This document shows positions 1 through 64,000 of a DNA stretch of 64,000 nt, piece after piece. Within the stretch, counting starts at the first letter, position 1. Every line of letters begins with the position of its first letter. The stretch lies in assembly GCF_026571515.1 (NCBI RefSeq), contig NW_026858743.1, positions 1-64,000 of the forward strand, read 5' to 3'. This DNA is from Ruditapes philippinarum. Lineage: Eukaryota. Below the pieces are notes generated by a model. The model worked only from the letters and a program-made list of their open reading frames with translations. It searched no databases and was not told where the DNA came from. The position numbers were made by a program, and so were the translations under genes.

Positions 1-737
1 CAAGGGAAAAGTAATGGTGAATGCTCATATGGATGTCTTGATAACTTTGTAGGAAGGCAATGCAATCAATGCATACTTGGCAAGTATGGGTAATGCATGC
101 AACAGTAACTGTCCTGTCAATTGTGACAGGAACGGTTGCTTTAAAGAGTCCGGAAGTTGTATTAATTGCAATCAAAACTTTGCTGGAGAGACATGTGAAA
201 ACTGTGCTGTTGGTTTTCATGGTTCATTTTGCTCTGAGAGATGCCCAACTTATTGTTTGGACGATGTATGTGATAGAGATACAGGGACGTGCTCTGGTGG
301 CTGTTTCAACAATTATTCAGGTGACAGATGTTGTATAAGTAATAACAACTGTATCACATGTTTGTCAGATACAAGGTGTAAACAATGTAAGTCTGGATAC
401 TTCAATGACCAATGTGACAAACTATGTCCACAGAATTGTCTAAAGTCCTGTCATATCGAATCAGGTATATGTGACGGTTGCAACGGTAACTTTTATGGTG
501 ATAGTTGCAATTTTTCATGTGCCTCTACATGCAACATTCAAACAACAGGCGGAAGTTTATGTCAGCAAAGTAATGGAAAGTGCCTATATGGATGCGTAGA
601 TGGTTTCCATGGTTTACAATGTTCTGAGAAATGTTCTGTTTATTGCAACGATACAATTTGTAAGCAAGACAACGGCAAATGTACAAAAGGATGCAAAATG
701 AAAGTAAAAAATGACCCCATTTGCCCTCTGACATCAG
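1..737 (+). CDS. Receptor copy A: 3' part of the large EGF-like ectodomain exon (5' end outside window); apparent +1 frameshift at GGG 88-90
   Basis: Frame 1 reads QGKSNGECSYGCLDNFVGRQCNQCILGKYG then TAA (91-93); frame 2 continues GNACNSNCP...ICPLTS, colinear with copy B. Exon ends ACATCAG|GCAAGA, homologous to ACACCAG|GTAAGA in copy B. Confidence 0.85.
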
Positions 738-1136
738 GCAAGATTTATTCAAAACAGCTCGTTTTTTTTCACCATTCGTGATATATATGCTTTTCATTTT
801 TAGCTATGCTATCTGGTAATGTCATATTATGTCTCCTCTGTATATTTGGAATGATGATGATGTTGCTGTTTCCGCTGCAAATGATGATAAAAATAATGTT
901 AACGATTATGATTTTAATGATAAAAATAATTTAAGTGCCTGCGACAACAATTATACCCGTGTTTATGTATAGAATAAAAATACAATATGTAAAAGCCAAT
1001 TAAAAGCAAGACATTTGATTAAATTTTATGTATTGATGAATTTATAGTGATATACTTATGTACTTACTTTTTTAATATGTCTTAAAGTATGTAGCACTCT
1101 TCAATTTTTAAGGTATGATAATCGTGTTATTTTTAG

Positions 1137-1260
1137 ACTCAAGTTCCTCAGAGCAGTCAGCAACTACAACTGCTGTATCACTTGGAACATTTCTTGCTGT
1201 GGCAGTAGTTGTTAACATCATATTTGTGGTTACGTTGATTCTCCGGAAATATCGTAAAAG
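1137..1260 (+). CDS. Receptor copy A: transmembrane exon
   Basis: ttttag|...AG|gtaaag, 124 nt, phase 1-2; DSSSSEQSATTTAVSLGTFLAVAVVVNIIFVVTLILRKYRKR (hydrophobic helix plus basic stop-transfer); same length in copy B. Confidence 0.9.
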
Positions 1261-1374
1261 GTAAAGATTGTTAATATATTCAACTGAATTAAAGTCCAAG
1301 ATAGAACTTATACTGTAAAAATACTATACAATATATGAATTATGTCAAAATTCTAAAATCTTTTTGCCTTCTGA

Positions 1375-2060
1375 GTTCAACTTTTAAAAAAAATGAAGAA
1401 AGAATCGAAACTATTGTCATGACCCTCTCGTTAATTTCGCCGTCGGAAACCGTTAAACCTAGTAACTAGTTCGAACTTGGTATACATTTTTTTTTGTCAT
1501 GAACATGATGAATGAACACAATTTTAAAGGTCATTTCTATTGTTTTTGCAAAGTTATGTCTCTTTTTCAACTTTTTAGCCCTGATTTTATCCCTGATTAA
1601 CCTTTTTTGCGAAGGTCTATTTTCGCAGACACTATAAAACTTCAGTCTTGTTTAATGTGTACAGGGCAGATAATCCCAGAATTGATATTTCGAAAGTTAT
1701 GTACTTTTTACTGTTTTTTTCTAAGGTCACTTTCTGAAAAACTGTCAAACTTGTTGCATTTTTAAATTGGAATTCATTTCTAAAGTACATGTAATTCTAT
1801 TGTTTTTTCTTAGTAATACCCCCTCCCCCACTTTTTATCTCTGAATTTCTTGATTAACTTTTTGCTAAGTTACATTTCTCTTAAGCAATCAAAGATTTAA
1901 CTTAAACAATTTTAACTTAAGAGTACTATCAAATTTAAAATACATTTGTAGGAGTGAGATAATCCCGAAAGCCTGTTTATGGTTCTTTCAAAATACGATG
2001 TTAAAAAGCAACACATCATTATATTTTTATTAGCTTTTTACTTCCGCGTATTTAGAATCA
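1375..2060 (+). mobile_element. Degenerate HINE/DINE-like (non-autonomous Helentron) remnant in intron
   Basis: Short inverted repeat head, CGTCGG microsatellite remnant and decayed internal repeats (AAAGTTATGT recurs); shorter remnant at ~37410-37570 in copy B. Confidence 0.4.
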
Positions 2061-2194
2061 CTTGTATCCATTATATTTTCTTGTCAACATAAATATTTTA
2101 CAACAGTTTTTGAGTACTGAATACATGTTGTATTTATAAATGACAAGTCAAATGATCTAAAACAAATAAGTCCAATATTTCATTTTTATTACAG

Positions 2195-2241
2195 GGTCAA
2201 TGATACTTACAAGGCAAAAGGACCTGTTTATGAAAACTCAG
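2195..2241 (+). CDS. Receptor copy A: cytoplasmic micro-exon 1 (VNDTYKAKGPVYENS)
   Basis: ttacag|...G|gtaaat, 47 nt, phase 2-1, in frame, conserved at 37692-37738. Confidence 0.85.
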
Positions 2242-2379
2242 GTAAATATATACTAGTTCTTATTTTTTACTGCTAGATGATGTTTTTTCATTAAGAATTT
2301 TATGTTCTTCATATCAATTTTTATCATATTTATTTAAGCTCGATTGCGAAACAAGTTCTTGCACTAATGTCAATTATTT

Positions 2380-2515
2380 TAGAGTCCGCTTCCTAGAACC
2401 AACCAGTAATTATTATGTTGTCATATAAAACACGGGTTGTAACCTGAGTAGGGCTCGAACACATGATCCCTGGATTAAGAGGCCTACACCTTAACCACTA
2501 GACCTAAGCTCCACT
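2380..2515 (-). mobile_element. tRNA-derived SINE remnant
   Basis: gggctcgaac (B-box, reverse) and accttaaccactaga (A-box, reverse); orthologous copy at ~37870-37995; related + strand copy at ~33250-33370. Confidence 0.65.
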
Positions 2516-2599
2516 TATATCTCCATTTGCACGGTCAGTTCTTAATTAAATGATTTCCAATCTGAATCATAATATGTTCCTACCACTGAGTTTCAAGCG

Positions 2600-2760
2600 T
2601 AATAATTTAGATAAAATAGTATCATTATATTATTCAAATATCTTCAGTCGTAATTATTTTCAAGCTTAATTATTTAGATAAATAGTAGCATAATTATTCA
2701 ATTATTTTCAGTCGTTATAATTTAGATAAAATAGTAACACAATTGTTTAAATATTTTCAG
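2600..2760 (+). repeat. Three imperfect ~55-65 bp tandem copies of the splice-acceptor region
   Basis: atttagataaa(a)tagta...tt(t)cag occurs three times; single copy in paralog B. Confidence 0.7.
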
Positions 2761-2826
2761 GCATTGAAATGGAATGTGGGAATTCAGCAAATCCCGGCAG
2801 TGCAGGCAAGCATGGAATTGAACAAG
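2761..2826 (+). CDS. Receptor copy A: cytoplasmic micro-exon 2 (GIEMECGNSANPGSAGKHGIEQ)
   Basis: ttttcag|...AG|gtattt, 66 nt, phase 1-1, conserved at 38134-38199. Confidence 0.85.
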
Positions 2827-3273
2827 GTATTTCTTGTTGCTGTTTTCTAAATTTTTAATTTGCTTCTTCAGATCTTTCTGTGCATTTTATTTAAAATAAT
2901 CGTATATGTAATTACTAACAATTTCTTTCGTATCTATAATATCATGACATACCTAAATATTTTAAGGGTTTACGTTGATAATATTTAATTTTTGGCATTT
3001 AGAATATTTCAAATAAGATGTACATTCATGCTTTTTTGCATAACTGATTGTTCTGAAGTTAAAATGTTGTGCAAGCCCTTTAATCGCACGCAAGATAAAT
3101 TTACGGGTATTGTAAGTTGTTTTTGTTGTTGGTCTTGTTGTTTTTGTTACCATAATCAGCAGCATAACTTGTATATTTCAATCGCATTTTATAATCCTTT
3201 ATGTAGTCAATAACTAAAAAGTTGCATTGATATATTACAAGAATATCAGTATATAGAGAGGTTTATTTTTCAG

Positions 3274-3333
3274 CAACAAAGAGCGATCCTGTGTTAAAGT
3301 CACCTGACTATGAGGATCTTGGAAGAGTTCAAG
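3274..3333 (+). CDS. Receptor copy A: cytoplasmic micro-exon 3 (ATKSDPVLKSPDYEDLGRVQ), first half of ITAM
   Basis: tttttcag|...AG|gtaatt, 60 nt, phase 1-1, conserved at 38693-38752. Confidence 0.88.
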
Positions 3334-3485
3334 GTAATTGTGAATTAATTGTTCAGATCATAGTATTGTAAACACCTAAATAACTTAGTATCAATATATA
3401 AAATGTTTATATTATATAAACTTTTCGTCTACATTTTATTTGGTTTCATAATTCTGATATTTTTCTTTTCTTTTCGTGTTACAAG

Positions 3486-3535
3486 TATCTGAGCATGAAT
3501 ATGGAGAAATTCGTCAAGACACTCGATATCATTGA
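3486..3535 (+). CDS. Receptor copy A: last coding exon (VSEHEYGEIRQDTRYH*), second half of ITAM
   Basis: Polypyrimidine tract then acaag| acceptor; in frame to TGA 3533-3535; conserved at 38903-38943. Confidence 0.82.
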
Positions 3536-3839
3536 TGGACGTATAACAGTAAGCACACGCGGAAATAAATGATCATCAACAACAATGAACTGTTTTAAAA
3601 GAGTCAGACAGAGAACAGAGTAACAATTTAAATGATTAACAATAGACGACATTATATCAAACACAAAGTCATTCTTTATTGTATAGTGCTGAATATCTGT
3701 CTAATATTTTATGTGTTAAACACTATTGTAAATACTTTCTTAAAAAGCATTTAGAACATTTGACTGCATGTTGATATTTTGATGTCCGCACATTTGAAGG
3801 CAGAACAGTTCCATAAAACGGATGTCCATATTTACATAA

Positions 3840-4650
3840 AGAAAACTTGAAATTGAGATATACCTTTTTTAGTGAAACACCTACCAAATATTTTAAATAT
3901 ATGATCAAATTCAGAACTAGAAATCATAAACTACCGGTCGAAACTGGAAATTGGCATAGAAATCCAAATATAATAAATTTTGATGAATAAATGAACACGA
4001 CCCCTCTAATTATGTGATATACAAAAAACTTTGCATGTTCATAAAAATAACCTGAGAACAATATTGAACTAAATTATTATGTTAAACTTTGATAAATATT
4101 TTTGAATTCATTCGTTTTATTTTGTATGAATATTAAACTTTCTTCAGTCTATGTTAAAAGAATATTGTAAGATGTGTGAGTTACATTCTGGTAACCTCGT
4201 AAACATTGTAATATTGTAATGAAGAGTACCAACAGCAACATGCAAATTGAATAATGTAAATTTATATATGGAACCTTTAAAATATGTCAAGGTATAGAAA
4301 GTATGATGTCTTAATAAGATTATCTACCGTTTTGAATTAAAGTTATATTCAAATTGACCTTGTTATATTTTATTAATTTCGTGTAACATTTGAGCTATTT
4401 TTGTAGTGATTTGGTAGTCAAATTATATACAAAATTCGCTATGAGTTCAACTTCCTTGTTTTCTGTCTTCCTTTTTGACTCTCATGAGTATTTGGCAATA
4501 TTTATAATAATTTCTGTTACTATAATTGTCTGTAAAATTGTGTAATGTTGAAACTTGTATTGTATCATACTTCTGTATGTGTCTTTGTGGTAAGAAACAA
4601 CATCATTACGTTACCAAATAAAATATTTGAATGTTGAATCTTGAATCTTA
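3840..4650 (+). mobile_element. LINE 3' remnant downstream of copy A stop
   Basis: Translates KFRTRNHKLPVETGNWHR (LINE C-terminal H.LP.ETG.W motif); ends AATAAA plus TTGAATC repeats. Confidence 0.55.
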
Positions 4651-4689
4651 AGTTTAGACAAGGGCGCGCATTTTAGTAAAACCACCAAG

Positions 4690-4782
4690 GTTTCGTAAGC
4701 TAGCCGGTTAGCTTCCTTAACATGAAAAAATTCCAAAGTCTCCGGTGGGATTCGAACTTACAGCGGTGAGAGTGCAAGTGAT
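4690..4782 (-). mobile_element. tRNA-derived SINE fragment (paralog ~40260-40350)
   Basis: ggtgggattcgaactt = reverse B-box GTTCGAATCC. Confidence 0.5.
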
Positions 4783-5289
4783 ATATTTATGAAATAAAGA
4801 AAAACTCTGCTTAAATTTCATGACCTCTCTATCCTAACAAAGTGTATTAAAAACAAGTTTTTCATAATTACGTCAAGTGTCGTAAAAGAGTAACTGTCGA
4901 GTGTTACCAAGTATTTAGCATAAGTGGTCATTTAATATTAAAAAGCCATCGCATTTATCTTTTCCATTGAGTCATATTTTTAAGTAGTTTACATAGAAAC
5001 AAACTATGTATCGATGTTTTTTAATCAGATAACAAAGGACAAAATCTATGCTAATTTATTTATTTACTTATTTATTTTTTTTATTTTTTTATTTATTTAT
5101 GTATTTACAATTAAGTTAGAAATTTGTATATAACAAAGTTAAAATGGCAACTAAGTCAAAAAAACTTACAAAAACATTATCACATACATAAGGAGTGTGT
5201 TGACAAAAAAATAATTGTTTAAATATACAATGAAAATACCGAAATACAAAGAAATAATATATAAAAGAAATACAATCACTCAAGGTATT

Positions 5290-6250
5290 AAATTTTTGTG
5301 CATCAAAATGTCTTTGCATCCCATAAAAACATATGCATGGTAATTGGTTCTTCAAAAAAGGTGAAGAAATGTAATCCTCTCCTACTGAAAGTAAATGATA
5401 CAACTCTTGAAAATGTTACAGTTCAAAAGTGAGTTGGGCATTTATGTAGATAATACATTATACTGGCATTATCAAATTGACTCTGTTTGCAAAGAACTAA
5501 ATACAAAAATAATTGCCCTCTTCAAACATATCATTTTTGAGCGCTTACTGACGAAATAAAAAAGATATATTACAACGCGTACATCCTTCGTGTGCTTGAT
5601 TATTGTTGTATGGTATAGGGAAAGGACACATACTCATACATCTATAAAGTAAAACTCAATTCAAAAAAATAGCTGCAAAAAATATACTTAATAGACCGAT
5701 ACGTTCACCAACGTTAGATCTTTTTAATAAACTTAAATGGCTGAAATTCAATTTCAGAGTGAAATACCCATACAGCAATTATGGTGTATAAATCTTTAAG
5801 AAAGATCTGGCACCGTTATATATGAGTGAAGTTTTTAGTTTCTCTCACAATGAATAACATAATTTACGCTCAATCGTTCATAAAGATATTGTTCTGCAAA
5901 GAAGACCTCATACAAATTATTTAAAGAATTTATTTTCTTATATTCCAGTATTGACGTTTGGAATAAATTACCTTTTACTATCAAACAATGTTCAACTTTA
6001 CAATCTTCAAAAAAAACTTTAAAATTTATTTATGATAAAATTGACCATTTATACTTAAATTGCTGTAAATGTTGATATCATCATTTTTCACCTTTGTTTA
6101 ATCATTACGAGTTTATTCTATAATTACTATAATTAATATGAGTGTCAGTCGGATTAATGAATAAAAATATCTAACCTTTACATTCAATATATATACATGA
6201 TATTTTATTATTATTATTAATATTATTAATATTTATTATTATTATTATTA
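5290..6250 (+). mobile_element. CR1/L2-type LINE 3' remnant
   Basis: LGIYVDNTL.WHYQID...YYNAYIL.VLDYCC.V RT C-terminal motifs with stops/frameshifts; (ATT)n tail; paralog at 41010-42110. Confidence 0.75.
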
Positions 6251-7139
6251 CTTTAAGTATTTTCATTAAGGCAAGGGAAATGGGCCCTTGTAAGGAAAAT
6301 GAAGTCACGCGTACTACTGCGCACAAAACAAAAAGAAATTACAGCTTATAGTTATTATTGCTGTGAAAATTTATCATTTTAGCGCAGTTATTGTAATTGA
6401 ATCAAGAAATATGCTTTAAAGAATAAGAAAAACAATACAGTTTTATGACCTTACGGAAACATGAAATAATACGTAGGGTACAAAAAAAATCGGCAAAGTT
6501 TTCAGTGATAAGTGATCTACTCTGAGTGATATGGGTTTTATCTCCAGATTTCAAAACCCATACTTTCCACTTATTAGCATAAACTATTACAACGACTTGA
6601 CACACTACATTTGAAATTACAACGCAAAATATTTTGACAAAATATAATATCACCTAATGTCTACATCGTGACTAATGCAGTAGGGGCTATTTTTGCCTAT
6701 TTTGGTTATGTATGTGAATTGTATGCAATATGTAAATTATCTTCCTTTAAAACACTGGTCAAAATATTTTAGTTTATAATACATTTTCTTTATTGTTATG
6801 AAAGATAAGTAGATAATAATTGATCTTGAGGCATGCTTGCTTCATCATGTTGAATGATTTAATTTCAAGGAATTTGTTTTCCCTCTTAATTTTATATAAA
6901 GCATGACAGGATTTCAACAACTTCAAGCCGTCTTACGCACTCAACCACTACCCACTTTGACAATTGTCACTCAATTTATACATTGTATACACTCCGGTCT
7001 CTCTCAAATATCGATGTACACAATGCTCAGTTATACTCCTGTTTGGAGTGTCCGTGGTATACATGTGTGTGATATTTTCCTTAATCTAAATTAAAGTGTA
7101 AATCTTCTACTGCAGCTGAAGTAAAACTGGAATAATTAG

Positions 7140-7502
7140 GAGCAGTAGTAGTAGAAGTAGAAGTAGCAGTGGCAGCAGAAATAGCAGTAGCAGAAGTAGT
7201 AGTAGTAGAAGAAGTAGCAGTAATNNNNNNNNNNNNNNNNNNNNNNNNNNNNNNNNNNNNNNNNNNNNNNNNNNNNNNNNNNNNNNNNNNNNNNNNNNNN
7301 NNNNNNNNNNNNNNNNNNNNNNNNNNNNNNNNNNNNNNNNNNNNNNNNNNNNNNNNNNNNNNNNNNNNNNNNNNNNNNNNNNNNNNNNNNNNNNNNNNNN
7401 NNNNNNNNNNNNNNNNNNNNNNNNNNNNNNNNNNNNNNGTAGTATTAGTTGTAGCAGTCACAGAAGCAGTAGCAGAAGAAGTAGAAGCAGCAGCAGTTGC
7501 AG
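7140..7502. repeat. (GTA/GCA/GAA)n microsatellite broken by assembly gaps (N at 7225-7438 and 7503-7690)
   Basis: Seen directly; ungapped paralog at 45060-45190. Confidence 0.9.
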
Positions 7503-8603
7503 NNNNNNNNNNNNNNNNNNNNNNNNNNNNNNNNNNNNNNNNNNNNNNNNNNNNNNNNNNNNNNNNNNNNNNNNNNNNNNNNNNNNNNNNNNNNNNNNNN
7601 NNNNNNNNNNNNNNNNNNNNNNNNNNNNNNNNNNNNNNNNNNNNNNNNNNNNNNNNNNNNNNNNNNNNNNNNNNNNNNNNNNNNNNNNNNTAACACGTAG
7701 GAAAATTCTCAGATGACAGAATGAGTAAAACATATATTCTGTAATATTTGACAGTAATGAAATAGCTGTAAATTCACACAACATGCTCGACTGTCATAAG
7801 AAAACCATAACATAATTTTCTCATCAAACATGTTCTTATGACATACTTATTATAAAAATAATATTTCGGGAAATTAACGTTATTTTGAAATATCTTGCAG
7901 TGTTGTCAGTGTAAAGACTTAATTTCTTTTCATATCATTGTTTTTAAATTAAGTTATTTATAATATTATTTTACATAATATTATGTAAAAATAATATTAT
8001 GTGTTACGTTAGTATATCGTCTGCTAAATTTTACTTTACGCACGATAAGTCGTGTGGTATTTTTCACGTAACGGTTCATCGAGTAAATATTGCTAGGTGT
8101 ATAGCGCGAGGTGTGAATATGCGTTTAAACCGGTTATAAGTTGGTGGTGTATAGAATAAATGTATTGATTATAAAAATAAAAATTCAATCAAAATATAAG
8201 TAAAGTAATTGTCAATTTAGGTGGACGCTCCTGTGAATAGGATATTAGTTGAATTAAAATAGAAACATTTTAAGGGTTTACTATAAAAGTTAAAAAACAA
8301 AATTAAATTTAATTTTATAGGATTAATTATAAAATAAAATATATAGTTATACTAAGTTGAAAACTTTATTCCAAGACCACTTGTAAAAAATATTGTGTTA
8401 AAAAAAAAAAGCTCTAAGTAAGAGTATCATAAAGGTCTGTTTGTTGTTAAAGTTTAACTATTTAAATTGTATGAACAATAATATAACAAATTTTTATTTA
8501 ATGTGATTTAACTTTAAATAACGTCTTTCTATGGTTAAAAGTTGAAGTAACAACTAAGATATAAAATTCATTTTGTTTTACTTATAAGTGTTATCATTTA
8601 AGT

Positions 8604-10393
8604 ATGGCTGAGGGAAATTTTACCGATATATATATAATTCAGAAAGTAGATATGGTCAGTACCCGTGTAATAGATACTACGGGGTTCGATGCTCAGAATA
8701 CGTCACGCACGAGAACTTTAACTTTAAACACACCTACATGTACTCCTGATGTAAGGTCTTTCATGAAACGGAAGGACACAAGTTAACACGCATTCTTCGT
8801 CCTAGGTATAGGGAAATTTTTCCATAATACTTCTTATGGGTCTGATTCATTTCTTGGTTCCCCTACTTTTAGACAAGAGTTTTAGTACTCCGAAAGTAAG
8901 ATTTAGTTCACACTCCCCTACTGTTCGGGGTGATTATTACGTATTTGGTGATAGTCATAGCTTACCCTTTGTATATACAGGAAGTGCTCGAGATGAAACT
9001 TAGATACGTCTATCCGTGGGTTAAAGGGACTGATTTTGAATAAAAAAGCCAGTGCTTTCCCCTTTAAAAAAACTGATTATACTGTTTCCTAATGTGACAG
9101 TTAGACATTATAGCTATATGAAGAGTTCACCCTTCTTTAGTGACCAAAGCGTAACATTAGTTAGCGTTACGTCACCGGTTATGGTTAATACATGCCAGAC
9201 ACCAGTGCCTCATACTTTATTCGAATCTTTATTCGCAAAGTGTTAGGTTTTCCGAGTAATTTTTATCTCGAGGAAACGCATTTATGCCTAGAACTTATAG
9301 TGCTCCGATGAACACTATGTTACTCGGTATTAACAAATACTCGGCCATTCTTCGTTTATGGAATATAAAGTCCCGATCATTTCGATGGTACTACTAGTGA
9401 ATGGTCCGATTATATTCATTTTGAGCAAGTAGCCAACTGGAATAGTTGGGATGATCAAACAAAAAAGCATGCATGTTAACAATTAATTTGCGGGGGGAGC
9501 ACAGCGATTACTGTCTACATTACACCCTTCTCAACTTGCAAGTTATTCGGAAATTAAACGTGTGCTAATGCAAAGATTTAGTCCACATGAACGTGAAGTT
9601 GCCTTTCGCTGTTGAATTCCGTAATCGGAAAAGAAAGCAAGGGGTATATCCGTTTTGGACTATGGTTATGCACTACGCAGATTAGCTCAAAAAGCATTTC
9701 CTTTAATGCACAGTGATGCTTTAGAAACACGTATTAATCGACCAATATATTCATGGATTAGGTACTTTTGAATTAAGAAAAGCACGTACAATTTACGCAA
9801 TCCTATTACTTTGGATCACGCAATTAGTGTTGCCGTAGAATTTATGTCATTAAACAGGGTTCGGTAGAATAAAATGAACAAAACCATTAGATGATGAAAA
9901 GGGAGTTAACTCGTCCATTGAATGCTATTCGTCAACATCAGTTGCGTCCCTTAGACCTACAAATTTTTAAAGACTGATTGTAGTTTAGACGAATTTAAGC
10001 AAAATGATGTCCTTCTCTATTTGATCAAAAAAGTTTGAGCAAAAATTTCAAGAAATGACTGATTCTTACAACAAAAAAAACATATGGAACTCAGTTTAGG
10101 CCAAATAATTCCTCAAGATTTTATCAAAAACACTGGTAATTGATAGGCCTTCAATGAGACGCAGTAAATAGCCCTACGCGTACCCCCACAACCAAGGTGT
10201 AAATTAATAAATATGGTTCTACTACAAACACCAATTATAACTCCCAGTCTAGAAATCATCAACATATGACACAGGGAAATTCTTTTTATGAGAAACCTAA
10301 CTTTAAAGACATACAGTGTACTTACTGTCATAAAAAGGTCACATTGAGAGCCGTTGTTTTGCTAAAAGAAATGCTTTGAATCAGGGAAACTAG
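8604..10393 (+). pseudogene. gag: Gypsy gag (frameshifted)
   Basis: ATG in strong context at 8604, capsid-like motifs, CTYCHKK(G)HIESRC knuckle needing a 1-nt correction, ends QGN-TAG. Confidence 0.75.
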
Positions 10394-10447
10394 GTCAGAC
10401 TGAGGTTGAGGCCAAAACGTCAGTCAGTTCTCAATTGGTTAGGCCTC
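10384..10447 (+). promoter_or_regulatory. -1 programmed ribosomal frameshift signal (G GGA AAC plus H-type pseudoknot)
   Basis: Slippery heptamer 10384-10390 just before the gag TAG; 7-nt spacer; stem 1 GACTGA 10398-10403 / TCAGTC 10420-10425; stem 2 GAGGCC 10408-10413 / GGCCTC 10442-10447. Confidence 0.75.
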
Positions 10448-13400
10448 TAGAATTCCAAAATGGACATATAAGTGAACCTCGTACACTTGTTCGTACTTAG
10501 TCACAATCTAAGGGAGATAACAATCTTACCAAAGTTTCTTTGCCTATAATCACGTATAGTTCAAATTTGAATTATAAAAACAAATCTAGTAAACAGTGTA
10601 TTCCAGAAATTATAGTTACACCCCCTCCAAATGATGTTAAAAATGACCAAAAGCTTATTTCTCTAGAAATTCCTAGTAAAATTGAAGGCCAAGAAGTAAT
10701 ACAACCCAAACTGGAAGTTATGGGTCAGAAAGTATATCGTTCTCAAAACGAAAGTGAAAGTAGACCTTTAGCTTTCAAAACTGAAAGTTGTCAAAAATCT
10801 GTCATTTCCGACCAAAACTTAATCAAACATAACTCTGGGAAAAGTGAATTAGTTTCAGAACTTAAAAATGTTGACAAAACTTCTTGTTATTATGTAAAAA
10901 GTAGACTTAGGTTTCTCTTAAGGAGGAATGTTAATTGATACTGGGGAACCCCAGTTTGTCTATTTTGTCAATGTTCATGCTATAAAAGGCTTCCAAGAAT
11001 AAACCCAAAACTAAGCTGGGCAAAAATACATTGTTATCACACAGTAAATTTGTGCCAAATTACAAGAATCAGAGACAATTACAATCCTGCTAGAGTAGAA
11101 ATGACTATTAATGCAACCATAAATGGTAATTGCTTAAACAGATATAATATACTAGACCCTACTCACATATTTCATAGATAAGGGTAAATTTTAGTGCTTC
11201 GATCTTTGATTGATACTGAAGAAAATAAGACAATTCTATCAGTTATGAATATAAATGATCAGCCTGTGAATTTGAAAACCCAAACATGGGGAGGGTCTTA
11301 CGCTCATTAACTGAAATTTCCGAAATTTTTCAAGAATTTAAAAATTCTAATTTTCTCAGTTAGATAAACTTTTTAAAAGACTGTGTTTTACCCACACATT
11401 TGGGGTCCTGTTTTTTGGTTTTTGGAAAAAAACCTGTATAAGGAAACAAAAAAATCAAGAGGTCAAAATCCCCTTTTAAACCCATTTTGAAGGGCATATT
11501 TTTCCGGTCCCCGAAAGGGAAAAGGGAAGGCCAAACAAATTTTTCTGAGCATTTTTTTTTTAACACTTTTTGGGTTTAAAAAACCCGTGCAATGAAAGGC
11601 TTTTGGAGAATCCCATATATTTACAAAGAAGGGGTTTAATTCCCGAGATTGACAAAAAATGTTAGAACAAGAAAGTCATAGAACCGTGTAAAATTTTCCC
11701 CTTGGGTGTTTAGGAAAAATTTTTTAGTTAGAAAAAAAGGGTAACAAATAAGAATTTTGGTTTTTAAACTTTAAAGGGGGTTTGAAACTTTAGCAACTAA
11801 AATTTTTATGCTTTCCCTTTTCCTTTGGATTGATGAAAAAAATTTGAAACCAATTTTTTTTCAAACAGGGGGGGATTTTTTCACTTTTTTAGATTTTGGC
11901 CAAACGGTTACTGGGAATTTTAAATTAAAAGGGGTAAAGGGCTCAAAATAAAACAAGTTTCCCGGATCCCGGGGAAGGGGCCCAAATTTTCTTTTTTAAA
12001 AATTATGCCCAAATTTCCGGTTTTAAAAAAATTTCCCCTGCATATTTTAGAGATTTTTTTGGAAAGCTTTTTCTTTTCCGGGTTTTTGGTTTTTAGAGAT
12101 GTTTTTGTGTAAACTTTGTGATTTTTTGTATTTTAAAAGGGGAAAAACAATTCAATGAAGCATAAAAAAAATTCTGTTTTTTGGGAAATTCAAAAAAGAA
12201 TTTTAAGAAATGCTAAAACCCTTTTAAAATTTAAAGTCAACTCAATGTAAACTGCTTTCAAAAGGAAGTTATATTTTTTAGGGCATAAAGTTTCTGCTAG
12301 TTGGTAATTACTTGTGAACCAATCAAAAAATAGAAAGTACACATATTGGCCAACCTCTACTAATGAAACATGAAAAGTTATGTCATGGCTAGGTATCTGT
12401 GGGTACTATAGGAAAATGATTCAAAAACTTTGCCGAAATCTCATTACCTCTAACGAGACTCACAAGAAAGAATGCTAAATTTAAATGGGATGTAAAGTGA
12501 AAATGAGGCATTTGAGAAATTATAAACTTGTCTTGTTAATCCTCCTATTTTGGCTTTTCCCTGAGGAAAATGGTAGTAAATTTATTTTGGATACTGACGC
12601 AAGCGCTGATTCTATATATCAGGAATAATTTCTCAAGTTCAAAATGGACAAGAAAAAGTGTTGGCTTATGGCAGTAAAATTCTTAACCCCCGCACAAAGA
12701 TATTATTGTACAAACAAAAAAGGGAGTTATTTGCTATAGTTCATTTCATACAACATTATAAACACTATAGGGGAAGAAATTTTTTGGTTCGCTCCGATCA
12801 TAAAAGTTTGACATATCTTCAAAAATTTAAGGAGCCTGAAGGAATTCTGGCACGTTGGATAAATATTCTTGGTGCCTATGAATTTGACATTGAATATAGG
12901 CAAGGTACAAAGCATTTAAATGCAGATAATCTTTCTAGAAAAATAAAAAGGCCATGCAAAATAACTAATTGTCAGGAGTTTGTTAGTACTTTTCAAAAAT
13001 CAAAAAATTATTGAAAGCAACAAGTATGTTAGCATAAACCCTATAGGTCAAGGTAATTCGCAATTACAATCTGACACGAATAAAAAATCTTGAACCAAAA
13101 CTGGTTGTTTCATTGGTCCAGTAAAGAATTACTTAAAAAGTTTTTAAAATTTAAAAGACATCTAAAATTTGTCTGAAATAATTTGGTTAAAAAGAGAAAT
13201 TTTTTAACAAAAAACCTAAAAAAAATCAGGCCCATTTAAATCTGCACGCAGATTTATTAAATTATGGCAAAAAAAAGGGAAAAACTTGAAAAAACCGTTA
13301 AACTTTTTATAATTAAAGAACTTTAAAGTCAAAATAAAGTTTATCAATTAGTAAACCCCTGAGGGAAATTAGGAAAATTTTATTTTTAAAGGGAAACTTC

Positions 13401-14650
13401 AAAGAACGAGATAGTCTGGCCATTTGGGACGAGAAACGGGAACTTAGAAAAGGGAAATTAAAAGTAGGGGTTTTTAAAATGGTTTTGTTATGGCTAATGA
13501 TACATAGCACTTTTGGGTTCGCCAGTGTGAAAGCTGTGCAAAAAGAAACCAGACCCTGGGAAAGGGAAATCTCACTTAAAACAAATTAAGGCTCATCGTC
13601 CTATGGAAATTTTAGCTATAGATATTTTGGTCCCTCTCCCTTTAACAAACCAGAATAATGAGTATATTATAGTCTGTGGGTGTTACTTTACTAAATGGAC
13701 AATGGCTTTTGCTGTTCCAAATCATACAGCTTATACTGTAGCGGATACCCTTATTACTCAGGTGTTTTTTACAATATGGGTTTCCTGCTCAAATACATAC
13801 AGATCAGGGGAGAGAATTCGAGTCTCAATTATTTTCAAGTTTGTGTTCCTTATTAGATATTGATAAGACTAGGACTTGTCCTTATAACCCGAAATCGGAC
13901 GGGATGATTGAACGTGCTAATAAGACTATAGTGCAGATGTTATCTCATTTTGTTTCCCTTATAGAAAATCAAACAGACTGGGATGACCATCTGTGTTATG
14001 TCTTAGCAGCCTATCGTTCTACACAACATAAAAGTATGGGTTGTACCCCAAATTTACTTATGTTAGGGAATGAGTTGGATTGTCCTATTGATTTAATGGT
14101 AGGACTTCCACTATATACTACAGAAGTAGAATGTCCAATTGAATATGTTCAATGGGTGAAAACTTCTTTGAGACAATCATATGAATTTGCTTTTGACCAA
14201 TTGAATATAGCTGCTAGTAGGCAGAAGAAGTACTATGAAAGAGATTTAAAACCTAGGGAATTTTTAAATGGATACTGGGTTTGGAGATGGTATCCATCCT
14301 CTGTAAATAAAAAATTGAAACAAGGTTGGATAGGCCCATATCTCGTTTTGAGAAAAATTACATATTTGACTTATAAAATTCAGAAGTCTGAGGATTCTAA
14401 TCCTATTCCGGTTCATGTAGATCACTTGAAAATTTATGAGGGAAAAATGCCCCTAGCAATTGGTTAAGGGCAAATCAATATGTAAATTTGGAGTCTGAAT
14501 CTCCTAATCAAATGTTATGTTCTGAAAATGAAAATACAAATGTTCAAATTAATTCAGATGATTGAAAAGAATAAAAACAAAGAAATTCCTTTTGTACCAA
14601 GGTCTAGGCGTGAAAGACAAATAAAACCCAGAGAAATATTATCAATGTAG
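10394..14650 (+). pseudogene. pol: Gypsy pol (protease, RT, RNase H, integrase), fragmented
   Basis: ORF-track fragments 12658-13014 (RNase H) and 13603-14467 (integrase core, GWIGPY); domain order PR-RT-RH-IN. Confidence 0.88.
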
Positions 14651-15178
14651 GGTTTTTACTTAAGCACACGGTGCTTAATCATTTAGCTGTCAACAATTAA
14701 GACATAAGGCTTAATTATAGTACATAATCTGTAAATAAGTGGGTTCAGCAATTAAAGTTGCTTTTAGGAAATTAAATGATATCAATCATACTAGTTGATA
14801 TAATTATATAATATGACATTTTTGTTGTATACATGTTTTTTACATGACCTAGAACTATGTAGAATGTAAATATTTCTATTTAACTTTATTAAAATTAAAA
14901 GAAATATGAACACAGGATTGATTGTGTTTTATTAAGATAATTGTGCTTAAAGAACTGTTACATATGTAAGAGTTAATGTTAGCAAATGTAAATATTAGGG
15001 TTCAATGCTTAGTGTTAATTAAAATAGGAATATTTTCCTATGATTAAGAGTAATTTCATGAAGTATTGATTGATTGTTATTGTTTATGTACTATATACAT
15101 GATATAATGATCATTTATTTGTTTTTTCAATATTTCAGTTTGTAATCAATTTCTACAATACATTATCATTGATCAAGT

Positions 15179-15729
15179 ATGGCTGATAGACCTATACGGC
15201 CACGTCAGGGGGCATGCTGCCCAGTGCCAAACTGCAGGACAGATACCTTTTTTACCAAGTATAATGACTTTGCGAAACATTGGTCGAACAGGCACATCTA
15301 CATGAGGACAGTCTTTGTCTGTGTAACTTGTATAAAAGTATTGACACGAAAGTATGATGCTAAAAGACACAATTCTTCAGCCGGGAAAGCTCATGTTTGT
15401 TAAGAAGAGAGGGCAGTCAACCCTACATATCGAGATCCAGGTCAATGCCAGGAAATTTGTTTACCCTGACTTGGCAGGAACGGCAGAGAAGGCCTGAGGA
15501 GGATCAAAGACAGGCTGATCAGGAAAGAAGGAAAAGAGAGGAGGAGGAATTGAGAAGGGTACAGGAAAGGGAGGAGCGAAAAGAAAGAGACAGACCGGAG
15601 AGACAGGCACGGGCACAGAATGAGATTTTGGACAACTGGTACAACAGGAATGTTGAGCTAAAATTATCTTGGAAAGAATTTTACAGTCTTAAAAATTTCC
15701 ATTTCAAAACCCCAAGCAAAACTATATAA
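15179..15729 (+). pseudogene. Accessory ORF in env position: two C2H2-type zinc fingers followed by an R/E-rich coiled coil
   Basis: CPVPNC...HWSNRH and CVTC...KRH...AH; reads in frame through one TAA (15401-15403) into EERAVNPTYRDPG; charged helix in a shifted frame; splice acceptor tatttcag at 15131-15138. Confidence 0.6.
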
Positions 15730-16161
15730 AAATTTAAAATTGGTGAAAATTTGGGGTTTTACATTTGGGTTTTTATTTTTGGTTGGTTTTTTTAAAAAGG
15801 GTTGGGTTAATAATTCCTTGTTTAAATTTTTTTAATTAAAAAAAGTTTTTTTTAATAATCATTTCATTTCAGGGGTGGGGACTTATTTTTGTTTTTTAAT
15901 AAGTTTTTTTGAAATAAAGTTCTGAACAAAAAAAATTCTTCATTGAAGAAATTTTTGATTGCTTTTATTTAAAAATTTTTTATGTTTACCTTTTATCCGT
16001 ACAAATTTTGATATAAATTTATTTGTTAAAATATCTAAAATCTAAATTTTTTGGGGTAAAAATAAAACCCTTTTTTTTTCCCCTTTTAAAAGTTAAATAC
16101 TACCTTTTAAATTTTTTTTGGTATTCCTTTTTTTTGAACCCACACGTTTTTTTAAATTTTT

Positions 16162-17096
16162 AAAGGAAAAGGGGGAATGTAATAAAAACCATATTTTGAT
16201 AAAATAATTTTAGTTATCAATTTCAAAAACATTCAATTTGTTTTGTCCCCAAATTTTTTGGGTTCCTTTTTCCCCCAAAAGTTTAAACTTGTTAAAGTCC
16301 CTTTGATTGGCCTTTTTGATTTAGATTTAGATTTTTATTGGTCCACTTGAAATTTAAAAAAATTCGAAATTTGTTCCCGAAAATTTTTTTATGAAATAAA
16401 TTTTTTACTTTTCAGTCCTTTTAGTTAAGCATTTGGGCAAAAGACTAACCAAAAAGGGGGATAAAATACCGGGTGAATTTTTTTATTAAAAATCTTTTTC
16501 TTGGGGCTGGCCGACAGGTCAGTTCAATTCAAAATCCTTTAAAAAGCTTTTGGGGACTCTTTCAAAAACTTAATAGTTTTTTAAAATCTCTTTTAAATCT
16601 AATATTTGAAGAATTTAGGCTAAACTTTTTTAAAAAAATACTTAGAAAAATTTTTTTTAAAAAAAATCACTTCGTTGGGTTTGGTAGAAATTTTGCTTAA
16701 AATTATATAGTCTTTTTCAATTTTCTTTTTTTTTAATAAAATTTTTACGAATTTTTCGTTTTTAAAAAAAGTCTTTGGAAATTTTTCCCTTTTAATAAAA
16801 ACCCCGTAAAAAGTTAAAATTTAAAAGTCCCTTTGTTATAAAATTAAACTTAATAAGAGTAAATTTTAAAAGGGAGCGTCCTAAAAACCACCATTTCCCA
16901 GCCACTGGTTGGCAATTAAGAGTTCAGAGGGAAACCCGGGGAAAGTTTCCGTTTTAAAGATATATTTGTGACACCGAAGGGCGTCCGTATAGTAATTTTT
17001 TTCCATTTTATTTTTAGTCTTTTCCAAATGTGGCCAAATGAGTGTTGGGCCGGGAAACAAATTGAACCACTTTATAAATAAACCGGCACTATTACA
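16162..17096 (+). repeat. Polypurine tract (16162-16177) and putative 3' LTR (16178-17096)
   Basis: AAAGGAAAAGGGGGAA immediately followed by TGTAATA; perfect inverted terminus TATTACA at 17090-17096; interior is low quality. Confidence 0.6.
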
Positions 17097-18179
17097 CATA
17101 ATTTTATAAAATAAAAGTTATTTATGTATGGCCATTCTATTGGATCTTTCCGGTTATTCGTAGCGGAACATTTAGCCAGACCTTTTCCATTAATTGCTAG
17201 GTCAAATGCTCACAAACAGTATCACACTCATAACCACATGTTTTTTGTGCAAACCAGGTCAACCAGACTGAGTAACTATGTATTCACTCAGTGTAGCAAC
17301 TGGATAACAAGTTAGCCAATTTAAATAAAACTGTAAACACATCTGATGGAAGGGAGACAACTCTGCAAGAATTTCCAATATAACTTACAGAGTTACCTCT
17401 CTTCTCATTCCCTATTCATATGCATATTACAACTTAATATAGAAAACTATTGCTAATCTTGTTCTAAAAGACTTAAAGAATTTCTGGTACTATTCCTCTA
17501 CAGTGAAAACCCTAGTCATCTTCTCTTCCTTAAAACCATAAAAATAGACAGCAATATATTCTTAAACCATAAAATCATAATTTGGATAAAATTATTTCGC
17601 ATAATTGTAAAGATAAAAATAAAACACCATTCAAATTTAGTGACTGTACATATAACATCTTTGCTTAAAAATAAAATAAAAGAAGATTGAGGAACCAGTT
17701 ACTATAATCATTAACTATTTAACTATGTGTATATTCACCCTGTCAAGAGACCTAGAGAGTTTTGTACAAATATCCTTGTCTAATGATTAAAAGTATTAAA
17801 ATGTTACCAACCAACCAAATAATCAGGCTTATAAATACACTGATTAGTACAATTTCTCAATAATATAAGGTAAGACCCTCAGTTTGTTGGATAAAATGTT
17901 TAATAATTAAAAGTAACCTCATAAGAAAATACAACCAGTTAGTTCTACTTTTAAGAATATTGAAACAGGATTTTGCAGCACAATTCATAATTTACGTATT
18001 GGAAAAAAATGATTTAATTATCATGGGATAGCCATTCATCTTACTTCTCGTATAATACAATGTTTTGTATAAACATGTACTTAACAAATGAAACCATTAT
18101 TCTCGTAAAATGTTGATAAACAATATAGGAAAGAAACACACTAATACTTGAATTATCAAGAGGAAACAAAAAGGTTAAA

Positions 18180-19640
18180 TGTTACATTGAACTAATTAAC
18201 TAGTTCTTTGGTCACAGACATGTCTGCAGATAAACAATAACTCTGAAACACTGCTAGAAAATATATCGCTTAATTTTAACAAACAAATTGCAATTATGAA
18301 ACATATTATTCAAGAATCAGAAATGTGATAAGTTTTACATCACATTACTCTCTGAGCAAAAACTTGGACTTTGCTCTAGACAACAATTCCCGTGTACATC
18401 CTGCAAATTAATTACAAGCAAGATGGAGACATTTACTAAGTGGCCTCGAAGTAACGCGAGGGTTATCGCCATGCTAATTGATTCGGAACTCCAGAAAACA
18501 TCTGTTGGGATTGAGAAAGTAAACTTGTTATTAAACATCAATCAATAGACCAGCCCTTAGCAGGAGTTATATGCAGAATTTAGTGAATACTGCAAGTCTA
18601 AACACAGTACAGCTCAACAATGAAGATATGGAGGAGAACAGGAAACGTGTTATCCAACATATCACGGAAAATCAAGACGCCCATCAGAACCATCTGAATT
18701 TGTCGTTTTAAGATACATTCAATGATATCAGAGTGGTTTCATCATTCAACCTGTACAGGCTGCTTGGCAGGCTTATGGTGTTGCCATTAAAATCATAACA
18801 GTTATAACTATATAGCTGAACTCGCAGTGCAAAATATGCTTTGCTAGACTTGTGCATATATGCCAAACCAGGGATTCGAGGAAAGTTGTCTAGCCATTCC
18901 GATTGTATAGCAACAGTGTCATACATGCGGCCAAATCATTCAGGCTGTCGCCATGCTAGAAGGGTTCGAGCTTCAAATAATAATCCATTATTGTTTTAAG
19001 GAGATATACTTTCTAGCAATGCAAGACAGCAAGGTACTGTAACTTTAGTAAATGATATTAAAGCTAGATGTTTCTATAGGCTTCTGTTTTCGGCTAAAAT
19101 ATAATTATTGTGTTGTTGCTGTTATTTAAACATGTACAAATATTTTAAATGAAATATGGTTAAACCAAAGCTAGAAGCAGCGCCATTATTTTAAATCTGC
19201 GCCTAAAATTATCTTTCTCAACACAGAAGCGTGACGGATTCAACAGAACAGTGTTATCTACCTTGGCTAAAAAAATAAATTTGGTAAGAAAATTTGCTGA
19301 CTATCTTGCCACAGACACAATTCATTGAAGGGTTCAGGTTTTCATCTTGCTAGATGTACAAGTTAGAACAGTACACTGAAGAATACAAACAAGAAGTATC
19401 TTTAAAAAAGATACACGGACGAAATAAAACTGCTTTCAGGTTAATTCGGAGTTTTGACACAGCTTTTAATTTTAAGATCTAGTAAACACTGAAAGATATG
19501 ATGACGTGATTCTGTGAGTGTACCTTACACTTACAAGTACCATGTAATTAGATTATACTTTATTAATGTGCAAAAATATATCGAAACCTTGAAATTTATA
19601 TTCATTGGACACATCAATAATCATAAGATATATCATGAGC
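18180..19640 (+). other. Coding-like decayed segment of unknown origin, duplicated at 42380-43560
   Basis: Higher complexity and GC than flanks, broken reading frames, clear paralogy; no family recognised. Confidence 0.3.
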
Positions 19641-19761
19641 ACTGAACATAATTTACAGATGTTTTGTGCAAAACTTATAGAATGTCATTTATAGCTCAGT
19701 CGATAAATTCTTATATTGAATAAGCTATTCACTAGAGAATTAATAAATCTCCGAGAAAATT

Positions 19762-20889
19762 GCAGATTATTTTATGATATCCTTATTGACGCTGACAATC
19801 TAGTTGTTTCTAACAAATGGGTTAATTCTGTAGGACCTATATCACAGAAGGAGTTTTTTAGATTCTTGTACAAGTTTAAATACTGTGAAAGAGATAAAAT
19901 TGAAAGATTTTCAGTATAAGATTTATCAAAAAAGTCTTGTGACAAATACATTTTTACATCGAATAGATATTAGAGATAAAAATGTATGTTCATATTGTAA
20001 CATTGATAGAGAAACGATTGAACATTTATTCTATCAATTCCCGTATACCAATACGTTTCTTTTAGAATTGTAAGACTGGCTTAGAGAGTGTTTTGTCGAA
20101 TGTGATATTTCAGACATGAAAGGCATACTGTTCTCGTATAATGGAAAACATTCTATTTTGATTTTTGTAACATTATTAGCAAAATACTATGTTTATAAAA
20201 CAAAATTTAGAGAAAATTGTCAAAATTACTTGAATATAAATAATTATGTTTTTAATATACTTAAAAAGAAAATTAAAAAATCAAGAATATATAGCTTTTT
20301 TTAAATGGAGATGTGATTTCTTTTAATAAATTGTGGCAAAATTTTATTCAGAAATTATCCCTTGATGATGAGTAACCTTATATTTTATATCAGAATACCG
20401 ATAAGGAAATTATAACAACATAAAAGATTTTTAAAATATAATCAGACAACCTAAATAAGAAACATACATACAGGCCTCTATACGAACAACGTTGATTTTT
20501 TTCTATTTGTTTTTTGTTTTTTGTTGTTGTTTATTTTCAATCAATGTGACTTTATATTAATATATATATTTTATCATATACATTGTATAAGTAAGAAACA
20601 ATACTTGTGTGTACTTGATTATATATATTTTATCTACTAACCTTGTTGCATTATTATGTAGCATGTCATAATTTCATAGCCCATGAAGTCTTATAATTTA
20701 TAATTTACATAATTATGTTGTCCTTGTCATATGTGTGTGTGTATATATATATATATATGTATATTGTTTGTAAGTAAACTTGTAAGGTGAAATAGCGGAT
20801 GGATCCCCGACCCTATTTTACCCATGACGGGGACAATAAACGAAGTTACCTGTTGGGCTTCAAAAAAATAAATAAATAAATAGAAAAAA
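19762..20889 (+). mobile_element. 5'-truncated L1/Tx1-type LINE with 17-bp TSD
   Basis: KLKDFQYKI...CSYC...ETIEHLF zinc-finger tail, A-rich 3' end, TSD AAATCTCCGAGAAAATT at 19745-19761 and 20890-20906; absent from copy B. Confidence 0.88.
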
Positions 20890-23538
20890 AAATCTCCGAG
20901 AAAATTTAACTAGCTAGTTTATTAAAGTTCATGTAATGAACCATAAGAGCAAAAATATAAATTGTTCAGTCCTATGTCTACGGCTCCCTACGTCTCTAGG
21001 ATCTCTGAAACGAAACTGTAAATAGCCTTGCTTGCTCAGAAAAAATGTCCAAAAAATACCATAACCATGCAAGACACGTGGGCTAATCAATTTCTGTCTG
21101 CACTCTTCTATAACCTCATCTATACCTTTATATCAATAACATATCTACAAAGGTATTAAAACAAGTCGTTCTGAAATAAACTTTAAATCTAATATAAATA
21201 TCTAAAAATACAATAAAAGCTTAATTTCGAAAATAAAAAATAATATTTGTATTTTAAGATATTGCTCAGTGTTGTTTTCTTTATTTTTTTCTGAAGATCT
21301 GAACAATTGAAGACGACTTTTAATCAAAGGGAGACTTCTCCAAGACATTTTGGGCATGTTTTAAAGTCAAATTAATTATCTTTTCTTTTTTTGTTGTTGT
21401 TGTTGCAAATTCTTTTTTTTTATTAAAACAGTCGAAAATCCGTTAACTAAGCTTCCTTACTTATTTTATATTTCATGCAGAAATGAAATCAATTATTATA
21501 ATTTATCACGAATTATCAAAGGAAAGTAAATGCTAACATATTTGTTATATAAAGTTACCTAAGTTATCTCCCTTCCCTTGTCACAATCACTATTTTTCAT
21601 TAAAACTGCATGTTTTCTTTTTTGTTGATTATATTGAAATGCATTACTGAATTTCTCAAATATAAAACAAAATGTATTGTAGTTAAATTTGATAATGTTA
21701 GGTAAAGATAGACAAAATTCTTCAGCATAACATATCATGTATGTATTCAAATTCTTTTCAAGTACTTTCTTATCTCATTAAACATAATAATGTTTCATAA
21801 ACCATTATTTTTCAGTTATATATGTTCAGGTCATGTGTCATTTATGTATTATATGTGGTATTTGTATATGTAATTTGGTGATGTGCTTGTTATGCTTAAA
21901 CTAAGTAGTAAAACTTCTGTTCTGTTTTTTTAAAGCTTGATAGACATTTGTTTCTATGATTGAATACATTTAAAGTTTAATTGCATTTGCATCCTGTTAA
22001 AAGTTCAAACTGCTATGAAAGTATGAAAAATGCTTCATTGTTTGGTTCGTTTTACGGCACACCAACACAGTTCTAGTGAATAACGTTTTCAAAAAAGAAG
22101 CTTAATGTATGATCATGTGAAATAGGACAGAATAAATGATGACGTGAAACATGCGAACACGCACATCAAAATAAGATTCCAACATTTCATTTCTCTGGTA
22201 AATTCTGGTTGGTTTTAACAGCACATCAACATTGTTCTAGTGAATAACGTTTTCAAAATGAAGTTTTATGTATGTTATAAAGTATTAGACAATATAAAAC
22301 GATGACGTGAAACAACGAAAATTGTACATATCAATTTCAAATTAAATTCCAATAATTAATTTATCTGGTTAATTTGTTTAGAAAAAGGTATGAAATTGTG
22401 TTATTCTGTCGATGATATCACAATGAATGATTCAGTGAGGTAAGGGAAAGCATCGTAACATAATGTAAACATTTTGTATAGCAATTTAATATACTTTATA
22501 AATCATGGCATACAAATTGATATATAATTCATTTTGCTATAACTTTATCAATTGAACTTGTGAATAATAGGTTTATAATAAACAATAAATAAAAATAAAA
22601 ACAGCTACAGCACATTGGACTCTAAACTGGAATAACATATCTAGTCTTTAAAATTGTAAGAGTTGTAAATGCGTCTTTTGATGTTTCTACACTTAATTAT
22701 TTGTATGAATATTTTATAAACTACATTATTTTTGGTCTTTTAGTTTGCAAGGAAATTTAACACTTAAATGTATATGATATAATCGATAGAGAAAAACCAC
22801 TGTAGAGGAACGGAGCTAAAGTCGTAACCTTGATATTTCTGAGTATCAAACATAACAAAAACACGTTAAAATATTGGTGTTGTCATACAATCTGATTCTC
22901 CCAATGCTAAGCAGGTTATAAAATGTTCAAAGAACAGTATGTTATTATTCATCAAGCAAATGTCCATAATATAGACATAAGAACTTTTTCAACATTAATT
23001 TTCGAGACTTATATTATTAGAATATCCAAATAGTAAATATTTATCATTTTATACATTTTATAACACAACAATGGAATTCAATTCAATTCCAAAAGCTATC
23101 AGTTATGTTACAATAAATATGAAAAACCTGTTTATGTAAATAAATATGTAATTTTCTATTTCTATATTCAGAATCCGCATTTGCAGGAATATTGAAATTC
23201 GTTTTAAGTAATATACGGACTTATTATAAAGCCTCGTTCTCGCCCCGTTATCTCAAATCATCATATATTAGTCATATACGAGCTCATATATGGTCCAGTC
23301 TCGCATTTTACCCCCCCCCACACACATATAATTGATATAATTGATACGGAATTCCGTACACTTCCGTATATCTATAATATAAATTTTTTGCAGTGCTCGC
23401 CAGTGGCATAAATAAAACCACCATGTCATTACAGTATACTCTAAGTGTAAAGGGTTCTCAATATTTTTAATAACAGAATATGTTGTTCCTATTGTAATAG
23501 GGTTTCAATTATTTCTTGCATGTTCCATTTCCTCTTAA

Positions 23539-24061
23539 CCAATAACTTCATTAGCATTTTGTGAAAAATGGCTGTTTTCATTGAAAAGTCTCTCGTTACA
23601 AGTTCAAATTTTATGAAACTATAAAAACTGCTTCAATACTATTCAAACTTGGTAGACTTGATAATTGCCTCAGTCTTGAATTTTCTGGTACTATGACAAC
23701 GAGGGGACGACTCAAAATTGCCAAAAATCACTATTTTGAGTTGATTTTTTCCCATCAAAATTGATTTCAAAGTGCTGCAACTTCTCAATGGATTGAGATA
23801 GCGTCAAAGGCTTTTCAGCGTTGGTTACACATTACCTTATGATCGACCTGGGATCATTTTAGCCTCTCACAAGTCCAAAATTTTCTTGGCGATGAGGAGG
23901 ACTACCGCCCCCTTCAAACCCCCACCCAAACAGAAGTGCCACACCCCAACATCTCTAAAAAACAAGTGATGGGGGCCTAAATAAGGCATTTTTCACTATT
24001 TAAGACAACAAATAGGGGATCGGGTAACAATGCGTTGAAGGCGTGTATATCGGGTAATGGG
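23539..24061. mobile_element. piggyBac-like non-autonomous element in TTAA
   Basis: TTAA|CC...GGG|TTTA; empty site CTCTTAATGAGATAAA at 52571 in copy B; TIRs decayed. Confidence 0.55.
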
Positions 24062-25325
24062 TTTATGAGATAAAAAGAATATAAGATTTTTTCTCAAAAT
24101 TAAAAATTGTTTTTATACACTTTAAGTAATATAATTGTTCAACCGTTAAGATATGATAATAAATAATGATGGTAGTGCTTCTTGACCCTCTTATTATATA
24201 ACCCGCACACTTGAACAGATCTTTAAACTTCCTGCTTGTTAAACTAAGTTTTTTGTTGTTGTTTTTTTTTTGTTTCAACGATTGAGGTTAAATTGAATGA
24301 TATATTGAAGACGAGTTTACGTACATCGGTGTTTGGATTTTTTATAGATAATACCTATTTCTTTTTTTTTGGAACAATGAAGCTGAGTTTAAAACTGGTA
24401 CGTAGATACATTTAAAACAATAAATTTAACTTTTCATATATCTTTTTACATCATAAGTTTGGACAGAACTCGGCATACTTTTTTTGCCGTAAATGAAATG
24501 TTTTTATAGGGCTCATTTAAAAGAACTGCTGTTTGAAGGTATAAATTGAGACTGAACTATTTCAAGTATTGTTTTGTTGACAGTGTGTTTGTTTCTTTAG
24601 CTTATTTCAAGTCTATTCCATCTCTGTTCGCAGTTGATGAATACTTTACAACCAGAATTTATGGTATCGGTAATTCGTTATCTCTATCATCACAATGATT
24701 TCTATATATGGATTTTTAATTAGATTTAAATATTTCATTTCGTGAGAATTAACTAGTACATCTTCAGCCGATAAGTTCCGTCGTACTTGACTCTCGTACC
24801 GCGATATTTGTATATAATGATATACATGTATTAATATCTACATATTGTTTATCTAAAGGAACAACTACGTTTATTGATGTTAACATTGTCACATGCCATA
24901 ATGGTACCCTGCATTCATGAAAAACATCCTTACAGTCATCGGTGTATAGAATTATCACCATGTAACCCTGTTTCTTGCAGAAAGGGATATTTCGTACAGT
25001 TGAGCTAAACGCTATAAGCGTATAACTTCAGATTATGAAGTTGCAATTTCGCCTGATTTACTATTATTGTTTATCAATTAAACACTGTCTCTCCAGCTGT
25101 ATCTTTAATACAAGGAATCATCCTATTTATTTATTTATCTATTTATTAATTTATGTACAATTCACAAAATAAATAGTTCGTATTTGATCATATTAAATTG
25201 TACAAATGCATATAAAAAGTAATCAGAATTTTAGTTTAATCTTTATTAAGTTTCTTATCATCACAAGTCTTTCATCTCTTATTTTGTTATTAGCTATCAA
25301 GTAATATATACTTTAAATCCTCTAG

Positions 25326-25424
25326 CTACAGGAACGATGGTGAGGAAACTACCCGCCTATATGACTGACATACTGTTGGGAAAATGCGTAAATTGAAACA
25401 AACAAACAAACAAAACAAAAATTT
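25326..25424 (+). mobile_element. 5'-truncated SINE tail with 10-bp TSD
   Basis: Matches the 3' half of the SINE at 50654-50868; (AAAC)n tail; TSD AATCCTCTAG at 25316-25325 and 25425-25434. Confidence 0.8.
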
Positions 25425-25636
25425 AATCCTCTAGAATGGGTCTGTAATCATGATATCAATAACTTGAGCAAATTTAAATCTGATCCAGGGTGATCTGTTG
25501 TTGAGTTGTAACACCTTGGCCTTGTGATAGACTCGATCCAACCTATACAATGATAAATGAAAACGATCTTACAAATGTGACCGAAGTACCATATCTAAAG
25601 GTGCTAGGGCCAGATTTGCCTGTTGATTAAGGCAAC

Positions 25637-26016
25637 TTGTTTGTTTGTTTGTTTGGATTTTTACTGCACGTCAACACATAACTGGCAATATCGTGCCGAA
25701 TGCTATAATAGTCTTAAAATGTTATGTAAACTTTGTAAATGACAATAAAAATGAGTCAATTAGACTGTAGACTAAATTAACGCTTTCAAATAATCAATGA
25801 TGTTTTTTTATGGAATTGTATTAAAGAGTTCTTTGAGCGAATTTACACAATAAAGTCTTTTACGGGCCTGTGAAAAATCATGACATTCAAGAAGAAAATG
25901 CTTACCAGTAAAATTTTCAATACAAGCTACACAGAAAGGGGCATTGTCAATTGTGAGGAGATAAGAGTGGGTAATTTTAGTGTATCCAATTCGACATCGA
26001 AGAAGAACTGTGACAC
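25637..26016 (-). mobile_element. I-group (I/Nimb-like) LINE 3' end
   Basis: RCRIGYTKITHSYLL...CVAC...KHFLLEC knuckle, (AAAC)n tail; absent at the paralogous site ~55628. Confidence 0.8.
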
Positions 26017-29000
26017 TATTGTATACCTGAGCTTCCATTCATGATATCTCATTCTCATAATCTCTCTTGATCTTTTACTCTTAAAACTCTTAAAACTATT
26101 ATATATGTGCCAAATATTGTCTTTTATTATCTTGTCACAAAGCAAATATTTCACTACGAAGTTGTGTCTGCTAAATATTAAATATATTTAACTAAGACAA
26201 CTCTGATATTTTCAAAATAAACTTAACTGACTATATATTTCAAAATATTGACTGTTAAAATGTTGATTGACCAACAGTTCATATTGGAAAATGTTTTGGA
26301 TAAAATTAAAATGAAAAGACTGTCCCACTCTTTTTATGAACTGAACGTTACAGGTAAATTCTTATGGATATTTACGAAAAAAATGTTTCGATCCATTGTT
26401 AATGTGAAATAATTGTTTATATTGAAAGAAATTATGGCAAAATGAAAACTTATTTTGACTTCCACCTGTTCACTTATTTATACACTTGGGTGGGTATAAT
26501 GTCACTTTGGGATAATGATATAAAATATATGTATCTTTTTGATAATAATATTTTCATAATCAGCGGAATAGTATTCTTCGAACATTTTTAAAGATTCAAT
26601 ATTCAGGTTGTTTAAAATACATATATATTACAGATATATAATTAATTATTTTTACTGCTAAAATAACAAATAAATCTTACATGAAAAACTTTTGCATTTT
26701 TTGTTCTGGCCAATTAAAAATAAAAATAATTGCAGCATATTGCTATGTGAGATAGAAGATTTCAACATCATGCAATCAACTCATTGTTAATTATTTTTTA
26801 AATTATATAATATCATTGAAATCAAAGACACTTGGACTTATGTGAGTGATTTTCCTTCTTGTTTCGCACTTGTATACACCGCGGTTTAATTCATGCCAGA
26901 ATAATTTTCATATTATTACCGGTCTTAAACATCAAACTTGTTTTCCGCTATTTTGACAACGTTAACAAAAAAATCCCCAAAGTATCATTAATTCATGAAT
27001 ATAATAATGTACTCTTTCCTGTGATGTGTAAGGATACGGCGTTAATTTCATCTCGAGTTCCGGCCAAAATTCTATACAAAATAAAACAAGCGCATCTTTT
27101 TGTCATCACATGAATTTGATCCAGCCAATATAATAACCACGTAAATATCGCAGTTGCTTAGCACTCAGCGTAATTACATAAAATGGATATTTAAGCACTT
27201 CCTGTAAAATTATTATCGCAACCAGAATAAAAATCGGGATATATTTTATTTTGATTACCTTAAATCCGCTCTCGACAATATAGATCAGTGGCACGTGTGA
27301 GAGATGGTGATGCCGTATGTTTTCATTCGGCACCGACAACTACCAAGTTTTGTGTTTTCCTGTGAGCTAGCTAATTCGTTATGATTTCGTTAACAAACAT
27401 GTGATATGTTGTGAATAATGTTGTTTGAAACAAAGGTACGATTGGATAGTACTTACATATGCATGTATTTATTTATTAAAAGAATATTTACCTCTACTGA
27501 TTAACACCAGAAAGAAATGGCATGCAATAACATAAATGCTTGAAATTCATATAGGTATGTTATGCTTACATTTCCAGGAAATTGAAGCGTGGGTTAAATA
27601 TAGACTGCTTTAAAACGATATGAAACTTTTTTCAAACTTGTTACCATGTTAGACACTAGACCGTGTCATTCTAATATGAACAAAACATTCATGAAGCAAT
27701 TAAAGATAGTTCTTGTACAAAATATTGGTTTTTAGTTTTTACAGGAGCGAAACAGGCCGGTGTCACAATACATGATTATTACTAAATATAGCTTTGGCTT
27801 TTTTCTGAAATTATCAAATACTTGCAGCATTGATGAATACAATATAAATGTACCCTGTGAAAGTTAAAGTGGGTTTAAAAATATCAACCACTTAAATGTG
27901 TGATACTCTTATATTCACCTAGCATAGTCTTATTTGTGAGACGTCAAGTAGTATTTTACCGCATCAAGAATTCCTTAATAGATTTATACAGTACGAAATG
28001 TAGCTGAAGTAAAGTTGAATGCTCACCGAGTACAATAATTATTATTTTTTACTACATTTAGCATTTATGTAACACCTCATTAATTGCCAATACTCTTTTG
28101 TATACGTGAGTGAACACGTCTCAGATATAAGAGATCGTATCATAACTACAGTAGCTACACATGTACGATATTAACTTTAGTAATGACCAAGTCACAAGGT
28201 ACCATTTTGACTTTTTTCTTTTTACTACATTTCTTCAAAACTTCACAATTTTCGTTTTCGAATTAAACATACAAAATGTATTTTCTTTGATATTTATTGA
28301 TAAAACAGTGAAGTAAAAATATTTTGTTTAATGCAACCCTTTAGTAAATGAGGTGTTTTCAAACTGGCCTTTTCAGGTGAAATACAAAAAGAAAACATTT
28401 AATGGTGTTCCAACTGAGAAGAAATTAACTAAATTTCATGTATCCCATTCTGACAGTTTGATGCTGTTGAAATTAATGCAAAAATGTGCATATAAGTAAA
28501 GGATAGAAATGCTCATGGTATATTTAGAATTTGGTATCGCCTGAATTTGTAGCGTGTTAAGTAAAATAGTATGTTACTGTCGCGAACATCGCAATAATTT
28601 ATAATATTTAATAAATGTTTAGTTTTTTCTTGTGTTAAAGTTAATTATATGATAAACTCATATAATGAATTTACTCAATATGCTTATGTTCTTTTTCATA
28701 TGCAACGGTGTTGTGTGTTGCTGTAAAGTATCCGTTTAGCAACGGTGTAATATACATTAATTTGATATACATATTATTCCGTTCTTATTGTAACGTACAA
28801 TCACCGCCGGTAAACATCTGTTGTTACATCAACGGTGTTTGACTCCGTTGGTCATGTATTTTACGTGTCTTTCATATATTTGGCGGGAAAAGTGATTGTA
28901 TATAAAGGTTTCTTAGTATATGTTAAAGTTAGTTTTTTTATGTATTTAAAACTTTCGGACATGTGGAATTTAAAACTAAAAATTGGATTAAAAATGTGAT

Positions 29001-29040
29001 TTTGGATTATTTACATGAAAAATGGGTCAAAGACAGAAAA

Positions 29041-29849
29041 GGCCGGGTTGCATTTGTACACCAAATATCATGAGGCTGTGATGTTACGAAAAAAAATTTC
29101 CATTGACCCATTAATGTCGAAAATTTAATTCAGTAGGTAAACAGGAAGTGGATTAGCTACACACCTAAAATCAAATCCCACCGTATGGGACCATGTGTCA
29201 ATGCTGTATGCCAAATATCAAGAGGCTGTGATTAGTAGTTTCTGAGAAAAATGTTACGAAAATTTCCTACCATTGACCATTAATGTGAACAGGAAGTGGA
29301 TGAGCGACAGACTTGAAATCGAATCCCACAGTATGGGACCATGTGTCAATGCTGCATGCCAAATATCAAGAGGCTGTGATAAGTAGTAACTGAGAAAACT
29401 GTTACGAAAATTTCCTACCATTGACCTTTAATGTCGAAAAATCTAACTAATTTAACTAAGTGGATAAACAGGAAGTGGATGAGCGACAGACCTTAAATCA
29501 AATCCAACGGTATGGGACAATGTGCCAATGCTGTATGCCAAATATCAAGAGACTGTGATACGTAGTTGTTGAGAAAACTGTTACGAAAATTTCCTACCAT
29601 TGACCATTAATGTCAAAAAATCTAACTAATTTAACTAAGTGGATAAACAGGAAGTGGATGAGGAAAGACCTGAAATCGAATCCCACGGTATGGGACCGTG
29701 TGTTAATGCTGTATACCAAATATCAAGAGGCTGTGAAACGTAGTTGTTGAGAAAACTGTTACGAATTTTTTTCCCCGCCGCCCACCGCCCGCCGCCCGAC
29801 ATTCACCATACTATAACCCGGGTTTGCACCTGTGCAACCCGGCCAAAAA
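29041..29849 (-). mobile_element. HINE-like element with ~179-bp tandem array
   Basis: SubTIRs GGCCGGGTTGCA (29041) / TGCAACCCGGCC (29833-29844), adjacent inverted repeat, CCGC microsatellite, four AGGAAGTGGA-containing units. Confidence 0.75.
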
Positions 29850-31005
29850 TAGAAAAAGTGGATATTAAAAGTAGTCAATCATTTCTTGTTGTTCTTAATT
29901 TTATATAACTTTTTACAGTGTAGCATTTGAAAGCATAAAATTAAAATTTCGCTACAGTTACATATAGAACCCAGAACAGTTACATATAGAACCCAGAAAT
30001 GAGTGAACTAGTGTATGTTACATAGCATATCTTAATCATTGTATATTAAACACTTTTTGAAGTTTATAAATCACAAACATCTAGCCTTGGAAGAATTATG
30101 GAACGCCGTGACTGTCTTCTGTGGTTATTGCTTTTTCTTTCTTGGCAGAATAATAAGGCCTACGGAAATAAGTGATCTCAGGTGTTTTTGCTGGTTACAA
30201 TGGATTCAAATATAACATAATTATACATTAATTTATATTACACAGTTTGTGTTGTATTTTCCTTGATAATTATTGATAAAAATTATTTTCTCGAAACCGC
30301 TTCTAAAATTACAACTTAATTCATAACGACAAAATGACTTCATCAATGCATGCCATTGTAAAGCACACGTCTCATCTCACACCCCAAGCCAGATCAAAAT
30401 CCGGACATTTAAAACATTTAAAAATCTGCAGATGAATCGGGACATTTCGTTATGTCCTAAATTTACTAAATATATATATAAACATTTACTCAATGTTGAT
30501 TGCAATATAATTCCACTAGCTAACTTGATTAAGAATATACATTTTAACATTCGGTTAAATACATTAAATTCAAGGACCTTTGGACCGTAAATATAGAAGC
30601 AAAGATTACAATTTATTTCCTTAAGACTATTTAATTTCCAACTGTCTCTGTTGGTCTTAATTCGGTCTTTGCAGTATTTATTGATTTGTGTCGGTCTATG
30701 TCGGTCTCTGCAATTTTAGTATGATCCCCTTTAACCTTGTTACACCTAGCCGATTATTCTTAATAAGAACTTATCCGGAGACTATCGGAAATAGCCGATA
30801 TGTTGCTCAGAAATTGTTAATGGTCCGTCATTTGAACAAACAAAACTTCAACAGCTGCAACATAACCTCTCGCATGTTTCTTTTTAAAGAAGAAAACTTG
30901 TTTTCATCAGGACTTGGAATTTCTTTTAAAAGAAATAAAAGCATACAATACCCTGATTCGTATATGTAGCTGTAAACTTACGTACATTATTATTATGTTA
31001 TTTGC

Positions 31006-31012
31006 TATATAA
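31006..31012 (+). promoter_or_regulatory. Candidate TATA box of receptor copy B
   Basis: TATATAA ~90 nt upstream of the candidate start codon; weak evidence in AT-rich DNA. Confidence 0.25.
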
Positions 31013-31099
31013 TATGAAAATGATTTTGTTTTGGAAAAGTCATCATGTGGAAAGGTTTACAGATTTTGTTTACAGAAAGAATTTCAAATCAAAGAATTG

Positions 31100-31114
31100 A
31101 TGACGTTTATCGAG
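31100..31114 (+). CDS. Copy B candidate first coding exon (MTFIE)
   Basis: ATG ACG TTT ATC GAG|gtaggt: strong phase-0 donor that completes a signal peptide with the next exon; 2.6 kb upstream, so uncertain. Confidence 0.55.
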
Positions 31115-34100
31115 GTAGGTCTGGTAGTAGCATACTGTTAATAATGATCTCTTGGGCATATCATTTCTTTATCTTGTATGGGTGCGTCATACTCTCATTT
31201 TATTAACAATGTCACTGAATAAATCTTCACTTGAAAATTCCCTCGGAAATTTACATTGTATAACATCGCCTATTAAATTTATCCCTTCACATTTAGAGTT
31301 CATAAAATTAATAATTTGATAATTATTTTAATAATATGCCTTTATTTATTCAATATGTTGCAAACCAGAGTTATACTATGGTGAATGTCGGGCGGCTGGC
31401 GGACGGGAAAAATTTCGTTACATTTTTCTCTGCATTTACTTATCACTATGTAAGGGTATTAACGCAAAAATAAATTCCATCTTGCTTTCTTACGTTACAC
31501 CGTGCTTTCTAACTTGTACATCTTGTATTCTGACTTGTACATCTTGCATTCTGACTTGTACATCTTGCATTCTAACAGTTACATGTTGCTTTCTTACATG
31601 CTCATTATGCTTTCTGCTGTGTGCGTCTTGCTTAACTGTATGTTGATATCATTATTTAATGATCAATTATTATTCTTTTGTTGATCTAGTATACTAATTC
31701 AATAACTTAACCTGCAACTGTTTGTATTTGGGTTTATTTACTCAGATTGAATGACGAATGTCATAAGGTAGAATGACGTATAGCCGAAAGCCGAATGCAG
31801 CAAGCATAATACGACGCGACATCTGGTGTATTAATATGTGACACCCAAATTATGCTAACAGGTGGCGCTACAGTTATATTCTCGGTAAAGTCCGTATTGC
31901 GGTTCGGATTCAGTTTACCAAGTTACGTCCCTTTGTTTTAAAATTTCCATTTCCACTATGGAGCAAATAAGGTAAACATATATACAAAACGATTTAACCA
32001 ATTTTTGTATTTATTACTGAAACTGTGTGGGTCAAATTATATTTCCAGCTGACAATGACAAGTTGCACATTTCCAAATCAATGATTTTAGAATTATTTTT
32101 TTATCAACAAAATAATTATAAAATAGAACAGTTGTTCAAAGTGCTTGGGTATGGAAGGTGATCGATATTCCGGATACTCGTATATTTTCGGTAATTTCCG
32201 TATGGTTCCGTACATGTTTCCGAACTTGCGCCCTCTGTCGTAAAAAAGAGTGTAGTTTGCAACCTGCCTTGTTGTATTGCACACAGTGCGTGCTTCAATG
32301 TAATATTTATACATTAATAATCGATTAACTTAGGTTTCCTTTTTGTACACATTAAATGTAGACAGTTTACGATTATTATAATTAAACTGAACTTATTTTA
32401 GCATCAAACATAAAACATTAACGTAGACAGATTTGAAGTCAAATAACGAACGATCCATGCAATTTAAAGCAAAATGTGCAAGTCATAATGCAAGATGTGC
32501 AAGCCAGAATGCATTGTGTGCATGTCACAATGCAAAATGTTATAGTAAAAATCCAAGATGTACAAGTCAGAAAGCACAGTGTAACGTAAGAAGGCAAGAT
32601 ATAATTTTTGCGTTAATACCCTTCCATATATCACATAAATTTTCGACATTTATGGTCAATGGTAGGAAATTTTCGTAACAGTTTTCTCAGCAACTAGTTA
32701 TCACAGCCTTTTAATATATGACATACAGTATTGACACATGGTCACATACTGTGGGGTTCGATTCAGGTCTGTTGTTCATCCACTTCCAGTTAACTGGGAA
32801 ATTTTCTCAGCAACTTCTTAAAACAGCTTCTTGATATTTGGTATACACCATTAACATGTGGTTTCATACCTTGGGGTAGAAGTTCAGGTATGTTGCCCAT
32901 CCACTTCCTGTTTACCGACATAGTCAAATTTCGAGTGTATGGTACAAACGCTTTGTAGATCAGAATTGTGATTTTTATTTCATTAATTCAAATTTATGGT
33001 ATCCAATTTTCAGTTATTTTTATCTTCAAGTTATTTCTTCATTTGTAAATATGATAAACTGATATCAAAACTCTAGAATTTCAATAAATTACAAGTAAGG
33101 TAAATTAGAATCCCCAGACACACGTTTCATTACAATATAATATTTTCAATGAACAGATATGTCATTAGTTTATAAGTCTTAATTACAAATTCGATAATAC
33201 AATGATAAACATGAAGGTTAAAAACATCTAAACTTCAACGTGAGACGGATGCTTAGCAATTAGGTTAATTCCTCTCAACCCAGGGGTCGTAGGTACAAAC
33301 CCTTCTTGGGTCATAGTTATGTTATCATATCCTACACCATACCTGGCTTATTCTAGGAAGCGGTTTTATATTAGTTCAAATATGTACAAGGCCCTAAATA
33401 ATTTTTAAACTGAAGGGAAAGTAAACAAATGTTATAGATGTTATGAGGAAAATATGTTGAAGCTATTTACCATGGTTTATTATTTAATGTTGTTCGCATT
33501 GAAGAGGGATCAAATCAAAAGTCAAATGAATATATTTAGTTTCAATTTTTTAATTTAAAATAATTTACAGAACCTATTCAATTTTGGTAACTGTTTAAAA
33601 GATTGTAACAAACCACACTTGTTTCAATTCAAAGAATACCGTTACTTATTATCAATTTGTATGGCTTAACTAAACTTAGAAAAGAAGTACATGTAATGTT
33701 TTATTTGTGACGTTGCATAATATATATTTCAGATATTGTATGTATGGTGTATATGGTTAAATGTTAGCAACAACCTGGTAGAAGGAGGTAACTAAATTTA
33801 CATCAGTCTTTATTACAGATAATGTGGTATTTATCTTTGTTAATGGAAAACGTATTTATTCAAGTTAAAAGAAAATAAATATACATGCAGCACGAAAAGG
33901 TGTTGGTAGTGTTACTGAAATATTGTTTTTCTTTCCCGTTATAGAGATTGATGAACAATGTAAAGTAGGTTGTGTATGTTGTATAAATAGAAAATGTGCA
34001 CGGGGAAAATGGTTTTCTAACGAATGTACTCAAGGCTGTATTGATGGTCATAGATCTGCTCGATGTTATGAACTATGTACACACAATTGTACAAAATGCC

Positions 34101-37100
34101 CTGATCGTGCAGATACGTGTACCGCGTGCTATGATGGCTATTACCCCGGCCCTGCTAGAGACTGCACATCAAAGTGTTTACCCGGATGTAAAACATGCAC
34201 GTCAGGAACCACGTGTACATCATGCAAGGAGGGATATAATAATGACAATGGTCGAAATGATTGTAGTAATCGTTACTGTCCTGAAAACTGTAATTGCAAT
34301 AACGGTCAATGTGCATCATGTAAGGACGGATATTACGATACGACTAAAATATGTAATAGTTTATGTCCAGGTAACTGTGTCACGTGTACATCGAATACTA
34401 ATTGTGGATCGTGTAAGGATGGTTATTTTAACAAAAACCTCCCTTTGTTAAACGACTGTACATACAAATGTCGAGATAACTGTGCACGATGTTGGTCCTT
34501 TAATAGTTGCTTGCTTTGTAAAGGTGGTCTTTATGGATCGACGTGCGACAACAGTTGTTCAGTTGGTTGTATGTCAAACACTTGCGATATACTAACTGGA
34601 AGCTGTGCATGTTCTCCTTATTTTGCTGGAGTAAGATGTGACGAATGCATAACCGGAAAATATGGAAATGTTTGCGATCAACAATGTCCTGCAGGGTGTA
34701 AAGCTAACGTGTGTGAAAAAGATTCCGGAGATTGTACAGACGGATGTACTATAGACACGATCGTTGGGGATAAATGTGACCTTTGTTTAACAGGCTGGTA
34801 TGGACAATACTGTAACATATCTTGTCCTGTCGGCTGTAAAAATCAGCATTGCAAGAAAAGTAATGGGGAATGCTCAAATGGGTGTCTTGATAACTTTGTA
34901 GGAAGACATTGCATTCAATGCAAACCTAGCAAATATGGAGAATCATGCCAAAGTGAATGTCCAAATACCTGTGACGAGCAAGGTTGCTTGAAAGATTCCG
35001 GTCATTGTTTTAATTGCAATCACAACTTTGTTGGAGAGACATGTGATAGATGTCGTATTGGCTTTTTTGGTTCATTTTGTTCTGTGACATGCCCATCTAT
35101 TTGTTTATACGGTGTATGTGACAGATATACAGGAACGTGCTCTGATGGCTGTGTCTTCAATTATTCTGGTGACAAATGTTGTATAAATAATAACAACTGT
35201 ATTACATGTTTGTCAGATACTACGTGTAAACAATGTAAGCCTGGATACTTCAATGTCCAATGTGACAAAAAATGTCCTCGGAACTGTCTTAAGTCCTGTC
35301 ATATCGAGACAGGTCTTTGTGACGGTTGCATCGGTTACTTTTATGGTGATAGTTGTAATTTTTCATGTGCCTCTACATGCAAAATTCAAACAACAGGCGG
35401 AAGTTTATGTCAGCAAAGTAATGGAAAGTGCCTATATGGATGCGCAGATGGTTTCCACGGTTTACAATGTTCTGAGAAATGTTCTGTTTATTGCAACGAT
35501 ACACTTTGTGAGCAAGACGACGGCAAATGTACAAAAGGCTGCATAATAAAAGTAAAGAATGACCACATTTGCCCTCTGACACCAGGTAAGATAAATTCAA
35601 AACAGCTCGTTTTTATTCATAAATTCGTTATAAATATATGTTTTTCATTTTTAGTTGTGTTATGTGTTAATGTCATAATATGTCTTCTCTGTAAATTTGT
35701 AATGATGGTGATTATGTTGTTGCGCTGCTAATGATAATGAAAATAATGTTGATGATTATAAGAATAATTCTAACACGACTCGCATTTTTCCCTATTGAAC
35801 ATAGAAGAACAGAAAGTGTGTGTTATTATGCAACAGATGAACAGTTTGACGTTCTATATTTAGACATGTGACGTAATCATTATACACGCGACGTAACCAC
35901 TAAAAATCCGACGCGCTGAAAATAAGTACGGAAACAAATCAGGCGCAATTTTGCTTAGCTATCAAGTACGGCAACATTTATTTGTTGATGTCGTGTTAGA
36001 ATCGAAATAATATATCCAAATTAGTGATTTTATCGCTTGATAACATCACTGTTTGTCGTTCGGATGCGCATCATTATATCACTCGGGCTACGCCCTCGTG
36101 ATATAATTCCTCGCATCCGAACTCCAAACAGTGATGTTATTGAGCGATAAAATCACTGTTTGGGATATATTATTTCTTAAATTTAGTAACTTCGACAACA
36201 ATTATAGACGTTTTTTATGTATAGAAGAAAGTATGCAATGTATGAAAGCCAAATAAAATATAATTATATGTTATGTCTTGATAAATTTATAGAGATACAC
36301 AATGTATGTACTTTTTAATATGTCTTTTATGTAGCACCCTTCTTTTTATAATACGCTTAGATATTATTGTTGATTACCGGTGTATTTTTAGACACAAAGT
36401 CCTCAGAGCATTCAGTAAATACAGCTGCTATATCTCTTGGAACACTTCTTGCAGTGTCAGTTGTTGTTCACATCATATTTGTGGTTACGTTGATTCTCTG
36501 GAAATACCGAAAAAGGTAAAGATTGTGACAATTGTTCTCTTCTGCCTAGATTTTATAATGATATTTAGTGGTTTTATACCTAAATTGTCGGTAAATTAAA
36601 TTATAAACAAATATAATATCTTGGGTTTAAAAGTAGAGTTTGGTCTTTTATAAATAAGTAAAAAATACATTAACATTAAATGATTAGATTTAACAACTTA
36701 TTTATAGCAATTATTTGATATAACGGGCATATTTTTATTATTTCTAAAATATCAGAACAATTCGTCCTTAAACTAATTCGAACTCAATGTCATTCGTACC
36801 AATATTCGACCCATGATCAAAATCTCTTGGATGCTTGATTTCTTCAATTTCAGTAAACGATCATTAAATATAACTACATTATTGGGTATAAATAGAGCTC
36901 AAAGCTGCGGACAATCAGTCTGTGTCCAGCTGCCGAAGTGTCAACATCACAGAAATAATTTATTAACATTTCAGATCAATTACTTGGAATCTTGCACTAT
37001 TTACGAAGTTTATCAATTGCATCAATTAAACATTGCGTTAGGTGTAATTGTTAATACTAAAGTATTGAAAACTCGATATCCAAGTGGTTTAATAAATATA

Positions 37101-38943
37101 TTGAACAGCCTAAATAGTGTCACCCCTATTTTATATAAAGTTCAAGAAAAACTTATTATCTTTTATACTGTTATAAACACTTATTAATTAAACTTGAACT
37201 AATCATTTTATAATCATTTGTTACCAATCAACTGGCAAAGTAGCCATAAGAAAAATTATGTATATAACAGCTAGCCCGTTCACGTTACAAAATTTTGTAT
37301 TTATACAACTGAATAAACTTCCAATATAGAACACATAGAACATGAAAGTTGCAAAAGCTGTGCAATATATGAAATATGTCAAAATTCTAAACAAATTTCG
37401 CCTGTTTAGTTCCACTTTTCAAAAAGGAAAAAAAATAAAAATAAGTGAAGCTATTGCAATGACCCTCTTGACGCATCGCCGTCGGTGTCAGTGATGGCAT
37501 GGGTAAACCTTTTGTTTAGGTCCTTTTTCTCGGAAACTGTAAAAACTAGTATTCACTTCAAACTTACTTTTGTGCACTATATTGTCTTGTCAAGATAAAT
37601 ATATTACAACAGTTTTTGAGTACTGTATATTTATCAATGACAAATCAAATGATCTAAAAGAAATATGGCCAACATTTAATTTACATTACAGGGTCAATGA
37701 TTCTTACAAGACGAAAGGACCTGTATATGAAAACTCTCGTAAATATACATCTTATTTCTAACTAATAAATGATTTCTCTCATTATAAATTTTATGTTCTT
37801 CATATCCATTTTCAACATATTTATTTAAGCTCGATTGCGAAACAAGTTTTTTCACTTATATAAATCATTTTCGAGTCCTCTTCCTGAAACCAACCAGTAA
37901 TGGTGCCATATAAAGAAACGGATCCGTGTAGGGCTCGAAGACATGATCCGCGGATTGTGAAGCTGATTCCTTATCCATTAAGCCACCGCTCCCTTTAAAT
38001 TCCCATTTTGCACAGTCAGTCCTAAATTAAATGACTACCTATCGAGACCATAATATGCTTTTATCACGGAGTTTAAAAAAAAGAAATAATTTATATAAAA
38101 TACTAACAAAATTTATTATTCCAATGTTGTCAGGCTTTGAACTGGAATGTGGAAATTTGGTGAATGCTGGCAGTGCCAGCAAGCATGGAATTGCACAAGG
38201 TATTTCCTGTTGTGTTTCTAGACTTTTAATTGACTTATTCAGATCCTTCTTTACATTTCATTTAAAATATATGTAATTACTAACAATTTCTTTCGTACTT
38301 ATAATAACATAATACGCATTGAATATCATTATGGGTTGAACTTGTTAATATCCATTTAAATATTTTAATGGAAATGTAAATTCATGCTTTTTTGCATAAC
38401 TGATTCTGATGTTCTCATCAAATCTCTTTCATCTAGCCGTTGCATTATATTAAATTTAAAATGTTTTACAAGTCTTTTCATCATACTTGCAATACAAATG
38501 TACGGGTATTGTAAGTTGTCTTTGTTGATGTTGTATTTGTTTTTTTTTTTTTTTTAAAAATAGTAGCATGTATTCAAAGCGTAGCCTGTATATTTCAACC
38601 ATATCTTACAATTCGTTATGTAGTCATTAACTCGTAAAGTTGTGTGTAAGTATTAAAAGAATATCAGTTATATAGAAAGGTTTATTTTTCAGCAACAAAG
38701 AGCGACACTGTATTAAGGTCACCTGACTATGAGGATCTTGGAAGAGTTCAAGGTAATTGTGAATTAATTGTTCAGATTATCGTATTGTAAACACCTTAGT
38801 TATTTAGTGTCAATATATAAACTGTTTATATAAACCTTTTGTCTACATTTAAGTTGTTTCATGACTTTGAAATATTTTTCCTTTCCTTTCGTTTTTTTAC
38901 AGTATCTGAGCATGAATATGGAGAAATTCGTCCAGACACTTGA
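31100..38943 (+). CDS. Receptor copy B, spliced gene (~682 aa): MEGF10/Draper/SREC-like multiple-EGF type-I membrane receptor with cytoplasmic ITAM; exons 31100-31114, 33733-33787, 33945-35585, 36392-36515, 37692-37738, 38134-38199, 38693-38752, 38903-38943
   Basis: All introns GT-AG with compatible phases; total 2049 nt open to TGA; signal peptide, Cys-rich repeats, TM, Tyr-motif tail. Confidence 0.85.
31359..32951 (+). mobile_element. Second HINE copy (family of 29041-29849), split by a nested MITE
   Basis: 31359-31446 and 32629-32951 are reverse complements of the head and repeat units of the 29 kb element. Confidence 0.75.
31447..32628. mobile_element. Non-autonomous TIR element, TAT..ATA termini, 6-bp TSD (IS3EU-like)
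   Basis: TATGTAAGGGTATTAACGCAAAAA ... TTTTTGCGTTAATACCCTTCCATA; ~170-bp inverted arms with 21-bp subrepeats; TSD TATCAC at 31441-31446 and 32629-32634. Confidence 0.75.
33733..33787 (+). CDS. Copy B signal-peptide exon (ILYVWCIWLNVSNNLVEG)
   Basis: tttcag|...GAG|gtaact, 55 nt, phase 0-1, hydrophobic with a V-x-G cleavage-like end. Confidence 0.75.
33945..35585 (+). CDS. Copy B single ectodomain exon: furin-like CxxC and EGF/laminin-EGF-like repeats
   Basis: Within ORF 33923-35731; repeated C..G.YG..C...C...C motifs; acceptor gttatag|, donor CAG|gtaaga; 1641 nt, phase 1-1. Confidence 0.93.
35759..36180. mobile_element. Palindromic non-autonomous element in copy B intron (Crypton-like, tentative)
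   Basis: ATTCTAACACGAC / GTCGTGTTAGAAT inverted pair plus a ~78-bp-arm palindrome (36004-36176) centred on CACTCGGGCTACGCCCTCGTG; ends TTAA; absent from copy A. Confidence 0.6.
36392..36515 (+). CDS. Copy B transmembrane exon
   Basis: 124 nt; DTKSSEHSVNTAAISLGTLLAVSVVVHIIFVVTLILWKYRKR. Confidence 0.9.
37692..37738 (+). CDS. Copy B cytoplasmic micro-exon 1 (VNDSYKTKGPVYENS)
   Basis: 47 nt, ttacag| ... CTC|gtaaat. Confidence 0.85.
38134..38199 (+). CDS. Copy B cytoplasmic micro-exon 2 (RFELECGNLVNAGSASKHGIAQ)
   Basis: 66 nt, tgtcag| ... AG|gtattt. Confidence 0.85.
38693..38752 (+). CDS. Copy B cytoplasmic micro-exon 3 (ATKSDTVLRSPDYEDLGRVQ)
   Basis: 60 nt, tttttcag| ... AG|gtaatt. Confidence 0.88.
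38903..38943 (+). CDS. Copy B last coding exon (VSEHEYGEIRPDT*)
   Basis: tttttacag| then in frame to TGA 38941-38943. Confidence 0.87.
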
Positions 38944-41009
38944 TGTCATTCATGGGCGTGTAACATTACACACACACGAAGATAAATGGTCATCAACAAC
39001 TATGAACTGTATTAAAATAGTCCGACAGAGAACAGAGTAACAATTTCAATTATAAACAAAGGACGACATTATATCAAACACAAAATCATTCTTTATTGTA
39101 AAGTGCTGAATATCTGTCTGATATTTTATGTGTTGAAAACTATTGTAAATACTTTCTTAAAAAGCATTTAAAACATTTTGACTTGCATGTTGATATTTTG
39201 ATGTTCCACGTTTTGAAGGCATAAACAGTTCCATATATAAGGGGATCATATACTTACATAATTTAATACCTTATTTATTTTGCTAAGTTTTATAAGTTTT
39301 GACATACGTTTTGTACAACAGTGTATGTGTTTTTTTTTTTTTTTTTGTAATAACATGAAAAAATATCAGTTTGAACTGTTAGTGTATTTTTTTGTAAATT
39401 CTGATCAACAAATGACACACTTAGTAGGGAAAACCCTGGTCAAATATTGTCAAAAGTAAAAATGTTATAGTTAGTTACTTTTATACATAAATGTTAAATG
39501 ATATTTATAGAGACACATATAACTGGTCGTCTATTGTAAAGTCATTATTAGATAATGCAGGTTTATCATATGCATGTTATATTTATAACCTTAAAATGTA
39601 CATTTATTATTTAAGCAAAGTCTTATTGACCAATTCATCCAGTCCTGGTATCATTATGTTACAACAATCCCGCATATAGACTTTTTAAGACGTCATTTGA
39701 TTACATAAAATTACAATGAAATTAAGCATTGCTTTTGAAAGTAAAGATTGTCGCCTCACCCACTTAGAATAGAAACAAGACGGTATTGTTATAAATATAA
39801 CCAACAGCATTATACTAATTGAATAATGTAAATATATATATATATAGCCTTTAAATATTTCAAGGTATAGTTTGTATGATGTCTTAATAAACTTATTACA
39901 GTATCTACCGTTTTAAATTAAAGTAATATGCACATTTCCCTTGATATATTTCAATAATTTCATGTTACATTTGATTTTATTTTGATCGTGATTTTGTAAG
40001 CCAAATAACATACAAATTCGCCATTAGTTGAACCTCCTTGTTGTCTCTCTTCCTTTTTGTCTTTTATTTGGCTTTTAAATATCATATTTTTCTGTTAAAA
40101 TAGTTGTCTTTAAAATTGTGTCATGTTGACAAGTTTTATTGTATCATCTTATGTATGTGTCTGTGTAGTAAGAAACGACATCATTACGTTACCAAATAAA
40201 ATATTTGAATGTTGAAACTTGGATCTTAAGTTTAGACAAGAGCGCGCATTTGAGTAATACCTCCGACGTTTCGTAAGCTAGTCGGTTAGCTTCCTAACAT
40301 TCCAAAGTCTCCGGTGGGATTTGAACTTACAGCGGTATGGGTGAAAGTGAATTAATGTTAAACAATACCGACAACATATTGTGATACCATAACTATGACT
40401 CGTATAATTGCTGAATATATAGATTAAACACCTTCTATGCTTCATTGTAAGTTTAGATTAGAAACAAATAACTTCCTTAAAAAAAACAGTTTTACATGTT
40501 GTTTATATCACTATATTTAATGTATATGTTTTTTTTTTCTTATAAAATAAAAAAAACTGCTTAATTTCTTGACTTCCCTATCCTAACAAGTGTATTTAAA
40601 ACAAATTTCATAATTACGTCAAGTGTCGCAAAAAGAGTCACTGTCGAGTGTTACCAAGTATTAGCATAAGTGGTCATGAATATTAAAGCCATCGCATTTA
40701 TTTTTTCCATTTAGTCATATTTTTTAAGTAGTTTACATAGAAACAAACTATGTATCGATGTTTTATAATCAGATAACAAAGGGCAAAATATATGCTAATT
40801 TATTTTATTTACTTATTTATTTATTAACAATTAAGTTAGAAATTTGTATATAACAAAGTTAAAATGGCAACTAAGTCAGAAAAATTTACACACATTATCA
40901 CATACATAAGGAGTATTTTGACAAAAAGTTCAAATATATACTATGAAAATACCGAAATACAAAGAAATAATATATAAAAAAATACAATCACGCAAGGTAT
41001 AAAATTTTT

Positions 41010-42110
41010 GTGCATCAAAATGTCTTGGCACCCAATAAAAACAGATGCATGATAATTGGTTCTTCAAAAAAGGTGATGAAATGTAATCCTCTTACTGAAA
41101 GTAAATGATACAACTCTTGAAAATGTTACAGTTCAAAAGTTATTGGGCATTTATGTAGATGATACATTAAACTGGCATTATCAAATTGACTCTGTTTGCA
41201 AAGAACTAAATACAAAAATTGCCCCCTTCAATCATATCATTTTTTACCTTACTGACAAAATAAAAAAGATATATTACAACGCGTACATCCTTCCTGTGCT
41301 TGACTATTGTTGTACGGTATGGGGAAAGGACACATATTCATACATCAATAAAGTAAACTCAATTCAAACAAAAAGCTGCAAAAATTATACTTAATAGACC
41401 GATACGTTCACCAACATTAGATCTTTTTTGATAAACTTAAATGGCTGAAATTCAATTTCAGAGTGAAATACCACACATCAATTATGGTGTATAAATCTTT
41501 AAAAAATCTGGAACCGTTATATCTGAGTAGGTTTTTAGTTTCTCTCACAATGAATAACATAATTTACGCTCAATCGCTCTTAAAGATCTTGTCTGCAAAG
41601 TATACCTCATGCAAATGATTTAAAGGATTCCTTTTCTTATTTCAGTATTGACGTTTGGAATAAATTTACCTATTACTATCAAACAATGTTCGACTTCACA
41701 ATCTTTCACACACAAAAAACACTTTAAAATGTATTTTCTAAGTTTACAGTTAGATACATGATGAAAATTGACCACTTTATATTTTTATTGTTGTAAATGT
41801 TGATATCATCATTTTTTCCGCATTTTTTATCATTACGAGTTTATCTATAATTACTATAATTAATATGAGTGTCAGTCGCATTAATGAATAAAAATATCTA
41901 ACCTTTACATTCAAGAAAATATATATTATTTTTTTGTTTATAAAAAGAAATTTAAATTTTATCTACATTTTTGTCTTTGTTTTTGTTAAATCAGAAGGCC
42001 ATATTGAAAGTAAGTATACTTCTTGCGGTGTAAATTTTGTATGTTACCTTCTATAAATAAAGATTTTATTATTTTTATAATTATTATTATTATTATTATT
42101 ATTATTATTT
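41010..42110 (+). mobile_element. CR1/L2-type LINE 3' remnant (paralog of 5290-6250)
   Basis: ORF 41143-41394 GIYVDDTLNW...ILPVLDYCCTVWG; AATAAA plus (ATT)n tail. Confidence 0.8.
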
Positions 42111-45059
42111 TCATTAAGGCATGGGGAACGGGCCCTTATAAGGAAATTGACGTCACGCGTACTACTGCGCGAAACAACAGAAATATTATTCCTGTGACAA
42201 TTATCATTTTAGCGCAGTTCAAGACCATACAATTTTATGAAATTTACAGAAACATAAATTAACACGTAGACCACAAAAAGTTTTTTTTTAAATAGTCAGG
42301 CTTATAAATTAACTGACTAGTACAAATTTTCAATAATACAATGAAAGACCATCAGTTTGTTTGAAAAAAAAAGGTTCAATGTTACAAGGAACTAGTTCTT
42401 CCGGTCACAGACATGTCTGTCAATAAAAAATAACTCTGAAACACGACTAGAAAATATATCGCTTAATTTAAAAAAAACAAATTGCAATTATGAACCATAT
42501 TTTTCAAGAATCAGAAATGTGATAAGTTTTACATCACATTACTCTCTGAGCAAAAACTTGGACTTGGCTCTAGACCACAAATTCCCGTGTACATCCTGCA
42601 AATTAATTCAAGCAAATGATGGGCCGGAAGTACGGGGGGTTATAAAAAGCAAGTTCTTTTGGAACTCCAGAAAACTCTGTTTGGAATTTAGAAAAATTAA
42701 CTTGTTTTAACATCAATGAAAAACAGCCCTTAGCAGGAGTTATATCAAATTTTGGCACAGCCCAAAAATGAAATAAGAGGGGAAAAAGGAAATGTTATCC
42801 AACAAACGGGAAAATCAAGACGCCCTCAAACCCTCTGAATTTTTCGTTTTTTTGCCCCCAAAATGATTTTAGATGGTTTTATCATTCAACCGTAAGGCTG
42901 TTGGGGCTTATGGTTTGCCATTAAAAAAAAAAATTATAAATTAGCTGAATTTTCAGTGAAAAAAAAGCTTGCCCCGATTTGTCATATATGAAACCAGGGA
43001 TTCGAGGAAAGTTGGTTAGCCATTCCGATTGTATGGCAACAGTGTCATACATGCAGCCACATCATCTTTGAACCAAAGCTAGATGCAGCGCCATTTTTTA
43101 AAATCTGCGATTAAAAAAAACTTTCTCAACACAGGAACGTGACGGATTCAACAGAACAATGTTATCTACCTTTTCTAGAGAAATAAATTTGGCAGGAAAA
43201 TTTGCTAGCTGTCTTGCCTCAGAAACAATTCATTGTAGGGTTCAGGTTTTCATCTTGCTAGATGTACAAGTTAGTACAGTACACTGAAGAATACAAACAA
43301 GAAGTATCTTTAAAAAGATATTCGGACGAGATAAAATTGCTTTTATGTTAATTCGGAGTTTTGACATAGCTTTTAATTTTTAAGATCTAGTAAACACTGG
43401 AAGATATGATGACGTGATTCTGTAAGAGTGTACCTTACATTTACAAGTACCCATGTAAACATTAAATCATACTTTGTTAATGTGCAAAAATATATCGAAA
43501 CCGTGAAATTTATATACATTTGACACATCAATAATCATGATTATAAGAGGCATGACATAAAACTACGATTTACAAAAGCTTTTTTCATTTGGGGCTTTGG
43601 GATCTAATGCTTTCGGGATGTGATGTTTTTTTTAGTCTCGTTGGGGTTTTACAAAAGCCCTTTAACTCAGTCGATAAAATTCTTATTTGAATAAGTTATT
43701 TCCCAGAAATTTAAAAAAACTCTGAAAACTTTATTTGAAAAGGGATTAAAGTTTCAGAAGGGAAAATAAAGAAGAAAAATATTTTCGGTTATGCCAGGGT
43801 CCCTACGTACGCAAATTACCTTGCTTGCTCAGAAAATTTTCCAAAAATACCTAACCCTGTAAGACACGTGGCTAAACAATTTTTGTCTGCACTTTTATAA
43901 CCTCATTATACCTTATTCAATAAAATATCTAAAAGGGTTTAAAAAAGTCGTTCTGAAATAAACTTTAAATCTAATATAAATATCTAAAAATACAATAAAA
44001 TGTTGCAGACTCGGTTTGATTCAGACTGTTCATGGACGGTAGTTGTAACTGCAAACTACCCCCACCGCCACCGGCTTCAACAGAATTCAACATTTAAATT
44101 TAAATAAAACCGCGCGAAAGGATTGCGGAAAATCGCGGGACTTTCATTTCATACACAAGAAATTAATGTGCACAAAAATACCTTAATAAAATGATGTTTT
44201 CCTCACGTCGTTGTGTGATTATATACACATATGGTATATCTCCGTAAAAACATTAACAACAACAATATTTTAAGCATGATTAATAGTTTCACTGAGGCAT
44301 GGGAAACAGGCCCATGTAAAGAAAATGACGTCACACGTACTACTGCGCTAAATGCAAAACAAGAGAAGTTACATATTATTTTTATTATGTTAGCACAGTT
44401 ATTGTTTTTAAATTAAAAAATATCTTTTACAAAACAGGATAAACTATACATTTTATGACATTTACGGAATCATAAAATAATACGTAGGCCACAAAAAAAG
44501 TTCCACAAAGTTTTGTTTACAACGACATCAGTGATATACTCTGAGTGATATGGGTTTTATCTCCAGATTTAAAACTCATACTTTCACTTATAAGCATAAA
44601 CTATTACAATTAAAACTACAACGCAAAATATTGACAAAATAAAATATCACTATATGTATACTTCGTGACTTATGCAGTAGGGAATATTTTGCCTCTTTTG
44701 ACATCGGTTTGGTTATTTATGTGGATTGTATGCAATGGTGTAAATTACTCCTTAAACAATTCACAATATATTTTCTAAAATTCATTTTTCCAAATTGTTA
44801 TTGAAGAATAAGTATGGATCTTAAGGCATGCTACTTACATTAGGTTTAATAATATAATTTTAAGGAAATTTTGTTTTCCAAATTAATTTTGTTACCAAGC
44901 AAGACGGGAATTCAACAACTTCAAGCGTCTTACGCCCACATCTATACTACACTTAACAATTTTGAATTGTCTTTCAATTATATACCCTTTTTTGTAGTGT
45001 CCGTGATAAACATCTGTGTGATATCTTCCTTGTTCTATTTTAATTAAAGTGTAAATCTT

Positions 45060-45190
45060 CTACTGCAGCAGTAGTAAAAGTAGAAGAAATAGCAGCAGTA
45101 GCAGTAGTAATACGGTAATAGAAATAGTAGTAGAAGTAGAAGTACTAGTAGAAGTAGTAGTAGTAGAAGTATTAGTAGTAGAAGTAGCAT
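45060..45190. repeat. (GTA/GCA/GAA)n microsatellite
   Basis: Seen directly. Confidence 0.85.
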
Positions 45191-47182
45191 GTTTCTTAGT
45201 CTTAGTTTCATAGCAGTTTGAACATTTAACGGGAGGTTTTTCAATGGAAAAGCCAATTTTTTGCAATATGCTCATACGGTAAACGGTTAACAAACCCATT
45301 TTATAAGCATGTACTAGCCTCTTTTTGAGGTTTAATATTCTCATGTTAACAATAATAGTGTTCGGCGCGGTATGGCCAGTTTTGTGTCTATTTGCTGTTA
45401 AAATCCAATAAAACAAACAACAAACAATCGTACATGTCGTATATAAAAATGAATCAGTCAATTAGTCTTATGTTGGTTGTTTATGAGAGCATCTGCCGGA
45501 AATCATTCATTGTGATATCTTTGACAAAATAACACATACAATTTCAAACTTTCTAAAAGAATTTACAAGAGAAATTAATTGTTGGAATATAATTGGAAGC
45601 GTACGTTTTCGCTTGTTTCACGTCATCATTTATTCTTTCTAATTCCACATGAACATACATTAAGCTTCGTTTCGAAAATGCTGTTCACTAGAACTTTGTT
45701 GATCTGCCGTAAAACCATTCCACCTGGCGATATATTTTATTATAAGTGAAGTATTTCATTGCATCATGACAGGCTAAAATCAACTACGTTTGACGGAAAA
45801 TAAGTAATAAAGTAAAACACTTTCTTTGTGTTATTCTGGATGATAAAATCATATGAATGGATATGGATTATATTGTTTAATTCTTATATTGTTTTTCAAA
45901 ACATATCATTCACAAGTTCAATTGATAAAAGTATGGCAAATATTTATTATATGTTCATTTTTATGCCATGCTTAATAAAATGTATATTAAATTGCTATAC
46001 AAAATGTTAACATTATGTTATGAATTTTCCCTTACCTCACTGAATCATTCATTGTGATATAATCGATAAGATAACACGATTTCACACATTTTCTAAACAA
46101 ATTAACCACATAAATTAATTATTCGAATTTAATTCGAAATTAAAGTGTACATTTTTCATTGTTTTACGGTATCGTTTTATACTGTCTTATACTTCATGAA
46201 CATATATTAAGCTTTATCTTGAATACGTTTTTCACTACAAATTTGTTGGTATGCCGTAAAATCAAACCAAACGATGAAGCATCTTTGATAGTTTCCTAGC
46301 AGTTTGAATATTTAACAGGAGGTCTTTCAATGAAAACGCCATTTTTCACAATATGCTCATGCAGTAAAGGGTTAGCAAACCAATTTTATAAGCTATATCA
46401 ACCTCTTTTTGAGGTTTAATATTCTGCTTCCAGAATAAAAGATGATTTTCCGAGTGTCCCTGTTTGTGGCCCGATTTAGAGTTTTTTCTTTAAAAAGAAA
46501 ACACATTAAAATACTGCTTTTCGGGCAAAATATGACAAAAAAAGAAAGCAATATCAGTCATATATTTTTTTTCAACAATTTTTGTTCATACGTCTGAACA
46601 AAAAATAAGAATAGTGTAAACAATAACAAATAAATTAGCAGTTTCAAACTTGTTAATACGTATAAATCTTCTTGTTTGAAGTGTCAGTTATATACATATG
46701 TGTGATATCTTCCTAGTTCTATTTAGTTTATTCCAATTTATATACACATCATCCATGACATGCTATGATAAAGAGAAATACTTGGAAAAATAAATTAGAT
46801 TTTCCAACTCAGGTTTCCTTAAAATGATTTGTCTTTGTACTTAATATACGATTTAGAGAGTGTTTTGTCAGAGGTTCAAGGTTACCAGAACACGTTTATC
46901 GTCGCTGTTTGTACTTAAAATTTATGCTGTAAGAGTGAGTCATTTCTACCCATATCTTTTAACTATGGGAAACGGTCATCATTGGGTTGAACAATTGTGA
47001 TATTTTAGTGCTGTAACAAATAGTTTTTGCTCACATTCAACTGATGTTTAAAAACTGCACAGTTTTGATTGGACAGTTTACAATTAACAGTTTTGAAGCG
47101 CCTGTCGTATAATTAGAAAAAAATGGCATAACGTTTCTACCATTACGTCATTTGACCAATATGTTGGAAATGTCATGTCACG

Positions 47183-47412
47183 GAGGCGCGCAATGACAAA
47201 ACCAACATAGTGCGTTTGCGGCCAGCATGGATCTAGAGCAACCTGCGCATCCGCACAGTCTGATCAGTAACCATGCTGTTCGCTTACAAACCCTATTACG
47301 AGTAGAGAAACTGATAGCGAACATCATGGATCCTGATCAGACTGTCCGGATGTGCAGGCTGGTCTGGATACACGCTGTTCTCAAAATCACTATGTTGGTT
47401 TTGTCATGGGAT
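47183..47412. mobile_element. Fold-back MITE (~225 bp)
   Basis: ATGACAAAACCAACATAGTG (47193) / CACTATGTTGGTTTTGTCAT (47388-47407); inverted symmetry continues internally. Confidence 0.8.
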
Positions 47413-49849
47413 TTGTTCTTTACAACCGTGACAACAAAAGCCACCATGTCGATTACAAACATCGTATAAACAGTTTAAAGAACTTGTTGAACCAAATATA
47501 TCCGGAATACATGATGTATGACTTTTCTGAAAACTCTTTGGTCCCGTCAAGATAAATACTGTCATAACACGACTTGCAGATATCAGCATCACTGTCATAT
47601 ATTTCGGACATGAATGAACAAATTTACGAGTACATGTAATGCGAGCGCTTCCATATCTATCAATACGCTCATCATTACAATTATCTCCAGGAAAGAAATC
47701 AATTAGGTCCACATTTGTTACAGCATACGCAGTCAATTAAACGGCGCCCGCCCATTTACCATCTGAAAATGTAACAATATATTTCTTTTTTTTTATAAAT
47801 TATAATGTTTTTTAAATGTTCAAAGTCTCGTATTAAAATATATATTCATAGGCACATTAAATTTGAATGACTAATGATATTAAGCAAAACAATAAATAAC
47901 TTATGGTGATCAATATAGTTTTAATAGTTTACAAAAAATTCCCTGATGCTGTTTTTACGATAATATAAACGCAATGCTAACATTTAAGATATACAATATA
48001 TATTCCATATACGTTAACATGCTTATAATTTAAAGGGACACTTAAAGGAACATTTTTTTTTGCGTATGAAATGCAAAACAATTGACTTTTTTCCAAAATA
48101 ATTTACAAAATGATATGGCATGTTATGCATATAAATGATATTGTTAATACTTTTAAGCTAATGTACATGTGTATTTTCAGAGCAGAATAATGTTGAGATG
48201 GGAATGTATACTATTCAAGCAAACCGAATAGACATAAACAGAGAAAGCCACAAAGTTACCAATAATAGAACAGTATGTGGATTTTTACAAGGGTTCCGTG
48301 CGCCTAGGTTTACATGAACGTTTACTGTATGCTTACTTCAATTTTATTGCTTTTACCGAGCGTTCAGGCCGCCATTTTATGAGCCCATTGTACGATTTTG
48401 TTCATTTGAACATGTGGACATGTGCATAACATGATTTACGGTGTACAATACGAGACATACGTTGACAAAAACATGTAACATTAACCAAGCCAAAACAAAG
48501 AAATCCCTTTATAATACTTTTCGAATGAAGTATTTGGACCTCATGGGTTGACAATCATAAAAATGATAAAAATATGCGCTGTTGATATACTGTATAGGGA
48601 ATTCGTGGAATGGATAAAATATGTTCTAGGAATTCGTTTGAGACGAATATTATTCAAATTAAAATATGTATAATATAAAAAGATTATTATTAATCAGAAA
48701 AAAAATTGGAAGAATAATAAATTAGATAGATTTATAACTTCAAACGTAAACCACCCAGTACAATAACCCTTCTCTAGGAAACATTGTAGTAAACAGGATT
48801 AGATGTGATGTTCTCTGAACGTGCAATTCGAGAATCAAAATTAAGATGTTTTCGATGTTTCTTATGCAAAATGCATGGTAACAACAGATTATAAATTTAT
48901 ATAAACATAGTTACGCATATAGCAATCCAGTGTTTTACATATATATGTAAGTTTGCCAATATTTATAGTTCATAGTCAGAAGATTTGCAACATTGAAAAA
49001 GCGTTCTTTTTTGCACGCGCTGTTTGGCGCTGCATTGTGATGTAACAATAGCAACCCTTCAAACGTCTGTACAGCGTTAAGCACTGAATTAAAGATATTG
49101 GTATTCTAGTTAATTTTCTTAGTTACACTATGATTTTCTGTCACAGTAAATAGTTTTCAGAGCAAAAGTCAACAAAAAGTTTGTTTGTTTGTTTTGTTTT
49201 TGTTCTTTTTTTTATTTAACAGATATGTCGGTTTGCAAATACAGGGGGAGGAAATATGAACGCTAATTATATTCGCTGTGAAATATATCACCCTTCCTTC
49301 CTTCTTTGTTAATGTAAATAAATCAAATGTACATGTATATTCAAAAGCATGTCGGATATTATTGTCATATAGAATTATTCTCTATAATTAAAGTGTATTA
49401 TCATGATTTCCTATAATTTTTCTTGTATTACTTTTAAAATTACATATCTAATACTGACACTCTGGCTCGCTTGCTAGGCTACCGCATCCTTTCGAATACC
49501 GTTCTGTTTTCTGAGAAAAAAAAGATTTATAGGCACATTCACATTGAATAACTCATGATATTTATCGAAACGATAGATAAAAAATGGTGATATATATAAA
49601 TTTAAAAGTTTACAAAAAGACCATATGTGCTGTATTTTTTATATTTTTATTTGTTTCGTGTCTTTCAAGTTATCTAAACAAATATTTGCAAGTTGGTCAA
49701 TAAAAAGGGCATGCAACAAGGAATGTCAATATGCAATCTTTCAGAGATACATCACATTAATCCGTTTTAAATTTAACTATGCAAATTGACATTTTGAGTT
49801 TACATTACATACAACAGCCTGTAAATATTTGTCATCCAGACCACTTGAA

Positions 49850-50350
49850 ACCCGTACATTCCCGAACTAACGAATATTACAATTCTTTTTACCCGTGATT
49901 GGAATAATAATCAACAGACGGAAGAGAAATTCACCTACTGTTAAAGCTTTTAAAAGTAAAGTTATGCCAATCCGTGACAGTACGCCCACGTATTTTAAAA
50001 TCGGATCACTAATGGTACAGGATGTACATGTTAGGCTTCGCATGAATCGTAGCAAACTAGATTATCACCTTTTCATTCGTAATATAGTCCAATCGCCCCT
50101 CTGTCACTGTGGAAACATGAAAACAATTATCATTATCTTCTCCAATGTCATTTTTATAGTTGCCACGTATATGCCTTCTCACAAAGGTGCGTCGATTAAC
50201 TCAAGTTGCCTCCTGTCTCCATACTCTGCTGTTTGGGGATGCTTCTCTATCTCAATCTGATAACAAGGACTTATCATTGGCTGTCCATAAATACATAATG
50301 GATAGTGGAAGGTTTACCTGGCAATTAAATATCGCATAGTATGTTCTACG
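49850..50350 (+). mobile_element. CR1-type LINE 3' remnant
   Basis: HVRLRMNRSKLDYHLFIRNIVQSPLCHCG C-terminal motif. Confidence 0.65.
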
Positions 50351-50653
50351 ATTTAACTAAAACATTGATACACACTAAAACAATAATTTATAGTTAATTA
50401 CTGTCTATGTGTTTAAACATATGTTTTCAAAACTCCAGTCGTTGGTGTCATCTTATTCTCATGTCTTCTCTTTTTCTTTCTTGTAGTTTTCTTTTCTATT
50501 AAAATATTATTCATAAATATTTATCATTTACCAATATTTTAAGCGCCTTATTACAAAACCTAGATTTGTGATTTATTTTTCAAAATATTTGATATACAAT
50601 CAATAGATTCGGTTGTGGTACACATTTGTAATATGCTCTTTACTTGTTCATCT

Positions 50654-50868
50654 TTACCGCCTCCGTGGTCGAGGGGATAGAGTCGATGACTTCTAATCCA
50701 GTTACCTCTCTGGCGTGGGTTCGATCCCGGGAGATGCTTTGGTAGTTTAGCACGGATGAAGGTAGTCTAGTACTGTTGTTACTCTCCAGGAACAATGGTT
50801 AGGGAACTATCCGCCTATATGACTGAAATACGTTTGGGAAAAGGCGTAAAATGAAACAAACAAACAAA
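50654..50868 (+). mobile_element. Near full-length tRNA-derived SINE with 12-bp TSD
   Basis: A-box GTGGTCGAGGGG, B-box GGTTCGATCCC, (AAAC)n tail, TSD ACTTGTTCATCT at 50642-50653 and 50869-50880. Confidence 0.88.
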
Positions 50869-51329
50869 ACTTGTTCATCTACCAGTTATGTATTTTTATA
50901 GTAATTTATTAATTATGGAGATTGACTTTAATAAGCACCTAGTGCCTCGTCAAAATCACTCACGTGTATTATGATAGAATGGTTGTTATGTTTTGTAATG
51001 TTTTTGTTAATTCTTGACTTTTTGTTCGGCGGAATCGCGGGGCAAAAACACGAATAGTACACTTTTGCCACCATATTTAATACTTTTTTACATCACATGT
51101 CATTAATATATCATTTAAAACAAGCCGTTTTGCTATTATTACAAAACGATATGTTTCTTTATCATTGTCGCTCCATTTGATATACTCATGATTAAATACT
51201 TTGGATCCATTTGCGTTACCTGAATTACACCAAATGTGTAAATTTTAAGCAGCATTGTCGCTAAATCTATTTAATTTACATATATGAAAATTGTTTATCA
51301 TTTCAAAATCTTTTTCACACAATAATAAA

Positions 51330-51700
51330 TATTCTATTAAGCTAGCATCATTGTAATAATAGCATGCCAAAATCGTCACCTAAGCGACCTTTTGCAAATG
51401 TAAGGGCGGTAGCTTTGTACATGTCGATTAATTTATTAAAATGTGAGTTTCTCCCTTTGTCTATTAACCATCTTTGCCAGTGTGTATCAACAGATGATGT
51501 CTGGCACATATTGATCATATAATAAATAGGCATGTTTGCATGATGTCCTTGCATTAAAATCACCTGAGATTAACACCGTGACTTTTGACTTTAATTGTTC
51601 TATATCATTTTGCAAACCGTCGAACAAATCTATATCTATCAAATTTGAAAAGTTTTCTCCCGTAAATAAACTGCAGGTAATAAATGTCAGAAGAATAATT
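51330..51700 (-). mobile_element. LINE APE-endonuclease remnant
   Basis: VLISGDFNARTS motif in ORF 51487-51774. Confidence 0.65.
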
Positions 51701-53183
51701 AAAGAAATGTTTTGAAACTTGAACCACATAAACGTGTGATATATAATTTTTCTATTGAAATACCTGAGATACACAACAATAAAACCGCTATTTTTTGTAC
51801 ATTGCGATGTCTGAATTTACGATATAAATCATTATATGAAAACACTTCCAACTCTCTTTCACTTGAATTACTAGTAATAAGTAGAAATGAAAGGCAAAAA
51901 GCGAAACAAGAGTACTTAAGCTAGAATAATGTATTGAGTTGCATATCTCTATATAAATAAAGATATATTTGTATGTACATGGTCATTTTGTTCTATACAT
52001 GCGATGAACGCTGTCAAAAATCTATATTTTACACGTTCAATGACCATAGTATCAGTATGCAATTTACATGTGAATAAATCCAGGAAATATTACATTGATT
52101 TAAACCTTTACTATTTCAGATTATTGAGACAAATGTCTGAAAATGATAGATCAGATTATTTCTTTCCTCTTATAGGAAATAGGTTATTCATGAATTAATC
52201 TTAAGTCTCTTTTTTATATATAGAATCAGCATTTGCGGTATATAATAAAGCTCCGTATTGATCTGGTTCTAAAATGTTCCCGTACATAAGTCATATACGG
52301 ACTCATAAACGATCCCGTACATTTCCGTTTTTCAAATTTCCCGCATCTTATCCGCATATCAATGATACATGTATACGGGATTCCGTATACTTCCGTATAT
52401 CCATATATGTTTTGCATTGCGCGTCAGTGACATAAATACATTAATTTTCATGCCATAACAGTATACTCTTAAGTTTAAAGGGTGTCAAGCCATTTTTAAT
52501 AACATAACAAATATAATATTTTGGTGCTATTATATATAGTGTTTTAAATATTTCTTGTATGTGCCATTCGCTCTTAATGAGATAAACATTTCTTTTTCCA
52601 AAAATTTAAACTGGCTTTAATACACTTGAAGTTAAATGTATTTCAATAAATATTAGTTCATCAAGTATAAATAATGCCAATTTTATTCAGTGTAGAAACA
52701 TAATACCAGATAAAATCGTTCAACCGTTAAGATATGTAAATAAGCTATTGTGGTAGAGCTTCTTGTAACTCTTATTATAAATAAAACCCTCACAATTTAA
52801 CAGATCTATAAACTTCCTGATTTGGAAAATATGTGTTTTTTTTCAACGATTGAGGTAACATTGAATGTTTAATTCATGTCGAGTTCACGTACATCGGTGC
52901 TGGGATTTGTTGGGATAAACGATACATATTCCTTTATTTGGAAGAATGAAGTGGAGTTTAAATTTGGTACGTAGATACATTTAAAAGAATAAATTTATCT
53001 TTTATGTCGTTTTAAAAGTTAAGTTTGCATTGAATTCAACATACTTTTTCTGCATTAAATGACATGTTTTCATAGCGCGCATATGAATATAAAAGTAGTT
53101 TGAAGGTATTTGTAGATATTAAATTGTGATAAGTTGTTGACTTAACCATGACAAGTATTGTTTTCTTGCATTGTTTTTTATTA

Positions 53184-53497
53184 AGCTTATTTCAAGTCTA
53201 TTCCATCTCTGTGCACAGTTGCTAAATACTTTTAAAATCAGAATTCCGGTTAGTCGTAATCTCTATCACCACAATGTTCTCTAAATTGATAAAAAGATTT
53301 CAAGATTCCATTTCGTGAGAATTAACTAGTACATCTACATGTTAATTTAGCTTATGTCAAGTCTATTCCGTCTCTGTTCACATTTGATAAATACTTTTAA
53401 AATCAGAATTCATGGCATCGGTAAGTTGAACAATGTTCTCTATATGGATTTTTTAATTAGATTTCAAGATTGCATTACAGGAAAATTAACTAGTACA
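53184..53497. repeat. Local ~165-bp tandem duplication specific to unit B
   Basis: agcttat.tcaagtctattcc...aattaactagtaca occurs twice; single copy at ~24599-24762. Confidence 0.75.
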
Positions 53498-53700
53498 GCT
53501 TCAGCCGATAAGTCCCGTCGTACGGAACTCTCTATCGCGATATTTTGATATTATACTATATTAAATTTACAAACTGTTAATATAAAGAAAAAAATACATT
53601 TTTGATGATAACATTGTAAATTTTGATAATGGTATCCTGCATGAAAAATGGTACCAGTCATCGGTGTATAACATTTTCACCATGTCGTCCTATTTCTTGC

Positions 53701-55129
53701 AACAAGAGGGCCATGATGGCCCTGAAGTCGCTCACCTGTATGTAGGCCCCCAGAGCGGGGCCAGTTTAAATCCCAAGGCTTTTATTTGAACAAACTTTGA
53801 AGACACTCACTAGAAGATGTTCCATGCTTAATATCTAAACTCTAGCTATTTGTTTTTGTTTTTTTTTTTCAAAGAAGATTTTTAAGTTTTTGCTATACAC
53901 ATATAAGGAAAATTAATGTCCCCAGGGCTGGGCCAATTTTGATCCTAGGGCTTTTATTTGAACAAACTTTGAAGACACTAACTTGAAGATGTTTCATGCT
54001 TAATATCTAAACTCTAGCTATTTGGGTTTTTTCAAAGATTTTTTAAGTTTTTGCTATACACATAAATAAAATCAATAACCCCCGGGGCGGGGCCAATTTT
54101 GACCCAATGGCTTTTATTTGAACAAACTTTGTAGACACTCACTAGAAGATGTTTCATGTTTAGTATCTAAACTCTAGCTATTTGGGTTTTTTCTAAGAAG
54201 ATTTTTTTTTAAAGTTTTTGCAATACACATATAAGGAAAATCAATGACCCCCGGGGCAGGGCCAATTTTGACCCCAGGGTTCTTATTTGAACAAATTTGG
54301 AAGACACCCTTTAGAACATCTTTCATGCTAAATATCATAGCTCTAGCTCTTTTGGTTCTTTAAAAGAAGATTTTTTAAGTTTTTACTAAATGCATATAGG
54401 GAAAATCAATGACCCCCTGGGGCGGGGCCAATTTTGACCCCAGGGCTTTTATTTGAACAAACTTGATAGACACTCATTAGAAGATGTTTCATGCTAAATT
54501 TCTTAGCTCTAGCTCTTTGGGTTCTTTAAAAGAAGATTTTATAAGTTTTTACTATATGCATATAGGGAAAATCAATGACCCCCTGGGGCCGGGCCAATTT
54601 TGACCCCAGGGCTTTAATTTGAACAAACTTGGTAGATACCCATTAGAAGATGTTTCATGCTAAATATCTTAGCTCTTGCTTTATGGGTTCTTTAAGAGAA
54701 GATTTTTTAAGTTTTTACTATATGCATATAAGGAAATTCAATGACCCCCGGGGCGGGGCCAATTTTGACCCCAGGGCTTTTATTTGAACCAACTTGATAG
54801 ACACTCACTAAAAGATGTTTCATGCCAAATATCTAAGCTCTACCTCTTTGGATCTTTTAAAAGAAGATATTTTAAGTTTTTTCTATCGGTTGCCATGGCA
54901 ACCAGAGTTCTTCATGGAATGGAATTCTTTGAACAACTTTGTTAAGGCTGCACACAAGGAACATCCCTGTGAAGTTTCATTATGATCTGCCTTGTGGTTT
55001 CAGAGAAGATGTCGTTTTAAAAGTGTGAACGGACAACGGACGACGTACGACGGACGACGAACGACAGACGACGGACGATGAGTGATCCTAATAGTTCACC
55101 CTGAGCATATGCTCAGGTGAGCTAAAAAA
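53701..55129 (-). mobile_element. Complete HINE (non-autonomous Helentron) with ~7 x ~166-bp tandem array
   Basis: Hairpin GGGCCATGATGGCCC (53708-53722), subTIRs GCTCACCTG / CAGGTGAGC, terminal inverted repeat, GGAC/GAC microsatellite, no TSD; empty site at ~24978. Confidence 0.88.
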
Positions 55130-57719
55130 GATATTCCGTTTAGTTAAGCTAAACGCTATAAGCGTATTACTTCAGATTATGAAGTTGCAATTTCCCCTTT
55201 ATTTACTACTATTGTGTATCAAATAACCACTGTCTCTCCTGCTGTATCTCTTATACAAGTAATTATCCCATTTATTTATGTACAATTTTTAAAATGAAAA
55301 AAATGCATTTTGTCATATTAAATTGTAGATCTATAAAATTAATGCATATAAAATGTAAACAGTATTTTAGTGTTATCTTGATTTAATATCTAATAATCAC
55401 AAGTCTTTAATCCTTGTAATTGGTTATTAGCTATCCTTCTGCATAAATACAAGTTTTATGTACTTTAAACCCTGTATATCATAATATCATTAATAAGTGA
55501 AAATTTAACATAAATGGAAATTTGGTCCAAGGGAGGTAATGTGATAATGTGATTGACTCGATCCAACCTTCACGATGATAAATGTCAATGACCAGATGTG
55601 ACCGAAGTCTAATATATGATTAAGGCAATTATTGTATACCCAAGCTACATGATATGTCATTCTCATAATTTATCTTGATGTTTTACTCTTAAATCTATGA
55701 TATATGTGCCAAATATTGTCTTTTATTCTATTGTCACACAGTAATTTTTTTCAGTACGAAGTTGTGTCTGTTAAATATTAAAAATATTCAACTAAGACAA
55801 CTCAGATTTTTGGCTTATCAAATTCGTTTAAATTAATAAAGACATATGAATGCATAAAATAACATATTAATGTTACATTGACTTCTAAAATCATTTGACC
55901 AGTTTTTTCATAACAAAGATCTTTTAATGTTTTGTAATTTGCCAATCTGTTTAAAATTCTTACGAATGGTTCAGTATTTTGAATCATTCAGTCTCTGGCA
56001 GCTGAATTCTTGTACTGAGGATTTGTATTCAACTGTTTACTTACTATCAAATAAATTTAGATATTATATGAGATAATACATGTAACACGAAACATAAGAA
56101 CGATTGAAAAGATTCATTTATGCTCACTTTGAATGCAAGTACATGTACACGTTTTTTTTTCGCGTGTTTCACTTTCTCGGTTATATCTCATGGCCACGAT
56201 ATAGGACAAGAAAAAAAATCGAAATGTCCCCTGTATGCTTCCGTATTTACTTGTTGCCTTCCTTCTTAGTGCTACTTAGCGATTTAAGAGAATTTGACCA
56301 TATTTAATTATAGTGAAAGTGACATTATGCTCATATGTTCAAAATGAACTTAACTGACTATATATTTCAAAATATTGACTGTTAAAATGTTGATTGACCA
56401 ACCCTTCGTATTGGAAATTTGTCTGGATAAAATTAAAATCTGCCTTGAATATAAAAAGACAACCACACCCTTTTGAACTGAACGTTACATGTTTATACTA
56501 TTGGATATTTACGAAACAAAGTGTTTGAATGCATTGTTAATGTGATATAATTGCTTATATTGAAAGGAATTATGGCAAAATGAAAAGTTATTTTGACTTT
56601 CACCTGTTCACTCATTTATACACTTGGATGGGCAAAATGTCCCTTTAAGATTATGATAATAGTATTTTAATAATCAGCGTCATAGTATTCTTTAAATATT
56701 TTAAAGATTCAATATTCAGGTTGTTTAAAAAACATATATATAACAGATATATAATTAATTAGACACTTGGAGTGAGTGACTTCCTTACTGTTTACGCATT
56801 TGTATACACCGCTGTTAAATTTAAGTCAGAATAATTTTGCATATTATTACCGGTGTCTCGTAATAATCACACGGGCATAATATTACCACGGTTTGTACAT
56901 GTTTTTTAAAATTGCCTGCGACTTTGTTTAATAACAAAGCACTTTGAAAATTAGTATAAATCTTCAGAATAGAACTGTTATTTCAGTGCATGTGATTGAA
57001 TATTCTGACAGTATTTATTTTCTTTAGAATATATGCGTGAAATTGAGCTAAATCGCCAAATTTTGCATCTTTCATAGGGCATTTTGAAGAAACCTGCAAG
57101 GTTCTAAAAGTATTAAATTCATGGAAATAAATGCTTTTTAAACTTGCCAGGGGTGTTAAACTTTCTTTCTTGTCCATTGTTTTATTTCTAAATGGGCTAG
57201 AACTAATCTTAAGCTGTAGTTGAATATGGCCAATTTTTCCGATAACTAGGCCAAATTACCCGAAAATTTTGCCCAGAAGGGTACTACAAATGTTAAACTT
57301 GTCATTCATAACCATACACGTTTATTCTAAAGAATCAAGGTCCAATAACTTGTCCCATACTTCAATATTAACAATTCAATGATTGTTTGTAATCAACATT
57401 TGCCATAAATATAAATAACAGATTTTAAAGCGGCATGTATCCTTCGGCCGTTTTTCAAAATGGCGGACAAATCCTGTTGAGATGTGATCTATGTAATTTC
57501 TTTTAACTAATTAAGTACGTATGCGTCATTAGATTACATTAACTTTGATATCAAAAAATGTAACAATGTTTCAAAACTTTTTCTCAACTCAACAGATCAT
57601 TTAGACAAAAATGACAATTGAAATTAACAATAGAACTCCACTTTTGCATTTAAGTGCTGCCATATATTGCCAAACTATGGTGTCTGGTTACTGCTATTTC
57701 GTTATTTTGTTTGGTTGTG

Positions 57720-58113
57720 TGTCGCAGGGTGAGAAAAATGTGCAGCCTGACCGGTACTCGAACCTGAGACCTTCAGAATACTTTATTGCGGCTCGACCGA
57801 CAGCTATCCGGCCGCTCTCACACCTTCTCCCCTAATAAGTGAACACTTCTGAACCGTGACAGTCCCCTGCTATATTGAAATTCATCCTTGAATTTCACAG
57901 AGTTACAGAGCAATGTAATTTAAACTCTGAATTATATCCAGTCACAATCCCCAGTTGGGCACCAAAAGTCACAGGGTGAGAAAAATATGTGAAGACTGAC
58001 TGGGACGCGAACTCTCAACCCTCAGAATACCGTACCGCAGCTCTACCAACTGAGCTATCTGGCGGCTTACACAGTGTACCCCCATAAAAAGTTAACAGTT
58101 CTGAACCATGACA
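57720..58113 (-). mobile_element. Complete TRIM with tRNA-like sequence in its LTRs (Helenus-type)
   Basis: LTRs 57720-57861 and 57967-58113 (TGTC..GACA ends, one mutated), PBS 57949-57964, PPT 57862-57876, TSD TGTG, A/B boxes inside the LTRs. Confidence 0.82.
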
Positions 58114-58164
58114 TGTGGTTGTTACAAGTAGCAAAAACATGAAAGAGTGTCAGAATGAGAAACA

Positions 58165-58490
58165 TTTATTTTTTATTTTGTCGCACTTTTTTACCTTTTG
58201 TCAGTATTTTGTGAATGGGCCCTTCAACCGCGACAACACAAATAAAAAAATGAGGGAGGGGAGACAATTTTTTTCCATGCGACAATAAAGAATTCATTTT
58301 GTTGCCCCATATTTAGCGTACAACCGCCTTAAATTTGGCGTTTTATCATACTTCCACCTGTGCGTCCCACCGATGCCACTCTCTATTTTATTTCATTTAT
58401 TTTGTTTTGTCGCAGTCAAGGGGGTGTACAGGAAATAATGACAAAAAAGATGGAAATTAAAGTAAAGAAAACAACAAAACAAAAATAAAT
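58165..58490. mobile_element. Degenerate fold-back MITE between or within TRIM copies
   Basis: Imperfect inverted arms (ttttgtca..ccgcgacaacacaaataaa / tttattttgttttgtcgcag..tgacaaaa). Confidence 0.45.
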
Positions 58491-58492
58491 AT

Positions 58493-58855
58493 TGTGCAGC
58501 CTGATCGGGACACAAACCTAGGACCCTCGGAATACCATACCGCGGCTCTACCGACTGAGCTATGCGGCCTCTTATACATTTTCTCCCCTAAATAGTAAAG
58601 TTCTTAAGCTTGAGATACTTTCCTGCTATATTGAAAATTCATCCTCAAATTTCACAGGTTACAAAGCAATGTGAATTTAACTCTGAGCTATATTCAGTCA
58701 CAGCCCCAAGTTGGGCTCCAAATGTCACAGGGTGAGAAGAATGTGCAGCCTGACCGGGACTCGAACCCGTGGACCCTCAGAATAGGTCCGTACCACAGCT
58801 CTTACCGGCTGAGCTATCCAGGGGCTTACACATCTTCTCCCCCTGAACCGCGACA
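58493..58855 (-). mobile_element. Second Helenus-type TRIM
   Basis: LTR 58723-58855, PBS 58703-58720 (reverse TGGAGCCCAACTTGGGGC), same ~105-bp internal region, truncated other LTR 58493-58617. Confidence 0.78.
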
Positions 58856-60439
58856 CATAAATATAATATTACATCCAGGACTTGCCTTTTTTTTAAAAAA
58901 AAGTTAATAAAAGGTAAAGGGGAAAGGTCTTGTTTATTATGGTGTCACCTCTACTGAAAGGGCCAGCCATTTCTGTATTATGAGACACCTTTTGCTTGCA
59001 TACCAAGTACCTCCAAACTCAAGTCATTAAAATTAATAATGTCTTATGAAGAAACCTAATAACACTAGAAATTAAAAAGTCATTTTAAAACGTTCTCTCT
59101 TAATATATGTGTTGATGTTTAGAAATTTACCAAGTTATTTAAATAAATAAATTTATTAATTCATTCATCTGTGGGTATTCTTTTCTGATTTAAAATCCCA
59201 TGAATGGTTCAGTTTATATTTTGAATCATTTACCCACAGGAAGAATAATGTCTCTGACTGATAAATACTTGCACTCAACTTTTTTTCTTATCAACAAACC
59301 AATTTAGATATTTACATTGGAAATATGACTCTCATCACCTACAGGCCAGTTGATTTATTTTCAATATGTTATTGGTGTTGGTTGATCAGTTTTCAAGCAT
59401 CATGGCTTTGATTTGGCATAAATAGTATTTTAATTTCCCCTGAAAGCACAAATATTACTTTATTTAGAAGCCTGAAGATCTTTATGATGAAATCTTAACT
59501 GATAACCTAGGTTTAAAAGAATAAATATAAAATTCCTAGCCGCAACAACTAGAAAAACCAAATTTAAGGTATATAAAGCCAGTCAAAAAATAATATTTCT
59601 ATCCATATATTCATCATTCCTGGGCCTCCATCTGTTTGATAAACTTCTTCAAATTGTAAATCTTTCGTTTAGGGCACATGCATTTTTTTTACTTGGGGAC
59701 CATATGCCGCTTTTCATGGAATGGCAGTTACGTGCCACTTTGAAGGTTCCATGATAACCGCCATATGAACACATCTGCGGATGTTTTAAAATTCTAAATT
59801 TTACCAGTTCATGTTAAATGTTGAATTCTGCTTAAGCCGGTGCTAGGGGGCGTGGATGGTAGTTTGCACTTAATAGTACCGTCCATGAACAGGCTCAATC
59901 AAACCGAGCCTGCAACATTTTCAATTTTGCCGTGTTGGGCTTTCTATCTCTATTTCATCTTATTCTATTCAATACACAAATGTATATAAATATTAAAATA
60001 TATATTTTTATGTTTATATACAGCTAGAATAGTCTGTAATGACTAAGATAAGAACAAACAATTTAGTAAACATGAGTTACATCCTTTAAAATGAAGAAAA
60101 AACTGAAACCCTAAAGAAATTTTCATGAACAGCAAAATTATAAACATTTGACTTATTTTGGCAGATAAACCAAATAACATATTTTGAATCTTAAATCTAT
60201 AAACAGTTATAATTAAAGGTTTTGTTTGTTTTTATAAAATGCTGCAGGCTTAGTTTGATCAGGCCAATTAGAATGTAGTGGTGATAATTATTGGTAAAAA
60301 ATTAATCAAATGTTTAAATTATATCTATTTCAAGGGATATTCTTCTGATCTGATTTACTTTTAATAATGGTTCATTATCAATTCAAATGTTTTTTTGATT
60401 TCTATGCCCATGCATTATGTAAATAATAGATTAATGACA

Positions 60440-61035
60440 TGCCAGCTAGATAGCTCAGTAAGTACAGCCCACATACATGTATAATATTCTGAGGATCCCA
60501 GGTTCGACTCCGGTCAAACACATATATAATATTCAAAGGATCCCTGGTTCGATTCCGGTCAAGCAGCATATTTTTCTTACCTTGTGATATTTGGTGCCAA
60601 ATTTGATATATATAGCTTATAAGAAGTATACTCTGTTATTTATGAAATGAAGAAATGTGAAAACATTTCAATATGGTAGGGATGTCACACTGTATAAACT
60701 GATCAATAACAAACCTTATATCTCAGTTGGTACCTAGAGCTGTGGAATGGTATTCAATGCATGTCAGGTCTGAGCTCCAGTCAGGCCACATATTTTCACC
60801 CTGTTACTTTTAGGGTCCAATATGAAGCTATGACGATATACATAACTCCAAGTCAATTCACTTTGTCACTTAAGTGTTCCAATGAATAGTACAAATTTAA
60901 ATATAGTGGGGTTATGTCAATGAATAGATGAGAGAAAATGTTTAAGCTCACTCACAGTAGACAAAGGGTTCACTGATTTTTGGTAGTGCTGAGGTATGGT
61001 ACATGTATTCTGAGGGTCTCTGGTTTAATCTCCCA
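60440..61035 (+). mobile_element. Degenerate tandem (three-LTR) Helenus-type TRIM
   Basis: tRNA-like head, LTR end, TGGTGCC PBS remnant (~60592), PPT+TGTCAC (~60683), second PPT+TGTCA (~60915). Confidence 0.55.
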
Positions 61036-61234
61036 CACTCCTCCCCACCTAGCTCCAATGAGGTCCACAAGGTTGACAATACCATTTATCTTACCTCATA
61101 TTGTTTGATTACATCATTAATCGTACCTCTTATTGTTTGATTACAGCTTGGAATGAAACATAAAAAGCTTTTATTCAATTTCATAAGGCTTCAGTTGACA
61201 CATCAACAATGTAATTGTCATCTTATTGTTTTGA

Positions 61235-62150
61235 AAATGTGTTGGTCTGCCGGTCTGATGAATGTAGATGCTGCGGTGGCATTTAGCGATTCACTTAAGT
61301 GTGGGTGCGTGCAAACGCGTGTGTGCGTACGCATGTGTGTTGGTGTTTTATAGCTTATACAGCGAACTTAAAACATCTTCTTGCGAAACACATCTTGTCC
61401 AATTTCAACCAAACTTAGCAGAATTGTTCCATGGGTGAAGGGCTTGCAAAGTTGTTCAAAGAATTCCATTAGACATAGAGCATAGATATTTTGTATAAGG
61501 CATTATCTGGTAGACCTTCACCAAGAGTGTTTACATTTTACCCTGGGGTCAAAATTAGTCCCACCCTGGAGGTCATAGGTTTTCCCTTATTTGTATGTAA
61601 AATACACTTGAAATTTTCTCCTCTGAACTGACAAAGGCTAGAGGTTAGATATTTGCCAGGAAACATTTTGTAGTGAAACTCTACCAAGATTGTTCAATCT
61701 TTAGCACTAGATTCAAAATTGGCATCGCCCCTGGGGTCATATATATATATAGGGTTTTGTTATATGTATATAGTAAAGTCTTTTTAAAAATTCTCTTGTC
61801 TGAAGGTTTTAGGCTTACAGCTTAGATACTTGGTATATAATATCATCAGCAGGTCCTCTATCAAAATTGTTCAAATTTTGGCACTAGTGAATAGCTTAGA
61901 TACTTGGTATATAATATCATCAGCAGGTCCTCTATCAAAGTTGTTCAAATTTTGGCACTAGTGAATTGGCCCCAGGGTGTCAGGTTTTCCTGATATGTAT
62001 ATATAGTAAAAGCTTAAAGAATCTCTCCTCTTAATATACAAAAGCTAGACGTTAGATATTTGGCATGAAAACTTCACTTGTGTGGTAGTCATAATTGCCT
62101 CCGCCAGATGGTCATAGGTTTTCCTTATATGTATATAGCGTGCATTTTTC
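61235..62150 (+). mobile_element. Degenerate HINE with array related to 53701-55129; includes a 74-bp tandem duplication at 61819-61966
   Basis: GCGT microsatellite, CCCTGGGGTCAAAATT units, ttgttcaaa motifs. Confidence 0.6.
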
Positions 62151-62206
62151 CAGTGTGTGTGTTTGGCATGTAACCTTTAGTCTTGCTGGATTATTCAATT
62201 TCGCAT

Positions 62207-63329
62207 TTTTGTGCCCCCACTATAAGGGAGCATTTAGATTTACCCTTGTCCGTCCGTCCGTCCGTCCATCCGTTCTCTTTTTGTGTCGCACGTAGCTCAA
62301 GAAGTAATTGACCTAGAGTCATGAAACCTTACAGGAATGTTAATCAGCATGTGTAGTTGTGCACCTGGGTATCTTCGTGTGGATATTTTTAGTATTATTT
62401 TAGAGTAATTGCCCTTGACTTAGTGAAAACTTGCAATTTTCAACTTGTGTCAAACGTAACTAAAAAAGTATTTGACATAAAGTCATGAAACCTTACAAGA
62501 ATGTTGCTCAGCATGTGTAGTTGTGCACATGGGTATTGCCCTTGACTCAGTAAAAAATTCCAACTTGTGTCGCACGTAACGGAAAAAATATTTGACCTAG
62601 TGTCATAAATCCTTACAGGAATGTTGATCAGCATGTGTTGTTGTGCACCTGGGTATTTTCGTGTGGATATTTTTAGTTTTGAAGAGTTATTGCCCTTGAC
62701 TTAGTGACAATTTCCAATTTTCAACTTGTTTCGCACATAACTAAAAAAGTATTTGACCTAGAGTCACGAAACCTTACAAGAATTTTGCTCAGCATGTGTA
62801 GTTGTGCACCTGGGTATTTTTGTGTGGATATATTTAGTATTTTTAGAGTTATTGCCCTTGACGTAGTAAAAATTTGCAATTTTCAACTTGTGTAGCACGT
62901 AACTCAAAACATATTTGACCTACAGCCATGAAACCTTACAGGAATGTTGATTAGCATGTGTTGTTGTGCACCTGGGTATTTTTGTGTGGATATGTTTAGT
63001 ATGTTTAGAGTTATTGCCCTTGACTTAGTAAAAATGTACAATAGTTAACTTGTTTTGCATGTAACTCAAAAAGTATTTGACCTGTAGGCCTGAAAGTTTA
63101 CAAGAATGTTGGTCAGCATGTGTACTTATGCACCTTGGGGTTTTCTTGTGGATTTATTCAGTATTCGTAGTATTTGCCCTCTACTAAATAAAATATTTTT
63201 AGTTTTTCAACTTAAAAGTAGTAGTAGTAAAAGTAGCCAAAAACAATATTTCACCTGGAGACATAAGAATAAGATTGACAAATCGTTGGAGTATGGGGGC
63301 ACCAGTGTCCTATGGACACATTTCTAGTT
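62207..63329 (+). mobile_element. Complete HINE with ~6 x ~162-bp tandem array
   Basis: TTTT-GTGCCCCC subTIR, (GTCC)n at 62248-62272, tandem units, GGGGGCAC subTIR (63295-63302), hairpin GTGTCC-TAT-GGACAC, CTAG-TT end. Confidence 0.85.
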
Positions 63330-64000
63330 ACAGGCTTTTATATATAGTAATAGAAAATAACACTGAGGACTCCATTTTACTATTTCAGTATTGTATACTA
63401 TAGATAATAGACACGTGTTTCGCAAACTGATTTCTATATTGCTCTTTAGTTTTGCAAACCATTGTCTAGCATCTTAACTTCCTGGCAAAATACAGCACTA
63501 GTCTGTAGGAACGAAACCTTTTCATTGTCCCATTAATAACTTGAAAAGAAATAAGCCTAGGTTTTTGTAACATGTAAGGGACATTGACCTTAGCCAGAAG
63601 ATGTCCTCTACTGATTTTGAGGTCAGTAGATAAAAATCCACATGGTCTTGATGACACAAATAGTAACCGTATTGTCAAGCAATGTATACCTCAGTGCTTG
63701 CAGTTCTTTGAGTTAGAATATAATCTTGAGCACTTTATCAAACTGTACTAAATCAAATCCGGTGGGTTTTTTAACAGTTATTTATTTAATGAGGTAGTTT
63801 TTAAAAGGGGACATAACTTTGATAATTATCAATTTTATTCAGTTTGAAACTCTTTTCTATTCGCCATTTATTTAACAATTTTGGCTTTGTACATATATGT
63901 TGTCTTATACTTAATCTGTTGTATGCATTGTGTGTATAAAATGTTCTCAATTGCATTTTGTTAATGGAATATACGGGTTGTTAAAAGAAAATGTAAAAAA

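Follow-up and report, generated by a model that had tools for sequence, protein, structure and literature searches.

A third gene with paired C2H2 zinc fingers, probably expressed by splicing, between integrase and the 3′ LTR of Gypsy elements in Ruditapes philippinarum

Gypsy elements in the genome of the clam Ruditapes philippinarum carry, downstream of pol and in the place where env would be expected, a real third gene, ORF3, that is encoded by the element and is under purifying selection. The gene is predicted to specify a pair of C2H2 zinc fingers followed by a long helix, is likely to be expressed by splicing, and apparently belongs to a family that has not been described before. We present here the anatomy of one degraded copy, the family to which it belongs, the evidence on splicing, and the possible functions of the protein.

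The element in the window

The window, that is, the whole stretch of DNA analysed, comprises 64 kb of R. philippinarum contig NW_026858743.1 on the forward strand, and all coordinates refer to it. It contains a 5′-truncated, frame-broken copy of a Gypsy element with the following features.

8000..8603, +: remnant of the 5′ leader; the blastn match to a full-length sister copy starts at 8000
8604..10400, +: gag region from the ATG at 8604, colinear with the sister copy, with many frameshifts; end approximate
10501..14650, +: pol region, broken, with a tail to 14650 (Pfam matches, ORF list)
12610..13014, +: RNase H (Pfam RT_RNaseH)
13531..14467, +: integrase (Pfam rve and Integrase_p58_C)
15111..15138, +: pyrimidine tract and splice acceptor, AG at 15137-15138 (from sequence)
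15179..15403, +: first part of ORF3, with a PxWP motif and two fingers, stopping at an in-frame TAA (translation, alignment)
15404..15442, +: conserved strand and N-x-x-Y-x-x-P-G motif of ORF3, in the frame of the fingers
15448..15660, +: R/E-rich helix and acidic-aromatic tail of ORF3, in another frame in this copy (tblastn)
16162..16177, +: polypurine tract (PPT; from sequence)
16178..17096, +: 3′ LTR (TG...CA), noisy, 74-82% like the LTR region of the sister copy
16515..16523, +: donor-like CAG/GTCAGT about 50 bases past the TATA box, a candidate donor if in a 5′ LTR
16965..16987, +: degraded TTGTGATC-N7/8-GTCCG LTR motif (comparison with subfamily LTRs)

The element starts at about 8000 in this copy and the 5′ LTR and primer-binding site (PBS) are absent, so that the copy lacks both a promoter and a 5′ donor. 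Within pol, RNase H precedes integrase, the order of Gypsy elements (Metaviridae); protease- and RT-like sequence was recognized by eye upstream of RNase H in related copies, and the gag frame is open only in one of these (L064). Full-length sister copies have LTR pairs (TG...CA) that are 98-99% alike, a PPT and a TGGTGCC PBS, which we take to be a match to tRNA-His, and five of the six examined are flanked by 4-bp target duplications. These characters identify the element as a Gypsy/Metaviridae LTR retrotransposon. ORF3 lies inside such LTR pairs, as expected if, as an earlier note on this DNA had supposed, it is encoded by the element. No tRNA genes were found in the 64-kb window.

In the window, ORF3 begins with an ATG at 15179, and the acceptor-like sequence TATTTCAG, with its T-rich tract, lies at 15131-15138. 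Finger 1 has the form C-x4-C-x14-H-x4-H (15218-15295) and finger 2 the form C-x2-C-x12-H-x7-H (15320-15394). The two-finger ORF that the earlier note had placed between integrase and the PPT is thus present in the sequence, as is the NPTYRDPG segment (15419-15442) that it had seen in frame after a single TAA (15401-15403). The R/E-rich helix that it assigned to the same ORF is also present, but it lies in another frame from about 15448, which constitutes a second break. Interrupted twice, the window copy cannot make a full ORF3 protein and is not a working gene.

Over long stretches, 30-42 gap events per 500 bases separate the window copy from the sister copy, with 3 in 15000-15499. Gaps of homopolymer type are dense at 11000-12500, 13000-13500 and 15500-17000. 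The high gap density probably reflects assembly noise or poorly polished sequence. Elsewhere in the window, there are two copies of a dispersed repeat about 5 kb long (96-5380 and 34944-41092; ungapped blocks 82-92% alike), and tandem arrays with a period of about 160-180 bases occupy 29121-32931, 53177-54957 and 62233-63163, the first of them having inverted copies 3 kb away.

The ORF3 family and its product

Searches of the same genome returned at least 12 matches to ORF3 at the DNA level and at least 64 at the protein level, falling in at least eight subfamilies: A-G, with 20-43% identity to A, and H, which was added from the integrase side. About 10 kb around 50 of the 64 matches was taken for locus analysis. 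The order in the family is integrase, acceptor, ATG, ORF3, PPT, LTR, and a same-strand integrase lies upstream of ORF3 in 28 of the 50 loci; eight of the remaining 22 have ORF3 between the LTR pairs of internally deleted elements, and the last 14 are fragments or of unclear context.

An uninterrupted ATG-to-stop ORF3 of 147-168 codons is present in 12 of the 50 loci, and two open copies are 95% identical to that of the window. We calculated dN/dS (Nei-Gojobori) among 26 copies that are a selection, chosen for an open frame and in some cases cut before a frameshift. Of 30 pairs, which are not independent, eight were saturated at synonymous sites. In 20 of the 22 unsaturated pairs dN/dS was 0.04-0.29 (Fisher p<0.05), and the other two were not significant (0.83 and 0.47). 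Across 19 copies, whose identity to the first ranges from 20 to 99%, six Cys/His columns do not vary. Frame integrity and dN/dS below 1 in other copies are the test that the earlier note had proposed, and the invariant columns together with dN/dS far below 1 mark ORF3 as more than a chance reading frame.

Several side observations concern the loci themselves. LTR-bounded loci without integrase or most of pol (L068, L070, L071, L078, L051, L067, L081 and L085) have kept ORF3, mostly open, and L070 and L071 have only ORF3 and the LTR region in common. The motif TTGTGATC-N7/8-GTCCG is shared by the otherwise dissimilar LTRs of subfamilies A, B1, B2 and E, is partly present in C and F and is not found in D (LTR 3′ ends of L044, L051, L067, L071 and the window compared). 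One contig (C3504; L022, L024, L025, L029-L033) holds about ten 5′-truncated ORF3 fragments, several of them about 1.1 kb apart, with no integrase nearby. AAGTATGGCTGA is found at just two sites in the 64 kb, the starts of gag (8600) and ORF3 (15175). The gag-like start context described in the earlier note is indeed nearly repeated in subfamily A, where 20 of 34 letters agree, but agreement falls to 13-14 of 34 in B1, B2 and E; we reject it as a conserved signal and regard it as a quirk of the lineage or chance.

The 99-residue core of an open copy was modelled with high confidence (pLDDT 95, pTM 0.78), with helices at 28-39 and 58-68 (pLDDT above 90) and strands at 42-48 and 74-80; a long R/E-rich helix (98-162) follows in a model of an open copy. 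The core is predicted to be a C2H2 pair, with two Cys and two His per finger in a hairpin-helix fold, although the model pairs the two strands into a compact unit unlike solved C2H2 arrays. The ligands of finger 1 are invariant in 83 of 83 sequences, and the Cys, Cys and first His of finger 2 are kept in 90% or more. The second His of finger 2 stands at the usual +5 column in 51 of 61 family members; in the subfamily of the window a G takes its place and the next His is at +8.

ORF3 misses the Pfam zf-C2H2 cut-off (14 bits against 25.2 for L043, which passes no Pfam cut-off); this profile is matched at E up to 0.5 by 13 of 19 members, the best at 1.4e-4. The best profile matches in the PDB are DNA-binding C2H2 arrays of natural proteins (Tramtrack 2drp, EGR1 and CTCF; E down to 2e-7), and the same arrays give the best, although weak, fold matches (Z 3.7-4.1, top rows at rmsd 4-7 Å). 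Foldseek gave no match at E up to 0.001 against the PDB and viral models, a first structure search having been filled by the long helix, and in the ESM Atlas ORF3 matched only unnamed or generic C2H2 clusters.

The remaining features were scored in 61 ORF3 proteins. HW or HF follows the finger 1 His in 58, and N-x-x-[YF]-x-x-P is nearly fixed (N in 60, P in 55); a TGEKP-type linker is absent from the alignment. The helix of finger 2 has R at -1 in 27, N or D at +3 in 22 and R or K at +6 in 32, the pattern of DNA-reading fingers, and the recognition positions of finger 1 are small or mixed. By criteria of our own, a basic cluster lies past the core in 44 proteins, and a 20-residue acidic-aromatic window, of the kind known from acidic activators, is found in 30, as against 10.2 expected from shuffled sequences; 31 fail this test. 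In 29 of these 30 proteins the acidic-aromatic stretch is terminal; the subfamily of the window copy has it at the C-terminus, many others at the N-terminus. In subfamily A, the Arg residues of the helix are largely paired with Glu. No protein has a 19-residue segment with mean hydropathy above 1.6 (the maximum for L043 is 0.6), in keeping with the earlier note's view that ORF3 is not env.

We examined 70 of 152 integrase matches, the top 30 and 40 hand-picked from further down the list. A tree of 69 rows made by a quick method, from which two short rows were left out and to which one from scallop was added, places subfamilies A-D and F-H in one 31-row clade (SH-aLRT 99), in which E is not labelled. 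The clade includes the integrase of a Pecten (scallop) gene model, P0079, a pol/integrase protein that ends in the finger module of ORF3, so that the suggested linkage to Gypsy pol extends to another mollusc. Re-examination of clade members first scored as lacking ORF3 revealed it 1.6-1.8 kb downstream in three and beyond an insertion in one more; five break off or are interrupted, and two reach the PPT with no match to the profile.

Against 1.84 billion representative proteins, the ORF3 profile gave 256 matches at E up to 1e-10. Among the best 149, 98 are of 260 residues or fewer, and 72 of these contain the whole module. Among 30 matches looked up, those with named sources come from clam, scallop, oyster, freshwater mussel and abalone; one oyster protein is a homologue. 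Word-based homologue searches with the family alignment gave three and three proteins, the longer being generic zinc fingers, and a metagenome scan gave one weak locus. Giant host-like proteins of 2,000-4,700 residues (P0004-P0012, P0017) have up to 21 copies of the module; many sit on contigs of 0.2-90 Mb, and the genes of two are neighbours in a freshwater mussel. In abalone, one protein (P0139) joins the module to RRM domains. In a module tree (FastTree, 76 rows) some host repeats group with subfamilies E and G (0.94), the direction of transfer not being given by the tree. A public gene model (P0003) splices family integrase to sequence from the region of ORF3 with the frame shifted, and is an example of an element mis-annotated as a host gene.

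More distant Gypsy elements show a related arrangement. Among 38 such loci (L154-L191; 30-45% integrase identity), a sense C2H2-type ORF, defined by a loose pattern, lies within 1.5 kb past integrase in 30, as against 4 of 38 in the antisense control. The fingers are in frame with pol, at the integrase tail, in 10 of the 38, these 10 forming a sister integrase clade (SH-aLRT 100), and YAG precedes the finger Met by 1-22 bases in all nine in-frame loci examined. Some other distant finger ORFs appear to start directly at an acceptor and to lack an ATG, which would fit splicing to a coding exon further upstream. As none of the distant ORFs exceeds 18 bits against the ORF3 profile (16 for the in-frame fingers), a common origin with ORF3 is not established.

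Splicing to the ORF3 acceptor

The polypyrimidine tract and acceptor reported in the earlier note are present in the sequence, and an acceptor recurs across the family. YAG precedes the ORF3 ATG in eight of eight subfamilies, at 1-9 bases in seven and at 40 bases in A, and the acceptor is pyrimidine-rich (14 or more of 20) in four of the eight, compared with three of 149 control ATGs. In sequencing run X7, a 1,202-base contig departs from the sister-copy element exactly at the predicted acceptor. Past the joint, it matches 19 genomic places, and GT comes next in 10 of 10 examined; the donor exon closes a stretch of repetitive coding sequence that has no relation to the element. The acceptor is therefore likely to be functional, having trapped a neighbouring transcript in this run. 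A few letters are common to both sides of the joint, so that the contig is possibly a chimera, and the RNA nature of the run is a guess. The donor exon is multi-copy (L111-L120) and encodes a heptad-like repeat; Rfam gave no matches on four of its loci.

The earlier note had proposed a subgenomic mRNA. Use of the acceptor is borne out once, with a donor outside the element, but seven runs (X21, X23, X1 and X2 for the whole element; X2, X4, X5 and X7 at the acceptor) yielded no junction with the 5′ end of the element itself. These runs are weak material for splicing: the contigs are guessed to be RNA, the raw reads of X21 look like DNA and X23 gave seven reads. The loose ends in X21 begin or end with GATC, which suggests ligation-type DNA data. 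Contigs of X1, X2, X4 and X5 cross the acceptor unspliced, and one X2 contig ends 2 bases past it. A joint in X1 (3765-8085) was rejected as a splice, as it lacks GT-AG ends, and is read as a deletion. No spliced genomic retrocopies joining leader to acceptor were evident in the 32 loci mapped.

The best donor candidate is located in the LTR just past the TATA box, not in the leader. Its distance from the TATA box is 51-55 bases in subfamilies A, B1, B2, C, E and G. In three of the eight subfamilies, the mutually related A, B2 and C, no other GT site of the LTR scores as well, the region considered for the donor having been chosen after looking. The donor GTCAGT overlaps TCAGT, presumably an initiator-like sequence. 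A first exon of about 20 bases would easily escape notice, and the resulting message would lack the PBS, with which the absence of evident spliced retrocopies would fit. We consider that ORF3 is likely to be expressed by splicing.

Possible functions and comparison with known systems

We favour the view, for which we judge the chances to be even, that ORF3 is a DNA-binding transactivator of the element's own LTR promoter. Transcription would start about 30 bases past the TATA box, and a short first exon ending at the donor about 50 bases past it would be joined to the ORF3 acceptor, giving an mRNA without the PBS and from it a nuclear protein of 150-170 residues. The finger pair would read LTR DNA, the basic helix may serve nuclear import or make an extra DNA contact, and the acidic-aromatic end might recruit co-activators; activation would then feed back positively on copies of the same subfamily or shield them from silencing. 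We prefer this reading mainly because an acidic end that moves between termini stands beside a fixed finger pair. The DNA-binding nature of the top profile and fold matches, the DNA-reading pattern of finger 2 and the enrichment of acidic-aromatic termini speak for it; the lack of a canonical linker, the failure to find a binding site and the half of the family that fails the acidic test speak against it. The earlier note had thought of a possible regulator or anti-silencing factor; the anatomy of the protein seems to favour a DNA-binding activator.

The fusion of the module to RRMs in P0139 also speaks against this reading, as it points to RNA. It would better suit an export factor like Rev or CERV, a spliced product that would bring unspliced genomic RNA out of the nucleus by binding to it, which we regard as possible, if rather unlikely. 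Such a factor would share its position and spliced origin with CERV of the Caenorhabditis elegans element Cer1, as far as the parts of PMC10309623 available to us describe it. A strong internal acceptor obliges the element to export intron-containing RNA, the modelled helix is Arg-rich, and hydrophobic spacing at the C-terminus can be read by eye as an export signal. Nevertheless, ORF3 has neither the size (165 against 517 residues) nor the domains of CERV, the helix of finger 2 looks suited to DNA, and the Glu pairing in subfamily A leaves few of the helix Arg free.

A role in directing or tethering integration, like that of the chromodomain at the integrase end of chromoviruses, is suggested by the fingers in frame with the integrase tail in the sister clade. 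We think this improbable: the YAG before the finger Met in those loci suggests that their fingers too are separately spliced, and they resemble the ORF3 profile little. Slightly more improbable still is a self-repressor that limits the element, or a decoy that titrates a silencing factor of the host. Two DNA-binding fingers carrying a long helix might act as a block no less than as an activator, and the giant multi-module proteins could be the factors mimicked; the enriched acidic-aromatic termini argue otherwise. That ORF3 is a useless passenger, a captured host exon or unrelated insertion, might be suspected from the occurrence of the module in host-like multi-repeat proteins and from the broken state of the window copy. 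This reading is largely refuted, and we give it hardly any weight: all subfamilies of the clade have ORF3 in one and the same position, synonymous sites are saturated when subfamilies are compared with each other, dN/dS is about 0.1 within them, and the same link of pol to fingers is found in the scallop gene model.

The usual view of animal LTR retrotransposons is of gag-pol(-env) elements that depend on host transcription factors, with C2H2 fingers as a host weapon against them; a conserved and selected C2H2 gene inside many Gypsy lineages reverses this picture. It is possible, though less likely than not, that a large part of mollusc Gypsy diversity consists of 'complex' retrotransposons with a spliced C2H2 transcription factor in the env slot and a module exchanged with the host, where it makes up the giant multi-repeat proteins. 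Such elements would be a mobile source of zinc-finger domains. ORF3 is in any case a small, testable protein for studying element activity under silencing. Two warnings follow for bivalve annotation: many 'uncharacterized zinc-finger genes' are element genes, and the ORF3 acceptor can trap transcripts of neighbours.

The ORF3 family appears to be undescribed. We found no account of a C2H2 ORF3 in Gypsy in the open literature available to us, including the accessible parts of PMC12440569, PMC10968565, PMC10886601, PMC11011659 and PMC6431247; Repbase, subscription journals or supplements may annotate one. Mollusc surveys, among them one that names the Gypsy clades C, AB, CsRN1 and MolGy1-16 (PMC6238403), make no mention of such an ORF in the parts covered (PMC6238403, PMC10294476, PMC8905726).

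Other elements do carry genes in this position. The env of errantiviruses and some sORF2/FAST-like proteins occupy the same post-pol slot according to the portions consulted of PMC13524379 and PMC11952523, but these are membrane proteins; as none of the 61 ORF3 proteins has a membrane anchor or transmembrane segment, we reject identity both with an env-bearing errantivirus and with a sORF2/FAST-like fusogen. Bdelloid rotifer Gypsy elements likewise have an extra ORF past pol, typically made from spliced messages, but in the accessible text of PMC5408684 these are GDSL esterases, DEDDy exonucleases, or coiled-coil or TM proteins, unlike the C2H2 ORF3, and 'zinc' and 'C2H2' are absent from that main text. 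Among spliced regulatory genes in this slot CERV comes closest; according to PMC10309623 it shares exons with gag, contains H, M and G domains and perhaps a C4 finger, and has no homologues outside nematodes. Compared by description, ORF3 differs in having its own ATG after the acceptor, only 147-168 codons in open copies (150-170 residues), and a C2H2 pair plus one helix, and we reject identity with CERV. From Tramtrack, EGR1 and CTCF it differs in lacking the canonical linker and in its added PxWP, HW and N-x-x-Y-x-x-P motifs.

For function, our models come from elsewhere. Tas of foamy viruses is an element-encoded DNA-binding protein that raises expression of its own element. Tas and the plant protein VANC belong to other element classes, and neither is known to have a C2H2 pair. 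VANC acts on its own element in the same manner (PMC12859917, in the part available). The likeness of ORF3 to both is one of function, with no homology claimed; if our reading is correct, the elements described here would be an animal counterpart of Tas/VANC self-activation.

Follow-up and report, generated by a model that had tools for sequence, protein, structure and literature searches.

A tandem family of SCARF1/MEGF10-like receptors in Ruditapes philippinarum with a conserved Draper-style double-tyrosine motif

Two gene copies, A and B, on contig C7230 of Ruditapes philippinarum probably encode tandemly arrayed type I receptors of a family expanded in venerid clams, with an ITAM-pattern cytoplasmic tail that would probably dock a Shark-type kinase. 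The stretch analysed, referred to as the window, was 64,000 nucleotides in length. The predicted receptor would comprise a signal peptide, one large ectodomain exon, one transmembrane (TM) helix and a ~95-residue tail made up of four micro-exons of phase 1. In this tail a membrane-proximal (N/G)PxY-x-N motif would be joined by DYEDL-x9-YGEI, the latter matching the broad Draper ITAM pattern YxxI/L-x6-12-YxxI/L.

Copy B corresponds to RefSeq XP_060600687.1 (P0001). All exons described are on the plus strand. The first coding exon (24377..24397, donor GTACGT) encodes MKLSLKL, residues 1-7 of P0001, and the second (33733..33787, AG acceptor and GT donor) encodes the remainder of the signal peptide, matching residues 8-25 at 100%. 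The start had originally been placed near 33.9 kb, which was incorrect. A 1641 nt ectodomain exon of phase 1-1 follows (33945..35585, 100% to P0001) and encodes a Cys-rich rod of predicted laminin-type EGF-like modules. The TM and juxtamembrane exon, ending ..WKYRK, was located at 36392..36515 by sequence and frame. Splice borders and frame placed a 47 nt micro-exon encoding VNDSYKTKGPVYENS at 37692..37738, with the donor CTC/GTAAAT lacking G at -1. A 66 nt micro-exon encoding FELECGNLVNAGSASKHGIAQ at 38134..38199 is homologous to residues of the paralogs P0004 and P0231. Frame and paralog conservation identified a 60 nt micro-exon with the first tyrosine module, ..SPDYEDLGRVQ (38693..38752), and a last coding segment of 41 nt with the second module, SEHEYGEIRPDT, and the stop TGA (38903..38943).

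For the TM exon and the four micro-exons of copy B, an AG stands immediately before each and a GT immediately after, and the phase is 1 throughout. Exon by exon, the tail reads ..WKYRK/R VNDSYKTKGPVYENS /R FELECGNLVNAGSASKHGIAQ /A TKSDTVLRSPDYEDLGRVQ /V SEHEYGEIRPDT and stop, giving the order ..KGPVYENS..SPDYEDL-x9-YGEI..stop. Nine residues separate YEDL from YGEI, and the intron lies five residues past YEDL (38752/38903). The exons, frames and splice signals of this tail are confirmed, and with them the original prediction of a micro-exon-built tail with an intron-split YxxL-x9-YxxI and an adjoining YEN motif.

Copy A has the same exon layout. The contig start cuts its ectodomain exon, of which the 3′ part (1..737) remains with a GC donor at 738-739; this part is frameshifted by a +1 insertion near 88-91 that leads to an in-frame TAA. 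The TM exon (1137..1260) is 100% identical to P0105 (XP_060600689.1) and is followed by the KGPVYENS micro-exon (2195..2241, donor CAG/GTAAAT), a 66 nt micro-exon (2761..2826), the micro-exon with YEDL (3274..3333) and a last coding segment encoding SEHEYGEIRQDTRYH and the stop (3486..3535, acceptor AAG). The stop falls three codons later than in copy B. Nucleotides are identical over both tyrosine modules, in agreement with the identical codons claimed at the outset. RefSeq splices the copy A tail at exactly these junctions in P0105: the first four tail exons matched at 100% by tblastn, and the same VSEHEYGEIRQDTRYH ending was taken from direct sequence reading, the fifth exon being below the tblastn length. 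The first coding exon of the next tandem copy, MKWSLNL, lies at 52946..52966, and its ectodomain exon lies past the window at C7230:72615. The proposed tandem duplication holds, with four copies on C7230.

A genome-wide paralog count, as originally suggested, located at least 27 loci with the exon 3-intron-exon 4 unit, 18 of them intact, and at least 60 ectodomain-exon loci. Both tyrosines, whose conservation had been set as a refutation test, are kept in 18/18 intact loci; the +3 residues are L in 17 and I in one at the first module and I in all 18 at the second, and the flanks vary. About eight paralog tails are broken or lack one tyrosine. Identity among paralogs is 0.88 for exon 3, 0.83 for exon 4 and 0.90-0.91 for the motif core, and 0.68-0.69 for introns and UTR. 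Mercenaria P0007 (YEDI-x9-YGHI) retains both the x9 spacing and the SEHEYG core, and so does a deep Ruditapes paralog, P0019, which has NPVY plus YEKI-x9-YGHI. Read at the level of gene sequence, the tyrosine motif is evidently maintained by purifying selection.

The same tail junctions are present in the RefSeq models of paralogs P0003, P0004 and P0231, and spliced tails occur in XP_060600689.1, XP_060556947.1, XP_060601719.1 and XP_060578507.1. The expectation that annotation would record these genes only as MEGF10-like was correct for the automatic name, 'MEGF10', but not for the tail: the tail exons are not invisible to annotation, because RefSeq models splice them for copy A and several paralogs.

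The ectodomain was modelled with AF2 (pLDDT 89.7), and its top fold match was human SCARF1, followed by laminin, netrin and perlecan LE modules (E 1e-7 to 1e-5). For the modelled ectodomain half, the best structural match was SCARF1 8hna (Foldseek E 1.7e-07, sequence identity ~22%). Pfam EGF_laminin scored 18.9-19.5 bits, below its cut-off of 21, so that the predicted array of laminin-type/atypical EGF modules is recognised by fold and only sub-threshold by sequence. The N-terminal half contains CxxC-rich furin/VSP-like repeats. No Pfam match to an EMI domain was found in the ectodomain exon, P0004, P0005 or P0007, and in P0001 the Cys-rich exon directly follows the signal peptide; the predicted absence of an N-terminal EMI domain was borne out.

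RefSeq P0001 lacks the tyrosine motif because the model reads through the exon-2 donor, ending ..YENSRKYTSYF and stop. U1 pairing is weakened when a donor loses both G-1 and G+5, and in this donor position -1 is C and position +5 is A. It is possible, though doubtful, that copy B itself makes no motif, the weakened donor giving read-through and a truncated tail as in RefSeq. In that case copy B would act as a decoy or tail-less receptor, or be an incipient pseudogene, and the recency of the change alone would explain its intact downstream micro-exons; this account is limited to copy B and does not extend to the whole family. In its favour are the read-through ending of P0001 itself, the departure of CTC/GTAAAT from the G at -1 of nearly all paralogs, and the absence of a full-tail copy B isoform from the tail search, which covered proteins of 0.55-1.75 times P0004 in length. 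However, a sister locus (C15783) with the same C/GT donor is spliced by RefSeq to a full motif-bearing tail (P0231, ..YENSRIELECG..DYEDLGRVQVSEHEYGEIRPDT), and copy B is nearly identical to this locus over a stretch that begins near ectodomain residue 490, spans the TM segment and runs until the alignment stops at ..YENSR. Every downstream exon of copy B is also open, with AG/GT borders intact. Micro-exon tails are modelled inconsistently, being absent from XP_060600687.1 and present in XP_060578507.1 and XP_060600689.1, and such receptors will therefore be undercounted by motif surveys on predicted proteomes.

For the family as a whole, the tyrosine motifs may instead act separately rather than as a bidentate ITAM, which we regard as unlikely. 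YEDL, YGEI and (G/N)PxY could be AP-2/PTB endocytic sorting signals on a scavenger or endocytic receptor, or single-SH2 docking sites for Src-family kinases, Crk or Grb2. Both the YEDL and the YGEI modules match YxxPhi, and the nearest fold is that of a scavenger receptor, SCARF1. In the wider family the enrichment is mainly in single YxxL/I motifs (42/59, where shuffles give 18.9), with a modest, about 2-fold effect on the 6-12 spacing (10 against 5.6 at random placement, P=0.026). Many relatives have their two motifs 13-30 residues apart. In favour of the ITAM reading, YxxL/I-x6-12-YxxL/I occurs in 11/61 short tails of the wider family against 0.70 in shuffles. Among these ITAM-like tails are some from scallop members named SCARF1-like and those of an oyster 'protein draper' cluster, for which there is a cDNA-like Logan contig. 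The fixed x9 spacing says little alone, because the entire spacer segment GRVQVSEHE is conserved among the paralogs. On the other hand, x9 is kept across Ruditapes, Mercenaria and P0019 despite a differing first half of the spacer (RNVQD, TSLHG), both tyrosines follow acidic residues, a feature of kinase substrates, the genome includes a gene for a Shark-type tandem-SH2 kinase, and Draper, the nearest functional analogue, uses such a pair (PMC6219719). A functionless chance motif in a low-constraint tail is very improbable. The a priori expectation per short tail is a few per cent, but the tyrosines and +3 residues are kept across 18 paralogs, the exons are conserved far above the introns and the motif is conserved across genera; these conservation data effectively refute chance occurrence.

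The preferred reading is that of a receptor tail coupled to a tandem-SH2 kinase. A Shark-type kinase gene with exons for SH2, Ank, SH2 and Tyr-kinase in that order was located at C560:170-188 kb, and its N-SH2 is closest to those of ZAP-70 and SYK. The Draper tail contains an ITAM and NPxY, and Shark is bound via the ITAM (PMC6219719); in the Pacific oyster the ITAM receptor CgIgR binds CgSyk (PMC6994640). In the clam, ligand would cluster the receptor, and both tyrosines would become targets of a Src-family kinase. Once phosphorylated at both sites, the motif would dock the tandem SH2 domains of the clam Shark-type kinase, as in Draper-Shark, and pYEN may bring in a Grb2-like adaptor. The original reading is partly supported: the motif, the tandem duplication, the lack of EMI and NPxY, the automatic name and a tandem-SH2 kinase gene are borne out, while an activating immune or phagocytic role is putative.

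A search for ITIM-bearing partners had been suggested; what was found instead were sister genes in which the same ectodomain is joined to a tyrosine phosphatase (PTP) module. Mercenaria P0020 matches PF00102 at 5.9e-70, and P0233 has both D1 and D2 phosphatase domains. The hallmarks of a receptor-type PTP are a WPD loop and HCxxGxxR. In Ruditapes, the PTP exons of P0005 (C6435) and of the locus C11227 encode the WPD loop (..TAWPDKGVP..) and an exon end ..VHC, after which the next exon aligns to the part of P0020 beginning SAGVGRTG. PTP exons are absent from copies A and B. The ectodomain of Ruditapes P0005, of PTP type, nests within the Ruditapes ITAM-type clade with support of 100/100, and pairwise dS between the ITAM type and the PTP type equals that within one type. 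Monophyly of PTP-type ectodomains was tried and rejected (delta lnL 403, p-AU 7e-5). As judged from these comparisons, the histories of ectodomain and tail are discordant; the phosphatase sisters and the discordance are new here.

These genes might, more tentatively, constitute an invertebrate paired-receptor system in which a phase-1 SCARF1/MEGF10-like ectodomain exon is freely exchanged between two signalling modules in tandem arrays, convergent with KIR/Ly49/SIRP. In the activating arm the micro-exon tail with its ITAM-like motif would recruit the Shark-type kinase; in the inhibitory or threshold-setting arm a TM segment and tandem PTP module would be fused directly, the phosphatase fusion standing in for an ITIM. 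The arrays would evolve by birth-and-death and gene conversion, and ITAM-less and tail-less copies would be decoys. The fusion and the discordant histories possibly represent an independent origin of activating/inhibitory paired receptors outside vertebrates. Bivalves have no adaptive immunity and possess very large, fast-evolving receptor repertoires of mostly unknown signalling logic. Dozens of SCARF1/MEGF10-like receptors with a conserved Draper-style double-tyrosine motif, and a Shark-type kinase in the same genome, offer a concrete, testable path by which recognition could lead to the activation of phagocytes in a clam of commercial importance.

SCARF1/SREC-I has a fold resembling the clam ectodomain half, and its tail is long, Ser/Pro-rich and not known to carry an ITAM. 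With Draper, CED-1, MEGF10 and Jedi-1 the clam receptors share a type I layout, an atypical/laminin-type EGF rod, one TM helix and a short tail, and RefSeq names the clam proteins MEGF10, CED-1-like and draper-like. The Draper-type tail order, a membrane-proximal NPxY-type motif and then YxxI/L-x6-12-YxxI/L, is also present in the clam receptors, and the clam genome also encodes the kinase type partnering Draper (Shark: SH2-Ank-SH2-kinase). The Draper definition of an ITAM, YxxI/L-x6-12-YxxI/L (PMC6219719), describes the tails of copies A and B, 18 paralog loci, P0007 and P0019. In copies A and B and close paralogs NPxY, the CED-6/GULP site, is replaced by GPVY, EPAY or GPIY, as expected from the original observation that this clade has no canonical NPxY; the deep paralogs P0019 and P0077 retain NPVY. 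Unlike the Draper group, the clam receptors are without EMI, their N-terminal half carries the furin/VSP-like repeats, and the family has undergone a massive expansion into tandem arrays that include many pseudogenes.

The classical ITAM subunits (CD3, CD79, FcRgamma, DAP12) follow the consensus D/E/N-xx-YxxL/I-x7-YxxL/I, whereas the clam spacer is 9 and position -3 is Ser; Pfam ITAM (PF02189) gave no match at E<=1 in P0105, P0004 or P0007. Classical ITAM adaptors share with the clam genes an ITAM coded across two exons. In the classical genes the first tyrosine module is itself interrupted by the exon boundary, and an acidic residue is present in the TM segment (PMC4536121), whereas the clam boundary is five residues beyond YEDL and the TM segment is without an acidic residue. 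In the clam, the receptor chain carries its own ITAM-like motif, and its TM has no charged residue for adaptor pairing. Resemblance to the vertebrate ITAM is read as convergence, not homology, because the exon boundary follows the first module and is not within it (PMC4536121).

In the oyster CgIgR-CgSyk pathway (PMC6994640) a bivalve TM receptor likewise bears an ITAM in its own cytoplasmic tail, and recruitment of a tandem-SH2 kinase and promotion of haemocyte phagocytosis have been reported for it. CgIgR differs in having five Ig domains rather than EGF modules and in being a single gene rather than a tandem family (PMC6994640); CgSyk is SH2-SH2-kinase, whereas at the clam C560 locus the two SH2 exons are separated by one for ankyrin. 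A literature search found no paper describing the clam EGF-repeat/ITAM-like receptor family. The original suggestion of an undescribed system is qualified by the ITAM-Syk axis already published for the oyster Ig receptor (PMC6994640). Vertebrate paired receptors (KIR, Ly49, SIRP, PILR, FcR-like) place closely related ectodomains on opposite signalling modules in birth-and-death tandem arrays, as the clam genes may do; in contrast to these, the candidate inhibitory arm in the clam is a fused receptor tyrosine phosphatase and not an ITIM.

The window consisted of AT-rich eukaryotic DNA and corresponds to C7230:1-64000 in a parent assembly of 1.41 Gb. A Cys-rich, stop-free segment at 33869-35728 was 100% identical to the Manila clam RefSeq protein XP_060600687.1 (P0001), named 'multiple epidermal growth factor-like domains protein 10', which represents the tandem receptor gene at 24377-38943 (+), here copy B. 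Exons were translated singly by reference and then compared with the RefSeq proteins of copy A, the relative at the contig start, and of paralogs. The resulting model comprised an ATG exon (24377-24397), a second signal-peptide exon (33733-33787), an ectodomain exon (33945-35585), a transmembrane (TM) exon (36392-36515) and tail micro-exons at 37692-37738, 38134-38199, 38693-38752 and 38903-38943. All exons had AG/GT borders, and at every junction from the ectodomain exon onward the codon was split behind its first base. The predicted tail reads, exon by exon, ..KGPVYENS / R FELECGNLVNAGSASKHGIAQ / A TKSDTVLRSPDYEDLGRVQ / V SEHEYGEIRPDT and stop, and carries YEDL, nine residues and YGEI, with an intron five residues past YEDL. 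The original prediction of four tail exons of 41-66 nt with YEDL-x9-YGEI divided by an intron was correct by window translation and AG/GT borders.

The RefSeq model of copy B reads through the donor of the 47-nt exon and ends in ..YENSRKYTSYF and a stop, without the motif. The last base of this exon is C in copy B and in its closest relative, on contig C15783, and G in almost all other paralogs; the RefSeq model of the C15783 locus (P0231, XP_060578507.1) is spliced at this C|GT donor too and contains the full tail. P0001 and P0231 were 82% identical overall in a mosaic pattern, with a divergent part over the first 480 residues (∼78% identity) and near-identity from ectodomain residue ∼490 across the TM segment up to ..YENSR, where the alignment stops. 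In window coordinates this mosaic was noted at 34937-35585. It points to a 3′ block that underwent gene conversion, or else to hypervariable alleles. C15783 was considered as an allelic haplotig of copy B; since identity is only 82% and patchy in this way, the two genes would be either very divergent alleles or paralogs whose 3′ block was homogenised.

Copy A contains the same set of five 3′ exons (1137-1260, 2195-2241, 2761-2826, 3274-3333 and 3486-3535), and nucleotide identity with copy B extended across both tyrosine modules, as had been proposed for the ITAM codons. RefSeq XP_060600689.1 (P0105, 122 aa, 'uncharacterized protein LOC132754109') corresponds to the spliced copy A tail. The first four exons matched at 100% by tblastn; the last was too short for tblastn and, translated from the window, gave the same VSEHEYGEIRQDTRYH ending as P0105. 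The assembly does not hold an intact copy A: the contig begins inside its ectodomain exon, an insertion creates an in-frame TAA and the donor of the ectodomain exon is GC. The one-base insertion, near 88-91 (within window 80-95) relative to copy B and the third copy, may reflect a sequencing error within a run of G. Self-comparison of the window gave a repeat unit of ∼35 kb. Four copies of the tail unit lie on the contig, at 3261, 38680, 76750 and 103322, and the third copy has its first coding exon (52946-52966) inside the window. Two N runs, either assembly gaps or masked sequence, are located at 7225-7438 and 7503-7690, within the duplicated block downstream of copy A. Satellite-like tandem arrays were present at 53747-54886 (166-bp units, 6.9 copies) and 62281-63165 (∼162 bp units, at least 3.7 copies). 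Tandem repeats of 148-179 bp at 29140-29765 and 32640-32930, with inverted copies ∼3 kb away, lie on either side of a low-complexity stretch that codes for Cys/Thr (31335-32675).

A genome search with the tail unit, proposed originally as a count of paralogs, located at least 27 loci with the exon 3-intron-exon 4 unit, each with an ectodomain exon of the same receptor family upstream. D-Y-E-D-L-G-R-V-Q | V-S-E-H-E-Y-G-E-I was retained in 18 loci. Conservation of the tyrosines, which had been set as a test, was complete in these intact loci (both Tyr in 18/18); the +3 residues were Leu in 17 and Ile in one for the first module and Ile in 18/18 for the second, and adjacent positions were variable. 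Exons 3 and 4 had a mean pairwise identity of 0.88 and 0.83, respectively, and the motif cores one of 0.90-0.91, against 0.68-0.69 in flanking introns and 3′ UTR. Approximately 8 loci were broken or lacked one tyrosine. The Mercenaria protein P0007 has YEDI-x9-YGHI, so the motif is retained across genera, and a true NPVY precedes YEKI-x9-YGHI in the deep Ruditapes paralog P0019, whose ectodomain is only 41% identical. By sequence comparison, purifying selection on the micro-exons is well supported, given the invariant tyrosines and +3 residues, the higher identity of exons than introns and the retention across genera. The ITIM-bearing partners raised in the original prediction were not seen, with no (I/V/L/S)xYxx(I/V/L) evident in the tails examined, where the -2 residues were Pro and His. 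A sub-cluster of at least six copies with shorter ectodomain exons lies at C183:260000-386000 in the same genome; its tails have lost one or both tyrosines (e.g. ..SEHECRQKN) or contain stops, and some copies have protein annotations (P0006, P0011).

A full HMMER scan with P0004, a Ruditapes paralog of copy B with a RefSeq-modelled full tail, yielded 1744 relatives. YxxL/I-x6-12-YxxL/I occurred in 11 of the 61 relatives that had a short tail and in which a TM helix could be recognised, against 0.70 expected from composition-preserving shuffles (0/2000 shuffles reached 11), with one of the 11, P0104, having its motif inside a kinase domain and hence no true tail motif. Carriers came from Mercenaria, Mya, Mactra, Argopecten (named SCARF1-like) and Crassostrea. 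The Crassostrea carriers form a cluster named 'protein draper', for which a 2086-nt Logan contig encodes the full 635 aa and is hard to explain as anything other than cDNA. Single YxxL/I motifs were also enriched under a stricter control (42/59 tails versus 18.9), and spacing in the ITAM range was found in 10 of 26 tails with at least two motifs versus 5.6 by random placement (P = 0.026), which tempers the enrichment in the wider family. Searches with the P0004 and P0007 tails alone against 5.8 billion sequences returned very close paralogs only, because such short regions cannot reach significance against a set of that size. The tail gave no usable match in the ESM Atlas.

Pfam returned a sub-threshold EGF_laminin match on the ectodomain. 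For the 346 residues nearest the membrane, an AlphaFold2 model from a 24-row alignment had a mean pLDDT of 89.7; its best match among solved structures was the human SCARF1 N-terminal fragment (8hna, E 1.7e-07), followed by laminin-type EGF modules of laminin, perlecan and netrin. The label 'multi-EGF receptor' was thus right at the level of fold. Codon analysis of five ectodomain exons gave an overall omega of 0.33-0.45, rising to 0.75 over the first 60 codons and to 0.51 over codons 331-390, and no proof of positive selection.

The ectodomain is shared with proteins carrying a protein-tyrosine-phosphatase module (PTP-type). The ectodomain of Ruditapes P0005 (XP_060597743.1) shares 72-74% identity with that of copy B, as close as ITAM-type paralogs are to one another (pairwise dS 0.37-0.40 in both comparisons); its TM segment is a different one. 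The PTP exons 3′ of P0005 (locus C6435:83023-96500) encode a WPD loop (..TAWPDKGVP..), and one of them ends in ..VHC; the exon beyond was placed by alignment to the part of Mercenaria P0020 starting SAGVGRTG. A second locus with ectodomain and PTP exons was found at C11227:138000-151000; ectodomain identity to copy B at such loci is ∼74%. P0016, P0020 and P0233 (the last with D1 and D2) are full Mercenaria receptor phosphatases with the same ectodomain, and at least 30 receptor phosphatases were among the top representatives. Mercenaria P0233 (XP_053379931.1) and the ITAM-type P0007 (XP_053379932.1) have consecutive accessions on the same 76.4-Mb scaffold and may be neighbouring genes. In the ectodomain tree PTP-type members were scattered, each beside non-PTP proteins from the same species or subfamily; their monophyly was rejected (403 log-likelihood units, p-AU 7e-5) for a group named post hoc, with the tree already seen. 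The phase-1 ectodomain exon appears to have moved between tail classes, or to have been homogenised across them, because PTP-type ectodomains are scattered yet the TM-plus-phosphatase module is conserved between Ruditapes and Mercenaria. A full-text literature search turned up no account of ITAM-like tails, or of phosphatase partners, for MEGF10-like receptors of molluscs.

The original interpretation as an expanded family of activating immune or phagocytic receptors was supported in part, by the structure, the conservation, the family expansion and a kinase gene that could serve as partner; its functional claims are those we infer. In the candidate kinase gene, at C560:170000-188300, an SH2 exon, an ankyrin-repeat exon (Pfam Ank 7e-12), a second SH2 exon and tyrosine-kinase exons follow one another on a single strand. 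The N-SH2 most resembles those of ZAP-70 and SYK, and the kinase exon is closest to PYK2, SYK and ZAP-70. Drosophila Shark has the same domain architecture and binds the Draper ITAM (PMC6219719), and CgSyk is reported to be recruited by an oyster Ig-type receptor with an ITAM (PMC6994640), so by analogy a tyrosine-motif to tandem-SH2 kinase mechanism is plausible in bivalves. An ectodomain shared over tail classes looks like paired receptor families; an opposing action of the phosphatase arm on the tyrosine-motif arm is speculative.

In the classical ITAM the spacer is 7 residues long and position -3 is D/E/N. The clam motif differs from the vertebrate ITAM in its spacer of 9, Ser at -3 and an exon boundary behind the first module, and because all three differ the resemblance points to convergence. 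Pfam ITAM (PF02189) had no match in the proteins scanned. The original prediction that an EMI domain and a canonical NPxY were absent was borne out, with no EMI domain found by Pfam and the NPxY degenerate in this clade. Since the EMI domain is defining for Draper/MEGF10, the clam protein is, with both features considered, not a strict member of that group; the family is best filed with the Draper/MEGF10/SCARF kind.
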